64,000 nt of DNA from Thermodesulfobacteriota bacterium (GTDB lineage: Bacteria; Desulfobacterota; Desulfarculia; JACQYL01): NCBI GenBank assembly GCA_963675595.2, contig CAXXLZ010000002.1:736001-800000 (forward strand), in the 5' to 3' direction. Positions 1-64,000 of this stretch are shown one piece after another. Every line of letters starts with the position of its first letter. The stretch's first letter is position 1. Both the position numbers and the translations under genes were made by a program. The notes beneath the pieces were generated by a model. The model saw only the letters and a list, made by a program, of their open reading frames with translations, was not told the origin of the DNA and ran no database searches.

Positions 1-321
1 CATCCACCCGTCCTTGCCCAAAACAATGCGTTCCGGGTCCGGGGAAACCTTGAGCACCCGAACATCCAACAGTCCGTTCAAGACTATGAGGAAGTGTCTG
101 AAGCCGAACCGGTCGGAAAACCATTGGTCGAGTTTCTTAGGGAGCGCAGCCGTGCCGGCCCGGGTCCATTCCATGCGCGGAAACGAAGCCGGCATTCGTT
201 GTTCCGTTGCCGCAAACGTTTCCAGATCCGACGTACCCGCGCCCGTCAACAGACCCAGCATGGGAACGAACAACAGGCCTACGAAGAGAACATTGGAAAT
301 ACGGTGCAAGTCTTTGGACAT
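1..321 (-). CDS. AlgJ/AlgX-like SGNH O-acetyltransferase accessory protein, N-terminal part (runs off window start)
   Basis: Not in the ORF track. Manual translation from ATG at 321 gives MSKDLHRISNVLFVGLLFVPMLGLL...EQRMPASFP...DQWFSDRFGFR...IVLGKDGWM. It has an N-terminal TM segment plus the 'D.FGFR' and 'GKDGW' motifs, and lies downstream of an AlgI-type MBOAT. Confidence 0.75.
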   Translation of the reverse strand, partial: MSKDLHRISNVLFVGLLFVPMLGLLTGAGTSDLETFAATEQRMPASFPRMEWTRAGTAALPKKLDQWFSDRFGFRHFLIVLNGLLDVRVLKVSPDPERIVLGKDGWM

Positions 322-439
322 TCTGCCGTCTGTTTCCCCCCTGCAACCCGGTGGGTTGCGGCCGTTTTTGAGAGTTAGAAGAAAGTCCGAGGAGGTCCGC
401 CCCAGGCGGACAGCTTCTCGCCGGAAGAAAATCGGTCAT

Positions 440-585
440 CATTCACGGGGAGAACTTCTGAAAAAGTTCTCCCCCGCGGTGCTCTCTCAGAAGTTTCAAC
501 CGGGCCTCACCGCCTCCGGCGGAGAGGCTGAGTGGGCAATTGGCTTCCTTCTGATTTCCAACGTTCCTTGCGTCGCCTGAATCGG
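440..585 (+). repeat. Dispersed intergenic repeat, family B
   Basis: CATTCACGGGG + hairpin + CCTCACCGCCTCCGGCGGAGAGGCTGAG (identical 28-mer in the copy at 56339-56490) + TTCCAACGTT + CTGAATCGG. Confidence 0.8.
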
Positions 586-611
586 CAAAGAAGGTCCCTG
601 GTTCGGCTTGG

Positions 612-688
612 TCACGTACTTCGAAGTACCCTCCGTTCCTTGGGATTTGAGCGCCTTGCATCTCATCGTTTTTCAACGGTCTGTCTAG
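612..688 (-). repeat. Dispersed MITE-like repeat, family A (partial)
   Basis: Minus strand reads CTAGACAGACCGTTGAAAAACGATGAGATGCAAGGCGCTCAAATCC...GTACTTCGAAGTACG, matching the copies at 14141-14292 and 59633-59787. Confidence 0.8.
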
Positions 689-2145
689 AATCTGAAATAG
701 ATGAACGGATTGTACACATCGTTCGCAAGGCGCATGGAACAGAGCAGCAGCAGGAAGGTCCACACTACGCAGCGCGCCCAATGGATTTTCGGGGACCGGA
801 CAAAGGCCGCCGCACGCGTGATATACGCGGTTACGGGCATGGAAAAGAGAATGCCCAGGCCGATGGCCACAAGGACGTCGTTTCCGAGAACGGCTCGAAT
901 GGATGCGGCTCCCGGGATGGAGGCGCCGAATCCAAAAGCGATTTTGGTCATGCTCCAGGCTTGCGGAAGCGTATCGGCGCGAAAAAGAATCCAGCCCGTC
1001 ATGACCGCAGCGAGGGTATATACATGACGGAAGATTCCGGGCATGCGTTCCAGAAGACGTTTCAAACCCGCGCGTTCGAGTACCAGAAAGAAACCATGAT
1101 ACGCCCCCCATGCGAGGAAATTCCAGCCGGCTCCATGCCAGAGACCACACAAAATGAACACGGTCCACAAGTTGAGATAGGTGCGGGTTCGAGAACCCCG
1201 GTTTCCGCCCAGAGGTATGTAGAGGTAGTCTCTGAACCAGGTGGAAAGGGATATGTGCCAGCGCCTCCAGAAATCCTGCACGGACGAAGCAATGTACGGG
1301 TAGTTGAAGTTTTCGAGATAGCGGAAGCCCAGCATGCGCCCCAGGCCGATGGCCATGTCGGAGTAGCCGGAAAAATCGAAATAGATCTGCAGGGTGTAGC
1401 ACAGTACGCCCAGTTGGACGTGCAGTGCATCGAGGTTGCCCGGAGGAAGAGCGAAAACGGCGTCGGCCGTTTTCGCCACCGTGTTGGCCACGATCACCTT
1501 CTTGCTCAACCCGATCACGAATCGGCTTATGCCCTCGGAAAAGCCTTCCGAAGTGACGACGCGATGGACCAGTTGGTCGGCTATGTCGCGGTATCGAACA
1601 ATGGGCCCGGCTACGAGCTGAGGAAAACAGGTCACATAACAGGCAAAATCGATGAAGCTTAGAGTGGCGGCCGTGTTGCCCCTGTACACGTCTATGACGT
1701 AACTCATGGCCTGAAACGTATAGAAACTGATTCCCAAGGGCAGGAGAACCTTTTTCCATTGATGGAAGAAGCTTCCCCCGGCTCCGAAGAGGCCAACGAA
1801 GATATCGGAGATCACGAAATCGGCGTATTTGAAATAGACGAGCAGACCCAGGTTCACAAGGATGGAGATCGCGAGGACGGCCTTCTCACGGGCACGGTGC
1901 GGACGGTCGGCCGTAACCGGCGTGGGAGAGCCGAATCCGCGGGCGTCGGCTATCATGATGCCGCAGGTGTAGTTGATCGCCGCGGAACCCACCACAATGA
2001 CCACGAGCCAGTCTTCACCCCAGAAATAGAACAGCAGGCTTGCCGCGAGGAGAAAGAAGTTTCTGAACCGTGCAGGCATGAATAGATGGCCTGAAATGAC
2101 CACGGGAAGAAACACGAACAGGAAGAATACGGAGCTGAAGACCAT
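685..2145 (-). CDS. algI: MBOAT family O-acyltransferase (AlgI/DltB-like)
   Basis: MVFSSVFFLFVFLP start; LPLGISFYTFQ, FPQLVAGPIVR, QIYFDFSGYSDMAIG, FWRRWHISLSTWFRDY, GLWHGA, C-terminal NPFIYFRF. Confidence 0.9.
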   Translation of the reverse strand: MVFSSVFFLFVFLPVVISGHLFMPARFRNFFLLAASLLFYFWGEDWLVVIVVGSAAINYTCGIMIADARGFGSPTPVTADRPHRAREKAVLAISILVNLGLLVYFKYADFVISDIFVGLFGAGGSFFHQWKKVLLPLGISFYTFQAMSYVIDVYRGNTAATLSFIDFACYVTCFPQLVAGPIVRYRDIADQLVHRVVTSEGFSEGISRFVIGLSKKVIVANTVAKTADAVFALPPGNLDALHVQLGVLCYTLQIYFDFSGYSDMAIGLGRMLGFRYLENFNYPYIASSVQDFWRRWHISLSTWFRDYLYIPLGGNRGSRTRTYLNLWTVFILCGLWHGAGWNFLAWGAYHGFFLVLERAGLKRLLERMPGIFRHVYTLAAVMTGWILFRADTLPQAWSMTKIAFGFGASIPGAASIRAVLGNDVLVAIGLGILFSMPVTAYITRAAAFVRSPKIHWARCVVWTFLLLLCSMRLANDVYNPFIYFRF

Positions 2146-2678
2146 AAAAGGGGGCAAATCTCCTCTTGGCTCTAATGAAGTCCTTTCCGCACTTAACCGA
2201 CTGCGAAGCGCGTCTGATCACGTCCCGGCCGTGATGACCCAAATGGACCTGATGCGGCTGTTCCATGTCGATTTTAAGACAAGAATGATCATACACCCGG
2301 TTCACATCAGCGACAATAATTGAATTCATGGTTTTTTCTCATGGAAATCATGAGCTTCTCTCATGGATTTTGCGAGATCGGGGTGAGCAAGAGGGACGAT
2401 GATGTGGCAGGGCGGTGGGGAGAGATTCCTATCAGGTCGTTGAAAGACGCGATCTGCTGCATTGCATCCTATCGTTTCTCAGCAGCAGCCTGAAGCCTTT
2501 TCGGGCAGGCACTGTGGCCCACCCCTACGAAAACCGACCCTAAGCTCAAAGATCGGACTATGGCTCGGCACGCAGCGCAATCGAGAGAATGCACCCCGCC
2601 GGCACGCCCAAGCCCGATTTCGGAAAACAGGCAGGCTGAACGCCCGGTCGCTCAACATTCGAGACCGGGCTTGATCGC

Positions 2679-3470
2679 TCAGCCGGCTTTCGTCCGAGCC
2701 AAGATTTGTTCCAGCGCCGTCTGATCGGGAGCAACGGCCGGGGTGGATTGGGGAAGCGTGGCCAACAACTCCAGAAACCGTTCGGTCTTTCCGGCGGCAG
2801 GCGGCAAATGTCCCGAAAGAATCATCTTGGGGACCATCCGCCGAATTACGTCCAGTGCCCGACTGAAGTCATCGGGTTGAACCAGGTGAACCCAAGGGCT
2901 GTCCAAACCGGCCCATCCGATCATGCTTTGGTCCAGTTCCGCCTCTGCGAGTTCATCGGCATTTCGCACCGGGGACGGCACGATGGCACCGAAGCAATCG
3001 GCGGAAAAGAATGCGCCCGACTTTTCATCATGGATGCCGATGGTGGTGGGATTGTCGAACAGGGGCGGTCTCACCGCGGTCAGCTTTCGATCCCCGACAT
3101 GAATACCATCTCCGGGATTCAGCCAATAAACCCGATCCATGGGCAGCGGCCAAGCCGAGCTCATTCTCAGCGCAGCCAAGGAGAACACCGCAAGGCGCGC
3201 GTTGGGAGCCGCTTCAAGGACCTCTCGAAGGCTGCCGGTATGATCCCCATCGTCGTGGGTGAGCCATACCCACTTCAAATCCCGAGGATCAATTATCGAT
3301 TTGAGGGCCTTCATGAATTCTTGGCGTTCCATGCCCATGCCCGTGTCCACGAGTACGGGTTCCTCCGCCTTGATCAGAAAGGCGTTCACCGGAAGAAACC
3401 CCGCTCCGGGAATCGGAAAATGAGAGGGAAGAACCTCGACGTCCGGCATTACCTGGTACGGTTTGTCCAT
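2679..3470 (-). CDS. Metallo-beta-lactamase fold protein (FprA/di-iron-domain-like)
   Basis: LVDTG, THDDGDHTG (HxDxDH), FSADCFG, GH motif; RBS AAGGAGG upstream. Confidence 0.8.
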   Translation of the reverse strand: MDKPYQVMPDVEVLPSHFPIPGAGFLPVNAFLIKAEEPVLVDTGMGMERQEFMKALKSIIDPRDLKWVWLTHDDGDHTGSLREVLEAAPNARLAVFSLAALRMSSAWPLPMDRVYWLNPGDGIHVGDRKLTAVRPPLFDNPTTIGIHDEKSGAFFSADCFGAIVPSPVRNADELAEAELDQSMIGWAGLDSPWVHLVQPDDFSRALDVIRRMVPKMILSGHLPPAAGKTERFLELLATLPQSTPAVAPDQTALEQILARTKAG

Positions 3471-3581
3471 TGAAAGTTCCTCCTTTGTTCGGTTTCCACT
3501 CGCACTTCCGTGCTATTTCCGAAAACGGGGCAAGAAAATCAATCCGACTCTCGGCTCCTCACCGCCGGCCGGCGGCCGGCT

Positions 3582-3959
3582 TCATTCCACGATCCTGTAG
3601 CCGGCGGTTTTCAGAGACGGCCGCGTATACACGAAGATCATCTCAACCGGCTCATCATAGGGATTATAGAACCAGTGTACGGTGTTTCGCGGCACGAACA
3701 TGGTGTCGCCCTTGGACATCTCCACTTCCGTTTCTCCAAGCCCGCTCATGCCCTTTCCCGACAGGATGTAGATGACTTCCTCCGCGTCCTTGTGCACGTG
3801 CTTCTTGTGGGTGGCGGTCTTCGCCTCGAATCTGCAATAGGCGAAGGTGACGTCCTCGGCGCCCACCGTGTCCTTGTCCACCAGCACGATTCTGGTGGCG
3901 TTGTCCAGGTCCTTGATGGGTTCGTTTCTTCCATCCGCGGGTTTCAGCAGGTATTTCAT
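3582..3959 (-). CDS. Cupin domain protein
   Basis: HKKHVHKDAEEVIYILSGKG...GDTMFVPRNTVHW; start ATG at 3959 after GGAGG. Confidence 0.85.
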   Translation of the reverse strand: MKYLLKPADGRNEPIKDLDNATRIVLVDKDTVGAEDVTFAYCRFEAKTATHKKHVHKDAEEVIYILSGKGMSGLGETEVEMSKGDTMFVPRNTVHWFYNPYDEPVEMIFVYTRPSLKTAGYRIVE

Positions 3960-4074
3960 TTGGTCCTCCGTAGTCGGTCCGACGGCAGGTGCCGGCAGGT
4001 TCAGGCAGGTTGTCGGTATCCGGATTGAACAAGACCCATCCACCTCTCCGCCGAGGGCGGCGGGGGTCATTCAA

Positions 4075-4132
4075 GCGTCTTTGAAAAGGGGGACGGGGAG
4101 AAACTCACTCGAAAGTCTCTCCCCGTAAACGG
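4075..4132 (-). repeat. Dispersed repeat, family B (partial)
   Basis: Minus strand TTTACGGGGAGAGACTTTCGAGTGAGTTTCTCCCCGTCCCCCTTTTCAAAG resembles TTCACGGGGGAAGACTTTCGAGAAAGTCTTCCCCCGAACCCCCTGTCAAAG at ~56341. Confidence 0.6.
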
Positions 4133-4379
4133 AATCATACACCCCTTCCCCACCCCGGACAACAAGACGGTGCGTCGTTTGCTCCGGGAAAATCCGCACC
4201 CCTCGTTCTTCCTGCCCATCCTTCTCGTTGGTTGCGATATGCCGGTATCCGGACACCAAATCCTTGACTCACGGGCCGTTCTTGGAGGATCCTTTATGAT
4301 ATTCCCGCGGGATTCCGAAAACGGCGGATCCTGTTCCAAGCGAATCGGATCATGACAAATCCATTACACGGAGGCCGGC

Positions 4380-5969
4380 GTGATGCATTGCGAAACCCCA
4401 AGCGGAGTCCGGAGACGCTTCCGGAGTTGGAATGCCTATATGTTGCTGCTCCCGGTCTTGGTCCTGTACTCCTGTTCCGGCGGGACCGGATCTGAAGAGC
4501 CTCAAGTCGCCTACACGGTGGATACCTACAAGATTGTCGAGACATCGTCCTGGGAAAGCATTCAACGATTCGTCGTGAGTTCCGACGGAGAACGGGTCGT
4601 GTACCAGGTGTATTACGACGACTTGACCTCCAGTGCGTCAAAGATCGTGAGTCTTCCGACGACCGGAGGAGCTCCGGTGGAACTGTACGACACCGATAAG
4701 AACGACCGGTATATTCACTGGTACGACATCACGCCCGACGGGTCTCACGTCGTTATATCCGCCACCTCAGACTACAACGTCGGGTTTCAGCTCTATTCCG
4801 TTCCCATCGACGGAGGCGAGCTTACGGCCCTCAACGAGGACCCGACGTACCATGAAGGTCTGACAGGCCCTTCCTACTTCAAAATCACTCCCGACGGCCG
4901 ACAGGTGCTTTACGCCGCCGCGGCAACCGAGGACCTTCGCATCGTGCCGATCGCCGGGGGCCCTTCCCTGTCTCTGAGCGGACCTTTGAAAGACACCCTA
5001 TCCGGCCTGTCCTTCGATGTCGATCCGCAAGGCGTCTATGCGGTCTATACCATAGGCTATGCGGGAGAAGAGAACGGCGCCATTTACAGCGTTCCCCTGG
5101 AAGGGGGAAACCCGATACGCCTGACCCAGGAATCGATCGCTCTGCCGTATCCCGTAATGGGAAACAGCACCATCACTCCGGACGGCGACCGAGTCGTCTA
5201 TGTTTACGTCACCGTTGACGGCGAAGCCTCCTATCATCTGGCCGGAGTCCCCATCACGGGCGGGGAGGCCCTACAGTATCTCCAAAGCCCGGACATACCG
5301 TACGCGCAACTGAGCCCGTATGCCCCTTTTTTTCTGGTCACCTATCCTGAATACGCCGAAGGGCCGGAGCAACTTTCCGCCGTCTCCATCATCGACGGAC
5401 ACGTCCGGAACCTGAGCGATGAATGGGATTCCTCCGCCGAAGTCGGAGGATATGCCGTCACTCCCGACGGCGGACACGTAATTGTCGGCACGAACCTCAA
5501 CAGTGAGAAGTTCCAACTGCTCAGTGTGCCGCTGGAAGGCGGCGGAGCGGACCTGCTGGCCTCGTCATCAGCGCCGGCGGGCCGGGGCGGGTTCGTGGAC
5601 TTTGGTGCGGGCGGCGGGTACGCTCTGTACTTGTTGAATGTTTCGTCCGAAGAGGGACAAACGACCACGGATTTCTACAGTGTTCCCCTCAAAGGAGGCG
5701 CGTCGCGCTACCTGTGCTCCGGCGACCGCTACGTCGTGAGTCCGGACCATGAATGGCTCCTGTGCGAATCCGAGGTTTTGGTCCCCACTACGGGAGGCGG
5801 TTCCCTGGACCTCACGGGCGGAGATTCCACCATGTCCTGGTACGCCAATAGAATCCCCACCTTTGCGTTTTCCGCGGACAAGAAATGTGTCGTGTGGACC
5901 TCGCAAGCGGACGCTTCATCGCCCGCGGACCTGTTCGTCGGCGTACTGCGTGAAGTCGTGGAGGAATAG
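4380..5969 (+). CDS. TolB/PD40-like beta-propeller lipoprotein (paralog 1; start may be 4440)
   Basis: Hydrophobic stretch + LYSC-SGG lipobox; repeated ITPDG...VV and YSVP(L/I)xGG blades; collinear with 8381-9961. Confidence 0.8.
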   Translation: MMHCETPSGVRRRFRSWNAYMLLLPVLVLYSCSGGTGSEEPQVAYTVDTYKIVETSSWESIQRFVVSSDGERVVYQVYYDDLTSSASKIVSLPTTGGAPVELYDTDKNDRYIHWYDITPDGSHVVISATSDYNVGFQLYSVPIDGGELTALNEDPTYHEGLTGPSYFKITPDGRQVLYAAAATEDLRIVPIAGGPSLSLSGPLKDTLSGLSFDVDPQGVYAVYTIGYAGEENGAIYSVPLEGGNPIRLTQESIALPYPVMGNSTITPDGDRVVYVYVTVDGEASYHLAGVPITGGEALQYLQSPDIPYAQLSPYAPFFLVTYPEYAEGPEQLSAVSIIDGHVRNLSDEWDSSAEVGGYAVTPDGGHVIVGTNLNSEKFQLLSVPLEGGGADLLASSSAPAGRGGFVDFGAGGGYALYLLNVSSEEGQTTTDFYSVPLKGGASRYLCSGDRYVVSPDHEWLLCESEVLVPTTGGGSLDLTGGDSTMSWYANRIPTFAFSADKKCVVWTSQADASSPADLFVGVLREVVEE

Positions 5970-6198
5970 CGCAAGGGAAAGACACGAAGTTGCCGTCATC
6001 GGTCGCACAGCCACCGGGGGAGCATTGCCCCCCCGAACCTCCTTATGCGGGCTCCCTCCCCTTGGGACGGAGCCGAATGTTGGAAAGGGTCCGGATTAAC
6101 TTTTTTCAAACGGATCGAGGCGGCACACACGGCGGATCATTCCCGAAAGGGATTGCCATGCATCAATTCACCGCGGATCGCGTTTTGCAGCGGCCTGC

Positions 6199-6498
6199 TT
6201 AGGGAGACATGAGGGTCTTCATAGTCTCCTCGTTCTCCGTCAGAGTGGTAATGGGGTGCAGCTCGAACATCACAAAGGGCATGTATTTCTGCACCGCGAG
6301 GTTGACTTCGGCGTGGGTGCCTTCGCAGACGGCGTATCCTCTTCCTTCCCCGATGAAGGCCCCCCAATCCGTGATGGCGCCGCCTTCCATATCTTTCCGA
6401 ATCAGTTTCAACAAATTGGCGGCTGCGGCCGCTCGATCTTTCGGGTTCTCCGGCACCCGGCTCATGTCCATCTCCCACAACAACAAAAACTTACCCAT
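6199..6498 (-). CDS. Small conserved protein, DUF3303-like
   Basis: MGKFLLLWE...DWGAFIGEGRGYAV...PFVMFELHPI pattern; RBS GGGGAG. Confidence 0.6.
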   Translation of the reverse strand: MGKFLLLWEMDMSRVPENPKDRAAAAANLLKLIRKDMEGGAITDWGAFIGEGRGYAVCEGTHAEVNLAVQKYMPFVMFELHPITTLTENEETMKTLMSP

Positions 6499-6723
6499 GA
6501 TTCTCCCCTTTCACGTGTGAGTGTCCTTATGCCGATAGTTCACGGGGTCATCGGAGGGCTCCTGTCCCCCGGGACTCCTTATGTGAGCTCCATCCCCAAG
6601 AGGACGGGCCGAACCGGTGAATCGCCTTGTCGGTAGAGAGCCTTCACACCCATTCCTGCGGTCTCACCTCCCTTCTTGCCTGGTTGCGGGGCCGAAACGC
6701 CCCTGCCTCAAGCCACGTCGGAT

Positions 6724-7650
6724 TCACGCGATGCCCAGCCAGGAAGCGGCCGCTTCGCCCAGCACGGCCCTCACCTCGGCTTCGGAAAAAAAGATGTCCT
6801 CGGATGCCTTGGCGGGCAGTTCCTTCATGAGGTCCACGAAGGCTTTATTGGACATGGCGGGGCGCATGAAAGGACCGTCGGTTCCGAAGAACACGCGGTT
6901 CGGGCCCAGGGCGTCCAGGGCGCCTCTCAAAGCCGCGCAAAAGGCGTGACGGTCCTTGAGTGCCGCCATCTGCCAGCCGGAAATGTCCGAAGCCAAGTTG
7001 GAACGGTACGCACTCAATTCATGGACGCGACGTCCAAAACCGCGTCCCAGATGCGCGGCGATGATCTTCAAGTGGGGAAAATCCAGCAGAATCTCGTCCA
7101 GGTGAAGCGGATCGCAGGGTTTGTTTTTGCCCATCCACATGCCGGTGTGGGTCAGCACCGGCACGCCCAGTTGGGCGACCTTGGCCAGAAAATGATACCC
7201 TGCTTTTTCGTCGGGAAACCAACCCGTGCCCGGGTGCAGCTTGACTCCTTTGAGCCCCCAATCCTTCACGGCCGTCTCCACCAGATCCAGGGCTCCGGGC
7301 CGGCGAGGGTCCACTCCGGCAAAAGCGATGATGCGGTCCGGGTAGGTTTCCTGCATCGCGGCGAAGGCTTTGTTCTGTTCCAGGATCCCGATGGGGGGCT
7401 CTCCGTACAGGTAGCCCAGGTCCTGGGGCAAAATCACCGTCTTGTCGATGCCGGCTTCATCCATCTCGGCCACCAGCTTGCTCCCGTCCGGGTCCCAGAA
7501 AGTCTCCAAGATGTTCTCCCGCACTCCCTCCAGGGTCATTTTCATTCCCATGGACCTGAGTCCGTCGATGTACACGGTTCCGATGGTCCTCCACCATTCA
7601 TCGGAATGCCAGCCTTCAATCAGCGGATGATAATGAACGTCGATAATCAT
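6724..7650 (-). CDS. Amidohydrolase_2 family metal-dependent hydrolase
   Basis: MIIDVHYH, GVKLHP, VLTHTG, IIAAHLG, FFGTDGP; start ATG at 7650 after GGAGGTG. Confidence 0.85.
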   Translation of the reverse strand: MIIDVHYHPLIEGWHSDEWWRTIGTVYIDGLRSMGMKMTLEGVRENILETFWDPDGSKLVAEMDEAGIDKTVILPQDLGYLYGEPPIGILEQNKAFAAMQETYPDRIIAFAGVDPRRPGALDLVETAVKDWGLKGVKLHPGTGWFPDEKAGYHFLAKVAQLGVPVLTHTGMWMGKNKPCDPLHLDEILLDFPHLKIIAAHLGRGFGRRVHELSAYRSNLASDISGWQMAALKDRHAFCAALRGALDALGPNRVFFGTDGPFMRPAMSNKAFVDLMKELPAKASEDIFFSEAEVRAVLGEAAASWLGIA

Positions 7651-8380
7651 TGAAACACCTCCCTCGTGTTGAGGATGCACGTGGGTCCCTTTGGAGTCTC
7701 GTACGCTCCGGACGGGCGGTAGGCCGGCCCTGTCGCCGCATACGGGCTCTGCGAAGCCGGACGGGTCATCAAGCCGAATGGAGAAATGGAATTTCCGACC
7801 CCACTCCAACCCGTAATGCGGGTATCGCCGGGACGCCGGCAACATTCGGTTGAAGCGGTACGTTGGAAAACAACTAGAGTCCGTGAATGAGCATGAGAGT
7901 AAAGAGGTCCTTCGGAAAGTAAGCCGCGGCAAGGGGGGACGGATCGCAATCCGCAAATCGCATCTGTCGGCGGTCCATTACGCAAGAGAACCCTCCGATG
8001 CAGGAGAAGGGTTGTTCACAAAACGAAAAGCGTATGGATAATTGGTGTCGGCTGGGTAAGCGGCACAAGGCGCACAATGCGTCCGAGTATATCATCAAAA
8101 GAAGGAATCCCAAGCAGGTTTTTTCAAAGGAATCCTCCGATACGAGTATGGACGGATTTGCATAATTCCGCACACATTTCGAGCTATTTTGGAATCACAA
8201 TGATATGATCGATCGATTACCATGCCAAGAAGGAGATTTTCAAAGACAGGATCGGTTTCCGGTTGACCCGTGGACCCACATTGGCCGAATATGGATCTTC
8301 ACCACGCCGGAATTCCGGAAACGGCCCATAACAACCAACGCCGATCGGCTCACGATCCCACTCTGCGGGAGGTTCAAACC

Positions 8381-9961
8381 ATGCGTCTGAAAAATCGAGG
8401 CAACGCCCCGAAACCTCTTGGGAACATCATGACGGTCCTGGCACTGACTGCGATGGGGCTTCTTGCCTCCTGTTCCGGCGGCGCCCAATCCGAAGAAAAC
8501 CCGGTCACCTACGCCGTCGACACTTACAAACTCTTTGATGCATCGTCGTGGGAAGCCATCCAACGATTCGTTGTAAGCTCCGATGGGGAGCGGGTGGTTT
8601 ATGAAGTCTACAACTCAGACCCGGATCACACGTTCTCAAGAATCCTGAGTGTTCCCTTGATCGGAGGCCCCGCCGTAGAACTTTTCAATACGGACACAGA
8701 CGACCGATTTATTCACTGGTACGAAATCACTCCAGACGGGTCGCATGTCGTTATATCGGCCACATCCGATTACGGCCTCGGGTTTCGGCTCTATTCCGTT
8801 CCCATCGGGGGAGGCGAGCTCCTGGCGCTCAACGAAGACCCGACGGTCCCCTACGATCCCAATGGGCCGTCCTACTTCATCATCACCCCCGACGGACGAA
8901 GCCTGCTCTATGCCGCCCTCGCAACCGAAGACCTTCGCATCGTACCGGTTACCGGAGGCCCCTCCATGTCCTTGAGCGGTCCTTTGAAAGGCACCATATC
9001 CGCCCTATCCTTCCAAGTCGACCCGAAAGGTGACTACGCGGTCTATACCGCAAAATACGAGGGAGACGACGAAGCCGTGTACAGTGTCTCCCTGAAAGGA
9101 GGAGAGCCCATCCGATTGAGCCGTGAATCAGTCCATCTGCCGTATCCGGTGGATGACTTGACCATGATTACTCCGGACGGCGGTCGTGTGATCTATGTTT
9201 ATGCGACAGTTGGCGCCGATGTGTGGTTTCATATAGCAGGGGTTCCCATAACGGGCGGCGAAGCCGTGCATTATCTCCAAAGCCCGGACACTCCCCACAT
9301 GGAACTGAGCCTTCATGCGCCCTACTTTCTAGGTGAATTCCGCGAATACGACGGTGGACCGCAAAAGCTGCTTGCCGTCTCCACCATCGACGGACGTATT
9401 CGAAACCTGAGCGAGGGATTGCAATCACCCTCCGGAATCAGAGGTTACGGGATCACTCCCGAGGGCGGGGACGTGATCGTCGCGGCGAATTACAATCAAG
9501 AAGAGTTTCGACTTTTCAGAGTTTCTCTTGAAGGCGGCCGCCCGGTCCAGCTGGTCCACTCACCGGTGCAGGAGGACGGAGGCGCGTTCGTCGGCTTTGG
9601 CGAGGACGGTAAATATGCGTTGTATTCCTTGTACTATTTTCCGGACGGAGGGCTGCAAACCCGGGACGTGTACAGCATCCCTCTCAAAGGAGGCGCTTCG
9701 CGGTACCTGTGCTCCACCCGTCGCTTCGTCGTTAGCCCGGACAATGAATGGCTCCTGTGCGGGTCCGGCGTGATGGTTCCCACAACAGGAGGCGTCCCTT
9801 TGGACCCAACGGGCGGGGTTTCCACCATGGCATGGTACTCCATAATCCCGACGTTTGCGTATCCCGCGGACAAGACCTGTATCGTGTGGACCTCGCAAGC
9901 AGCACCGTCTTCGCCTTCGGACCTGTTCGTCGGCGTACTCAGAGAAATCGTGGAGGAATAG
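8381..9961 (+). CDS. TolB/PD40-like beta-propeller lipoprotein (paralog 2)
   Basis: LLASC-SGG lipobox; same blade repeats and same C-terminus DLFVGVLRE(I/V)VEE as paralog 1; GGAGG before ATG 8381. Confidence 0.8.
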   Translation: MRLKNRGNAPKPLGNIMTVLALTAMGLLASCSGGAQSEENPVTYAVDTYKLFDASSWEAIQRFVVSSDGERVVYEVYNSDPDHTFSRILSVPLIGGPAVELFNTDTDDRFIHWYEITPDGSHVVISATSDYGLGFRLYSVPIGGGELLALNEDPTVPYDPNGPSYFIITPDGRSLLYAALATEDLRIVPVTGGPSMSLSGPLKGTISALSFQVDPKGDYAVYTAKYEGDDEAVYSVSLKGGEPIRLSRESVHLPYPVDDLTMITPDGGRVIYVYATVGADVWFHIAGVPITGGEAVHYLQSPDTPHMELSLHAPYFLGEFREYDGGPQKLLAVSTIDGRIRNLSEGLQSPSGIRGYGITPEGGDVIVAANYNQEEFRLFRVSLEGGRPVQLVHSPVQEDGGAFVGFGEDGKYALYSLYYFPDGGLQTRDVYSIPLKGGASRYLCSTRRFVVSPDNEWLLCGSGVMVPTTGGVPLDPTGGVSTMAWYSIIPTFAYPADKTCIVWTSQAAPSSPSDLFVGVLREIVEE

Positions 9962-10136
9962 CGGAGCAAAGCACAGGTGTCCCGGGCCCTGTAATGAAAC
10001 CATGACACTCCGGGGATGTTGTTGAATGGGTTGGGTGTCGAACCGGCGGCGTCGTGACACTACGGCATTCGCATGAACCATCGGGGCGGGAGGCGCAGTC
10101 GGCGCGTCTCTGCTCAGGACCCGCCTGAACGCCCTC

Positions 10137-10167
10137 AATAAAAAGGGCGAAGCATCCGCTTCGCCCT
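10137..10167 (-). terminator. Rho-independent terminator of the cytochrome operon
   Basis: Minus strand AGGGCGAAGC-GGAT-GCTTCGCCCT followed by TTTTATT. Confidence 0.75.
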
Positions 10168-10219
10168 GAATCTTGCCTACTCTCCGATCCCGGAACCGGA
10201 GAAAGTTATTTCGTCGAGA

Positions 10220-10963
10220 TTATTCGGGTCGTTCAGTGTCCTTCCCCTTTTCGGGTTTGGGGAACGCGGCATACGGCTTGTCTTTGTAATGGTAGTGACA
10301 GTCGGTGCAGCGGTACGGGACTTCCTTGCCGGCATCCACCAAGTTCTTGTGGCAGCCCTTGCACTGCCGGTGGAAAGCCGTTTTGAGCTTTACCACGCCG
10401 TCATGGTCTTCTTTCTGATGGCAGGTGTTGCATTTCTGTATCGGGTCGCCGCGCTTCCAGACGTTTTCGCCGTTCTCATAACGATGGTGACAACTGGTGC
10501 AGGGCGTATTGTACTTCTTCCAGTGGTTCAGATGGGTGAAAACCACCGAAGGTTTCGTTCGGCCTTCCTGGAAATCATAGTAATCGATCTGGCCGTGACA
10601 TTCATGGCATTTGGTCGGCGCATCTCCACCGCTGAGTCGATGACATTCCACACAGTTCTTGTGCATGGCGTCCTTGAGCGTGGTCAGTGCTTCCGTGGCC
10701 TCGCCGTCGGTATGACACACACTGCATTTCTGAATGGGTTCGCCTTCCACGTGTTCGTGGTGGCAATCGGTGCAGTCGCTCGCGTAGTTTTCCACATGGT
10801 TCTGATGGGTGAACTCCACCGGGGGACGCAGGCGCTTGCCTTCGAAGAAATTGGACCGAATGTAAAACGCGTCCTCAACTCCCGACTGCGACTGGGCCCA
10901 AACCAGACCCAAAGCACCTATTCCCATAAGCAAACAGATGAACAGAACGACGGCTTTCCTCAT
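10220..10963 (-). CDS. Octaheme class III cytochrome c (two tandem cytochrome c3-like domains)
   Basis: Signal peptide; 8 CxxCH motifs; two V.FTH..H...CxxCHH units. Confidence 0.9.
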   Translation of the reverse strand: MRKAVVLFICLLMGIGALGLVWAQSQSGVEDAFYIRSNFFEGKRLRPPVEFTHQNHVENYASDCTDCHHEHVEGEPIQKCSVCHTDGEATEALTTLKDAMHKNCVECHRLSGGDAPTKCHECHGQIDYYDFQEGRTKPSVVFTHLNHWKKYNTPCTSCHHRYENGENVWKRGDPIQKCNTCHQKEDHDGVVKLKTAFHRQCKGCHKNLVDAGKEVPYRCTDCHYHYKDKPYAAFPKPEKGKDTERPE

Positions 10964-11008
10964 GAAGTTCCCTTTCCGGCAATCCGATTCTCGACCACGG
11001 TTCCGGGA

Positions 11009-11617
11009 TTACTTGTGACAGACAAAGCAAGTATTCGGCGCGGATCGCTTGGAATGGCAATCGGCGCAATCGTCCATCTTCATGCGATCCCAGGAGTTGC
11101 TCTTGAAGCCCGATATGTTCCGACCCCAGATATCGATGCTGTATCCCGTAAGCCGGTTCTCCAGGTACGCGGGAAGAACGTTCTCCGTATTCTTGGGCCC
11201 GTGGCAGGTCACGCATTCGATCTTGGCCATTTTAACGTGCGGGGCGTGGGCGAAATACACACAGATGGGTTGTTTGGAATAGACGCGCCAGGGAATCTCC
11301 CGGTCTCCATCGATATATTCGTCCATCAAAACCGCTTCGTAAGGGCTCTCACTCTGCCTGTACTCGTGGCACTGGGCACAGTCGGAGGTTTTCGGAATAC
11401 CACTGAAGGTCCCGTTGGGCCTCAAAAAGTGGCAATTCGAGCATTCCAACCCCACCTGGTCCCCATGTTTTGCGTGGGAAAAATTCATAGGTTGAGGCTT
11501 TTCAACGTACAACAGCATGGGGAACACAACCCAGCCCACCAACAAGCTGAGGACCAGTCCCCCCACAAAGGGAACCACATCCGCCAGAATATTTCGGCGC
11601 TTAATATAGGGCGCCAT
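11009..11617 (-). CDS. qrcA: QrcA/ActA-like membrane-anchored pentaheme cytochrome c
   Basis: N-terminal TM, QPMNFSHAKH, 5 CxxCH, YSKQP..VYFAHAPH, ENRLTGYS, RMKMDDCADCH, ends CFVCHK; AGGAGG RBS before ATG 11617. Confidence 0.8.
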   Translation of the reverse strand: MAPYIKRRNILADVVPFVGGLVLSLLVGWVVFPMLLYVEKPQPMNFSHAKHGDQVGLECSNCHFLRPNGTFSGIPKTSDCAQCHEYRQSESPYEAVLMDEYIDGDREIPWRVYSKQPICVYFAHAPHVKMAKIECVTCHGPKNTENVLPAYLENRLTGYSIDIWGRNISGFKSNSWDRMKMDDCADCHSKRSAPNTCFVCHK

Positions 11618-11702
11618 AGAGTGCCTCCTAGTACGAATTTTGGCCTTCTTACCGGATCGTGAAAAAAAAATCAAGCTCAGATTGAACTCTTTTTCACCGA
11701 CG

Positions 11703-13970
11703 TCACATCCTTTTCAGCAAGTCCGCAAACGGAGAATTGAATGCCTCCTGCTTACGGGACCGGCTTTCGGACTCGCCGGTCTTGCCCCGGACGGGCGCGC
11801 TTTTCGCTTTCCCTTCCGTCTTTCGTTCCGCTTGCGCATCCTTTCTCATGGAAAGGGAAATCCTGCGCCTTTCCAGGTCCACTTCGAGCACGGTCACGGA
11901 AACCTTTTGGTGCACCTTGACCACCTGGTGGGGATCCTTCACGTAACGGTCCGCCAGTTGGCTCACGTGTACCAGACCGTCCTGATGGACCCCTATATCG
12001 ACGAAGGCCCCGAACGCGGTGACGTTGGTCACCACGCCGGGAAGCACCATGCCCGACTCGAGGTCCTCGATCTTCTGCGCTTTTTCAGAAAACAGGAAGG
12101 ATTCGAAAGCCTTCCTAGGATCTCTGCCGGGTTTACCGAGCTCTTCCAGAATGTCCTTAATGGTGGGCATTCCCACACGGTCCGTCACGTATTTCTTGGG
12201 GTCCACCCCTCCCAGGGCCGCATCGTTCCCCACCAGTTCCCCGATGGAACAGCCCAGGTCCGAAGCCATGGATTCCACGACCCAGTACGATTCGGGATGA
12301 ACCGCGCTCCCGTCCAAGGGGTTCAGCCCCCCCCGGATTCTCATGAAGCCCGCAGACTGTTCGAAGGCTTTCGGTCCGAGCATGGGGACTTTGAGCAGCT
12401 CCGCTCTCGACCGGTAAGGACCGTTTTCGTTCCGGAAGGCCACCACGTTCTTGGCCAAACGGGGTCCCATACCGGAGACATAGGTCAGAAGGGAGGGGCT
12501 GGCCGTATTCACGTCCACGCCCACCGCGTTCACACAACTCACCACCACATCGTCCAGCGTGCGCTTGAGCTCCCTCTGGTCCACGTCGTGCTGGTACTGA
12601 CCGACCCCGATGGACTTGGGATCGATCTTCACGAGTTCGGCCAGAGGGTCCAGAAGCCTCCTACCGATGCTCACCGCGCCTCGAATCGTCACGTCCTGGT
12701 CGGGCAGCTCTTCTCTGGCTACACGAGACGCGGAATACACGGAGGCGCCGCTTTCATTGACCATGGTCAGGAAGATTCCCTCCGGCAGTCCTAAACCGCG
12801 CAGGAAACTTAACGTCTCACGCCCTCCCGTGCCGTTGCCCACCGCCACGGCCTCTATATCAAACTTCGCACACAGCGCCGAAATCACCTTGGCGGCCGTC
12901 GCCCTCCCGGCATCGTTCAACAAAGGAAACACGGTCTCCGTGTGCAACAGCTTTCCCTGCCGGTCCAGGCAGACCACTTTGCACCCCGTGCGAATTCCGG
13001 GGTCCACGGCCATGATGATCTTTTCGCCCAGGGGAGGAGCCATGAGCAACTCCCGGAGGTTCGCCGCAAACACGTGAATGGCCGTTTTGTCCGCTTCCTT
13101 CTTGGCCTCCATGCGCTTTTCGGTCTCCATGGAAGGGGAAAGAAGCCTTCGATACCCGTCGCAAACCGCCTCCCCGACCTCCTTTGAACACGCCCCCGCG
13201 CCTTTGACGAAGCGAGAGCGAAGAAGGTCCAGGGCGCGATCTTCCGGCACGGCAACCCGCAGGTTGAGGATGTCTTCCGCCGCTCCGCGGAGCATGGCCA
13301 ATACTCGGTGAGAGGGCGCTTCCGATATCTTTTCCGTCCAGTCGAAATAGTCCTTGAACTTCGCTCCCTCGGTTTCCTTGCCGGGTATGGCGCGACAGCG
13401 AAATACGCCCTCCGAGGCAAACAGGCGACGGATATCGCCGCGCGCCTCCTCACTCTCGTTGACCCATTCCGCAATGATGTCCCGAGCGCCGGCCAACGCC
13501 TCCTCGACGCCGGAAACCCCTTTTTCCGCGTCCACATAATCGGCGGCCAGACGAGACGGATCGGCCGTTACCTCCTGAAGAAACAGGGCTTGAGCCAAAG
13601 GCTCCAGTCCCTTTTCCCGGGCCATGGTCGCTCGTGTTCTTTTCTTGGGCCGATAAGGAAGATAGATGTCTTCAAGTAGGGTGAGGCTGTCGGCCTGCTC
13701 GATACGGGCCTGCAATTCTTCGGTGAGCAATTCCCGTTCGGATAAGGATTTGAGGATGGACTCGCGTCGGGCGTCCAGATCCCGAAGCTGAAACAGACGA
13801 TCCTTGATGTCCGTGATGGCCACCTCGTCCAGGCTCCCGGTGGCCTCCTTCCGGTACCTGGCCATAAACGGCACGGTGGCGCCTTCTTCGATCAAACCAA
13901 CCACGGCCCGAACCTGAAAAGCTTTCAGGCCCATCTCCTTTGCGATGGGTTCCACATATCGTTCGCTCAT
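11703..13970 (-). CDS. tex: Tex RNA-binding transcription accessory protein
   Basis: GATVPFMARYRKEATG, DPGIRTGCK, VNESGASVYSAS, DPKSIGVGQYQHDV, C-terminal S1 domain (FGAFVDIGVHQDGLVHVS). Confidence 0.95.
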   Translation of the reverse strand: MSERYVEPIAKEMGLKAFQVRAVVGLIEEGATVPFMARYRKEATGSLDEVAITDIKDRLFQLRDLDARRESILKSLSERELLTEELQARIEQADSLTLLEDIYLPYRPKKRTRATMAREKGLEPLAQALFLQEVTADPSRLAADYVDAEKGVSGVEEALAGARDIIAEWVNESEEARGDIRRLFASEGVFRCRAIPGKETEGAKFKDYFDWTEKISEAPSHRVLAMLRGAAEDILNLRVAVPEDRALDLLRSRFVKGAGACSKEVGEAVCDGYRRLLSPSMETEKRMEAKKEADKTAIHVFAANLRELLMAPPLGEKIIMAVDPGIRTGCKVVCLDRQGKLLHTETVFPLLNDAGRATAAKVISALCAKFDIEAVAVGNGTGGRETLSFLRGLGLPEGIFLTMVNESGASVYSASRVAREELPDQDVTIRGAVSIGRRLLDPLAELVKIDPKSIGVGQYQHDVDQRELKRTLDDVVVSCVNAVGVDVNTASPSLLTYVSGMGPRLAKNVVAFRNENGPYRSRAELLKVPMLGPKAFEQSAGFMRIRGGLNPLDGSAVHPESYWVVESMASDLGCSIGELVGNDAALGGVDPKKYVTDRVGMPTIKDILEELGKPGRDPRKAFESFLFSEKAQKIEDLESGMVLPGVVTNVTAFGAFVDIGVHQDGLVHVSQLADRYVKDPHQVVKVHQKVSVTVLEVDLERRRISLSMRKDAQAERKTEGKAKSAPVRGKTGESESRSRKQEAFNSPFADLLKRM

Positions 13971-14140
13971 GGGTTAGGCTAGTTAAATCCAGGCCCGTAG
14001 GATGTCAAGAGAATCCGAAGAGAGACGGCGCCCCCGCCCCTCAGCTCAGGATGCCGAAGAGCAAAGAGACGTTTCGGCTCGGCGGTCTTATTGGGCCGAG
14101 CCGGGGATTGCGCCGCAAGTTGAAACGAGTCCCTTCGTAT

Positions 14141-14292
14141 CAGCCGTGGAAGGGGCCGGTTGCCGCAGGCTGATGAAAAACCGAAGTGTGCAAGGCGCAC
14201 AAATCACGACGAGCGAGGAGTACTTAGAAGAAGTACGCCGAGGTGATGAGGAACAAAGTGGAACGCCGCAGATCGCGTTTTCCGTGGGCCCG
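14141..14292 (+). repeat. Dispersed MITE-like repeat, family A
   Basis: GCCGGTTGCCGCAGGCTGATGAAAAA...TGCAAGGCGCACAAATC...GTACTT...AAGTACGCCG...AACGCCGCAGATCGCGTTTT, collinear with 59633-59787. Confidence 0.8.
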
Positions 14293-14307
14293 ATATGGGG
14301 CTCGCGT

Positions 14308-15606
14308 TCATTTGACTTTGATCCAAAGCAGCTTTGCGGGAGAGGCCCCCGTATTCTTCCATTCGGTAGGCATCTCGGAGCTCAGGTAGACCAGATTCCC
14401 CGACCGAATGACATGGGCTTCCTTCCCCACTTTGAATTGCAGTTTTCCCGAGAGCAGGTAACCCAGTTCGTCCCCTTTATGAATGAAGAAATGCGAAGAA
14501 AGGGTTTGTCCCGGAGGAACCTCGATGACATAAGGCTCCGCCCGCCCGTCGAAATCGATGGGGGTCAAGAGATTCGCGGATAAGCTTCCCTCGGGCAAGT
14601 TGGGAAGTTTGACTTCCACGGCCTGCGCCGGGTTGAAAACGAGTCGTTTTCTGGGCTCGGCCCGGTCCTGAAAAAAAGTGCTCACGTCCACGAAGAGTAC
14701 TTCCGCCATTTTCAGCAACGTGGGCAGCGACGGGTAGATGAAGTTGCTTTCGATCTGGGAAATCGTGCTCGGGGTCACTCCCACCAGTTTGGCCAGTTCC
14801 GTCTGGGAAAGACCCCGCTTGATCCTCAGCTCCTTCAACCGTAAGCCCAAATCGATCTTGCTGGTGGTCTTTTTTTCGTCGTCGAATCTCACGCTCAGAT
14901 CGCGGGTCCAGTAACGATGCGGCTTATGGAAGTTCTCCGAATCCCGGCCTTCTCCTTTGAGGATACTGAGCGTAGTGGTTCCTCTCTTGATGGAGAGTTC
15001 GATGGCGACCTGCGCGATCTGGTTCATCTGTGCTCGAAACCTGGACGAATGCGCGTTCTTCTCCAGAACCCAATAAGCGATGGTCTGTAGTTCGTACAAT
15101 CTGGGGCAGGAATGGACATAAAAGCCCAGAAACTGCTCTTCCCCTCCCCAGAGCTCCTGCATTCCGGTGATGCTCTCGAACACCAAGCGGACATCGCCTT
15201 CCATGCGCGAGTGGATTCCATAGAGAGCATCCGTGAAGGCGTCCAATTGTGAGGGATGCTCCATCCTCAAGATTTCGCAGGGCCATTCCGAGGAAGGTTG
15301 ATCGTAGAATCGGGTAAACACCTCGGAGTCGCCGCCTTTGCCCGAGGTGAAACAATCCATGATGGTGAGTTGCGGATACTCCGCCAGCACGCCCAACTTT
15401 TCCAGAAGGTTCTTGGGCGAACGGTCGAAAGTAACATAAATGATGGGTTTTCCCTGAGATTGGGAAGATTGGAGAAAATTCAGACAGAAGACAGACGCCA
15501 AGCTCCCGGCGTCGTCATACCATAGGACATTGTCACCAATGAAAAGTCCTCCCAAGAGTAAGTCGAGCTGACCGACTCCGGATGCTACTCTAACGCGCTG
15601 TTGCAT
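14308..15606 (-). CDS. Transcriptional regulator: KaiC/RecA-like N-domain + XRE HTH + cupin
   Basis: SGVGQLDLLLGGL (KaiC/RadA-like start); LKELRIKRGLSQTELAKLVGVTPSTISQIE (HTH_3); HKGDELGYLLSGKL (cupin). Confidence 0.85.
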   Translation of the reverse strand: MQQRVRVASGVGQLDLLLGGLFIGDNVLWYDDAGSLASVFCLNFLQSSQSQGKPIIYVTFDRSPKNLLEKLGVLAEYPQLTIMDCFTSGKGGDSEVFTRFYDQPSSEWPCEILRMEHPSQLDAFTDALYGIHSRMEGDVRLVFESITGMQELWGGEEQFLGFYVHSCPRLYELQTIAYWVLEKNAHSSRFRAQMNQIAQVAIELSIKRGTTTLSILKGEGRDSENFHKPHRYWTRDLSVRFDDEKKTTSKIDLGLRLKELRIKRGLSQTELAKLVGVTPSTISQIESNFIYPSLPTLLKMAEVLFVDVSTFFQDRAEPRKRLVFNPAQAVEVKLPNLPEGSLSANLLTPIDFDGRAEPYVIEVPPGQTLSSHFFIHKGDELGYLLSGKLQFKVGKEAHVIRSGNLVYLSSEMPTEWKNTGASPAKLLWIKVK

Positions 15607-16002
15607 ACTGTGCCCGAACCTTTCAGGATTTCTTCCAGTGCTGCTTAATATATTCGGCAACTCTAGCGGAAACCCGTCCCACGCGTCAAGCCGCTCACGT
15701 TAAACTCTGGAAGAAAGGACAGGAGAAGCCGGTCACACGTCTGCGATTCGACGAACGCCCCGCTCTCCCGTGGCTACGGTCAAGGCACGACACCGGCGGT
15801 TTCACCCCGGAATAAGGGGATGACGAGCGATCGCCGTTCTCGGCAGGCGAAAGAAAAAAGGCGATGTGCACGCCTTAGGTGAATAGCGCTTTATCTCTTC
15901 GATATGGCGTACTCCGACGATGCCCCGCTCAGCGAGAATACCACGCGGTGCATGTCGCCGTCTTTCATCGGCCTGCAGCGGACAGCCTATAATAACGGGC
16001 TG

Positions 16003-16335
16003 TCAGGGCTGATCCCCTTCCTCGGGACCGCCGACCCCATACATCCTGAAATGCTCGTAGCGGTATCGCGCCCATTTGTAAGCGTCCATAATGGAAACCG
16101 CATAAACGAACCAACCGCCCGCGTATCGGCCCAAAACCGAATGCTGAGGAGTCGTGAGATGAAAACAAAGCCACGCGAGGATCAGCATGAAAAGCAGCAT
16201 CGTCAAGCCGCGTTTGGGGGTATTGTTCAATACCTGCCCCATCCCGGGAAGAATGATGGCGATGAGGAGAACGAGGTAGGGATTGTACGGACCCTTCCGG
16301 CGGGAACCGGTGCTATGGGCGTTTATGGGTTCCAT
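16003..16335 (-). CDS. Small integral membrane protein (permease cassette)
   Basis: NPYLVLLIAIILPGMGQVLN...RGL...GRYAGGWFVYAVSIMDAY; about 3 TM segments; co-oriented with the permease genes. Confidence 0.65.
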   Translation of the reverse strand: MEPINAHSTGSRRKGPYNPYLVLLIAIILPGMGQVLNNTPKRGLTMLLFMLILAWLCFHLTTPQHSVLGRYAGGWFVYAVSIMDAYKWARYRYEHFRMYGVGGPEEGDQP

Positions 16336-16530
16336 GCTTCCGTATCCTAATTCTTCAGACAATCTCACATCGTCGATGATTGAAGCCGGATATTTCGAGG
16401 GGCCCTCGAACACGCTGCTCGAAGGCCCCGGGACGGTCTCTCCAAGATCGGGGAAACCGTTCCGGTGTCTTCTCATGTCTTTGAAGGCCGCGCCGAGCCG
16501 GGGAGATATCCCAGACTCGGCGCAAAGCGT

Positions 16531-16974
16531 TTATCGTACGATGGTCACCGGGCAATGGGCCTTATGCACGACATCCGCGGCCACGGAGCCCAACAAGATC
16601 CGAGCCACGCCCGTTCTTCCCATGGATCCCATAACGATATGGGAGAACTTTTCCTCCTCCGCATATTCGATGATCGCGGCCGCGACGTTTCGACGAGCGT
16701 AAACGCGTGCGCAATCCACCTTGGCCACACCCGCTTCAGCGGCGACCCCGTGGGCCGAGCTGAGCTCCATGAAATCCTGGAGGTTCGCCGCCTCGATGAG
16801 TGTCGACCCTCGGTAGCGAATCTCCGACGCGGACTCTTCGGTAATTCTGGAAACCAGCAGAAACGTCAACGGCACTTCCAGTAGTTTGGCAAAGCGAACG
16901 GCAAAATCCACCGCTTTTTCCGCTGTAATGGACCCGTCCGTCGGACATAGAATCTTATTGATCAGTTCCCGCAT
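16531..16974 (-). CDS. Universal stress protein (UspA family)
   Basis: KILCPTDGS...AIIEYA...IVMGSMGRTG...LLGSVA..VVHKAHCPVTIVR. Confidence 0.92.
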   Translation of the reverse strand: MRELINKILCPTDGSITAEKAVDFAVRFAKLLEVPLTFLLVSRITEESASEIRYRGSTLIEAANLQDFMELSSAHGVAAEAGVAKVDCARVYARRNVAAAIIEYAEEEKFSHIVMGSMGRTGVARILLGSVAADVVHKAHCPVTIVR

Positions 16975-16987
16975 GACAATGCACCTC

Positions 16988-18409
16988 CTAGTAGCCTTTG
17001 GGTCTCGGCCAAGTCATTTGAAACTGCTCTCCGCGCTTGACGAATTTGTATCGATGGAAATGGAACCACAAGGAGGCAACGATATAGAACGTCATCATCG
17101 CCAGCAATTGCGTGCCGTAGCCAAGAAATGTGGCGAAGTAGGTGATGCAGCAAAGGATGAACAGGGTGGCGGCCGGAAGCGGATGAAAGGGATGGATATA
17201 CCCTCGTCGGATGGTGCCCAACGGCCAAAGTTTCCTGAAGCGCATCATGTTGATGGGCATGAACGTGTAACCCAGCAGCCCGGACAGAATGGAAAAGGTG
17301 ATCACCTGGTCCAGAAGTCCGGTGAAGGCGAAGGAAACCGCCACGGGCACCAGGAAAAGGATGGACCGGTAGGGGGTCCGGTAGCGGGGATGAACCGCGC
17401 CGAACCATACGGGAAGATACTGGTCTCTTCCCATGGAAAACCACGCGCGCGCCGCGTCGTTGATGGTTCCGTTGGCCGAAGCCACCGCCGAGAAGAGCGT
17501 GCCCACGAACATGCACACGGTGACGAAAGGATTGCCCAGGGCCCGAGCGGCGTCATATTGGGGAATGTAACTGACCCCCAGGTATTCCCAGGGCACAAGA
17601 CCCGACGTCAAATACCAGGTGACCGTTGCGGCGATGAGCAGCGTCATCATACCCGTCATGGTGCCCAGAGGCAGGGAGCGAGCCACCGAGCGCACTTCCT
17701 CGGCTGCTTGGCACGTGCCTTCGATCCCCAGATAATACCAGATGGCGAACTGGAACGCAGCGATCACGCCCAGCCACCCGTAGGGAAGGTCCGTCAGAAT
17801 CTCCCGATGATGCACGAACTCACCCGGATTCCATCCTTTGGCCCCGATGAAAAGAATGAAAATTGAAATGAACGCGATGGCCGTAATCACGAAATTGACC
17901 GTCAAGGTCATGAACACACCGCGATAATTCAACCATGCCAGGATTGCAATGGTAAAGACCACGAAAGGTCTCGGGTCCAGGTCCGGATGGCCGAAATCCC
18001 GGGCCGCTTCCACCAGCAAGTCCCCTACCACCAGTGCGTCCGCGGCTTCCAGCATCGTATAGGCGAATACCAGATAAAGCCCGACGTTGAAGGCCATCAA
18101 CGGCCCGATAATGTGTTTCGCTTGTGAATATTGGCCTCCTGCGGCGGCTACCGTCGAGGTGACTTCGGAGTCGATCATGGCCACGCAGGTATAGAGAAGA
18201 CCGATAAACCAGCAGGCGATGATCGAGCCCAGAGCCCCGCCTTTGCCGATACTGAAGTTGTAACCCATGAATTCGCCGACCAGCACGATGCCGACGCCCA
18301 GCGCCCAGACATGAGCCGGCCCCAACACCTTAAGCAGTGAAATTCGCTCAGGTTTTTCCGCCTGCTTCTTAGCTTTGCCTGCTTCGCTCATATGCTTTCC
18401 CTCGCTCAA
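16988..18409 (-). CDS. APC-superfamily amino acid/amine permease (ethanolamine permease Eat-like)
   Basis: LGPAHVWALGVGIVLVGEFMG, AGGQY, FAIWYYLGIEG...AAEE, VHPRYRTPYR; about 12 TM segments. Confidence 0.88.
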   Translation of the reverse strand: MSEGKHMSEAGKAKKQAEKPERISLLKVLGPAHVWALGVGIVLVGEFMGYNFSIGKGGALGSIIACWFIGLLYTCVAMIDSEVTSTVAAAGGQYSQAKHIIGPLMAFNVGLYLVFAYTMLEAADALVVGDLLVEAARDFGHPDLDPRPFVVFTIAILAWLNYRGVFMTLTVNFVITAIAFISIFILFIGAKGWNPGEFVHHREILTDLPYGWLGVIAAFQFAIWYYLGIEGTCQAAEEVRSVARSLPLGTMTGMMTLLIAATVTWYLTSGLVPWEYLGVSYIPQYDAARALGNPFVTVCMFVGTLFSAVASANGTINDAARAWFSMGRDQYLPVWFGAVHPRYRTPYRSILFLVPVAVSFAFTGLLDQVITFSILSGLLGYTFMPINMMRFRKLWPLGTIRRGYIHPFHPLPAATLFILCCITYFATFLGYGTQLLAMMTFYIVASLWFHFHRYKFVKRGEQFQMTWPRPKGY

Positions 18410-18618
18410 TTCTTGGACCCGGAACCGCCGGCTTGTTTGGCACGTTCCGCAGCGTACATTTTCTCCTGTTCCGCAATCTCGTCATGGCCTTCACGCGAAC
18501 TCAGCAGGAAGTCTTCTTCGAATTCCTTGTTGGTTTTCATGAAGTCCATCAGCATCCAAAACAATAGGAGCGCCGCAATGATCCAACAGGCGTACCCCAG
18601 AATATCGAAAACGTCCAT
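18406..18618 (-). CDS. Small single-TM protein (permease cassette)
   Basis: GGAGCAGGAG RBS; TM segment then DFMKTNKEFEEDFLLSSREG; stop overlaps the permease start. Confidence 0.7.
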   Translation of the reverse strand: MDVFDILGYACWIIAALLLFWMLMDFMKTNKEFEEDFLLSSREGHDEIAEQEKMYAAERAKQAGGSGSKN

Positions 18619-18683
18619 TCTCCTGCTCCTCTTTGTTAAAGCTGTCGTCCCGCAATGACGTTAAGAAGACTTAGCGCGGGGAA

Positions 18684-19064
18684 TCAGTCAAATCTTTCGT
18701 GTATGACGTCCCGGTATTCCTTATCGGACAGACGAAGCATAAGAATGAAATAACCAAGGATGACCACTGCTGTGATGGCCAAAGTTAGGGGATCAATGCT
18801 GTAATCGAATCGAGCCGTTATATACTCCGCAGCGTCCTCGACACTCATTCCCAGTTTTTCCCATTGTGCCTGCATGGTTGGATTTTGACCCAGGTTTTCC
18901 CAGGTGAGATTTTCGGGAACGGAACTGACGGTTCGTCCGGCTGTGAGACCGAGCAGGATCGGAAGAAGGAGAACCGCGTAAATGATGATTAGGAGAAAAA
19001 GCGAGTCGAATATTTGACCTTGTCCCGTCTGTTTTGGTGGTTCGTAGACTTTCTTCGCAACCAT
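18684..19064 (-). CDS. Small two-TM protein (permease cassette)
   Basis: PPKQTGQGQIFD, TM, TWENLGQNPTMQAQWEKLG, TM, LSDKEYRDVI.ERF; RBS present. Confidence 0.72.
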   Translation of the reverse strand: MVAKKVYEPPKQTGQGQIFDSLFLLIIIYAVLLLPILLGLTAGRTVSSVPENLTWENLGQNPTMQAQWEKLGMSVEDAAEYITARFDYSIDPLTLAITAVVILGYFILMLRLSDKEYRDVIHERFD

Positions 19065-19105
19065 TCCTAACGACCTCCTATGATAGATGTCCTAATCATA
19101 CTTAA

Positions 19106-19435
19106 CTACCCTCGCTTGGACGCACGATACTGATCCAAATGGCGAAGATCCACAGTATAAATGAACTCTTTATCGTGGCTGTAATGACGAACCATCGCAG
19201 AAATGGAGGCGGTATTATAAACACACACAAGCAAACCACCAATAATCAGCGCCAGATTCACATCGCCGGAAGCGAACGGTGAAACAGACGTAATCATGAA
19301 GTAAACAAAGGCATAGGTGATCCACAGCCAAACCACGAATCCCCATCCGAATACAATGTCATAGGTGAACATCTTGTTGATTCTGGACTTAAACTGTTCT
19401 GACTTGTAATAAGCTTGATCATAATTCCCTGCCAT
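19106..19435 (-). CDS. Small two-TM protein (permease cassette, first gene)
   Basis: RINKMF..D, 2 TM segments, YNTASISAMVRHYSHDKEFIYTVDLRHLD; strong GGAGGG RBS. Confidence 0.72.
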   Translation of the reverse strand: MAGNYDQAYYKSEQFKSRINKMFTYDIVFGWGFVVWLWITYAFVYFMITSVSPFASGDVNLALIIGGLLVCVYNTASISAMVRHYSHDKEFIYTVDLRHLDQYRASKRG

Positions 19436-20374
19436 AATCCCTCCTTCCTCACCTCCGCTGTAAATTAAAACTTACTCATCCGCCAACAACCAACCCGAAA
19501 CCTCCACACACCTCCACGATGCCGCAAGCCCTTGCCGGCCGGTCAGAAATATAGAATGAAGGGACTCGCGAAACGAGGAACGCGGCGTACATCTTTAAGC
19601 CACACTTTATTCAAAGGCTTTTCAGTCTGTCAAGATGAAAAACCACGTCCTAATTTTCTCCAATTTTGTTAACAGGTTTCATCTCTTCTGAAGGTACGGC
19701 GCACCCATGGTTCCCATTAGGTTCGGCGCTCCGCTTAATCTCAGGTAACAATAACAGCGGAATATCCCAATAAATCCTCGTAAGTTGCGAGCCTTCGTCC
19801 ACTAAGCTGATTTTTTTCCACGAGTCGGCCGACGGAGGATATTAGTCCAGATTTATTTTTGGCTTCACCAAAAGGTGTGACCTGATGTATAAAGATTTCT
19901 CTTACCTGTGGGCGTTCTTCAATGGTCGGACGACCTTTTTGGAAAACTCCGGGGAGGACTTTGGAAGCCCCACTAACAAGAATCGGGGATGAGGCCGATG
20001 CTTGCCCGAGGGAACCGGGAGCGTCATTGCAAAGAACTCCTCGGAGGACCGAGGGAATTCCGGGCCTCAAGACCCGCGACTCCCCGCCGATGTTCGATGA
20101 AGGCGAAAAGGCGGGAACCAGGAGGGACGTTGTCGAGCCCGAGGGACTTTTCGTTCCGCCGGTGCGTCGACCTGATTCCACGGAGGCCGGCGTTGGCGTT
20201 GTCCGGAATATTCATATCTGCTGCGGAGGGACTCGCTCAGCGAGTCCGGTCAATCCGCCAACGGATTCGGCTGAAAAACGCAAGGGCGCCGAGGACTCGT
20301 GCCGCGTATTTCGCCCTTGACCTCTCAGGGGAATCGGAACAGGCGGCTTGCGGTTCCGGGAACAGGGGACGCTG

Positions 20375-21073
20375 ATGCAAAACGGGCCTATTCTTCTGGT
20401 GGTGCTCCTGGTCGTAATTCTCGCGATCCTTTACAGGCGCAATCGGAACAGAATCAGGGAAGAGCGGGGGGCAATGTTCAACGAGTCCCTGTCCTTGTTC
20501 GATTCTTGCCGTGTAACTCAGGACGGCACCTATTTCCCTGTCTTGGAGGGACGATATCGAGATCACGATTTCAAGATTGAATTGATCCTGGACAGCATCG
20601 TGATGCGGCAGATTCCGTCCCTTTGGATGTTGGTTTCTTTGCGTGCCCCGGTCCCCTATCGGGGCGTGGTGGATTTCCTGGTCCGCCCCAAGAACACGGA
20701 ATTTTACTCCCCGACGTCGAAGCTCAAGTTCGACCTGATCATCCCCGACAATTGGCCCCAGCATGCCGTGCTAAGAACCGACGACCCGGACCGTCTGCCC
20801 CCCAAGGAACTCATTGATCCCCACATGAACATTTTTCAGGATCTCAAGGCCAAAGAACTCTTGGTGACCCCCAATGGAGTTCGCATCGTCTATCTTGCCA
20901 AAAATGCGGTGAGGGCTCACTATATGGTTCTCAGACAGGCGCATTTCGAAAATCTCTCCCTCTCTCCCAGTCTGGTGCGCGCTTTGATGGACCGGACCAT
21001 CGCTCTTTACGAAGACCTATCTGCAGGACAGTCCCCACCGCTTACTGCGGCGGAGCCTCCAGACGTGGAATGA
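20375..21073 (+). CDS. Hypothetical membrane-anchored protein, divergent from the permease cassette
   Basis: N-terminal TM (ILLVVLLVVILAIL) followed by basic residues, then a globular domain; GGGGA RBS. Confidence 0.65.
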   Translation: MQNGPILLVVLLVVILAILYRRNRNRIREERGAMFNESLSLFDSCRVTQDGTYFPVLEGRYRDHDFKIELILDSIVMRQIPSLWMLVSLRAPVPYRGVVDFLVRPKNTEFYSPTSKLKFDLIIPDNWPQHAVLRTDDPDRLPPKELIDPHMNIFQDLKAKELLVTPNGVRIVYLAKNAVRAHYMVLRQAHFENLSLSPSLVRALMDRTIALYEDLSAGQSPPLTAAEPPDVE

Positions 21074-21155
21074 AGGCGTAGGGTTCCCGTCCGGACTTCC
21101 CTCGGCTCTCACCCCACGCCCCCCGAGGCGAGCCGGTGCCGTGCATTTCTTCGAG

Positions 21156-22637
21156 TCAGCCGCCGTGATCCGGGGAGTATTTCATTAGATACTCCTCCAT
21201 GCGGAGTTTCCTTCGTGCGTTGTTGGAGCTCATGTATCGAACTTTGCCGAAAATCTTCCTTTCCGGCCCCCATGGCCGGTCATAGCGTCCCAGAATCCAG
21301 AAGAGTCCCGTGTAGGAGTTGGGATCCCTGCCGTCAAGAGCGTATCGGTTGTTGAGTTCCACGAGGAAGGTCGAGGCCTCCTCGGGAGTCTCCGTCCATT
21401 CGAGGATTCGCTTTCCCCAAACCATGCGCAGGTAGTTGTGAATCCTTCCCTCGCGCAGGAGTTGGACCTGCGCGGCATTCCAGACCGGATCTCCGGTTCG
21501 CGCCGACGCGAGCTCATCCAAGGAATATATTCGGGGTCTTGGGTCTCGTGAGTGCTTTTTCAGAGTGTCTCGGGCCCATTCCGGCAGGGATCCGTATTCC
21601 GCGTAATCTTCTCGGTGGAAACAGAAGTTGAAGCCCAACTCACGCCAAGTGACCAGCTGGTCCAGAAACGCTTCGGCCGAAGGAGACATCCCCCACCAAC
21701 CTTCCCTCTTTCCCCGGGCGGTTCTTCCGAGCAGATCAGGAAACCACTCCTCCCGTTCCGCCAAAGCGTGAAAGACCTCGTGACTCGAAATATGGCCGAA
21801 ATGAAGGTACGGAGACAGCCCGCTGCATGCCTCTTCGTCGGGATGGTTGTGATCTTCGGCGTATCGATCCAGCCCGAAAGCCAGAAAATCGTCAAGCGCC
21901 GTGACCGCCGCGTTTGAGCCCCCCTCCGGACCTTCCGCCAAGGGAGTGGAATGGTCCACCGGTAGACTGGAAACCAACGAGGGATAATCTTCTATACTTT
22001 CAGGCGAAGATGGCGGCCACCGGTCGCGAATGCCCATGGGCACTTGGTCGAGCAAGGGAAGCTTCAGGGACGACAAAGGGTTCGGCACGGGAGCGTTGCT
22101 CAAATGAAAGGGAAGAATCCTCTGGAGTTGACTCCTGAAGCCGTGGGCCGTTGGAAAGCACCTCTCGGCGGCTTTCAGGGGAAGCAGCCCGTTGGAGTCT
22201 ACCGCCTCAAGCTTTACCGATACCTGCCGTGCGGCGGATTCGATCATTCTCGGAAGAAAGAAGCAGGGGAAATCGTCCGTCACCACGACACAGGCCTCTT
22301 CCGCAAGCGCCGGTAGAAGCCCTTTTCCCGCTCCCTCTGAAGGCTCGAAATAGGGATAGTAGGTTGCCGCGGATTCGGCGCATATTCGGCCGTTGTCGCG
22401 CATGCCGGCTGCTACGAATGCGTGAAGGCGGTCACTCGCCCAAGGATATCCTACGCGAAGAGCTTCGAGAATCAGCAACGGCTTTCGCAGTTCCTCCGCC
22501 CACCAAATCGCGCGATCCAGGCTGAAGTTCCATCGCAACCGTCTGGATGAGATCATCCAGTATAGGACGTAGACGCCTTCGGGGCGAATCGGCGCTTTAT
22601 TGCACGTTCTGATTCGTATATCGGGCGTCTCCGTAAT
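21156..22637 (-). CDS. phr: Class II CPD DNA photolyase (true start probably upstream of the first ATG)
   Basis: GVYVLYWM, SGLSPYLHFGHIS, WRELGFNFC, IHNYLRMVWGKRILEW, YALDGRDPNSY, ERKIFGKVRYM. Confidence 0.9.
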   Translation of the reverse strand: MTETPDIRIRTCNKAPIRPEGVYVLYWMISSRRLRWNFSLDRAIWWAEELRKPLLILEALRVGYPWASDRLHAFVAAGMRDNGRICAESAATYYPYFEPSEGAGKGLLPALAEEACVVVTDDFPCFFLPRMIESAARQVSVKLEAVDSNGLLPLKAAERCFPTAHGFRSQLQRILPFHLSNAPVPNPLSSLKLPLLDQVPMGIRDRWPPSSPESIEDYPSLVSSLPVDHSTPLAEGPEGGSNAAVTALDDFLAFGLDRYAEDHNHPDEEACSGLSPYLHFGHISSHEVFHALAEREEWFPDLLGRTARGKREGWWGMSPSAEAFLDQLVTWRELGFNFCFHREDYAEYGSLPEWARDTLKKHSRDPRPRIYSLDELASARTGDPVWNAAQVQLLREGRIHNYLRMVWGKRILEWTETPEEASTFLVELNNRYALDGRDPNSYTGLFWILGRYDRPWGPERKIFGKVRYMSSNNARRKLRMEEYLMKYSPDHGG

Positions 22638-22668
22638 ATGTCTCCCCGTTTAAGGCGGAAATTCGCCT

Positions 22669-23445
22669 TCACTTGTGTTTCCAGACCGGATCCCGCTTTT
22701 CCAGGAAGGCCCCGATCCCCTCGAACGCATCCTGGTTGAGCAAATCAAAGGCTATAATCTCCCGCGCGTAGTCCAACGCACGATCTTCATCCATTTCTAT
22801 CTGTCGATAAAACGCCGCCTTGCCGGAACGAACCACATGCCTGCTGTAACCCGCGATGGTTCGAGCCATATCAAGTGTGACCTCGTCCAATTGTTCATTG
22901 GAGGTCACGCGGCTCACCAAGCCGTACTGAAGCGCTTCCGCCGCTGAAAGAATCCGGCCGGTCATGAGCATGTCCAAGGCGATCTTCCTGCCCACGCAAC
23001 GCGTCAAAGGAATCATGGGGGTCGTGCAGAACAGCCCGATTTTGACTCCGGGGGTCGCGAACCGTGCCCCTTCTTCCGCAACCACCAAATCGCAGGTCGC
23101 GACCAGTTGGCATCCCGCCGCAAATGCCGCTCCCCGTACCGACGCAATCACCGGCATGGGGAGTGCGTGAAGGGCCTCCATCATGTTTCCACAGCACGTG
23201 AATACGGTACGGTAATAGGAGGGGTCGCCGTCGACCAATTCTTTGAGCAAGTGACCGGATGAAAAATGTTTGCCCGCTCCTTTGATGACCAACGCCGAAA
23301 CGTCTTCCCGAGAGGACAGTTCTTTCAGTACCTCTTGCACCTCCCGGATAAGTTCCAGGGAAAGAGTGTTGGCCGAGTCCGGTCTGTTCAGGATCAATGT
23401 GGCCAGCGAGTCTTGAACGGAATACAGGATATGCTCAAAAGTCAT
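22669..23445 (-). CDS. Enoyl-CoA hydratase/crotonase family protein
   Basis: LNRPDSANTLS, FSSGH, AAGCQLVATCDL, FATPGVKIGLFCTTP, EGIGAFLEKRDP; GGAGG RBS before ATG 23445. Confidence 0.9.
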   Translation of the reverse strand: MTFEHILYSVQDSLATLILNRPDSANTLSLELIREVQEVLKELSSREDVSALVIKGAGKHFSSGHLLKELVDGDPSYYRTVFTCCGNMMEALHALPMPVIASVRGAAFAAGCQLVATCDLVVAEEGARFATPGVKIGLFCTTPMIPLTRCVGRKIALDMLMTGRILSAAEALQYGLVSRVTSNEQLDEVTLDMARTIAGYSRHVVRSGKAAFYRQIEMDEDRALDYAREIIAFDLLNQDAFEGIGAFLEKRDPVWKHK

Positions 23446-23851
23446 GATGCCTCCTTCCATCAGGGCGTGGACAGTCGAGTCGCTTCGCGGCGATCCAGGG
23501 TTTGCCCCAACGAACAAAGTCATCGGCGCCTCGAAGCCCACCGAAGGAGGTCTTGAGAAGCCGTATCAATAACGCTCAACTGATCGTCCGGTTGATCAAC
23601 CGACGCTACGGGTCTCGCGACACGTGGTAGCCCAATCGGCTCGGTTTGGACGAACTCATTTGATTTGCGATCGGATAAAACCATCAAAAGAATACTCTTC
23701 GCATCGTTCCAAGTAAACCTCGATGTCGCTGCGAGGACGAAAGGATCTCGGCACTTATCTCACGACGATTTATGTTGCCGCACACAACTCCGAAAGGTAC
23801 TATTTATAAATCAAGTCGTCCACGGCCGAACACCGATGACCGGAGCAAACC

Positions 23852-24343
23852 GTGATTCCCGAAATCCGCAAGATACTCTACTCTACGGACCTGTCGCCCA
23901 ACGCCCGTCACGCTTTCAGTTACGCGGCGAGCATCGCCAACCGCTACGGAGCCGGAATCACGATTCTCCATGTAATGGAGGAACCGTCCCAATTCTCCGA
24001 CAGCCTGGTGGTCAACATCTTGGGCGGCAACAGGTGGGGAGAGTTGAGAAAAGCTCATGAGCTCAGAGTGTTGGAGACCGTTAAGCAGCGTCTGGAGGCG
24101 TTCTGCGAAGAAACGGCGGAAGAGTTGCCGTCTTGCCCTTTTCTCACGGACGACATCATCATCCGGATCGGCAACCCGGTGGAGGAGATCGTTAGAATAG
24201 CATCCGGCGATGAGTTCGATTTGGTGGTCATAGGTGCGCACGGCCATGAAGGTCTCACGGACGCCATGATGGGCAGTACGGCCGCCAGGGTGCTCAGGAG
24301 ATGCCGGACCCCCGTCTTGCTGGTGCGTCTTCCGGAGAATTGA
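23852..24343 (+). CDS. Universal stress protein (UspA family)
   Basis: KILYSTDLS...GNPVEEIV...DLVVIGAHGH...MGSTAARVLRRCRTPVLLV. Confidence 0.92.
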   Translation: MIPEIRKILYSTDLSPNARHAFSYAASIANRYGAGITILHVMEEPSQFSDSLVVNILGGNRWGELRKAHELRVLETVKQRLEAFCEETAEELPSCPFLTDDIIIRIGNPVEEIVRIASGDEFDLVVIGAHGHEGLTDAMMGSTAARVLRRCRTPVLLVRLPEN

Positions 24344-24448
24344 ACGTTTTTAAAAAGCCTTCCGTTGCCTGCTGCTTCAACAGACGATTTCCCACAATCA
24401 TCGGACCTCGACGTTTTTATCCGATTTCTTTCCGACACGGAGCGTAAC

Positions 24449-25105
24449 TTGACGCAAATCGATATACACCGAGCCATTCCCATCCTTCGGGATTTCGCTC
24501 GGAAGCTTCGAATTCCCGCCGTTGGGAAAATAGCCGAGAGGCGACGCGACCCATTCCGCGTACTCATTTCCTGTCTCCTCAGTCTCCGCACCCAGGACAA
24601 AACCACACTCCAGGCAAGCCTGAATCTGTTCGAGAAAGCGGATACGCCGGAAGGCATCCTCTCCCTGTCGGAAGAAGAAATCCGAGAAACAATCTATCCA
24701 GTGGGATTCTATCGAAGAAAGGCGAAGACTCTCATCGAAGTCAGCAGGGACCTCGTGGGTCGGTTTCAGGGGAGGGTCCCCAAAACCCTGGAAGAGCTTC
24801 TCACTCTGAAGGGAGTGGGCAGAAAAACGGCCAATCTAGTACTGACGGTAGCCTATGAACTGCCGGGAATCTGCGTGGACACACACGTACACAGAATCAG
24901 CAACCGGTGGGGATACGTGAAAACCAAAGACCCGGACGCCACTGAGACGGCCCTCAGACGAAAGCTGCCCCGGGAGTACTGGATCGAACTCAACGACCTG
25001 CTGGTGCCCTTCGGTCAATTCGTGTGTAAGCCCATCTCTCCGCTTTGCAGCCAGTGCCCCATCGGGAAGCTATGCCCGAGAATCGGAGTCGAACGAAGCC
25101 GCTGA
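24449..25105 (+). CDS. nth: Endonuclease III
   Basis: [16 protein letters not shown], Hh[24 protein letters not shown], FeS motif [17 protein letters not shown]; start (TTG) uncertain. Confidence 0.93.
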
Positions 25106-25285
25106 AGGCAGTGGAAGGAGTTGCCGATCCGAATGGGCGTGGCGGCTTCCAGGCCGGGGATCATCAGGTCCGACTTAACGAGAACTCCGACCGATCTCCT
25201 GGCCGCTTACCGCACAGCTGTGCGGCAAAAAAGAAGTCACTGTCGGCACGTTTCCGTCAAATCTCCGAGAAGGTTGGCCCACGTC

Positions 25286-25759
25286 TCAGCTCAGCAGGGC
25301 GCCCTGCTCGAATTTCATGACTTCAACACGGGATCGGAGGAGAGCATCCCGGGCCAGTTCATCCACGGCATCCTCTTGCTCATAGTCCGTCTGAAGGTTC
25401 TCCAGGAGTTCGATTTCCCGCTTCAGCGCCTCCACCGTGGGCTCCATGGACTTCAACGAACGCGTGGGGTCCAGAAGTTCGCTCTGATACTGTTCCAAGA
25501 GGTCCAGAATGGTCTCCACTTGGCCCATGAGACCCGTTCTCAGCGTGTCCTCGGAACCGTCGATCGACCCCAGACCGGGTAACGCGGAGACGTTCCTGGG
25601 CATTCCCAGCGCTCCCGTCCCAGTGGTCGGACCGGTCGCGTCTTTGCCTATCACGCTCTTCTCAAGCAGGCTTTGAAAAGTATCGCCCGAAGCTTCACTG
25701 TTTTTCTTTCGATCCGCTTCGATTTGCTGCTGAATTCGTAGTAGTTCTTCTATTTTCAT
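25286..25759 (-). CDS. Hypothetical protein with sigma28-type promoter
   Basis: MKIEELLRIQQQ...FQSLLEK...LDLLEQYQSELLDP..SLKSMEP; coiled-coil-like. Confidence 0.65.
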   Translation of the reverse strand: MKIEELLRIQQQIEADRKKNSEASGDTFQSLLEKSVIGKDATGPTTGTGALGMPRNVSALPGLGSIDGSEDTLRTGLMGQVETILDLLEQYQSELLDPTRSLKSMEPTVEALKREIELLENLQTDYEQEDAVDELARDALLRSRVEVMKFEQGALLS

Positions 25760-25851
25760 AACTTCTACCCCGCCTGATTGGATGAACCGACTGCTCGTAA
25801 TCATTGAACAGCGCCCGGGCGCCTTCCGTTCGCAGCGGCCTATGATTTATC

Positions 25852-25878
25852 AAATCGGCAGAAATACTTCAATCTTGA
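25852..25878 (-). promoter_or_regulatory. Putative sigma28 (FliA) promoter
   Basis: TCAA-N15-GCCGATTT on the minus strand. Confidence 0.6.
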
Positions 25879-25946
25879 GCTCTAAATCGGCGAAAACGTT
25901 TTCGTTTAATTCCCGCCCTAACCACCTCCCTCGGACGGCTCTCGGC

Positions 25947-26408
25947 TTATTGGTCGAAATTGACCTCCACCAGGAAGCTGCCGAACTCCGTGTCGAAGGG
26001 AATGGCGACGCACGGACCATTATTGATGTGCCTGATGTTGTGACCCGGACCGGAAATCACCGTGGGCAAAGCCGCTTTCAGGTTGATTCCCATTTCGTCC
26101 AGTTTTCTACGGGCGTCACCCGAGATCATGTTCGTGATCTCACCCACGGCGTCCCTCACCTCGTCCGTGATGCCGTCCACCGCTTCACCAAACATGTTGC
26201 CCACGACTTTTTCTATGCAGGCTTGAGAAAAGGTAATGGAAAGCGATCCGTTGGTTTCCCCGGTAATTCCAATGATTCCGGTGATGTCTCCGATGGCGGT
26301 TTTGTCCTTTTTCAGAAAAGGCTTGCCGGGCCTGGCTTCCACAAAAGCCATGGTGCTGAGTACGTTAACGGCAGCATTCAGGAACGGATTGATCATCTCC
26401 ACTTTCAT
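25947..26408 (-). CDS. cheX: Chemotaxis phosphatase CheX
   Basis: INPFLNAAVNVLSTM, GDITGIIGITG, DAVGEITNMISG, PTVISG. Confidence 0.92.
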   Translation of the reverse strand: MKVEMINPFLNAAVNVLSTMAFVEARPGKPFLKKDKTAIGDITGIIGITGETNGSLSITFSQACIEKVVGNMFGEAVDGITDEVRDAVGEITNMISGDARRKLDEMGINLKAALPTVISGPGHNIRHINNGPCVAIPFDTEFGSFLVEVNFDQ

Positions 26409-26457
26409 TTCTGCACACCTTTCATACCTTTGCCGAACGCCGGTATCCGGATGCCGA

Positions 26458-28322
<1,865 letters not shown>

Positions 28323-28357
28323 GAAGATCGATTTCCGAGATGTCCGACGCCGGTCCG

Positions 28358-30610
28358 TCAGGCGCCGAACACCTCCATCACGCTCTTAATATCCAGAATA
28401 AGCCCCACCCTACCGTCGCCCAGAATCGTTCCCCCGCTGAACCCCTGGACATCCTTGAGTCTTCGGCCGAGGCTCTTGATGACGACCTCCTGCTTGCCGA
28501 GCACCTCGTCGATCATGAGACAAGCCTCCTTGCCTTCGTGCTCGACCACAACGAGGATGGCCTCGTCCACTTTCGTGTTTTCCGAATTGATCCCGAATAT
28601 TTCATGCAATCGAATAAGAGAATGAATCTTCCCTCGGATATTGATCGCTTCACCTCGATCGGACACCTTGACGTACTGATTCCCCTCCGGTTGCAAAGAT
28701 TCCTTCACCGAAGGCGCCGGAATAATATAACGCTCTTTGCCCACGCGGACAAGAATACCGTCGATAATAGCCAGAGTCAGCGGGAGCTTGATGGTGAAAG
28801 TCGATCCCACACCCGCTTGTGATTTGATCTCCACCGAACCTCTTAGTTTTTCCACGAATTTCTTGACCACATCCATGCCGACCCCTCTTCCGGAAATGTC
28901 GGTGATCTTGTCCGCCGTGGAAAATCCCGGAAGAAAAATGAAGTTGTGCACCTCGTGGTCCGTATAATTTCCGGATTTGCTCACCAGCCCTTTTTCGACG
29001 GCCTTGCTGAAAATCTTATCCCGATTGAGTCCTCTTCCGTCCTCTCCGATCTCTATATAGAGGTGTCCTCCCTGGTGGTAGGCTCTGAGTTTCAACGTGC
29101 CCGAGGCGGGCTTTCCGGACCGCCGGCGTTCCTCCGGAGTCTCCAGGCCGTGGTCCAGCGCGTTACGCACCATATGCACCAGGGGATCATAGATATCATC
29201 TACCATGTTGCGATCTATCTCGGTCTCCTCACCGGTCATGGTCAGATTCACCTGCTTGCCGGATTTCTTCGAAAGATCGCGAACCAATCTCACCATCTTC
29301 TGGAACGTTTGTCGGATGGGAACCATCCGCATGCTCATGGCCGTTTTCTGGAGTTCCGTGGTGATGCGGTTGAGTTGAGAGAAGTCCTTGAAAAGCTTCT
29401 GATCGTTCAGCCCCCGAATCACGGGGTTCTCTGACACCAGCGACTGGGCGATGACCAGCTCGCCCACCATGTCCACGATATGGTCCAGTTTGTCCGTGGC
29501 GACCCGAATAGTCGTCTCCACGGTCTTCTGACGCTTCAGGGCTTCGTCCACATCCTGAGTGCTGACTTTGCCTGAATCCGTCAGGATTTCACCGATCTTC
29601 TTCCCGGGGGATCCGGTCTTCTGTTCTTCGAGCGCAAGATCCACTTCAGACGGCGTCACCGCCTCCATGGAAACAAGAATTTGGCCGATAGGCTCCTTCT
29701 CGCCTTGCTCGGTCGGCTCTTCCTGCGAAGCATCCAGAAGATTCCGGACCTGATCGATCCTTGATTGCACTTCGTATTCCGGCTCGTACAGAATATCCCG
29801 ATCCAGGTTCGCCCGAATGGCTTCAAGCATCTGGCGAATAAAATCAAATCCGTCCAATATGAAGTCGGCCACTCGCTCATCATACGAAATTCGATCGTTT
29901 CGAATTTCGTCCAGAAGATTCTCCGACTCATGGGTATACCGGTTCATGCGCTGCAGATTCAGAAATCCCGATACCCCTTTGGCCGTGTGAAAACACCGGA
30001 AAATCGCATTGATCAGTTCCTTGTTGGAAGGATCCGATTCGAGTTCGACCACCAAAGGCTCGACTTCGGCCAGACTGGACAGGGTTTCATTAATGAATTC
30101 GTAACAGGTTTCTTTGTCGACAATCAGGTTTCGTTCAACGGAAGTCTCACCCGCGGGACTCTCTCCGGAGGTGCTTTCGTTAGGCTCCGCCTCTCGCTCC
30201 TCGTCCTCTTGAGGACCGTCTTGGGGCGTCACGTCGGAGAGTGGTGCCGCCTCCACGGCGAGACCCAAATCGCGCAACTCGCCCAGAAAGGATTCCGCCG
30301 CTTCTTCCGGCAACGAACTTCCCAGTTTCAGCTCTCGAATCTGATCCTGCAGAAGAGTGACACCTTTGGACACCAAACTCATCTGCCGACTCAGATCACT
30401 CTCCTGACCCATAATGATCGATTCGATCAAAAGAGTCAGAGCTTGTGCGATCCGTCCAATGTCCGGTGCCGGACCGTTTGAGGCGCTTATGGTTTCCAAC
30501 TGGTTGAGAAGTTCGCCCATACCTCCCACGTCGGTGGGCTCAAGCATGACCGCCTTCAAGGCCAGTTCATCTACCGTCTGCATCAGCTCTTCGAAAAGTT
30601 TGCCGTCCAT
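28358..30610 (-). CDS. cheA: Chemotaxis histidine kinase CheA with MshEN-like insert
   Basis: Hpt IFRCFHTAKG; VGELVIAQS; HMVRNALDHG; PGFSTA...SGRGVGMDVV; C-terminal CheW domain. Confidence 0.96.
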   Translation of the reverse strand: MDGKLFEELMQTVDELALKAVMLEPTDVGGMGELLNQLETISASNGPAPDIGRIAQALTLLIESIIMGQESDLSRQMSLVSKGVTLLQDQIRELKLGSSLPEEAAESFLGELRDLGLAVEAAPLSDVTPQDGPQEDEEREAEPNESTSGESPAGETSVERNLIVDKETCYEFINETLSSLAEVEPLVVELESDPSNKELINAIFRCFHTAKGVSGFLNLQRMNRYTHESENLLDEIRNDRISYDERVADFILDGFDFIRQMLEAIRANLDRDILYEPEYEVQSRIDQVRNLLDASQEEPTEQGEKEPIGQILVSMEAVTPSEVDLALEEQKTGSPGKKIGEILTDSGKVSTQDVDEALKRQKTVETTIRVATDKLDHIVDMVGELVIAQSLVSENPVIRGLNDQKLFKDFSQLNRITTELQKTAMSMRMVPIRQTFQKMVRLVRDLSKKSGKQVNLTMTGEETEIDRNMVDDIYDPLVHMVRNALDHGLETPEERRRSGKPASGTLKLRAYHQGGHLYIEIGEDGRGLNRDKIFSKAVEKGLVSKSGNYTDHEVHNFIFLPGFSTADKITDISGRGVGMDVVKKFVEKLRGSVEIKSQAGVGSTFTIKLPLTLAIIDGILVRVGKERYIIPAPSVKESLQPEGNQYVKVSDRGEAINIRGKIHSLIRLHEIFGINSENTKVDEAILVVVEHEGKEACLMIDEVLGKQEVVIKSLGRRLKDVQGFSGGTILGDGRVGLILDIKSVMEVFGA

Positions 30611-30763
30611 TTTCCTCAACCCGAGAAGTTCGACAAAAGTCACGTTTCAGTTTATAAACCTTGAAAGGACGCTGCCGGACAAAATAGAATGGAAGCAGTT
30701 TGCCTGATATTCGTCTCGAACGACCATCGTGTCGGCACGAAAGAACAGACTTCTTCATATGCC

Positions 30764-30790
30764 ATATCGGGTTTTACGTTTCAAACGTTA
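30764..30790 (-). promoter_or_regulatory. Putative sigma28 promoter for the cheA operon
   Basis: TAACGTTT-N11-CCCGATAT versus consensus TAAAGTTT-N11-GCCGATAA. Confidence 0.55.
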
Positions 30791-30884
30791 ACTTTCGAAT
30801 CAAAGGGAGCCTTCGTATTTTAATCGGCGGTGGAAACTTGTTTTCTCGATTCCAGCGCAATGGATGACCGCCGGCGTGATCGGC

Positions 30885-30912
30885 TAAAGGTTTTCCCCGT
30901 TTCCGCCGATCT
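30885..30912 (+). promoter_or_regulatory. Putative sigma28 promoter for the divergent fliK-like operon
   Basis: TAAA-N16-GCCGATCT. Confidence 0.5.
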
Positions 30913-31083
30913 TCTAGTCGAAAGAGGCCGGTAATCATCCCGGCGTGTTCTTGATGACGGCGATTCTCGCCCGGGCGGACACCGCGCCGCCGCCATGACT
31001 CTATTCGGCTGCTGTTCGCGCGACAAGGCTGCGGGATGCCGGCTTCGCTCTCCTAAGGATTCAACCCAAGGAGCGACGCCACC

Positions 31084-31392
31084 ATGATACGAACCATTGA
31101 CGCACAGGGGATATTGAACCAATCCTTCGGTGCGGAAAAGGTCAGCCGAACGGGTGACCAGGGAATGGACCAGAACTCGGTACGGTTCGCCCTGCAGCTC
31201 CAGCAGGCGCGCGATGCGGCCAGGTCCAAGGTGAAGTCTTCTCCCGATGCCAGAAAGGTGAGCGATCGAGAGCGCAAGAATAGGGGGAGTAAGAAAGACG
31301 GAAAACACTCCGATTTCGATCATGGAGAAGAAGAAGCGAGTCAAGAAACGGCACATAAAGGAGTAGCCTGCCTCTTGGATATCTTGGTCTGA
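31084..31392 (+). CDS. Hypothetical flagellar-operon protein
   Basis: AAGGAG RBS; ends LLDILV, a flagellar-associated-type C-terminus; contiguous with the next genes. Confidence 0.65.
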   Translation: MIRTIDAQGILNQSFGAEKVSRTGDQGMDQNSVRFALQLQQARDAARSKVKSSPDARKVSDRERKNRGSKKDGKHSDFDHGEEEASQETAHKGVACLLDILV

Positions 31393-31398
31393 TTGCTC

Positions 31399-31857
31399 AT
31401 GTTCAACCAGATGCTTATCCCCTTCTTGGTTTTTCTGGCCGCGGCGGACCTGTGCCTCGTGGGCTTGATCTGCTATTGGCTCTTCTTCCAAACGCCGCGA
31501 AGAGAAAAACAGCTCTCCGACCTAAGGGACTCTCTGCAACTTCTCGTCTCCGAATCCGATCGATCCATCGAGCAGTTTCAAGCTTCATTGAAGCAGGATC
31601 AGAACACCATGGAAAGACTCGTGGAGGAAGCCCGAACACGAGAGCGCAGTTTGCGCACCCTGCTTCGTGATGCGGAATCCCTGATCTTTCGCCTCGAGCG
31701 TGAACGTTTCATGACGGCCGACGGGGAAACCTCCATGTCCGCAGACTACGACACGGTGCTTCGCTTAGCGGCCGGTGGTGCATCCATATCGGAAATCAGC
31801 AAAGAGACCGGCATTCCGGAGAATCAGATCAAACTCCTCCTGGATGTGAGAAAATGA
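31399..31857 (+). CDS. TM + coiled-coil + C-terminal HTH-like protein (DUF2802-like)
   Basis: N-terminal TM, coiled coil, VLRLAAGGASISEISKETGIPENQIKLLL. Confidence 0.7.
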   Translation: MFNQMLIPFLVFLAAADLCLVGLICYWLFFQTPRREKQLSDLRDSLQLLVSESDRSIEQFQASLKQDQNTMERLVEEARTRERSLRTLLRDAESLIFRLERERFMTADGETSMSADYDTVLRLAAGGASISEISKETGIPENQIKLLLDVRK

Positions 31858-33554
31858 CCGACTTCCCCCAGATACCCTCTGAATCACTCGACCGCAGCAT
31901 AACCTCCAAAGAACCGACATTCGCCGTAAAGTTATCCCCGGGTATGGTTGCCGAGGCCAAAGTCCTGGAAGCGGACCAACTCGGTAGAATTCGCATCGAA
32001 ATCTTGGGTCGAGAATACCTGGGCATGCTGAAACAAATCGGCGCGGAGGCCGGCCTCCAGAAGCTCGGTGAAAGCATGGTAGGGAAGAACGTGGTCCTGC
32101 GGGTGGCTTCCACACATCCGGAACTGCTGCTGGACAAAACGGCCGTCCTAAACGACCACACCTCGGCTCGGGCGGGACGTGCCACAAGTCTCGAAGGAGC
32201 CCAATCGGGGGATATCGTAGAGGGCAGAATCAAGACTCTTGAGCCTCCTTTGCGGCCCACCGCGGAGGGGCCTTACCGAGCGGTGATCGAAACACGGGGT
32301 GGGAATGTTCCGGTGATGCTCACTCATCGGGCCGAAGTGGGCCGGCCCGTCATGTTTCGAATGCTGGACTCCGGGCCTCCGCCGGTCCTGTACCCATTGC
32401 CCTCCGATACCACGGGGAAGAACGAAGGAGCCCAAATATCCTTCACAAAGGATGGGCTTGTTTTCGCGAAAATCCTGAAGCTGAGTCCCCCCCCGCCGGG
32501 CACCGAAGGAATCGCCCTTCGCCGGGTTCCGGCTTACGTCGAAGTCGCGGGCAAGGAAGTGCAGGTCTTCCTGGAGGGAAAATTCGTGGAGGGTGAGAGC
32601 AGGATGCTCCGCGTTTTAGACCCCGCTTTCCCTCCTCTGCTCACAACGGCCGAAGGCATGGAAACCGGGGAGCCGGATGACGCGACGATTTTGAGGCATC
32701 TTTTCTCTTCTCGACTCCTCGGCGCCAGATCCTTAGACACTCTGCTCAGAACCGCCGCAGAATTCACATCGAAAGCCCAAGATGCCCCGGAGCTTTCCGA
32801 AACCTTGCGCAGGGGTGCGGACCTTATCAGAAATCTGGTTTATGACGAAACGCAACTGGGACGAAGTGATTTTTTTCGCCGCTTTCTCCAATTGTCCGGC
32901 TTCCTGACGAAAAGCGGGTCTGCGGAAGGAGCCAAGCCCGAAGCCGGCGTAGAAACCGACCCGCAAAACGCCAGGGAACTTCTATCTCGGATCGAGCAAC
33001 AGGTTTCCCGGTATCTGGAACATGGTCGGAATTCTTCAGAGCACAGCGAGCTGCGATCTCTGGCAGGTCAACTGCAGGATTCGGCAAAAGGTCTCCTCCA
33101 GCATCTGCTGGCCGCTCAGACGCTCAACACAATGTCCTTTGCAGAAAACGGCACTATGTCTTTCGACATTCCTTTCGGTTGGGCGGGGCTCATTGAGCCG
33201 GGCCGCCTTTCCGTCCAATTCAGGGAGGACGGTGAGGAAGACGATTCTCAGGACAGAGGGCCCTCCGAAATATTGATCGTCTTTCTTCTGGACCTGCAGC
33301 GAATCGGACCGATCCGTATCGATGCTCTCCTCAAAAGGGAAGACCACGTTTCGGTCACCGTAATGGTGGAAGATTCCGAGGTGGCCGATTACGTGAAGAA
33401 AAGACTGCCCGAACTCGAGTCCGCTTTGGAGGCCTCCGGATTCTCGGTGGAACGGTTAAGCTGTCTCAAAACGTTACCGAACAGAATCAAGGAAGAGAGC
33501 AGGCCGGAGGGGTTGGAAGAAATGGACGCAAACCGTATGCACATTATCGCCTAA
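31854..33554 (+). CDS. fliK: Flagellar hook-length control protein FliK-like
   Basis: C-terminal FLLDLQRIGPIRIDA...LPELESALEASGF (Flg_hook-type); directly upstream of a FlhB-C homolog. Confidence 0.65.
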   Translation: MTDFPQIPSESLDRSITSKEPTFAVKLSPGMVAEAKVLEADQLGRIRIEILGREYLGMLKQIGAEAGLQKLGESMVGKNVVLRVASTHPELLLDKTAVLNDHTSARAGRATSLEGAQSGDIVEGRIKTLEPPLRPTAEGPYRAVIETRGGNVPVMLTHRAEVGRPVMFRMLDSGPPPVLYPLPSDTTGKNEGAQISFTKDGLVFAKILKLSPPPPGTEGIALRRVPAYVEVAGKEVQVFLEGKFVEGESRMLRVLDPAFPPLLTTAEGMETGEPDDATILRHLFSSRLLGARSLDTLLRTAAEFTSKAQDAPELSETLRRGADLIRNLVYDETQLGRSDFFRRFLQLSGFLTKSGSAEGAKPEAGVETDPQNARELLSRIEQQVSRYLEHGRNSSEHSELRSLAGQLQDSAKGLLQHLLAAQTLNTMSFAENGTMSFDIPFGWAGLIEPGRLSVQFREDGEEDDSQDRGPSEILIVFLLDLQRIGPIRIDALLKREDHVSVTVMVEDSEVADYVKKRLPELESALEASGFSVERLSCLKTLPNRIKEESRPEGLEEMDANRMHIIA

Positions 33555-33557
33555 TCC

Positions 33558-33860
33558 ATGGCCGATACACCTCGCAGGAAATACCAAGCCAAAGAAGCCG
33601 TGGCGTTGGGCTACAAACCCCAACAGGACGCCGCTCCCAAAATCCTGGGCAAAGGTAAAGGTTTTGTTGCGGAGAAGATCCTTGAAATTGCGCGGAAACA
33701 CGGCATCCCGATAAAGTACGAACCGGACTTGGTGCAGATACTTTCGAAACTCGACCTGAACGAGCAAATACCTCCTTCGCTCTATCGTGTGGTGGCCGAG
33801 ATATTTGCTTTTGTTTATCGAGTCAACAGAGATTATCCCCGGCGTTCCGGCGGGGATTAA
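33558..33860 (+). CDS. FlhB C-terminal-domain-like protein (EscU/YscU/HrcU switch family)
   Basis: AVALGY...APKILGKGKGFVAEKILEIARKHGIP...IPPSLYRVVAEIFAFVY. Confidence 0.9.
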   Translation: MADTPRRKYQAKEAVALGYKPQQDAAPKILGKGKGFVAEKILEIARKHGIPIKYEPDLVQILSKLDLNEQIPPSLYRVVAEIFAFVYRVNRDYPRRSGGD

Positions 33861-33914
33861 CAATGCGGACCGCTCGGGCTTCCCGCACGGCCCCGAGTTC
33901 TTACATGCAGGCCG

Positions 33915-35213
33915 TCAGCTCTTGAGTTGTATGGCGGTCTGAAGCATCTCGTTACTGGTTGAAACCACGGTGGAATTGGCGTTGAACCCCGTCTGTGTCA
34001 CGATGAGGCGAACGAGTTCGTTTGCCAAATTAACATTGGACGCCTCAAGACTGAATTGAAGGATGGACCCTCGCCGACCGCTGTCCGCCGTACCCACGGT
34101 GGCCTCGCCCGCAGCCGGCGTAGAGCGAAACAGGGTGTCGCCCGCTTTTTCAAGCCCGTCGTTGCTCACAAACGTGGTTACCGCCACCCGACCTACGCTG
34201 GAAAGATTCGGGTTGTCGTTATCATAGAGCGTGTAAACGGTTCCGTCCTGTCCCACGGTGATTTCCTGAAGTTCTCCCGTCCCATAGCCGTCCTGATTCA
34301 GTTCCTCCAGCAATGGAGGCAAGGTCGACGAAATGATCTCATTGGTGGCGAAGCTCGTGGGATCGTTCGGATCCAATAAGGACCAAGTCAAATTGTATAC
34401 CTGATCGTCCACGGTGAGATCGAAGGTGACGTCCTCAACATTCCCCGCTTCCCCGACTCCGGTCAACGCCCCATCCGTGAAGAAGAAATCGAAAGCCGCC
34501 TCACCCTCGTCCAACGTGGCATCCGTTGAGGTTGGTACGTTGAGATTGGAGACGGCTCCTTCCCCGGGACTAAGTATGACACGCCAGGATGTATCCCCGT
34601 TGGCTGTTCCTTCATTGATCTGGAAATTGATGCCGAGACCGGTGATCCGGTCCACAATGTCGCCGTACACGTCCAAATCAACAGCGGGAGATTGACCGGT
34701 ATCGAAGTTCAGGCGAAGGCCGCTCACGGAAAATTCCGTGGTCTGCTTGCTCAATTGAGTAAACTCCACCTGCAGGTTGCTTAGTTCCTCCTCGAAATCT
34801 CCGGTATCGGGATTGAAGGCGAACCCCTGGACTTTCATATCGGACTGATTAATCAGGACACCTTCATCGTCCAGCAAAAACGATCCGTTTCGGGTGTAAA
34901 AGGTGCGATCCGAATCGTCTTTAACGGTGAAAAAGCCGTCACCGTTAATAGCGAGGTCCGTGCCGTTGTCCGTTTGCGAAAGGGGGCCCTCAAGAAATAC
35001 GGTCTGGAAGGATTGAACCATGCTGCCCGCACCGGTGACGGAAGCGGCTACATTCTGCTTGGTCCGTTGCGCACCGTCCAAGATGTCCGCGAAGTTGCTC
35101 CGCTCGTATTTGAACCCCGTGGTTCCCACATTCGCCACGTTATTGCCGATAACGTCAAGGTCTTTTCCGAACGTATCCAACCCGGTGAATCCCGTCCAGA
35201 TCGAAGAAATCAT
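33915..35213 (-). CDS. flgE: Flagellar hook protein FlgE
   Basis: DVIGNNVANVGTTGFK, DLAINGDGFF, YTRNGSF, QDGYGTGEL, LEASNVNLANELVRLIVTQ. Confidence 0.88.
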   Translation of the reverse strand: MISSIWTGFTGLDTFGKDLDVIGNNVANVGTTGFKYERSNFADILDGAQRTKQNVAASVTGAGSMVQSFQTVFLEGPLSQTDNGTDLAINGDGFFTVKDDSDRTFYTRNGSFLLDDEGVLINQSDMKVQGFAFNPDTGDFEEELSNLQVEFTQLSKQTTEFSVSGLRLNFDTGQSPAVDLDVYGDIVDRITGLGINFQINEGTANGDTSWRVILSPGEGAVSNLNVPTSTDATLDEGEAAFDFFFTDGALTGVGEAGNVEDVTFDLTVDDQVYNLTWSLLDPNDPTSFATNEIISSTLPPLLEELNQDGYGTGELQEITVGQDGTVYTLYDNDNPNLSSVGRVAVTTFVSNDGLEKAGDTLFRSTPAAGEATVGTADSGRRGSILQFSLEASNVNLANELVRLIVTQTGFNANSTVVSTSNEMLQTAIQLKS

Positions 35214-35339
35214 CCCGGACTCCTCTCTCGATTTCGCCAAGCACGAATGCCTGCGAACACACCAAACACCACTCCGCCGAAGGTGAGAAGAACCACGACG
35301 CTCATTCGTCCTTCGGCGAGTTTGCCGTTCTCCTTACTC

Positions 35340-35355
35340 AGCAACATCCATGCCG
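35340..35355 (-). promoter_or_regulatory. Putative sigma54 promoter for flgE
   Basis: CGGCATGGATGTTGCT (GG-N10-GC). Confidence 0.7.
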
Positions 35356-35695
35356 GGATTTTGACGGTTTGTTAAGCCGTTGAAGTCAAACGGCCGCACT
35401 ACTCCAACGCCTCACCCACATCACGTTCTTTCCGACGGGGGAAGCCTTCCCCCTCAAGCCTGAACGGCCGGCGACAGAGCCTTCAAATCGGCCGTGGTCA
35501 TCCGCTTCCTCGTCGAGAAGGGTGTGGCGCAAACAGGACTTTTGACTCCCGCACCTGTTTGGTGCCCCCGATCACGGTAGGCAAATTGTGCTGAATGGGC
35601 AGGATGTACCTGCCGCATGGAGACCGGCAGGCCCTCCGGAAGCCTTCTTTTCAGCGGCCGAGCTCCGGGTCCCCTGCCCTTTGGGCCCTATCCAA

Positions 35696-35711
35696 TGGCA
35701 CGCTACTTGCT
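35696..35711 (+). promoter_or_regulatory. sigma54 promoter for the flgF operon
   Basis: TGGCACGCTACTTGCT, near-consensus -24/-12 element about 40 nt before the flgF ATG. Confidence 0.85.
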
Positions 35712-35749
35712 TTTCTATGGGGCGCCACACCTCAACAAGGAGAAACGCT

Positions 35750-36541
35750 ATGGAGCGGTCGGTCGCCGCGATAACCGCCGGCCTGTTTTCTGAAATGAAG
35801 AAACTGGACGTCATCTCGAACAATCTGGCCAATGTGAATACGCCCGGTTTCAAGCGAGACGAAACGTTCAGCGACTGGATGAGCGTCTTTCTGCTCAATG
35901 CCGAAATCAGTCCGGAAACGGCGGCCAAAGATGCCCTGCGCCTTAAGGAACTGCTCGCAAACCAGGATCAGGACGGCACCCTGGTGGATGCCAGAACCAT
36001 CATGGAGGAAGGCGTTTTCGATCACACGGGTGCTCCCCTCGATGTAGCCCTACAGGGAGACGGCTTCTTCACTCTGCAACAGGGGGACCGTGAAATCTAC
36101 ACACGTAGGGGGCGATTCCAGCTGGACGAGCAGGGCACCCTGGTTTCCACCGACGGCTTTCCCGTAATCGGTGAAAATGATCTCCCCATCCGAATCGACC
36201 GGGAAAACCCCACGGCTCCCTACGAGATCCGGATCGATGAGGATGGAACCGTATACAACAACGACAACGCGGTCGGGAGACTTAAGCTGATCGCCCAGCC
36301 CGAAGGAGAGCGGTTCGCCAAGATCGCCCGCACTTCCTTCGTTCTGCGCCCGGGCGTCGAGCCTCCCACGGCCCTGGGACAAGTACTTGTCAAACAAGGC
36401 TACCTTGAGACGAGCAACGTCAGCGTCGTCAAGGAAATGACGGACATGATGAATGCGTACAGGACCTTTGAGAGCTATCAGAAAATAATGACTACCATGG
36501 ACGATCTCAAAGGCCGATTGATCAGTTCCGTCACCGCATAA
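35750..36541 (+). CDS. flgF: Flagellar basal-body rod protein FlgF
   Basis: [48 protein letters not shown]; AGGAG RBS. Confidence 0.9.
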   Translation: MERSVAAITAGLFSEMKKLDVISNNLANVNTPGFKRDETFSDWMSVFLLNAEISPETAAKDALRLKELLANQDQDGTLVDARTIMEEGVFDHTGAPLDVALQGDGFFTLQQGDREIYTRRGRFQLDEQGTLVSTDGFPVIGENDLPIRIDRENPTAPYEIRIDEDGTVYNNDNAVGRLKLIAQPEGERFAKIARTSFVLRPGVEPPTALGQVLVKQGYLETSNVSVVKEMTDMMNAYRTFESYQKIMTTMDDLKGRLISSVTA

Positions 36542-36566
36542 ATCTTAATTCCAGGGAGGCCTCCTC

Positions 36567-37355
36567 ATGATTCGAACCCTGTTTTCGGCAGCTACCGGAA
36601 TGCAGGCACAGCAGCTGAACATGGACGTCATTTCCAACAACCTGGCCAACGTCAACACCACCGGGTTCAAGAAATCACGCCCGGATTTTCAGGATCTGAT
36701 CTACCAGAACCTGCAGCTGGCCGGGATGCCCAGTTCCACCACCACCCAGGTGCCCGCCGGCATCCAGGTCGGTTTGGGTGTGCGTCCTGCGGCGATCCAG
36801 CGTCTTCATCTGCAGGGAGATTTCATCAAAACCGACAACTCGCTTGACCTTGCAATCTCCGGACAAGGTTTCTTTCAAATCCAACACCCCAACGGAGAAA
36901 CTTTGTATACCCGTTCCGGTGCCTTTAAGCTCAACGCGGACGGACAAGTGGTCAATTCCGACGGATGGATGCTGCTTCCCGAGATCACCATCCCCGAGGA
37001 CGCCGAAGAGATCAACGTGGCCTCCGACGGAACGGTGAGCGTGCGGCAGGGCGGGCAGACGACGGCGACGCAAGTCGGAAACATTGAACTGGTCACCTTC
37101 GCCAATCCCACAGGTCTCGAAAGTGTCGGACGAAATAATTTCCGCCCCACGGACGCTTCCGGAGATCCCATTGCGGGCATACCCGGTGAGAACGGTGTGG
37201 GAGAAATCGAACAAGGATACCTCGAGCTTTCCAACGTATCGGTGGTGGACGAGATGGTGGCCATGATCGTGGCGCAACGCGCCTACGAAGCCAACAGCAA
37301 GGCGGTCCAGACCGGCGACCAGCTTCTGAGCCTCGCCAACGGTCTGAAACGGTAA
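36567..37355 (+). CDS. flgG: Flagellar basal-body rod protein FlgG
   Basis: [16 protein letters not shown]...FQDLIYQ...GIQVGLG...[11 protein letters not shown]. Confidence 0.96.
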
Positions 37356-37370
37356 CCCGCAAATCCGGAG

Positions 37371-38372
37371 TTGATTGAGCTTATGAAGCCCCGCAATCGT
37401 CATTTACGGACCGTTCTGTGGAGCCTGACCTTGGCGGCCCTGACATTATGGAGCGTCCGGCTCCATGCCGGCTCCCCGCCGGACGCCGGAGTCGAGCTCA
37501 AGCAGGCCGCCGCGGTGACGCATCACCTGGTGCTTCTATCGGACGTTGCCGAGATAACCAGCCTCGATCCTTCTCTAAAGAAGGCGTTGGAAAACTTGGC
37601 CGTGGACGCGTCTCCCGGCCTCTGCAGGGAAGCCCGACTCGATGCCGAAAAAGTGCGGCAAAGGATCACCGACGATTTTCCCAGGCTCCATATTCAGGTT
37701 TCAGGAGCCTCTTCGGTCCAAGTGATCCGCTCATGCCGAACCGTTACGGAATCCGAACTCGAAGAGGCGGGCAAGAAGTACATTTTCTCTCATATGCCCT
37801 GGAAAGAGGAAACGGTCGAAGTGACCGACGTGAGGGTCCCGGAGTTGGTTTTCCCGGACCTGCCGGTCAGCGTGGAATTCTCTGAGTCGACCGGAGAGGA
37901 CTTTCTCGGAAACATCAGCCTGATGGCGCTGATCAAACACAATGGAGAGACGCTTAGGGCCGTGCGATGGACGGGAAGGATTTCCGTGTTCGAAAACGTA
38001 GTCGTGGCTGCGAGGACGCTGGACAGAGACCAGTTGATTACCGCCGATGACGTAACTTTGCGACAAACGGACCTGTCACAACTCCACACCGAGCCCCTCA
38101 GATCGCTGGACGGCCTCGCGGGCAAGCGGGTAATACGTCGAATTCCCGAAGGAAATCTGGTCCGTCACGAAGATTTGGACCGGCCTCTCCTGGTGCAAAG
38201 AGGCGATCGAGTGTTCCTGAAAGCCCAAACCGCCATGATCGAGGTCACGGCCACGGGCGTCGCTCTGGACGATGGAAGCCTCGGAGACGCGGTGAGGGTT
38301 CGGAACCTGTCGTCAAAGAGAGAAATCGTCGGACTCGTTGCCGGCCCCCATTGGGTCAAGGTGGTATTCTGA
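37371..38372 (+). CDS. flgA: Flagellar P-ring formation chaperone FlgA
   Basis: Signal peptide, SAF domain, LVQRGDRV...GVALDDGSLGDAVRVRNLSS. Confidence 0.9.
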   Translation: MIELMKPRNRHLRTVLWSLTLAALTLWSVRLHAGSPPDAGVELKQAAAVTHHLVLLSDVAEITSLDPSLKKALENLAVDASPGLCREARLDAEKVRQRITDDFPRLHIQVSGASSVQVIRSCRTVTESELEEAGKKYIFSHMPWKEETVEVTDVRVPELVFPDLPVSVEFSESTGEDFLGNISLMALIKHNGETLRAVRWTGRISVFENVVVAARTLDRDQLITADDVTLRQTDLSQLHTEPLRSLDGLAGKRVIRRIPEGNLVRHEDLDRPLLVQRGDRVFLKAQTAMIEVTATGVALDDGSLGDAVRVRNLSSKREIVGLVAGPHWVKVVF

Positions 38373-39106
38373 TGAAAAAAAGCGTGTCGGCACAAGCAAC
38401 TTTCCGGAAATGGGGCTTTCTTATTTGCGTTTCTTTGATTCTGACCGCCTCCTGCTCCTCCGAAGATCGGAACCGACGTCGGGATTATTTCGGTCAGGTG
38501 CCGGAGCCCGTGGAAACATTTCCTCAAAAAGAATATCCCGGTTCTTTGTGGAAAGAACGCAACTCGGAGAGTATTCTCTTCATGGATCACAAGGCGGGTC
38601 AGATTAACGACATCGTTACCGTGCTCATTGTGGAAAACTCATCCGGTCAAGGAGTTTCGAACTCCAAGCTGGAGAAGACGTCGGACGTGCAGTTCGGTGT
38701 GGACGGCGCCTTGGGCTTGCCCAGTTCCCTCGGCATGAACAATTTCCTGGGATTGGGCTCTCCGTTCCAGCCTTCGGTGTCGGCGGAAACCACCAATGAT
38801 TTTGAAGGAAAAGCAAGAACTACCAGGACGGGAAGCCTCAGCGGCACCATCACCTGCCGCGTAGTCAAACTATTTCCCAACGGGAACCTCGAGATTCGCG
38901 GTTCCCGCGAAATCACCATCAATCGTGAACAGCAGTTCATCATGCTGAGCGGAGTCATCCGTCAGGAAGACATTGATTCGCTCAACGTGGTTCGATCGGA
39001 CCGTATCGCGGATGCGCGAATTGAATACTACGGTGAAGGGGTTCTCGCGGACAAGGAGACCCCGGGGTGGCTCGCCCGTGTACTGGATTGGGTGTGGCCG
39101 TTTTAG
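38372..39106 (+). CDS. flgH: Flagellar L-ring protein FlgH
   Basis: Lipobox LTASC; LFMDHKA..INDIVTVLIVE; PNGNLEIRGSREITIN; IADARIEYYG; ends WVWPF. Confidence 0.95.
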   Translation: MKKSVSAQATFRKWGFLICVSLILTASCSSEDRNRRRDYFGQVPEPVETFPQKEYPGSLWKERNSESILFMDHKAGQINDIVTVLIVENSSGQGVSNSKLEKTSDVQFGVDGALGLPSSLGMNNFLGLGSPFQPSVSAETTNDFEGKARTTRTGSLSGTITCRVVKLFPNGNLEIRGSREITINREQQFIMLSGVIRQEDIDSLNVVRSDRIADARIEYYGEGVLADKETPGWLARVLDWVWPF

Positions 39107-39134
39107 GATTGAACTGAAGAGAGTGTGCCTATCC

Positions 39135-39566
39135 ATGAAAAAGATTTCGAGGAGTGAATTTGTAAGCCTATGGGCGGTCATGCTGAGCGCCGTCCTCCTG
39201 TTCGCACTTTCGGGATGCGGCGGCGGAGCCACGGGTTCCGAGGGGAACGACGGGCAAGACACTTTGAGGCTCACCGTGGTCCCGGACCGGATCAATATCA
39301 GTGATGGGGGCAGTTGCTCGGTGAACGTCACCCTGTGGGACGCGAACGCGGAACCAATCATCGGTACGGTGTACTTGGCTTCGACCTTCGGGACGCTGGG
39401 CGCGTCCTCCGTCACCACGGTGGCCGATCCCGGCGGGACCGCTGCAAGCGCCGCCACCACATTGACTCCCAGCGACACCACCACTGTGGGCAACGCCGTG
39501 GTCACCGCCACTTTCGGTTCCATCACGGTTTGGGTATCGGTTGAATTCTACAAGACCCTCGGCTGA
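39135..39566 (+). CDS. Lipoprotein with a single Ig-like (invasin/Big_1-like) domain
   Basis: LSGC-GGG lipobox; Thr/Val-rich beta pattern (LTVVPDRI..DG..SVNVTLWDAN..PI...STFGTL...ATTL...AVVTAT). Confidence 0.75.
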   Translation: MKKISRSEFVSLWAVMLSAVLLFALSGCGGGATGSEGNDGQDTLRLTVVPDRINISDGGSCSVNVTLWDANAEPIIGTVYLASTFGTLGASSVTTVADPGGTAASAATTLTPSDTTTVGNAVVTATFGSITVWVSVEFYKTLG

Positions 39567-39587
39567 GAACGGTTGGAGGAACCTTCC

Positions 39588-41012
39588 ATGAAGCGATGCA
39601 ACACCGAACACCTGTTCTTCCTGATTCTGATCTTGAGCATTTCCGCATTGGGCTGCAGTGGAGGCGGAGGCGGATCCACCTCCGTGGTGACTCCCCAGGG
39701 CCCCCAGATCAATCCTCCCGAGGTCACCCTGTACTTCGGAGACGAGATACTCCTCAGCGTTTCGGGCGGAGCAGCCCCTTACACCTGGTCGTCCACCAAT
39801 CTCACTGTAGGCAAAGTGGATCCGGACCGAATCTCCACCGACGGACGTTCCGCCTATTTCGTTGCCAATACCAAGTTGCCCGAAGAGACGACCGACAACA
39901 TGACGGCCACGGTTATCGCCATGGACGCCAACGGCAGATCGGCTCAGGCCACCATCACCATGATTCTGAACCTTCTTCTGGTGACCCCCGGTCAAGCCAC
40001 CATCGCCCTGGACTCTCTGACCACTCCGAGCATCCGCTTCTCCGTCACCGGAGGAGAGTCCCCTTATTATTGGACGGCGGATAAGCCCTACCTGGCTGAT
40101 CTTTATCCGAACGGCGACGGTTCCATCGTAACCGTGTTTCCCACGCAGGCCGGCATTCTGAGTCTGACCGTCACGGACTCGCGGAATACTCAGTCCCCGG
40201 ACGGCGTCACGTTGACGATCGTCGACGAAGCGCCCGGCATCACCCCCTCCATGATCACCCTATCGTCGGAAACGGACGCCGGGGCATACACATTCCTGTT
40301 TTCCGGGGGTACGCAACCCTATGTTCTCTACACGTCGGACCCGAATATTCTCGATGTTCCACAAATTGCTCAAGACGCCACATCCGCGGATGTGACCGCC
40401 CTACAGGTGGGAGAGGCCGATTTGATTCTGGAGGACGCCACGGGCCAGAAGGCGGTGGCCTCCGTGACCGTGACCGATTTGCAGGATACGATCACCATCA
40501 GTCCCTCCCTGGCCGTGATCAGTCCCGGGGATTACGTTACCTTCCAAGCGCTCCACGGGCTCAGTCCCTATTACTGGACCAATGAGAACCCTGAGCTGGG
40601 TCAGTTGTTTACCAGCGGCACGGGAGACAGGGTGGCTGATTTTTATGCCGGGAACGACGCCGGTGTGGCTTCCATCGTTCTGGAAGACAGCCGACAAGCC
40701 CAGTCGGTGGCTCGCATTACCATTGAAGACGCACTCCGGATTCTTCCCGGCTTGGTGACCACTCAGCAGGGCACGGCTCAAGCCCTGAGCTTCATCGTTC
40801 AGGGCGGAGTACCGCCTTATTCCGCCTTCCTCAGCGACTACAGGTTCGGCACCGTAACTCAGCCGACGCTTAATACGGATCGTAATCAGTACGAATTCAC
40901 CGTGACCACCTCGGCCTCGGCCGCTGCCATGACTTGGCAAGACATCGTGGAAGTGTACGACGTGGGAGGCTTGAAGGCCACCTTGGACGTCGAGGTGGTC
41001 GCCGCAAACTAA
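39588..41012 (+). CDS. Lipoprotein with 5 tandem Ig-like repeats
   Basis: ALGC-SGGGGG lipobox; five repeats of roughly 85-95 aa with core VSGGAAPYTW, VTGGESPYYW, FSGGTQPYV, LHGLSPYYW, VQGGVPPYS. Confidence 0.8.
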   Translation: MKRCNTEHLFFLILILSISALGCSGGGGGSTSVVTPQGPQINPPEVTLYFGDEILLSVSGGAAPYTWSSTNLTVGKVDPDRISTDGRSAYFVANTKLPEETTDNMTATVIAMDANGRSAQATITMILNLLLVTPGQATIALDSLTTPSIRFSVTGGESPYYWTADKPYLADLYPNGDGSIVTVFPTQAGILSLTVTDSRNTQSPDGVTLTIVDEAPGITPSMITLSSETDAGAYTFLFSGGTQPYVLYTSDPNILDVPQIAQDATSADVTALQVGEADLILEDATGQKAVASVTVTDLQDTITISPSLAVISPGDYVTFQALHGLSPYYWTNENPELGQLFTSGTGDRVADFYAGNDAGVASIVLEDSRQAQSVARITIEDALRILPGLVTTQQGTAQALSFIVQGGVPPYSAFLSDYRFGTVTQPTLNTDRNQYEFTVTTSASAAAMTWQDIVEVYDVGGLKATLDVEVVAAN

Positions 41013-41080
41013 AACAGCGTTGCATTCATCTTCCGGGGAACCTGCTCCGGAGCACGTGAGACTACAAATCGGGGGAGAAA

Positions 41081-43246
41081 ATGAAAAGAAGGACCTTTGG
41101 TTTCGCCATCTTGTCGGTTATGTTCCTGCTCATCGCCGGATGCAGCGGAGGAGGTGGGTCGGACTCCGAGCCCACCCAGCCTCCAACGCAGAAACTCGTC
41201 ATTTATTCTCCCAACGGTCTGTCCCTCTTTTACGGTGAGGAACTCAAACTCAGCGTAAGCGGCGGCACTCCGCTCTACCAGTGGTCCCTGAGAAGCTCCG
41301 GTGATCAGACCTGGACCCAGATCGATGACAACCGGACCGCACCGGACGGATCGGTCATCTACGTTACCGCTTCGGACTATCTTTGGGGCATTGGTCCCAC
41401 GGTCGAGGTGGTGATCACCGTGACCGACAGCATCGGAAATTGGGGTACCATCACGGTGCAGGTCACGGACATGTTTCCAAGCGTGATTCCGGCCAAAGCG
41501 ACGGTGCCCCTGGACGTGGCTTCGGCCACGACGATGCGCTTTACGGCGTCCGGAGGGACGCCCCCCTACTACTGGGTCCTCGATAAACCCTACTTGGCGC
41601 AGGGCGTTCCCGACAGTGAGGGGGACACCTTGATCCTCCAGCCGGTGGCTTCGGGAAACCTGAAGATCACCCTGTTCGACGCCAAGAACCTGGCTTCCTC
41701 GGCCACTCTGCAAATCGTATCGGGCACGCCCAAAATCGTACCCAACAAAGTGACGCTCAGTCTCGGGGAATCCATCACGTTGAGGGCCAGCAACGGAACA
41801 CCTCCCTACTACGACTGGTATCTCACGGACCCCTCCGTGGGGACTCTGGACCCTCCGTCCGGCGGGTGGGGAGACCTTTCCGAAGCGGTCTTCACCGCCA
41901 GGAGAATCGGCAACACCGAAGTGTACCTCGACGACGATTTGGGTGAACGCGCGTACGCCACGGTGACCGTGATCCAGAACCAGACCATGCTCACACCCAG
42001 CGAAGCCAATATCGCTCCCGGAGAGGAGCTTATCCTGACGGCCAAGTACGGCCTCACCCCTTACTACTTCTTCAACGGCGACCAGAACGTGGGCGAGTTG
42101 ACCGAACTTTCCTACAACCAGGTTTTGTTTGAAGCCAAAGATGCGGGCATCACCGTCATCAGGGTGGAGGACAGCAGAGGCCAGGAAGACACTTGCACGA
42201 TTATGGTCAGCAACGCCTTTCAGATTTATCCCTTGAGCTTAAAGGGAAGCCCGGGTGAGGTGGTCAAATTCTTCCTGTATGGCGGTCAGACACCCTACGA
42301 CGTGCTCGTAAACGACGTGTCCGTTGGCTCGGCCGTGATCAAGAACGGCAACGAGGTGCATTTCACCATTGCGGCCTCACAGAATCCCGAGGACACCGCC
42401 TATCCGGACGTCGTCGAGGTTTACGACGCAGATGGGCTCAGGGCGACCGCCGAAGTGGTAGTGGCGGGCGTGGGATGCGAACTTCACGCGGAACCGTCCA
42501 CTGCGATCGGCAATCCCGGCGACGAGGTGGAATTCCTGGTGCTCTGCGGTACCGGAGATTCCTACAGCGTGACCACCATGGACGCCACTCTGGTGGAAAC
42601 CCCGATACAGCAGCCCACCGGCAACTTGGTGACCGTCACCATCAAGTCCAACGCCGTACCCGGTCTATATCCGGAGGTGATCCGTATCGCGGACGAAGAA
42701 AACAATGTGATCTACGCCGGTATCGAAGTCGTCGAAAAGCTGGCGGTAACCCCGTCCTCCGCATCGGGCGCTCCCAACGAAGAGCTGCAGTTCGTCGTGT
42801 CCGGAGGAAAAGCCCCCTACACCGCCCAGCTTTCGAGTAATACGTCGGCAACGGCGTCGGTAAGCGGAAGCGTGATCACTCTAAAGATTGCCAACAGCCC
42901 GACCTCCAACAGCCTCAGCATGATCGTACAGGACGCCGCCGGCCAGATCGTCTCCGTGCCCGTAACCATCACAAACCCGACCTGCACTTTTGAGCTGAGT
43001 CCCAGCTCGCAGACCGGAACTGCGGGTAACACCCTGGCGTACCAGGCGGTTTGCGGCACCTCCCCGTATCTGGCCACCATTCTGAATTTCACGGCCATCG
43101 ATTCGAGTGTGGACGCCATTTCAATCACGGGAAACCTGGTGACGGTCAAGATATCCGGCACCGCGGCACCCGGCACCTACTCCAACGCCTTTGTGATCAC
43201 CGATGCCAATGCTCAGTCGGCTTTCGGCAGCATCGTGGTCCAGTAG
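41081..43246 (+). CDS. Lipoprotein with 8 tandem Ig-like repeats
   Basis: IAGC-SGGGG lipobox; eight repeats with cores SGGTPLYQW, SGGTPPYYW, SNGTPPYY, YGLTPYY, YGGQTPY, CGTGDSY, SGGKAPY, CGTSPY. Confidence 0.82.
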   Translation: MKRRTFGFAILSVMFLLIAGCSGGGGSDSEPTQPPTQKLVIYSPNGLSLFYGEELKLSVSGGTPLYQWSLRSSGDQTWTQIDDNRTAPDGSVIYVTASDYLWGIGPTVEVVITVTDSIGNWGTITVQVTDMFPSVIPAKATVPLDVASATTMRFTASGGTPPYYWVLDKPYLAQGVPDSEGDTLILQPVASGNLKITLFDAKNLASSATLQIVSGTPKIVPNKVTLSLGESITLRASNGTPPYYDWYLTDPSVGTLDPPSGGWGDLSEAVFTARRIGNTEVYLDDDLGERAYATVTVIQNQTMLTPSEANIAPGEELILTAKYGLTPYYFFNGDQNVGELTELSYNQVLFEAKDAGITVIRVEDSRGQEDTCTIMVSNAFQIYPLSLKGSPGEVVKFFLYGGQTPYDVLVNDVSVGSAVIKNGNEVHFTIAASQNPEDTAYPDVVEVYDADGLRATAEVVVAGVGCELHAEPSTAIGNPGDEVEFLVLCGTGDSYSVTTMDATLVETPIQQPTGNLVTVTIKSNAVPGLYPEVIRIADEENNVIYAGIEVVEKLAVTPSSASGAPNEELQFVVSGGKAPYTAQLSSNTSATASVSGSVITLKIANSPTSNSLSMIVQDAAGQIVSVPVTITNPTCTFELSPSSQTGTAGNTLAYQAVCGTSPYLATILNFTAIDSSVDAISITGNLVTVKISGTAAPGTYSNAFVITDANAQSAFGSIVVQ

Positions 43247-43262
43247 AACCGAATGAATACAC

Positions 43263-43294
43263 GGGACGTCCGAATACCGGTTTTCGGACGTCCC
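43263..43294 (+). other. Perfect 12-bp intergenic stem-loop without U-tract
   Basis: GGGACGTCCGAA-N8-TTCGGACGTCCC. Confidence 0.7.
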
Positions 43295-43393
43295 ACACAC
43301 AAGGCATAGTCCGGACCGCGTCGCCATTTTCCTTAACGCCTTATGGGTAACGGCGACGGCTCGGATCCGGGCGTCATATCAAGGAAGCGCCTC

Positions 43394-44524
43394 ATGACGT
43401 TTAGAGCCGGCTCGAAATCGCAACGACTGGGATTTGCGGTCTACACCGTTCTCCTGCTGCTGTTTTTCTGCGGCTCGATATCCAATGCGGCGGAGGTCCG
43501 CCTGAAGGACATCGCCCACTTCGAAGGATTCCGTCCGAACCAGTTGATCGGCTACGGCGTAATCGTCGGACTCGACGGCACCGGAGACGGAACCCGGGGG
43601 GGATTTACGCGTCAAATCTTATCCAACATGATGTACAAGTTGGGCGTCACCATCCCCGCCAGCGCCATCCAAGTGAAAAATACGGCCACCGTCATGGTCA
43701 CCGCCGAGCTTCCCCCCTTTGCCAAGGCCGGGACCCGGATCGACGCCGTGGTCTCTTCTCTGGCGGATGCAAAAAGTCTACAGGGAGGCACGTTGTTGAT
43801 GACGCCCTTGCGGGCGGCGAGTCGCGAGATCTATGCCGTAGCCCAGGGGCCGGTTTCCATCGGCGGTTTCGGAGCGGCCGGCGGCGGAGCAACGGTTCAA
43901 CAGAACCATTTGACTGTCGGTGTTGCGGTCAACGGGGCTCTCATCGAAAGAGATTTGCCTTTGAACCTCCCGGGACGCGTGCTGAAGCTCCACTTGTATC
44001 ACCCGGACTTCACCACGGCGCACCGGACTGCGGAAAGCATCAACAAGCACTTTCAGACCGACATGTCCACCGCCGTCGATCCCAGCGAAATCCGCATCAG
44101 CGTTCCCGAGGAGTTCCATGAAAACATCGTGGAGTTCATTTACCAGGTTGAAAACGTCAAAGTGGAACCCGACACCCGTGCCGTGGTGGTTATGAACGAG
44201 AGAACCGGAACGGTGGTCATGGGAGAAAACGTCCGGGTTTCCACGGTGGCCGTGGCCCACGGGAACCTCAACATCGTGATTCGAGAGACCCCGGAAGTCT
44301 CGCAGCCCGAGCCTTTCAGCGAAGGCACCACGGTGGTGGTTCCTCGGACCGATATCTATGTCACCGAGGACAACAACAAGTTGCTCTTGGTGCCCGAAGG
44401 GGTCACCATCGGTGACGTTGTCCGAGCGCTGAACGCCATCGGAGTCACTCCACGGGATCTCATCTCCGTCATCGTAGCCCTCAAAGAGGCCGGAGCGCTC
44501 CAGGCGGACCTGAAATTCCTCTAA
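43394..44524 (+). CDS. flgI: Flagellar P-ring protein FlgI
   Basis: RLKDIA..EGFRPNQLIGYGVIVGLDGTGD, DAKSLQGGTLLMTPL, VVMNERTGTVVMG, ALKEAGALQA; start uncertain. Confidence 0.96.
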   Translation: MTFRAGSKSQRLGFAVYTVLLLLFFCGSISNAAEVRLKDIAHFEGFRPNQLIGYGVIVGLDGTGDGTRGGFTRQILSNMMYKLGVTIPASAIQVKNTATVMVTAELPPFAKAGTRIDAVVSSLADAKSLQGGTLLMTPLRAASREIYAVAQGPVSIGGFGAAGGGATVQQNHLTVGVAVNGALIERDLPLNLPGRVLKLHLYHPDFTTAHRTAESINKHFQTDMSTAVDPSEIRISVPEEFHENIVEFIYQVENVKVEPDTRAVVVMNERTGTVVMGENVRVSTVAVAHGNLNIVIRETPEVSQPEPFSEGTTVVVPRTDIYVTEDNNKLLLVPEGVTIGDVVRALNAIGVTPRDLISVIVALKEAGALQADLKFL

Positions 44525-44553
44525 CCCGATGATGCGAAAGGCGGGTTTCCCGC

Positions 44554-44907
44554 ATGTCCTACGATTTCTTGTTGCATTTTAGCCCCGAAGCGGCAAAGAT
44601 GAGTGAAGGTGGAGAGTCGGCGGCTCTGAAAAAGGCCTGTCAGGAGTTCGAGTCCTTTTTTTGGGAAATACTCCTCAAAGAGATGCGCAAGACCGTACCG
44701 GAAGGCGGCCTCCTTGGGAATTCCCTGGAAAACGATCTTTACACTTCCATGTATCACCAGGAGCTTTCCGTGGAATTGAGCCGACGTGGCGGCCTCGGAC
44801 TAACGGAACTGCTCGAGGGAAGCCTGGAAGGCACCCTTGAAAAGCACGACGGGGGTGCGGACGAGTCCGAGGAAGAAGAAACCGTCGGGTCGGAAACAAT
44901 TAGATGA
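44554..44907 (+). CDS. flgJ: FlgJ rod-binding protein (no muramidase domain)
   Basis: LKKACQEFESFF..ILLKEMRKTV...YTSMY...GGLGL. Confidence 0.85.
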   Translation: MSYDFLLHFSPEAAKMSEGGESAALKKACQEFESFFWEILLKEMRKTVPEGGLLGNSLENDLYTSMYHQELSVELSRRGGLGLTELLEGSLEGTLEKHDGGADESEEEETVGSETIR

Positions 44908-45011
44908 CCCCCGACTGCTTCCAGTAGGACGGCCATCCTGAACGGGAGATTCTACGACTGGAGAAAAATATTCCGGCTTTGGCGGAATTGCTTTAATTTT
45001 TCGTGAGAGGC

Positions 45012-45038
45012 TAAAGTTCCACGTGCCGCTGCCGATTC
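45012..45038 (+). promoter_or_regulatory. sigma28 promoter for flgM
   Basis: TAAA-N15-GCCGATTC. Confidence 0.8.
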
Positions 45039-45074
45039 ACTGGATGAAAAGTCCGAAAGGAGGCGTTCCAAAGG

Positions 45075-45392
45075 ATGAAAATCGACGACACCATAATCCA
45101 GCAGACGGATGTGTTAAAACAACAGGTCCGGTCGTCGGAGACGGGAAAGAACCAGGAACAGCCGGGCGGCGAGCGTATCGCCCCGTCTCCTGACATCGAA
45201 GAAAACGTGGAAATCTCTAGCAGAGCTCAAGAGAGACGGTCGGCTCGCGATGCGTTGAGTTCCGTGCCGGAAGTCCGCGCCCAAAAAGTCGCGGAGGTCC
45301 GCAAGAAGATCGAGGAGGGTACCTACGAGGTGAACAGCGGCAAAATCGCAGAAAAACTCATCCGGGAGTCCCTGTTCCATAACATCGCCTGA
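45075..45392 (+). CDS. flgM: Anti-sigma28 factor FlgM
   Basis: MKI...VEISSRAQ...VPEVRAQKVAEVRKKIEEGTYEVNSGKIAEKL. Confidence 0.93.
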   Translation: MKIDDTIIQQTDVLKQQVRSSETGKNQEQPGGERIAPSPDIEENVEISSRAQERRSARDALSSVPEVRAQKVAEVRKKIEEGTYEVNSGKIAEKLIRESLFHNIA

Positions 45393-45599
45393 TCCAATAT
45401 CTCCTCCGTCTTCAGTCCGCCAAACAATTCCAATCGCCTGCAACCGCTCATGGATGAGCGGTTCTTCCTTCACAATCTCCTGTACCCACTACCCCACTTT
45501 TTCGGCATGTGTGCGAGCTAGAGCCTTCATGTCCGGTAAGACCCGAGGGATACCGGAAGGCGGAAGTGGTCGCTTCCCGAGGCATTTGTCGTTTCGGGA

Positions 45600-48500
45600 T
45601 CACTGAGGCTCGGAAACCCGGAAATTCTTCTCCAACCGTCCTTTCCGTGCCTTGACGGCTGTAATGACAGTGAGCATGAACTCGGCGATGTCGAAATCCG
45701 GCGGTACGACCGTGACCGTCGTCCAGTTAACGGTATTCCCGCATTGGTTCCTCAATTCAATGGTGTAATCCGTGGTTTCCGATGGATACACCGCGACCGA
45801 ACCACCCGTCGGTGACACCTGGCCGACTCCGGGACTTATGATCGCCTCATCCCCGCCCGTTCCGCTCCAGGACAGAACCGCACCGTTTCCCGCTACCACA
45901 TCCCCGCCGGGACCGGAAAAGAAGTCGATGACCGGCAGATCGCAGGTCAAGACTTCGATGGAGGCCTGTACGTCTCCGCATGAACTCTCAACCACCAATG
46001 TATAGGTTTCCGGCGCCGACGCCTCCAGTGATACGACCCCGACCCCCGGGTCCACCTGCCCCACTCCGGGTGATATTTCGGCGAGTTCTCCTCCTATGGC
46101 GACCCAGTCCAACTGGAAAACGGTTCCGGTGGGCACGGGGTCGGAGGGCCCTTGAAAAACCACGATTTCGGGCGGATCGCAGGCGTCCAATATCGGCGGG
46201 TCGTCCGGTTCCGACGTCGAGGGATTGGCCATGCCGGAAGCCTGGTACTCGACCAGTGCATCCACTACATGCTCACCTACCTCTCCTTCGGGCACATGCA
46301 CCACGAAAACCGCCTCCAGCGGGCTGGACAATACTTTGGACGTCCAGAATATCCCTTTGGACGGGTTCACTGTGTTGATTCCCGTGCCGGAAACGCTTTC
46401 GAGGGTCCACCCGTCGGGTAGAAGCGGTTTCCAAAGAATGGAAAGGAGCGGATCCTGAAAGGAGGCGCGAAAGGTGAAGGTCACCTCACGGCCCGGAGGA
46501 TACGTGTCGGGACCTTCGATGGAAATCGAAGGAGTGCTCTGCGGCGTTAAGGGAGGACCCGACAGGGCGACGTCGGGCTGTGGTATCAACGGAGCGAAAC
46601 CGTCCACCCCCGAAGCATCGGGCTGATACCCTCCCGCGCGCCAGTAGGCAAGCACTCGATTGATCTCCGTGCCGTCGATATCCCAGGCCGGCGCTTGAAA
46701 ATCCGCGGTATGAGTCCCGCAGGCCGTTGCTCCTACGGTTCCCGGCTGATATCCGTCGGGTCCGGCCCCGCAACGGTACGCTCCGGCATTCCAGTAAGAA
46801 ATCACACGGGTCACTTCCGCATTGTCGATGATGAAGTCGGGCCCGTTGTAATCCGCATCGTGGTAAATAGGTGTTTCCGCCAACACGAGGGGGTCCGGAA
46901 GAGCGACGTCCACGGAAGGCAAAGCCATTCCCACCAATTGAAAGTCGATGGTCGATCCGATGTTTTGAGCCCCGGTCTGTCCTCCGGGAACGGCGACTTG
47001 GTATTCGAACACCACTGGATTGTTCGCAACGGGAGGCGTAAAAGTAACCACTCCTCCCAAGACCACCGGATTTCCATTCCCGGCCGCCGCCGTCACCCCG
47101 GTGAGGGTCCATCCCGCGGGCAACACGGGCGTCCACTGTAGGGATTGAATCGTCAGTCCGGCTTGATAGCTGAATTCACACGCCACAACCGCCGTGCCTG
47201 GAGACGGGTAACCGGCCGAAGAGTGGACCGAAGCCGTCGCATAAGTAATTTCCGGAAGTTGCAGCGGGTGGGGATTCGCCCACGTAAGCGCGGGATTTAC
47301 CATGCCGTCGATTTGGTACTCCACCTCCGCGCTAAGGTAATGGGTGCCGGATTCACCGCCCGGGACGTTGACGATATACGTAAACTGCACCGGATTCCCG
47401 GAGAAGGCATCCAGAAAGACGATTTCCCCTCCGCTCACCTGAGGGTTTCCATCGCCCGAAGCCCCCACCGGATCCAAGGTCCAACCGGCGGGTAATTGCG
47501 GTCTCCAAAGAAGCGAAAGCAGGCTCCTCCCCTGGGGTACCTGAAACGTGCAGGTGATCACGGCGGTGCCGGGAGTTTCATATCCGGGCGAGGAATGTGC
47601 GGCCGCGATCCCTGGAGGATACCCGCAGGTCTTGAAAAGGAACACGTCGCTTTGACCGTTGGCGTCTCCCGAAACCAGGTTTCCGGCGGAAGAACCGAAC
47701 ACCATGTGAAGTCCGTCGCTCGCCATGGACGGATAAAGCGAAGCACCGTCAGGCTCTCCCAACGTTGAAGAGGCGCTCACTCGAGACGTTTCACCGGTTT
47801 GACGATCCCGAACGAACACATCCCATTTTTCGTTGGTATCACCGGGCAACAGATTGGTCGATCCCGACGAGAACACCACGTAGCGGCCGTCGGAGGACAT
47901 GGATCGCCTTCTGGAACCCCTGCTCTCCCCGTTCCCCTCGGAACCGTCGTAGGCCAAGCTCACTCGCTCGGTGATCCCGGTTTGAAGGTCTTTCAGAAAT
48001 ACGTCGGCTTTGCCGTTGGCATCTCCGACCGTCAGGTTGGAAGCATTGGAATAGAACACCACGTAGCGACCGTCCAGGGACAGGGAGGGGTATTCCGAGA
48101 ACCCTCCGGCCTGTCCTCCCGCGGAAGAGACGGAAACACGGACGGTTTGCGCGGTACTGCGGTCGTGCACGAAGACGTCCGCAGAGCCGTTGGTGTCCCC
48201 CGCCACCAAATTCGTGGCCTCGGAGACAAAAGCCACGTAGCGGCCGTCCGCGGATAGCGAGGGAAACCTGCATGCGCCGTTTCCCTGGACTCCGATCGAT
48301 GAAACGCTCACTCGCGTCGTCTGGGCGAGAAGCAGATCACGAACGAATACATCGGACTTGGTGTTTGTGTCGCCGGGAACCAGATTGGAAGCCGCGGACG
48401 TGAAAGCCACGTAACGGCCGTCCGAGGAGACCGACGGCTGAAAGGAAGCCTGGTTGCCCTGCCCGCCTGCGTCGGTCAGACTGACCCGAACAGTGACGGC

Positions 48501-49865
48501 GGTTTGCCGGTCATGCAGGAATACGTCACTGTGACCGTTATCGTCCACGGCCACCAGATTGGTCGCTTCCGAAGTGAACGCGACGTATCGGCCGTCCGGT
48601 GAAAGGTCGGGATCCGAGCTTTGATCGTTCCCCTGAACCCCGGCGGAAGATACGCTGACTCGGGTCACCGCGGCGGTTTCCATATCCCGCACGTAGACGT
48701 CCGTGCCGGCGGCTCCCGCAACCAAGTCTGCGGCATTGGAGGAAAATGCCACGTAACGCCCGTCCGCAGACACCACGGGAGAACCGCTTCCTCCGTCGGC
48801 GGCAGCACCGCTCGCGGCCACACTCACCGCCTGGATTTCCGAGGCGCACGCCGGTCCCAGACTTCTGAAGGCGCCGTCACCCTCCGTGCCTGCAAACACC
48901 TTCGAAGCATCCCAAGGGTCAACGGCCAGAGTCCGAACCGGTACCAGGGGCGTGGGAAGGCCGGCATTGTCTGCGGACCACAGGGCCCCACCGTTGGAAG
49001 TGACAAAAACGCCGCCGCCGTCGGTGCCCGCATACACCACGCCGGGTTGAATGGGGTCCGCCGCGAGAGAATGCACATTCACGTCGGTAAGTCCCGTATT
49101 CACCTGGTTCCAGGTGAGGCCGGCGTCTGTGGACTTATAAATACCCCAGGTGTCGGTCCCGGCGTAAACATTGTTCGAGTCGTGAGGGTCCACCGCCAGG
49201 CAGGTCACGGAGACGGCCGTGCTGATCGGCGTCCAGATCAAACCCGCGTTCGTACTTTTGTAGACTCCGTAGGTTTCGGATCCGGCGTACACGACATTGG
49301 AGTCCGCAGGGTCCACGGCCAAGGCGTAGATATCGGTTAAGGGCAGAGTCAGACCGGTGTTGACGGCATTCCACGACGTCCCGCCGTCCGTACTCTTGAA
49401 GATTCCTTCCCCTTCCGTCCCGGCATAGAGGACCTGATCGTCGCCGGGGTCCTCAGTCAGCGCGAAAACTTGAGGCAAGAAACCCGGAAGCCCCGTATTC
49501 ACGGCGTTCCAGTCCATCCCCCCGTTTACACTTTTGAAAACTCCTCCCGTTTGGGTGCCTGCATACAGAGTGTTGGGCAAGGTGGGAGACACAGCCAGCG
49601 TATGGATGTTGTTGTCCGCCAAGCCGTTGTTCACGGCCGTCCACCAAGTCCCGCCGCTCGAGGAACGAAACACGCCTCCACCCCAGGTGGCGGCGTACAT
49701 CACGGACGGAACATGCGGCTCGGGGATCAGGGACATCACTTCCAGGTCGGTCAAACCTTGGTTAATCGCGACCCAGTCCGCCCGACTCTCCGAGACGAAC
49801 AAGGCAAAACCGGCAAGGAAGCACAACAGTATTGAAAATGGGCGACGTACACGGCGGGTGTTCAT
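45600..49865 (-). CDS. Large secreted mosaic protein: BNR propeller + TolB-like propeller + three beta-sandwich repeats + EF-hand/dockerin-like duplication + Ig-like tail
   Basis: Signal peptide; repeats AGT.G.GV.KS..GG..W.AVN.GL; repeats S.DGRYVAF.S.A.NLV.GD.N...DVF; three W.P.LP.GWTL domains; two H.AD...ID..E..RV..YW.AG.Y motifs. Confidence 0.85.
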   Translation of the reverse strand: MNTRRVRRPFSILLCFLAGFALFVSESRADWVAINQGLTDLEVMSLIPEPHVPSVMYAATWGGGVFRSSSGGTWWTAVNNGLADNNIHTLAVSPTLPNTLYAGTQTGGVFKSVNGGMDWNAVNTGLPGFLPQVFALTEDPGDDQVLYAGTEGEGIFKSTDGGTSWNAVNTGLTLPLTDIYALAVDPADSNVVYAGSETYGVYKSTNAGLIWTPISTAVSVTCLAVDPHDSNNVYAGTDTWGIYKSTDAGLTWNQVNTGLTDVNVHSLAADPIQPGVVYAGTDGGGVFVTSNGGALWSADNAGLPTPLVPVRTLAVDPWDASKVFAGTEGDGAFRSLGPACASEIQAVSVAASGAAADGGSGSPVVSADGRYVAFSSNAADLVAGAAGTDVYVRDMETAAVTRVSVSSAGVQGNDQSSDPDLSPDGRYVAFTSEATNLVAVDDNGHSDVFLHDRQTAVTVRVSLTDAGGQGNQASFQPSVSSDGRYVAFTSAASNLVPGDTNTKSDVFVRDLLLAQTTRVSVSSIGVQGNGACRFPSLSADGRYVAFVSEATNLVAGDTNGSADVFVHDRSTAQTVRVSVSSAGGQAGGFSEYPSLSLDGRYVVFYSNASNLTVGDANGKADVFLKDLQTGITERVSLAYDGSEGNGESRGSRRRSMSSDGRYVVFSSGSTNLLPGDTNEKWDVFVRDRQTGETSRVSASSTLGEPDGASLYPSMASDGLHMVFGSSAGNLVSGDANGQSDVFLFKTCGYPPGIAAAHSSPGYETPGTAVITCTFQVPQGRSLLSLLWRPQLPAGWTLDPVGASGDGNPQVSGGEIVFLDAFSGNPVQFTYIVNVPGGESGTHYLSAEVEYQIDGMVNPALTWANPHPLQLPEITYATASVHSSAGYPSPGTAVVACEFSYQAGLTIQSLQWTPVLPAGWTLTGVTAAAGNGNPVVLGGVVTFTPPVANNPVVFEYQVAVPGGQTGAQNIGSTIDFQLVGMALPSVDVALPDPLVLAETPIYHDADYNGPDFIIDNAEVTRVISYWNAGAYRCGAGPDGYQPGTVGATACGTHTADFQAPAWDIDGTEINRVLAYWRAGGYQPDASGVDGFAPLIPQPDVALSGPPLTPQSTPSISIEGPDTYPPGREVTFTFRASFQDPLLSILWKPLLPDGWTLESVSGTGINTVNPSKGIFWTSKVLSSPLEAVFVVHVPEGEVGEHVVDALVEYQASGMANPSTSEPDDPPILDACDPPEIVVFQGPSDPVPTGTVFQLDWVAIGGELAEISPGVGQVDPGVGVVSLEASAPETYTLVVESSCGDVQASIEVLTCDLPVIDFFSGPGGDVVAGNGAVLSWSGTGGDEAIISPGVGQVSPTGGSVAVYPSETTDYTIELRNQCGNTVNWTTVTVVPPDFDIAEFMLTVITAVKARKGRLEKNFRVSEPQ

Positions 49866-49988
49866 GGTCTTCTCCACACCATGAAGTATCGGTCGGATGC
49901 TTCGAGAGGTTGAGGAGAATCCTCGGCCGGATCGGAAGCAACGAACTTGCGGGCCGTACACACCGGCCCTCCATACGGCAACCCGGCA

Positions 49989-50417
49989 TCAACTCCGGGC
50001 GTCGGACTCCAATTCGTGCACCGTGAATCCCTGCCGCATCAAGAGGGCGGCGGTCACGCCCACCGGTCGATCCGGATGTGCAACACTACCGCAGGAGGGG
50101 CTTCGGGATTTGAGGCGGCACTCGGTCACGCCGAACTTGCGGGCCAATTCCAGAGTCTTGTGAGCGCCGAGGAGAAACTCGGAGGTGACGTCCCGGCCCG
50201 AAGCGTCTACGAGCCGTGCTTTTCCGTCCAACACGGAAAAACCGTCGCCCTCCTGAAGGCGAGCCGGATGTCTGGGAATGGGGAGCCCTCCCAGAACTTC
50301 GGGGCAAACCGGAAGCACCCGTTCTCCGGCAAGCCCCCGGATGAGGGAAACATTGGGGACGCTGCCGCCGTCATAGCGGCAGGCAACGCCCAAAAGGCAT
50401 GAACTGACCAGAATCAT
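49989..50417 (-). CDS. DUF523 / 2-thiouracil desulfidase (TudS)-family protein
   Basis: SSCLLGVACRYDG, VCPEVLGGLPIPR, LKSRSPSCG. Confidence 0.88.
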   Translation of the reverse strand: MILVSSCLLGVACRYDGGSVPNVSLIRGLAGERVLPVCPEVLGGLPIPRHPARLQEGDGFSVLDGKARLVDASGRDVTSEFLLGAHKTLELARKFGVTECRLKSRSPSCGSVAHPDRPVGVTAALLMRQGFTVHELESDARS

Positions 50418-51461
50418 TCAGGACACGAGCCGGACGGCCTCGGCCCCTTCTTCACGTTTGGCAATGCTCCCGATAATAAACGCCTGCTCGTCCATGGCCT
50501 TGGCCCGGGCTACGACGTCTTCCACCTCTTCGTCGTGCACCACCAAAATCAACCCAAGTCCGTTGTTGAACGTGCTGAACATCTCGCTTTCCGAGACGCT
50601 CCCGCGTTCCTGAAGAAAAGGAAAGATCGGCGGAATGCTCCAGCTTTCCTGTTCGATGACGGCTTGGCAGCCTTTGGGCAGGATTCGCGGCAGGTTGCCG
50701 GTAATTCCTCCACCCGTGATATGGCTGATGCCGAGCAGCTTGAAATCTCGAGCAAGGTTCTGGACGAGTTCCGAATAGATCTTGGTGGGGCGAAGCAGTT
50801 CCTCGCCGATGGTCGTCTTGAGCTGTTCCACATAGGTATCGGGTCCCATGGCGAGTTCCTCGAAAATGATCTTTCGCACCAAGGAATACCCGTTACTGTG
50901 AAGGCCGCTGCTCCGAATACCGACCAGCTTGTTCCCCACGCCGATCTCGGAACCGTCGATGATCTTATCGTTGTCCACGATGCCCACCACAAACCCGGCG
51001 AGGTCGTATTCTCCGTCCGGGTAGAATCCCGGCATTTCCGCGGTTTCACCGCCGATCAGAGCGCAACCCGCCTGCTTGCATCCCTCCGTGATTCCCTCAA
51101 TGATCTCCGTGGCCAGGAGAGAATCCAGTTTCCCCATAGCCAGATAATCCAGGAAAAACAGAGGCTTGGCACCATGTACCAGGATGTCGTTCACGCACAT
51201 GGCCACCAGGTCCAGCCCCACGGTATTGTGCCTGCCCACCATGCGGGCGATCTTGAGCTTAGTGCCCACGCCGTCCGTGGAGGCGACGGCCACCGGTTTT
51301 TCCATGCCCTCGACGGGCAGACTGAACAAGCCCGAAAATCCGCCGATATCCGTGATGACTCCAGGATGGTGAGTCTGTCGCACCAGAGGTTTGATCATTT
51401 CGATGAAGCGCTCACCCTCGGCGATATTCACGCCTGATTCCTTGTATCGTTCCGAACTCAT
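50418..51461 (-). CDS. purM: Phosphoribosylformylglycinamidine cyclo-ligase
   Basis: STDGVGTKL, DLVAMCVND, LIGGETAEMPG, SSGLHSNGYSL, HITGGG. Confidence 0.97.
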   Translation of the reverse strand: MSSERYKESGVNIAEGERFIEMIKPLVRQTHHPGVITDIGGFSGLFSLPVEGMEKPVAVASTDGVGTKLKIARMVGRHNTVGLDLVAMCVNDILVHGAKPLFFLDYLAMGKLDSLLATEIIEGITEGCKQAGCALIGGETAEMPGFYPDGEYDLAGFVVGIVDNDKIIDGSEIGVGNKLVGIRSSGLHSNGYSLVRKIIFEELAMGPDTYVEQLKTTIGEELLRPTKIYSELVQNLARDFKLLGISHITGGGITGNLPRILPKGCQAVIEQESWSIPPIFPFLQERGSVSESEMFSTFNNGLGLILVVHDEEVEDVVARAKAMDEQAFIIGSIAKREEGAEAVRLVS

Positions 51462-51853
51462 TGCAGCCCCCGAAAGAGAGTTGAGGCAGGATTATGACGG
51501 GAACTCTTTTGTATGTCAATAAAGGACTCCGGCTTGTGCGAACGCACCCTGCAATAAAGGGTCAGGGCGGAGAGCGAACCCGGGAAACAAGCCTCGTGAA
51601 GCTCATGGGCGGGGCCGGATATTCACCATAATGTCCATAAAAAAATTGGTTGGACCGTCGATTGCACCATGGTATATATATCTTAACAGTGTTCGAATCG
51701 GTCGGTTTCCAAGCCCGGATTCGAGCCGTTGGATATTTCCAAATTCGGAGGTCCTGCAACCGAAGGATCGGATTGGCCCACGCAGGGAATTGAAGCGAGC
51801 GGGTCTCCCATACCGGCAAGATAGTACCGGACGACTCGAAGCGGGGCGTAGCC

Positions 51854-52462
51854 ATGCAGATCCATGATTTTCTACGAGGCCTGTTTTCCTCTTTTACTCA
51901 TTCCTCCGCCGGTCGAGGAGCCAAACGTCGCTCCCAGCCCGTAGACGGCGAGGAAGCGAGCGTCTCAGCGCACAAACTCTCCCTGGACTTCGCCTTTAGA
52001 GACTTGCGGCTGTCCCTTTCGAGGGCCGGTCTAAAGGCTTTCCTCAAGAGATCCGGAGACTCGGTCTCTGCGTCGGGGAAAAACGATTCCTTGCCCGCGC
52101 TTGAGATAAGTCCCGGGGCGACACCCGAGAATACCCTCCCTGCGGAGGACGCCCAATCCGCGTTCGATCGCCTGGCATCACGCTTCAACCGTCTCTATGG
52201 AGAAATACGGGACGTGCTCGGACGCCTCCAGCAGTTGGAGGAACGTCTGACCTCCTTGGCCCCTCGCGCCGCGTCCTCCGAAACCAAAGTTTTTCCGCGC
52301 CTTCAATCAGATCCCGCCGTTCTGATGGAAAGCACGCTGACCCCATCCACGTTCAGCTTCTTCGCAAACAGGACGAACGAGTCCGACTGGGCTCTTCCAC
52401 GATACGCCCCGCTCGAGGAGGAAGAGAGATACTCGGCGCCCCGGTTTCACCGAGTGGCCTGA
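51854..52462 (+). CDS. Hypothetical protein
   Basis: 202-aa ORF filling the gap, with a coiled-coil segment; ends RFHRVA. Confidence 0.5.
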   Translation: MQIHDFLRGLFSSFTHSSAGRGAKRRSQPVDGEEASVSAHKLSLDFAFRDLRLSLSRAGLKAFLKRSGDSVSASGKNDSLPALEISPGATPENTLPAEDAQSAFDRLASRFNRLYGEIRDVLGRLQQLEERLTSLAPRAASSETKVFPRLQSDPAVLMESTLTPSTFSFFANRTNESDWALPRYAPLEEEERYSAPRFHRVA

Positions 52463-52623
52463 GCCTCTTACCATCTCCGGCAAGCCGCCGGAGAATTGCG
52501 CCCCACTTTCTCTCCCGACCAGCCTTGCCGGCGGCGGGTGCTCCTCTCCATTCGGAACGAATCGTCTCTTCCCAAGCGTTCAATGAAAGCCTTCAGCTCG
52601 GCGTCCAACGTCCGGACGAGGCT

Positions 52624-53706
52624 TCAGAAATAAAGATGCACGCCTAAACCGGCGAATTCGATGCCGCTTTCATAGAACTGGCCGTTGGGGGATTTCCCTT
52701 TGTAGTACTTGAGCAGGAGCATAAGCTTTCGACTCAGAAAGTCGGGGTTCTCGAACTGAATCCCGGCCGACGCCGAAAGGTCCGTGTTCCAGTCGCTTTC
52801 CTGGTGGTTTTGCAGGTCCAGCGCCCCCACCGGACGCAACGCTCCTCCAAGCCATGTCTTCGGGCTGCGGTACTCCAGCCCGATCTGCGTCGACCAAGGT
52901 TCCAGATCCGAGGGGAATCTCCGGAACAGGTAGCCCGCCCCGCCGTAAAGCCGCAAGCCTCCGGGCAGATCGTAAGACAGCAGGTTGTCCAGGCTTTCAT
53001 AGCTCAGGTTGATGCGTTCGGTGCTATCGCCTCGCAGAAGAAATTCGTCTCCCAAATGGGAACTTTGATGGAAGATTCGGAGCATATTGGTGAAATCGCC
53101 CTTCTGAACGGTTATGGGAATGCCCACGAGATAGTCGGCATTGATCAAATCAAAGGATTCAGCATCCAAGTCGAAGATGGCGAATACGCCCGCCTGAATT
53201 CCAATCTCCATGATGGTTTCCCACGGTCCCTGGAACCGATAGATACTGAAGGATTCACCAAAACTCGTGTCCGCAACGTTCCGCAAGAGATCATCGTCCA
53301 CGTAGCGTTGATAGGAAATGGAAAAATGGGGCCAACGCGGGTCGGCGAGAAGCGGGTGAAACAGCGGCAATGTCGGCAGGAACATGGGAAGCTCTTCCAC
53401 GACTCTCGCAACGGTCGGCACGGCTTGCTCGAAAATCACGTCAACCTTTCCCGCGCCCACCACATCGAAAAGCATTTTGCGAATATCCGATTTTTCCGTT
53501 TCCGTTAAACGGGCTCCCTCGATATAAACGGTTCCGTCTTGAACCCGGATGTTTCCGACGGCCGAGGGAAAATGCTCCGCAATGACGGCCGTGGCATAAC
53601 CACGGATGAATTCATCATTCGATTGAGCCGCTTCCCCCGCCTGCAGCGAGACCAGGCACGCCATGGCAATAAAAAGCCGCAGAACTCTTTCGCTTTGTCC
53701 GTGCAT
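52624..53706 (-). CDS. DUF1207-like outer-membrane beta-barrel protein
   Basis: Signal peptide, NDEFIRGY, PLLADPRWP, DLINADY.VG, HQSSHLGDEFLL, terminal aromatic strand GVHLYF. Confidence 0.75.
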   Translation of the reverse strand: MHGQSERVLRLFIAMACLVSLQAGEAAQSNDEFIRGYATAVIAEHFPSAVGNIRVQDGTVYIEGARLTETEKSDIRKMLFDVVGAGKVDVIFEQAVPTVARVVEELPMFLPTLPLFHPLLADPRWPHFSISYQRYVDDDLLRNVADTSFGESFSIYRFQGPWETIMEIGIQAGVFAIFDLDAESFDLINADYLVGIPITVQKGDFTNMLRIFHQSSHLGDEFLLRGDSTERINLSYESLDNLLSYDLPGGLRLYGGAGYLFRRFPSDLEPWSTQIGLEYRSPKTWLGGALRPVGALDLQNHQESDWNTDLSASAGIQFENPDFLSRKLMLLLKYYKGKSPNGQFYESGIEFAGLGVHLYF

Positions 53707-54294
53707 GAAAGCTCCGTTCATTCCATCGCATCACATTTGAAACGACCGACCCGATGATCCAAATATCGAAAAGATGTTCGATCCATCCGGTCCGTCAGGC
53801 GCTCCCGCCGTTCTTCGACTTTGCCGCACACCACCGATCTTCGGCTTCCCTATCGCGATTTGGTGTCGTAAGTATGTCGAACACCGCCTTTTCCGCCTGA
53901 GGCACGTCGAACATTCACTCGAATCGAAGAGGATATTATCGCGGCCTCTCGCAAGAGAGAATGGGTTGGAGCCTCTATTTCACTTAAACGGCAGCGGCAC
54001 GGCCGACTGAATTCCAGCCCTGGAATTTTGGCGCGGCGCCTCCCCCCGCCCGCCCTATTCCCTGTGAAAGCCGGATGACCCCTGCAACTCTTCCCAACAG
54101 GTCTGTTGCGCAATAGGAGACTTTGCGCGGAAGTCCGGAGGAGAGGGAATCTGCGAAATGCAGAGGGAGGAGGCTTTGAGGCGTTGCTTTCGGGAAGGTC
54201 TCTGTGCAAGCGTTGGAAGCGCCTTGCGGAAGAGAGTCGGCGTTAGAAATCGGTGAGTGGGTGCGGTGGCATTCCGCCGATCAAATGTATGGAA

Positions 54295-54645
54295 TCACGC
54301 CACGATGTCCAGGAGAGTCCCCAGACGGTCGTCTTCGCTTCGAATAACGGTCACCGCGGCCTGAGTCATCTTCTCGGATACCAACATCCCGGTCATCTCT
54401 TCGACCAGGTTCACGTTGGATCCCTCGCCCAACGTTCCCGTGCCTTGTGTGGGGGGCAGAGGCACACCGGGCGTTTCCACACGGCTCACGGAAGGCCGAA
54501 CGCCGCCTCCGGGAGCTTCCTGAAAATCCACCCGGGATTTCTTGAAGCCTTCCGTTTGAAGGTTGGCCGTGTTATGCGCGGAAACGTTCCGCCTGACTTG
54601 TACGGCCTGTAGAAGAGAAAGCGAAGAAGAAATGCTCGATAACAT
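54295..54645 (-). CDS. Small flagellar basal-body rod family protein (FlgC/FlgE-like termini only)
   Basis: NVSAHNTANLQTEGFKKSR...SNVNLVEEM...GTLLDIVA. Confidence 0.8.
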   Translation of the reverse strand: MLSSISSSLSLLQAVQVRRNVSAHNTANLQTEGFKKSRVDFQEAPGGGVRPSVSRVETPGVPLPPTQGTGTLGEGSNVNLVEEMTGMLVSEKMTQAAVTVIRSEDDRLGTLLDIVA

Positions 54646-54735
54646 GAGGCACTCCTCGTATCGTTACGTGTTACCACCACGAAGGAAGGTCGACTTTCGA
54701 AAACGGTGACCCCGGGAGCTTTGCATCCCGCTCCA

Positions 54736-55059
54736 TCAAGTGATGACGTCTACGCCGGAAGGCCCTTTCATTGACGGTGTTTCCATGGATGGAGCCGAAG
54801 GGCGAGGAGATTCCCCAGCGGGACTCGCGGGCTCGGCTTCGCTTCGGGTTTCCCGAGAATGAACCACTCCGGGCGTCCCTTCCTTGCGGATGTGGACCTT
54901 GACTCCGGAAGAAAGGGTACCCTCAAAGCTGGCTTTGGAATCTTGTTGGGTGCCTGGAGATGCGGCGGGTGACGCGCTCGCGGTGATTTCCACATCGCCC
55001 CCGAACGTCCAGAGATATCCCCAGAGAGCGACCAGGGCACCGGAGAGACTCGAAACCAT
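54736..55059 (-). CDS. Hypothetical protein cotranscribed with the rod-family gene
   Basis: AAGGAGGT RBS; MVSSLSGALVAL start; ends GVDVIT. Confidence 0.55.
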   Translation of the reverse strand: MVSSLSGALVALWGYLWTFGGDVEITASASPAASPGTQQDSKASFEGTLSSGVKVHIRKEGTPGVVHSRETRSEAEPASPAGESPRPSAPSMETPSMKGPSGVDVIT

Positions 55060-55115
55060 GGCTACCTCCTTATACTGCATACATATTCAATGTATGACAT
55101 CATCCTCGCCTACAT

Positions 55116-55142
55116 ACATCGGTTTTGTCAACAAGAACTTGA
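55116..55142 (-). promoter_or_regulatory. Putative sigma28 promoter
   Basis: TCAA-N15-ACCGATGT. Confidence 0.6.
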
Positions 55143-55275
55143 GCCGCTCCTCCGAATCTCTTATGTTGCTTCAACCATGAGAACGGGTCCCAAGCCGCGC
55201 CCTGCGCCGGCCGACCCGCTCCCCAACTTTAACCGACGGACAAACCGGACACGACCGCATCCAGTGAGGAAGCCC

Positions 55276-56289
55276 TTGACCGATATTCATCTCCAACTCG
55301 AAGAAACCACGCGGCGAATCCTCGCCGGTGAACACTTGTCGCCGGACGATGCCGTGCGCCTGACGAACCTCCGGGAACCGACGGAAATCTTCCACCTCAT
55401 GGCCTGCGCCAACCGGGTACGCGGGGCCTTTCTGGGAGATCGAATCGAGTTCTGCGCCATCGTCAACGCCAAATCCGGCAGGTGCTCGGAAGACTGCTCC
55501 TTCTGCGCCCAGTCGTCCCACTACAACACATCGGCTCCCACGTACCCCCTGATGGACGTGGACGCTATGGTAGAGGCCGCCGTAAAAGCACGCGCAGCCG
55601 GAGCCCTTCGCTTCAGCATCGTCACCAGCGGAAAAGGCGTCATCCGTTCCCGAGACTTCGACACCATTCTCGAAGCCTTGTCCCGAATTCGCCAGGAAGG
55701 CCTTCTTTGCTGTGCCTCCTTGGGACTTCTGGACCGGGAGGCTGCTCGGGCTCTGAAGCAAGTGGGTGTATGCCGGTACCACCACAACTTGGAGACATCC
55801 GGAAGCTTCTTTCCCAACATCTGCACCACACACGATTACGAACAGCGAGTGAAGGTGCTGGACCTGTGTCGTGAGGAAGGCATCGAGGTCTGCAGCGGAG
55901 GCATCATCGGATTGGGAGAGAGTCCCGCGCAACGAGTCGAGCTCGCCGTCACACTTCTGGAACACGAGGTCGACTCCTTTCCGGTGAACATCCTTAATGC
56001 CATTGCCGGCACGCCCCTTGAGCATCAGGCTTCAATGCCTCCGCTGGAGATATTGAAGACGCTTTCCGTGTTCAGACTCCTCATGCCTCACACCGAAATC
56101 CGCACCTGCGGCGGCAGAGAAACCAACCTGAGGGGCCTTCAGCCACTCATGTTCACCGCGGGATGTAACGGCACCATGATCGGCAACTACCTCACCACTC
56201 AGGGACGGTCCCCCCAACATGATGTTCAGGATGTTCTCGACTTGGGACTGACGTTCAGGAACAAAGGTCGAGAGAGGGAAGGCTCCTGA
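55276..56289 (+). CDS. bioB: Biotin synthase
   Basis: NAKSGRCSEDCSFCAQS, YHHNLETS, CSGGIIGLGE, GGRE, GNYLTTQGR; TTG start after GAGGA inferred. Confidence 0.95.
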   Translation: MTDIHLQLEETTRRILAGEHLSPDDAVRLTNLREPTEIFHLMACANRVRGAFLGDRIEFCAIVNAKSGRCSEDCSFCAQSSHYNTSAPTYPLMDVDAMVEAAVKARAAGALRFSIVTSGKGVIRSRDFDTILEALSRIRQEGLLCCASLGLLDREAARALKQVGVCRYHHNLETSGSFFPNICTTHDYEQRVKVLDLCREEGIEVCSGGIIGLGESPAQRVELAVTLLEHEVDSFPVNILNAIAGTPLEHQASMPPLEILKTLSVFRLLMPHTEIRTCGGRETNLRGLQPLMFTAGCNGTMIGNYLTTQGRSPQHDVQDVLDLGLTFRNKGREREGS

Positions 56290-56338
56290 GATTCGACTCA
56301 ATGCGAAGTACCTGCCGGCCGAGGAGAACATTTGCGAG

Positions 56339-56490
56339 CATTCACGGGGGAAGACTTTCGAGAAAGTCTTCCCCCGAACCCCCTGTCAAAGCTTCTCAAG
56401 CATACCTCACCGCCTCCGGCGGAGAGGCTGAGGGAAAAATGGATTTTCCGTCCGACTTCCAACGTTTCTTTACCTTTCCTGAATCGGATA
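56339..56490 (+). repeat. Dispersed intergenic repeat, family B
   Basis: Collinear with 440-585, including the identical 28-mer. Confidence 0.8.
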
Positions 56491-56745
56491 GGGAGCTTCC
56501 GGCATCCAAGAAGCAGCGCTTTTCTTGAAAGGTCCGATGATTACGGACCCGTGATCGCGTACAAACATTTGATGACCGAGTCGGCGGCACTACCGCTGAT
56601 ACTTGGAAGCCGAGCCGATGGATTCCGGGTGCGAAAAGGCCTAAATCGAAGAGATTCGGCACGGGCTCGGCAACCGCAATGGACAAAGCCCTTGCAGCTT
56701 GGGGCCGCTACACGCCCAAAACGAAACATACGCATAGGAGATCCC

Positions 56746-56937
56746 ATGACGTTCCCTCTGCCGGAAGGAGATCTGGTTCGCAAGGCGTTCCTTTGGATCC
56801 ACGAGAAAAGGCAGGAAACACCTCGGCCTGCGCTGGTGGACCTGGTGGAAAGCGCCGGCAAGAAGTTCAATCTCTCGCCTAAAGAATGCGAGTACCTGTT
56901 CGACTTCTATTCCAAACCCGTGGAAGATGACTGCTGA
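56746..56937 (+). CDS. Small hypothetical protein (63 aa)
   Basis: AGGAG RBS; PEGDLVRKAFLWI...LVESAGKKFNLSPKECEYL. Confidence 0.7.
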   Translation: MTFPLPEGDLVRKAFLWIHEKRQETPRPALVDLVESAGKKFNLSPKECEYLFDFYSKPVEDDC

Positions 56938-56964
56938 TTCCGGAGTGCAAGCCGTCCGCACCTA

Positions 56965-57088
56965 TTCACGGGGTGTGCCGCAGAGGGACGCCGGCACGGG
57001 GGGCACAGGGGAGATGGTGGGCCTTCGGCCGACTATTGGGCAGGCACTATGGCCTGCCCCTACAATAGACGAGTCCCCCCCGTGAATG
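56965..57088. repeat. Small element bounded by terminal inverted repeats, containing a GTAG-type REP palindrome
   Basis: ATTCACGGGG...CCCCGTGAAT ends; internal minus-strand GTAGGGGCAGGC-CATAGT-GCCTGCCC at 57038-57063. Confidence 0.55.
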
Positions 57089-57140
57089 ATTACAGCCGTC
57101 CCTCACCGAAGGCGCCTTTCCAAAGGCACGCATTCGCGCG

Positions 57141-57248
57141 GAATCCGGGAAAACCTCTTGAGTAAGGTTTTCCCGAACCCTTCCCCTCCTTGTTGAGCGG
57201 GTTGCTCGCTCCGCGTCGCAATCGGGATTGAGAGCCCTCTCTGAACAG
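57141..57248 (+). repeat. Dispersed repeat, family B variant (paired with 59236-59345)
   Basis: CCGGGA..ACCT...AAGGT.TTCCCG...TGAGCGGGT.GCTCGCT..GCGTCGCAA.CG.GATTG...CTGAA.AG shared by both copies. Confidence 0.75.
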
Positions 57249-57363
57249 CCGACCGCATCCCCGAAAACCCGGAATTCCAGGCGAGGGGGGCGTTGCACCT
57301 CGAATGCCCTGAGGGCGATAAGCTCTGCCTGAAGGGTTTTCAGGTAGCCCTCGTGGTTCGAAG

Positions 57364-58661
57364 TGTCAAGCCCCCAGTTTTTGGTCCAGGAGTTATGAGA
57401 GTTTTATCATGACTCGCGGTTTTCCATCCCCGGCCCTTGGGGCCTCGGCGAAGCCGAGCTGAGCGAGGCGGAGTCGAGGCCCCAAGGGCTCGCCGCGAAC
57501 TGGGCCGGGGTCATGTAATTCAATGCACTGTGCGGTCTTTCCTCGTTATAGGCTTTCCGCCATTTGGCGGCCAGAGTCTGCGCTTCCTTGATGTTGTTGA
57601 AAATTTCCATGTTCAAGAATTCATCCCGAAAACGGCTGTTGAAACTTTCCACGTACCCGTTCTGCCAAGGGGCTCCCGGCTCGACGAAAAGGGTTCCCAC
57701 TCCCAGGTCTTTCAGCCAGTTTCTCACCTTTTGGGCTATAAATTCGGGACCGTTATCCGATCGAATGCCCGTTGGAACTCCCCGCTCGCCCATCAATCGG
57801 CTCAGCTCGTTCAAAACGTCTTCACCCGTAATGGAGCGGTTGATCCTCAGGGCCAGGTTTTCCCGAGTAAACTCGTCGACAATGGCCAAGCACTTGAACT
57901 GACGGCCGTCGACCAAGCGGTCATGAATGAAATCCAACGTCCAGACATCATTTGCAAAAGCCGCCTTACGCTTGTTGCACGCATTGGCATCAACTCCCAG
58001 GAAGCGTTTCTTCTTGGCTTTTCGAGGTACCTTGAATCCTTCCTCTTTCCAAAGTCTATGAATTCGCTTGTAGTTTACCGCCCACCCCGCATCACGCAGC
58101 AGCCGAGTGATCCTACGGCATCCAAAACGGGGATGTTCTCCAACCAACCGGTGAAGAGCCTTGATCAGTTCCACCTCATCGTCCCGTTCCTTCGGCTCAT
58201 AACGTTGGGTGGATCGGTGTTGACCGGCTACGCGGCAGGCCCGACGCTCTGAAGCGGCATGTTCACTTCGAACATAATCAACCGCTTTCCTACGACGCGC
58301 CGGGCTTAGAAGTTTCCCTCCGCAAGATCCTTCAGCATTGCCTTGTCCAACATCAGATCGGCGACCAGCTTTTTTAAGCGTGCATTTTCCTTTTCCAGTT
58401 CTTTTAGCCGTTTGGCCTCCTCAGCCTTCATCCCCCCATACTGGTTTCGCCACCGGTGGTACGTCGCCTCGCTCACCTCCAGCGATTGGCAAACCTGCGC
58501 TATCGTCTGCCCTGCCGTCAGACGACGGTCCGCGTCTTCAAGTTTCCGGATGATTTGCTCCGCGCTGTGTCTCTTTCTCTTGGCCATGCAAAAAGTCTCC
58601 TTCCGTTCTTTGGGCATTCAGACTCTCATTATACATGGACCAATTATCGGGGGGCATTCCA
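57364..58661 (-). mobile_element. IS3-family insertion sequence (IS407-group-like), about 1.3 kb
   Basis: Imperfect TIRs TGTCAAGCCCCCAGTTTTTGGTCCAGGAGTTATGAGAGT and TGGAATGCCCCCCGATAATTGGTCCATGTATAATGAGAGT; orfA and orfB inside. Confidence 0.93.
57407..58587 (-). CDS. IS3 transposase OrfAB via programmed -1 frameshift
   Basis: OrfA MAKRKRHSAEQIIRKL...LAEGNF*; slippery G_GGA_AAC at 58312-58318; -1 frame LSPARRRKAV... joins the DDE domain (WTLDF, DEFTRE, RSDNGPEF, QNGYVESFN). Confidence 0.92.
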
Positions 58662-58846
58662 ATACCGTTCATCCCAGGCATGGCATAATCCGTCAGAATC
58701 AAGTTAACTTTTTTTGTATCGGATTGAATAATCTTTAGACCGTCCTCGGCGGAAAAAGACTCAAGCACATTATAACCAAGACTCCTCAGTCCTCTTTTCA
58801 GCGACTTGACCTGTACAACCTCATCATCAATAACTAGTATGTTCAT
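58662..58846 (-). pseudogene. Response-regulator receiver domain truncated by the IS3 element
   Basis: MNILVIDDE...LILTDYAMPGMNGI then runs into the IS end; GAGGGAG RBS. Confidence 0.85.
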
Positions 58847-58922
58847 ATTCGGCGGTCTCCCTCTAAAAATTCAGTTGGAACTTCCCTGAAGTGTTTAGAG
58901 CCTGGGTAGCTGCTTCGATAGA

Positions 58923-58938
58923 AGCAAGGAGCTTGCCG
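58923..58938 (-). promoter_or_regulatory. Putative sigma54 promoter of the disrupted response regulator
   Basis: CGGCAAGCTCCTTGCT (GG-N10-GC). Confidence 0.6.
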
Positions 58939-59225
58939 ACCGGCGTTTTTCTCGCAAGAAAGAGCCGATAGCTCGTAATTTGGAATAGTTACATTAGGCC
59001 AAAATCCTGTGCAGAAGAATTATCGGGAGTTATTGGGGATTATTGGACGATACCCAAGGGGGGGTCATTTATTGCATCTTTCGGTGAAATATAGTGAATA
59101 TTCAAAGGGATATGGCGGGGGTGCAGTTTTTGACCGGGTAATGAAGCCGACCCCTGAAACCGGTCCGCAAACCCGTCCGCTACGGCACGAGTTTGAACGA
59201 GTCGGCGGAAATAAGAAAACGTATC

Positions 59226-59457
59226 CATTCAGGGGGTATCCGGGACGACCTTATGAAGAAGGTGTTCCCGGCCCCTTGCCCAAACACTTTGAGCGGGTCG
59301 CTCGCTTGCGCGTCGCAACCGAGATTGGGCGTTCTCACTGAATAGGGTACCGGGTCCGTGATAAAAGGAGCCTCTCCACAGACGGCGGCGAGGCCTGCTT
59401 GAAATGTCCAAAGAGGGGTCACTGGGAGAACTTTTTCATAAGCTTCCCCAGTGAATG
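59226..59457. repeat. Composite family B repeat (two convergent halves)
   Basis: Plus half 59236-59345 matches 57141-57248; minus half 59370-59457 (CATTCACTGGGGAAGCTTATGAAAAAGTTCTCCC...GGCCTCGCCGCC...GGAGAGGCT) matches 440-530. Confidence 0.72.
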
Positions 59458-59632
59458 CCTACAAGAAAACAAGTGGTAACGAACGCGGAGTGTTTTCACA
59501 GGGCCGCCGACAACGCGCCTCGTACGCTCATCGGCGTCGATTCAGCCGGCCGCGGGTTTCCGGTTGGACTGCGGTTGGAAGTATTGCTCCAGAGAATCAC
59601 CGGGGAACACATGCTCCCCCGAGCCCTCTTAC

Positions 59633-59787
59633 CAGCCCGTCGAAAAAAGCCGGTTGCCACAGGTGGGTGAAAAACGATGACATGCAAGGGGCACAAATCC
59701 ATGGGAATGAGGCATACATATAAGTACGTCGCAGTGACGAGGGATGAAGCGCAACGCCGCGGGTCGCGTCTTTCAACGACCTGTCTA
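59633..59787 (+). repeat. Dispersed MITE-like repeat, family A (most complete copy)
   Basis: CAGGTGGGTGAAAAACGATGACATGCAAGGGGCACAAATCC...AAGTACGTCGCAGTGACGAGGGATGAAGCGCAACGCCGC...TTTCAACGACCTG; imperfect terminal inverted repeats. Confidence 0.8.
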
Positions 59788-59793
59788 TGCGGG

Positions 59794-60378
59794 TTATTGT
59801 TTTCGTCCGATCAATTTCTCGGACTGCCTGCCCGAGGCCACGTAATATCCACGCGCCACTCCGCCGCCGGCGTAGGCGATGCCGCCCACGGCCAGTCCGC
59901 CGAAAGCGTAATACCCCCCGGCAGCTCCCCCGAATGCGGCCGCCACGCCCAACGCCGTCCCCCCCAGAGCAAACAGACCTGCTGCGAGTCCCCCCAAGGA
60001 AACGAGGCCGATGGAAAGTCCTCCTACGGCAAACACGCCCACGGCGAGCCCTCCAACGGAAACGAATCCCGTGGGCGCGCCCCCCACGGCGATCCATGCG
60101 AGCGGAGCTCTGCCTTGGGCATAAAGAGGAATGCCTAAAAAGGAGGCTTCTGAGCGGTAGGGCATACCTGAAAAATCGCCCCCGCTCTGAGGCGGAAGAA
60201 TGAAGAAAAGAAGCTGCATCAAGAACACAAGCAGCATCAGAGCGACGAAGTATTTTCGAAACGCGGAGTTCCGCTTTTCCGGATTCTCCGGATGATCGGG
60301 ATTCACCAAACTATCGATCCTCTGGAACCACCCATGAATCGCCGGAATCGGATCAAAAACGGGCTCTCTGGTAACCAT
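59794..60378 (-). CDS. Membrane protein with Gly/Ala-rich GxxAxG repeats
   Basis: TM segment, FLGIPL, AWIAVG, then tandem GGLAVGVFAVGGLSIG-type repeats. Confidence 0.65.
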   Translation of the reverse strand: MVTREPVFDPIPAIHGWFQRIDSLVNPDHPENPEKRNSAFRKYFVALMLLVFLMQLLFFILPPQSGGDFSGMPYRSEASFLGIPLYAQGRAPLAWIAVGGAPTGFVSVGGLAVGVFAVGGLSIGLVSLGGLAAGLFALGGTALGVAAAFGGAAGGYYAFGGLAVGGIAYAGGGVARGYYVASGRQSEKLIGRKQ

Positions 60379-60517
60379 TTCGATCTCTCAAAAAGCCGCA
60401 TCGCCGGCAAAGTGAGTCCCTCGCAACCCATCCGGTCCGGAGGCCGGTAACCCTCGCTTCATAGTTCCTGCAAGGGCTTTGGGGAGCCTCTACCCAAAAG
60501 ATCCCGGAAGACAAAAT

Positions 60518-61966
60518 CTACTCGACTTCCCGAATGCCGCACAGTTGTTTGGCCAACTGTTTCTTTTCATTCATATCCACGAGGCGTGAAATCATGATGC
60601 GTTGCGCCTGAGGCGATCCCGCGCCGTGCATGGATTCGGTGAGATAGCCCACGGCCGCAGTTCCCAAGGTGAGGTTTTCGATGAGGCGTAGGATGCGGAA
60701 CCGGCTATCGGTGGGTACGTCTTCTCGTCCTTTATAGTACTTCTGCAGCCACTTGCCCACTTCCGGCGAGTTCAAATCGGATACCGAAGGCAGGGTGACC
60801 ATCAAACCGCCGGCGATGTCCTGCGCCAATCTCGCGATCTCGTAGGGGAAGCGCGTAACGTTTTGTTTGGACACATTGGCCAGCAGGGTGTCCACACAAT
60901 AAGTGCCGCTGGGTTCCCGCCGACCTTCCGCCGCACAGGAAAGAGAACCGCAGAACAGGGTCTCGTTGAGGTGGTTCATTTCGATGAGCTTGTCCTTGAT
61001 GTGGGATGCCTTGTCCGCCCCGTTATACTCGGCCACGGTTTGGGCGGCTCCGATGAGCACGTCGCCCACTCCGACTTTGCAGGCGTAGCTTTGGCGGTGG
61101 TATGAGGCGAATTTCTCCACCAGAGCGCCGGCGAATTCGTATTCTTTGTACATGAATACGCGTTCCCAAGGCACGAACACGTCGTCGAATACCACAAGGG
61201 CTTCATGTCCGCCGAACTGAGGGTTTCCCGTGTCCGTAAGGTCCGCTTCGACCTTCCGGGTATCGCAGGACTGGCGGCCCAGGATGTAGGTAATGCCTTG
61301 CGCGTCGCTCGGCAGAGCGAAGGACACCGCATAGTCCTTGTCCGCCTCCCGCATGGCCATGGTGGGCATGACGATGATCTCGTGGGAATTCACGGCGCCG
61401 GTTTGGTGGGCCTTGGCCCCTCGCACCACGATGCCGTCCTCACGTTCCTGCACCACATGGAGGTACATGTCCGGGTCCGGTTGCTTGTGAGGCGCCAGGG
61501 ACCGATCCCCCTTGGGATCGGTCATGGCCCCGTCGCAGGTCAGGTCGTTCTCCTGGACGTGGACCAGGTATTTTCGAAACCGTTCGTGGTAATCGGTTCC
61601 CTTCGCCGCATCGATGTCATAGGTAATGATGGACAGGGCGTTCAAAGCGTCCACGCCCACACATCGCTGAAAGCAGCACGCGGTGTGCGCTCCCATGAGC
61701 CGTCCCATTTTCGTCTTTTTGATAAGATCGTCCACGCTTTGATGGATGTGCGTGAACCGACTGACGGTCTTGCCGCTGATGTGGGACACGGCCGTCATAA
61801 TGTCTGCGTACTCGGGCCTGAACGCCATCTCATAGGTTTTGGCCACCGCGTTCATGGAAGGACGAATCATGGGATGATCCACCGGATCCTGGATGCGTTC
61901 GCCGAACAGGTAGACGGACAATCTCAACTTTCGCAGGCTCTCTTCGTACTGTTCCGGGGTCATCAT
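60518..61966 (-). CDS. abfD: 4-hydroxybutyryl-CoA dehydratase (HpaB/AbfD family)
   Basis: CFQRCVGVD (FeS ligands), GAMTDPKGDR, GAKAHQTG, YHRQSYACK, TESMHGAGSPQAQ. Confidence 0.9.
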   Translation of the reverse strand: MMTPEQYEESLRKLRLSVYLFGERIQDPVDHPMIRPSMNAVAKTYEMAFRPEYADIMTAVSHISGKTVSRFTHIHQSVDDLIKKTKMGRLMGAHTACCFQRCVGVDALNALSIITYDIDAAKGTDYHERFRKYLVHVQENDLTCDGAMTDPKGDRSLAPHKQPDPDMYLHVVQEREDGIVVRGAKAHQTGAVNSHEIIVMPTMAMREADKDYAVSFALPSDAQGITYILGRQSCDTRKVEADLTDTGNPQFGGHEALVVFDDVFVPWERVFMYKEYEFAGALVEKFASYHRQSYACKVGVGDVLIGAAQTVAEYNGADKASHIKDKLIEMNHLNETLFCGSLSCAAEGRREPSGTYCVDTLLANVSKQNVTRFPYEIARLAQDIAGGLMVTLPSVSDLNSPEVGKWLQKYYKGREDVPTDSRFRILRLIENLTLGTAAVGYLTESMHGAGSPQAQRIMISRLVDMNEKKQLAKQLCGIREVE

Positions 61967-62610
61967 GGCGCGGACTCCTTTTCGGGGGAGGGGGTTCGGC
62001 GGTGCCGGCCGTTTTGGAGAATCCGGTCGGAATTCACACTCGGCTGAAAAAACAGAGAATCAAGTTATTGTACCGATTGAAGGCGGCTAAGTCCAGCCGC
62101 CTTCATCCGCGTGGGCCGCTCTGTGAGACGGCTCAACGATGTGCTGCACGGGCCGACGGAGGAGAGATTTTATGACCTCGGATCGTCCGGGCAACCTGCG
62201 TTTCGGCCCTCTCCCCGAGAGCCCGGACATGCCCGCTTTCGGCTGCCCCATTATGCCGGAACCTTCGCCCCCAACTTCACGAATCGGAGCATTATGCTTT
62301 CCTGAGCCCAAAAAGGGGGATTCCCAAAAACTCTCGAAACGGGTACAGTGGAATAAGGGGCAATATGGACGTAACGTTCTTCGGGGAGCATCCACAATCG
62401 AAATCAGGGGCGGCAGCCGAAGAAGGGCGTCGGCCGGAGCCGCGGGCCGCTCCGGCGCGGTGTCGCGCCTTCACGCCTAAACACCGCGCAAACCGACTCC
62501 CGTCGTCTCACCATCGGCGCACCATGCCCCGATAGGAATGCGCCCTCAGAAGTAGATTGGAAAGGGGTAACTCAACACACAAACCAACCGACCACCGGAA
62601 GGGAATCCCC

Positions 62611-64000
62611 TTGTCCATCTATGTTGATCTCATATTCAATTTGACTCTGCTTATCGCTCTCAGCATCGTATCCGCGTTCATCGAAAGCCGACGTCCGCCT
62701 CATTCCCGTTCCGGCATGGTGCTTCAAGGTCTTCTGTTCGGCTCGGCGGCCGTGCTGGGCATGTTGAACCCCCTGGAGGTCGCCCCCGGAATCATACTTG
62801 ACGGTCGTTCCATCATGGTGTCCCTGTGCGCGCTGTTTTTCGGTCCGTGGGCCGCGGCGGTCTCCGGGATAACGGCTCTGACTTTTCGCTTGTGGCTCGG
62901 CGGCGTCGGAGCGACCACCGGCGCGATCATCGTTTTTTCCTCGGCGGGAATCGGTCTCCTCGCCCATTATCGTCTTAGGCCCCGAACTCGACCACCCTCT
63001 GCATGGACTCTTTGTTTGTTCGGTGTGGTCGTCCACCTGGCCATGCTCGCCCTCCTGTTCACTCTGCCCGGGAACGCCGGCAAGACCGTCGTGTTGCGCA
63101 TCGGTCCGGCCTTGATGCTGCTGTTTCCCTTGGCCACCGTTCTTGCGGGCAAAATCTTGTCGGACCGAGTATCCGCCGCACGCACTCTGGCGGACCTGCA
63201 ACATACCCGGGAAAACCTGGCCATTACTTTGGAGTCCATCGGCGACGCCGTGATCTCCACTGATCTGAAGGCTCGGATCGTATTCATGAATCCCATCGCC
63301 GAGGAGCTTACAGGCTGGTCTCTTAAAGACGCCCGAGGCAAGCCCTTCAACCGCGTCTTTCGCATCATCCACGAAGAGACTCGCGAAGAGATGGAAGATC
63401 CGGTCGGCAAGGTCTTGCGGGTGGGCGGAATCATGGGTCTGTCCAACCATGTCCTTCTCGTGGCCAAGGATGGAACGGAGCGGCCCATTGCCGACTCGGC
63501 GTCACCCATTCGAGACGTATCGGGGGAAATCGCAGGCGTGGTGTTGGTCTTCCGGGACCGGAGTGAACAACGGCGGGCGCGTCGCCTCATGCAGGCGCGT
63601 CCGGTCTTATTGGATTACGCAACCAGGCACACTCCGGACGAATTGCTCACCAGAGCATTGGATGAAATCTGCGTTCTTGCGGACAGTCCCATCGGATTCT
63701 GCCGCCTGCTGAAACCCCATTGGGCAAGCCTCGCTCCCCTGCATTGGTCTCCCCGCACTCTCGATGAATTCTGCGAAGTCCGTGGACAAAACGCTCACAA
63801 CTCCGAAAAGCCCGGGAGCTGGGCGGATTGCATCCTCCGCAAATCACCCGTGGTACACAACGACTTCGCATCCTCGCCACAGGAAAAGGGGCTGCCCGAG
63901 GGACATCCCGACTTGGCCCGTTTCCTGACGGTCCCCATTCTTCGGGAAGGAGAGGTTGTCGCCGTGGTCGGGGTGGGCAACAAACGCACGGAATATACCG
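62611..64000 (+). CDS. Membrane sensor protein: 5TM-LytS-type domain + PAS + GAF (runs off window end)
   Basis: Not in the ORF track. Manual translation from TTG 62611 gives MSIYVDLIFNLTLLIAL...PGIILDGRSI...FFGP; PAS (LESIGDAVISTD...MNPIAEELTGWS); GAF (WADC...PVVHNDF...FLTVPI...VVGVGNK). Confidence 0.88.
   Translation, partial: MSIYVDLIFNLTLLIALSIVSAFIESRRPPHSRSGMVLQGLLFGSAAVLGMLNPLEVAPGIILDGRSIMVSLCALFFGPWAAAVSGITALTFRLWLGGVGATTGAIIVFSSAGIGLLAHYRLRPRTRPPSAWTLCLFGVVVHLAMLALLFTLPGNAGKTVVLRIGPALMLLFPLATVLAGKILSDRVSAARTLADLQHTRENLAITLESIGDAVISTDLKARIVFMNPIAEELTGWSLKDARGKPFNRVFRIIHEETREEMEDPVGKVLRVGGIMGLSNHVLLVAKDGTERPIADSASPIRDVSGEIAGVVLVFRDRSEQRRARRLMQARPVLLDYATRHTPDELLTRALDEICVLADSPIGFCRLLKPHWASLAPLHWSPRTLDEFCEVRGQNAHNSEKPGSWADCILRKSPVVHNDFASSPQEKGLPEGHPDLARFLTVPILREGEVVAVVGVGNKRTEYT

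Follow-up and report, generated by a model that had tools for sequence, protein, structure and literature searches.

Flagellar motors have repeatedly gained lineage-specific accessories in the periplasm or at the outer membrane, and the ones characterised so far belong, for the most part, to a handful of cultured pathogens. FlgP (a lipoprotein), FlgO and FlgT are such lineage-specific parts: their genes lie in flagellar clusters, and the proteins, associated with the outer membrane, belong to the basal disk and H ring of motors of the Vibrio and Campylobacter type. FapH of Helicobacter pylori (HP0838) and YecR of Salmonella are described as lipoproteins that sit at the L ring or at the outer membrane; FapH, which is dispensable for motility in soft agar, is encoded together with a motor accessory gene in one operon and protects the outer-membrane barrier during rotation (PMC11756786). 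FapH and YecR are the precedent for the locus described here. However, they are single small proteins, whereas we found three lipoproteins with 1, 5 and 8 Ig-like domains between flgH and flgI, a position that the cited description gives for neither protein. The three proteins have no sequence or fold similarity to FapH or YecR in Pfam or among the listed Foldseek PDB matches. The FlgP, FlgO, FlgT and YecR families gave no Pfam or NCBIfam match to them at E up to 10 and are absent from the listed Foldseek PDB matches. The preliminary description had judged the proteins unlike FlgT, FlgO and FlgP, and this judgement holds, the top Foldseek matches being Ig-domain proteins.

The locus lies in a window (the whole stretch of DNA analysed, 64,000 nucleotides) in which ORF calls and Pfam gave the plus-strand gene order flgF-flgG-flgA-flgH-ORF1-ORF2-ORF3-flgI-flgJ-flgM. 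The features are as follows.

35696 to 35710, plus strand: sigma-54 type −24/−12 element (TGGCACgctacTTGC), exact consensus TGGCAC-N5-TTGC, 40 nt upstream of the flgF ATG
35750 to 36541, plus strand: flgF, proximal rod (Pfam Flg_bbr_C, LlgE_F_G_D1, Flg_bb_rod; start revised to an ATG with an AAGGAG ribosome-binding site)
36567 to 37355, plus strand: flgG, distal rod (Pfam rod families)
37371 to 38372, plus strand: flgA, P-ring chaperone (Pfam ChapFlgA, 1e-32); its stop and the flgH ATG share one base
38372 to 39106, plus strand: flgH, L-ring lipoprotein with lipobox LTASC (Pfam PF02107 FlgH, 5e-56; NCBIfam; 244-aa form P0028)
39135 to 39566, plus strand: ORF1, 143-aa lipoprotein with signal peptide, LSGC lipobox, Gly-rich tether and one Big_1 Ig-like domain
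39588 to 41012, plus strand: ORF2, 474-aa lipoprotein with lipobox, GGGGG tether and five Big_2-like Ig domains
41081 to 43246, plus strand: ORF3, 721-aa lipoprotein with lipobox, GGGG tether and eight Ig-like domains
43263 to 43294, plus strand: hairpin, perfect 12-bp G+C-rich stem with an 8-nt loop (−25.7 kcal/mol, z −2.9)
43391 to 44524, plus strand: flgI, P ring (Pfam PF02119 FlgI, 3e-136; likely start is an ATG with an AAGGAAG ribosome-binding site)
44554 to 44907, plus strand: flgJ, rod-binding domain only (Pfam Rod-binding, 8e-14)
45075 to 45392, plus strand: flgM, anti-sigma-28 (Pfam FlgM, 8e-19)

The ORF calls and Pfam confirmed that three co-oriented lipoprotein genes, ORF1, ORF2 and ORF3, split flgH from flgI. 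The gaps given in the preliminary description are exact: 28 nt between flgH and ORF1 (39107-39134), 21 nt between ORF1 and ORF2 (39567-39587), and 68 nt between ORF2 and ORF3 (41013-41080). The gap between ORF3 and flgI is 144 nt if flgI starts at 43391; a longer flgI ORF starts at 43343. Each of the three inserted genes has a ribosome-binding site ahead of its ATG. The evidence supports the view that ORF1-ORF3 are genuine genes embedded in the predicted flgFGAH-I-J-M transcription unit, in which transcription would continue through the hairpin that follows ORF3. We also considered chance ORFs or misassembly. Nothing was found in favour of this explanation, and it is refuted, its probability being practically nil, by equal-length homologues in independent assemblies and confident folds; the ribosome-binding sites also speak against it.

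The element at 35696-35710 is the only exact match to the sigma-54 consensus in the window, and it places ORF1-ORF3 downstream of a sigma-54 flgF promoter, as had been proposed. The motif count itself is not above chance (3.2 expected at up to 1 mismatch); therefore, it is the position of the element before flgF that carries the weight. From 35000 to 46000, the plus strand holds no sigma-70-like site. Terminator-like sites number 12 where 12.0 were expected from shuffles, and no canonical terminator was found inside the flgFGAH-I unit. The earlier claim that the unit holds no terminator is correct for canonical ones, but it overlooked the strong hairpin (−25.7 kcal/mol) that begins 16 nt past the ORF3 stop and has no U-tract. 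This hairpin could stabilise the RNA, mark a processing site or serve as an attenuator; alternatively, it could separate transcripts.

An insert that is parted from flgI by this hairpin and a 144-nt gap might be an old insertion of envelope lipoprotein genes, tolerated at its site and unrelated to motility. We consider such passenger genes improbable. Codon usage is fully ameliorated: the GC, GC3 and codon usage of ORF1-ORF3 were scored as lying inside the spread shown by the other genes of the window (GC3 0.71-0.76 and codon distance 0.104-0.120, as compared with 0.61-0.74 and 0.069-0.162 for the 22 other genes tested). Traces of mobile elements are likewise lacking, with no transposase in Pfam and no flanking repeats, so the absence of a transposase and of a compositional break noted before stands. 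Nor do the genes belong to a plasmid family: among 72,556 plasmids, ORF2 had one weak match and ORF1 none. Furthermore, splitting two genes whose products are needed in equal amounts would presumably be costly unless the insert were compatible with their expression.

Substrates of Lgt and LspA share the lipobox consensus [LVI][ASTVI][GAS]C. ORF1 (LSGC-GGG), ORF2 (ALGC-SGGGGGS) and ORF3 (IAGC-SGGGGS) all carry this consensus with a conserved Cys: across the alignment of the ORF1 family it never varies, and in that of ORF2/3 it is nearly invariant. No other protein in any of the window's six frames combines a lipobox with a Gly linker. ORF1-ORF3, like FlgH, are predicted lipoproteins. By the E. 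coli sorting rule, a residue other than Asp at position +2 directs a lipoprotein to the outer membrane; because the +2 residue of the three proteins is Gly or Ser, they would be sorted to the outer membrane.

The ORF1 model is a single beta-sandwich (AF2 pLDDT 88.9). Its family profile matched intimin (1f00, 4.1e-8), 6tpl (6e-8) and invasin (1cwv, 5e-5) in the PDB, and the top Foldseek matches of the model, at a TM of about 0.5, were 1f00, 5ldy and 5n40, which are domains of intimin, InvD and InvE. Both profile and fold, therefore, match solved Big_1 domains, although the single ORF1 sequence matched no Pfam family, Big_1 (PF02369) included, at E up to 10. ORF1 shares the Big_1 fold with intimin and invasin but lacks their beta-barrel anchor, LysM and C-terminal lectin-like tip, and is instead a lipid-anchored single domain.

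ORF2 aligns collinearly with domains 1-5 of ORF3 (33% identity, E 5e-62) and, as judged from the sequences, the two are collinear paralogues built of Big_2-like domains. The ORF3 model consists of eight plain sandwiches (AF2 pLDDT 79.9). Pfam Big_2 (PF02368) did not match either protein, and the only matches were weak ones to BiPBP_C, Ig_NUP210 and T2SS-T3SS_pil_N. BiPBP_C scored 35.0 bits in ORF3, in one domain (residues 142-202), against a cutoff of 26.8, and 22.7 bits in ORF2, below that cutoff. Precomputed Pfam assignments of ORF2/ORF3 homologues are PF26182, PF26918, PF24902 and PF06832. The Atlas look-alikes of ORF2 are Big_2-clan repeat proteins, and those of ORF2/3 in general are widespread surface or repeat proteins. 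The best PDB match was NUP210, both for the ORF2/3 profile (1e-7) and for the ORF3 model (5.5e-29). NUP210 rings a membrane pore; however, this eukaryotic protein resembles ORF2/3 in being a string of Ig-like domains, and the match is one of domain type that does not imply a common function. The Leptospira Lig adhesins have a lipobox followed by tandem bacterial Ig-like domains, which are Pfam Big_2 repeats, and are not known from flagellar operons. The lipobox and the tandem Ig-like domains are common to both, whereas our proteins lack the Pfam Big_2 match.

The preliminary count of 1, 5 and 8 Ig-like domains is accurate for the window's proteins but not for the family, given that in the alignment the ORF3 relatives carry 7. 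The eighth ORF3 domain (D8, 42974-43243) is lineage-specific and occurs only in the window's protein. Domains D1-D5 of ORF3 are 62-73% identical to those of its orthologues; for D6-D7, farther from the anchor, the figure drops to 39-44%. D6 and D8 hold one Cys pair apiece, and the conserved pairs of D6 point to an oxidising compartment.

Our main reading, to which we give a probability of roughly 40% on the basis of gene position, is that the three proteins are outer-membrane-tethered accessories of the L/P-ring region. In this proposal, ORF1-ORF3 would form a lineage-specific module whose genes share one sigma-54-driven mRNA with those for the rod, the L ring and the P ring. Like FlgH, the three proteins would be anchored by their N-terminal lipid in the inner leaflet of the outer membrane, and they would assemble beside the L/P-ring bushing. 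ORF1 would be a short one-domain piece, and ORF2 and ORF3 would be Ig-like strings of 5 and 7-8 domains that, at the typical length of an Ig domain and fully extended, might reach roughly 20 and 30 nm. Such strings would surround the ring as spokes, struts or a collar, probably bracing the bushing in the outer membrane or protecting the membrane during rotation. A role of this kind has been shown for FapH in H. pylori and suggested for YecR. Contact of the three proteins with FlgH or FlgI, like the function itself, is something we infer; FlgH carries no lineage-specific insertion as a docking-site candidate.

A more specific version, which we regard as tentative, is that the proteins form an accessory of a kind not seen before: a collar, spoke wheel or cage of outer-membrane-tethered Ig-like strings of three graded lengths (1, 5 and 7-8 domains) around the L/P-ring bushing, recruited from adhesin-type domains and unrelated to FlgP, FlgO, FlgT, PflA, PflB, FapH and YecR. 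If the accessory reading were confirmed, a motor accessory would have arisen independently in an uncultured Desulfobacterota-like lineage from a different material, strings of Ig-like domains on lipoproteins, and it would show a route by which adhesin-type domains enter a rotary machine. Against an accessory speaks the generic nature of the Big_1 and Big_2-like domains, which are modules of adhesins or surface proteins. From the preliminary interpretation, we retain native genes in the flg unit that encode Ig-like lipoproteins and are retained with flgH. The structure it placed around the LP ring, a collar, cage or disk, stays a conjecture in view of such generic modules, the narrow lineage and the variable anchor-distal domains.

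Alternatively, the three proteins might be adhesins or envelope proteins, at the surface or in the periplasm, in the manner of the Leptospira Lig proteins, co-regulated with the flagellum, perhaps so as to link motility to attachment, without forming a physical part of it. This is possible but doubtful. Big_1 and Big_2-like domains build intimin, invasin, other adhesins and S-layer proteins, and the three proteins are similar to no flagellar protein in Pfam, NCBIfam or Foldseek. The anchor-distal domains evolve fastest and number 7 or 8, as expected of a ligand-binding tip or stalk, and the variation in the distal ORF3 domains would be no less fitting for the tip of an adhesin than for a fitted structural part. 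However, the plain sandwiches of ORF3 include no lectin domain or other recognisable ligand-binding tip, and the genes lie precisely between those of the L and P rings, within the early sigma-54 operon for rod and ring proteins, rather than in a late or separate unit.

Close homologues of the three proteins are few, and all come from uncultured assemblies labelled "Deltaproteobacteria". ORF1 has 15 representative homologues, the best three being 60, 57 and 48% identical; ORF2 orthologues (4 clusters) are 54-59% identical and ORF3 orthologues (4 clusters) 57-58%. That both paralogues and ORF1 remain intact at 54-60% identity argues against passenger genes. In the ORF2/ORF3 tree, the sequences fall into two starred clades, one per family and both with long stems (0.8-0.97), and the separate clades indicate that the duplication is older than the split of these genomes.

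The longest contigs carrying FlgH and ORF2/3 homologues are of equal size in four assemblies. FlgH is 69-75% identical on those of 13,280, 165,881 and 63,452 bp. These matching sizes support the conclusion that ORF1-ORF3 are kept together, on flgH-bearing contigs, in related assemblies; at 69-77% FlgH identity, retained gene order would be weak evidence. The fourth size, 11,052 bp, pairs a 55%-identical FlgH with a 29%-identical ORF2-like protein (P0014), which speaks against a passenger insertion. In the tier of 52-59% FlgH identity, a matching ORF2/3-like gene was present in one of nine clusters (one of seven with contigs >2 kb).

At 24 more distant FlgI loci, tblastn and profile HMM searches found no homologue of the three genes. 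The proposed link of the homologues to flg operons may hold for the four assemblies with FlgH on equal-size contigs but was not seen at these loci. In 13 of the 24, flgH abuts flgI, that is, in 13 of the 14 with flgH upstream on the same strand. By these sequence matches, the family occurs in one narrow, uncultured lineage only, and the passenger explanation gains from this restriction and from contiguous flgH-flgI as the ancestral state. If the proteins are adhesins or passengers, then a conserved insert of 4 kb is tolerated between flgH and flgI, which would be useful to know for operon-based annotation. In one NCBI MAG, the homologues of ORF2 and ORF3 have the consecutive locus tags HY788_20805 and HY788_20800, respectively.

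A single string of flagellar genes occupies the plus strand of the window from 35.7 to 45.4 kb, as determined by ORF calling together with Pfam and NCBIfam, and three predicted Ig-like lipoprotein genes, referred to here as ORF1, ORF2 and ORF3, are positioned between flgH and flgI.

Genes of the flagellar string (window coordinates, strand, gene)
35750-36541, + strand, flgF
36567-37355, + strand, flgG
37371-38372, + strand, flgA
38372-39106, + strand, flgH
39135-39566, + strand, ORF1
39588-41012, + strand, ORF2
41081-43246, + strand, ORF3
43391-44524, + strand, flgI
44554-44907, + strand, flgJ (rod-binding only)
45075-45392, + strand, flgM

The flgA stop codon and the flgH ATG share one base. 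Each of the three inserted ORFs has a purine-rich ribosome-binding site ahead of its ATG, and the gaps of 28, 21 and 68 nt reported for them in the preliminary description proved exact upon re-measurement. A perfect sigma-54 element, TGGCACgctacTTGC, resides at 35696-35710, 40 nt upstream of the flgF ATG, and is the sole match within the window. Because about three matches to the pattern (with at most one mismatch) are expected by chance per window, it is the position of the element, not its occurrence, that carries weight. The flgJ product (117 aa; 44554-44907) consists of the rod-binding domain alone, with no muramidase domain detected by Pfam.

All three ORFs encode a signal peptide that terminates in a lipobox Cys and is followed by a Gly-rich tether (LSGC-GGGATG in ORF1, ALGC-SGGGGGS in ORF2 and IAGC-SGGGGS in ORF3). 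All 13 sequences aligned for the ORF1 family keep the Cys, and in an 11-sequence ORF2/3 alignment it is nearly invariant; a six-frame search of the window uncovered no further protein with a lipobox and Gly linker. ORF1 (143 aa) was modelled as a single β-sandwich (AF2 mean pLDDT 88.9). Its family profile matched intimin (4e-8) in the PDB, and also InvE, InvD and invasin, and the same proteins ranked first when the model was searched with Foldseek. The profile matches and the fold ranking identify ORF1 as a predicted Big_1-type Ig-like domain on a predicted lipid anchor; the Pfam Big_1 model did not match the single ORF1 sequence.

ORF2 (474 aa) and ORF3 (721 aa) are paralogues that are collinear over ~436 residues with 33% identity (E 5e-62), and no similarity was detected between ORF1 and ORF3. 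ORF3 is predicted to form eight consecutive β-sandwiches (pLDDT 79.9), numbered D1 to D8 from the N-terminal side, where the predicted lipid anchor lies, in a model whose pTM of 0.35 does not define the relative orientation of the domains; ORF2 is equivalent to D1-D5. Cys pairs are found in D6 (residues 466/489), where the pair is conserved in ORF3 orthologues, and in D8 (residues 635/658), a feature that fits a periplasmic or extracellular location. Pfam BiPBP_C recognized one ORF3 domain at 35.0 bits (cutoff 26.8), while ORF2 fell below the cutoff. The profile and fold matches of ORF2 and ORF3 extend from NUP210 Ig domains, phage decoration proteins, intimin, titin and DSCAM to the GhpA grappling hook and S-layer proteins, and are matches between generic strings of Ig-like domains. 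At the domain level only, the trio can be placed in the Ig superfamilies Big_1 and Big_2-like, and none of its members falls into the FlgP, FlgO, FlgT or YecR families according to Pfam, NCBIfam and Foldseek. The preliminary description, made from the sequence by eye, had anticipated the three lipobox and poly-Gly linker proteins, the counts of one domain in ORF1 and eight in ORF3, and the lack of resemblance to FlgT, FlgO and FlgP, and on all of these points the searches agree with it.

Conserved genes of unknown function embedded in flagellar clusters have often proved to encode motor parts, as is the case for flgT, flgO and flgP. Our tentative hypothesis, to which we assign a probability of roughly 0.4, is that the trio constitutes an outer-membrane-tethered accessory at the L/P-ring region. 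A flagellar role is supported by the position of the genes, by the lipoprotein nature that their products share with FlgH, by their native composition and by the long retention of all three. One report (PMC11756786) describes YecR and FapH as lipoproteins located on the outer face of the L ring or in association with the outer membrane, and FapH as protecting the barrier during rotation. The functional reading of the trio draws solely on gene context, whereas its anatomy, as predicted, is clear and conserved. Adhesins and surface layers are commonly built from such domains, which counts against a flagellar role. The trio might instead encode co-regulated adhesin or envelope proteins, an explanation that we regard as somewhat less likely but that has the domain matches on its side. 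Prediction of a complex between FlgH 36-251 and ORF1 29-143 gave a score of 0.00, which is below the mark and speaks neither for nor against binding. In full-text searches, with subscription journals and supplements outside their scope, no title or abstract described an insertion that separates flgH from flgI, nor motor parts made of Ig-like lipoproteins. If flagellar, the trio would add to the known lineage-specific motor accessories of the outer membrane one made of a new material.

In GC content, GC3 and codon-usage distance, ORF1-3 are inside the spread of 22 other window genes. The trio is not flanked by notable direct or inverted repeats, and Pfam revealed no transposase at the locus; both the absence of a transposase and the absence of a compositional break had been remarked upon previously. 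Among 72,556 plasmids searched by tblastn, ORF1 had no match and ORF2 had one weak match, a T9SS-sorted protein of Runella with 26% identity. The lack of repeats, the native codon usage and the lack of plasmid relatives led us to reject a recent insertion or a mobile-element origin. Another explanation, which we consider less probable still than an adhesin or envelope function, is that the three genes are unrelated passengers of the flagellar string. Their native composition and joint retention argue for the flagellar role, whereas two observations were counted against it: the trio has no similarity to known motor proteins, and no lineage-specific insertion that could serve as a docking site was seen in FlgH.

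The 144-nt gap between ORF3 and flgI (likely start at 43391) contains a perfect G+C-rich stem of 12 bp, closed by a loop of 8 nt, at 43263-43294, sixteen bases 3' of the ORF3 stop (-25.7 kcal/mol, z -2.9; equally stable folds in 2 of 200 shuffles). The preliminary description, which reported no terminator in the insert region, had missed this hairpin, though it lacks a U-tract and is therefore not a canonical intrinsic terminator; a consensus scan listed no terminator there. Being unique in the window, it is not a repeated REP-like element. No sigma-54 match was seen in the gap, and Rfam matched no RNA family in the window. Lying between ORF3 and flgI, the hairpin could stabilise the mRNA, mark a site of processing or act as an attenuator.

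Close homologues were few in word-indexed searches of 5.8 billion proteins, where weakly similar homologues may escape the word filter. ORF3 had 8 matches (E up to 1e-3), comprising one near-identical copy, four orthologues (57-58% identity, 638-662 aa) and three weak matches. The 21 matches of ORF2 include one 98% copy, four orthologues (54-59%), the ORF3 family and a more distant protein, P0014 (446 aa, 29% identity, E 2.6e-31); the remaining 13 have E values of 3.8e-10 or weaker and Big_2-clan Pfam labels. For ORF1, 1.84 billion cluster representatives were searched exhaustively with HMMER. This yielded 15 matches with E of 1e-3 or below, 3 of them at 1e-10 or below, and almost all of the 15 are lipoproteins of 134-167 aa. 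The alignment took in 12 of the 15; the three left out were a fragment of 37 aa and two proteins of greater length. Those orthologues that have names carry the label "Deltaproteobacteria bacterium" MAG. One ORF2 homologue from an NCBI MAG (P0013, HY788_20805; 338 aa) has an alignment that begins at domain 2; the cause may be a wrong start call or a truncation of the gene in that assembly.

In a tree of the ORF2 family, the ORF3 family and P0014, each family is a strongly supported clade on a long stem (0.8-0.97), and branches inside the families reach at most 0.46; both paralogues have therefore been kept since before the divergence of these genomes. P0014 forms a third deep branch of this tree, which cannot be rooted, and may have split off before or after the ORF2/ORF3 duplication. 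Identity between the window ORF3 and its orthologues is 62-73% in D1-D5 and 39-44% in the anchor-distal D6-D7. All four orthologues stop after domain 7 and lack D8 (42974-43243, residues 632-721), which is closest to D6 (local score 114 versus 23-87 for other domain pairs) and looks like a recent internal duplication. The variable anchor-distal end and the differing domain number between relatives were both counted against a flagellar role.

The ORF2 and ORF3 homologues HY788_20805 and HY788_20800 have consecutive locus tags in one NCBI MAG. In four cases, the longest contigs of FlgH homologues and of ORF2/3 homologues are of equal size, from which placement on the same contig was deduced, rather than being read from gene order.

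FlgH and ORF2/3 homologues with longest contigs of equal size
13,280 bp contig, FlgH P0031 (69% identity), ORF2/3 homologues P0002 and P0011
165,881 bp contig, FlgH P0032 (69% identity), ORF2/3 homologues P0003 and P0010
63,452 bp contig, FlgH P0034 (75% identity), ORF2/3 homologues P0004 and P0013
11,052 bp contig, FlgH P0038 (55% identity), ORF2/3 homologue P0014

Such pairing was found in 3 of 7 FlgH clusters at 69-77% identity and in only 1 of 9 at 52-59%; when just the clusters with contigs over 2 kb are counted, the figures are 3 of 4 and 1 of 7. P0033 (118,631 bp), P0012 (19,570 bp) and P0005 (9,247 bp) could not be matched to a partner. A genome scan with FlgI, which serves as a baseline only, gave 24 loci from diverse phyla, all distant (best 51% identity), and neither tblastn nor a profile HMM (3,813 ORF segments) detected ORF1-3 homologues at any of them. 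For a conserved location of the homologues in flagellar operons, which the preliminary description had proposed as a check, the paired contigs and consecutive tags speak indirectly in favor, and the single pairing at 52-59% FlgH identity and the distant loci limit it. By this baseline the insert is a derived state, restricted to a narrow lineage. Also weighed against a flagellar role is that gene order retained at ~70% FlgH identity would be weak evidence. At 13 of the 24 loci flgH adjoins flgI (gap up to about 300 nt), at seven Rhodobacterales-type loci it lies ~9 kb off on the other strand, and at three it was not seen. The locus of a Cohaesibacter MAG (L004) has a 1.5-kb flgH-flgI gap with two opposite-strand genes (8712-9776), one DksA/TraR-like by eye and both unrelated to ORF1-3.

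Upstream of the flagellar string are fliK, a small ORF resembling the C terminus of FlhB, a flgE-like gene in divergent orientation and a cluster of cheX/B/R/A. The small ORF (100 aa, 33558-33860) directly follows fliK and matches the C-terminal part of FlhB only (Bac_export_2 positions 262-335), as a stand-alone protein. The flgE-like gene (441 aa, 33915-35240, - strand) is divergent from flgF, and the ~500-nt region between them (35241-35749) contains the sigma-54 element. The chemotaxis cluster, cheX-cheB-cheR-cheA(-cheW domain), occupies 25947-30643 on the - strand, ~5 kb upstream of the flagellar genes. Downstream of flgM, the string ends at a convergent gene (45600-49961, - strand) for a protein of 1,453 aa that carries PD40 and sortilin/Vps10-type β-propeller repeats.
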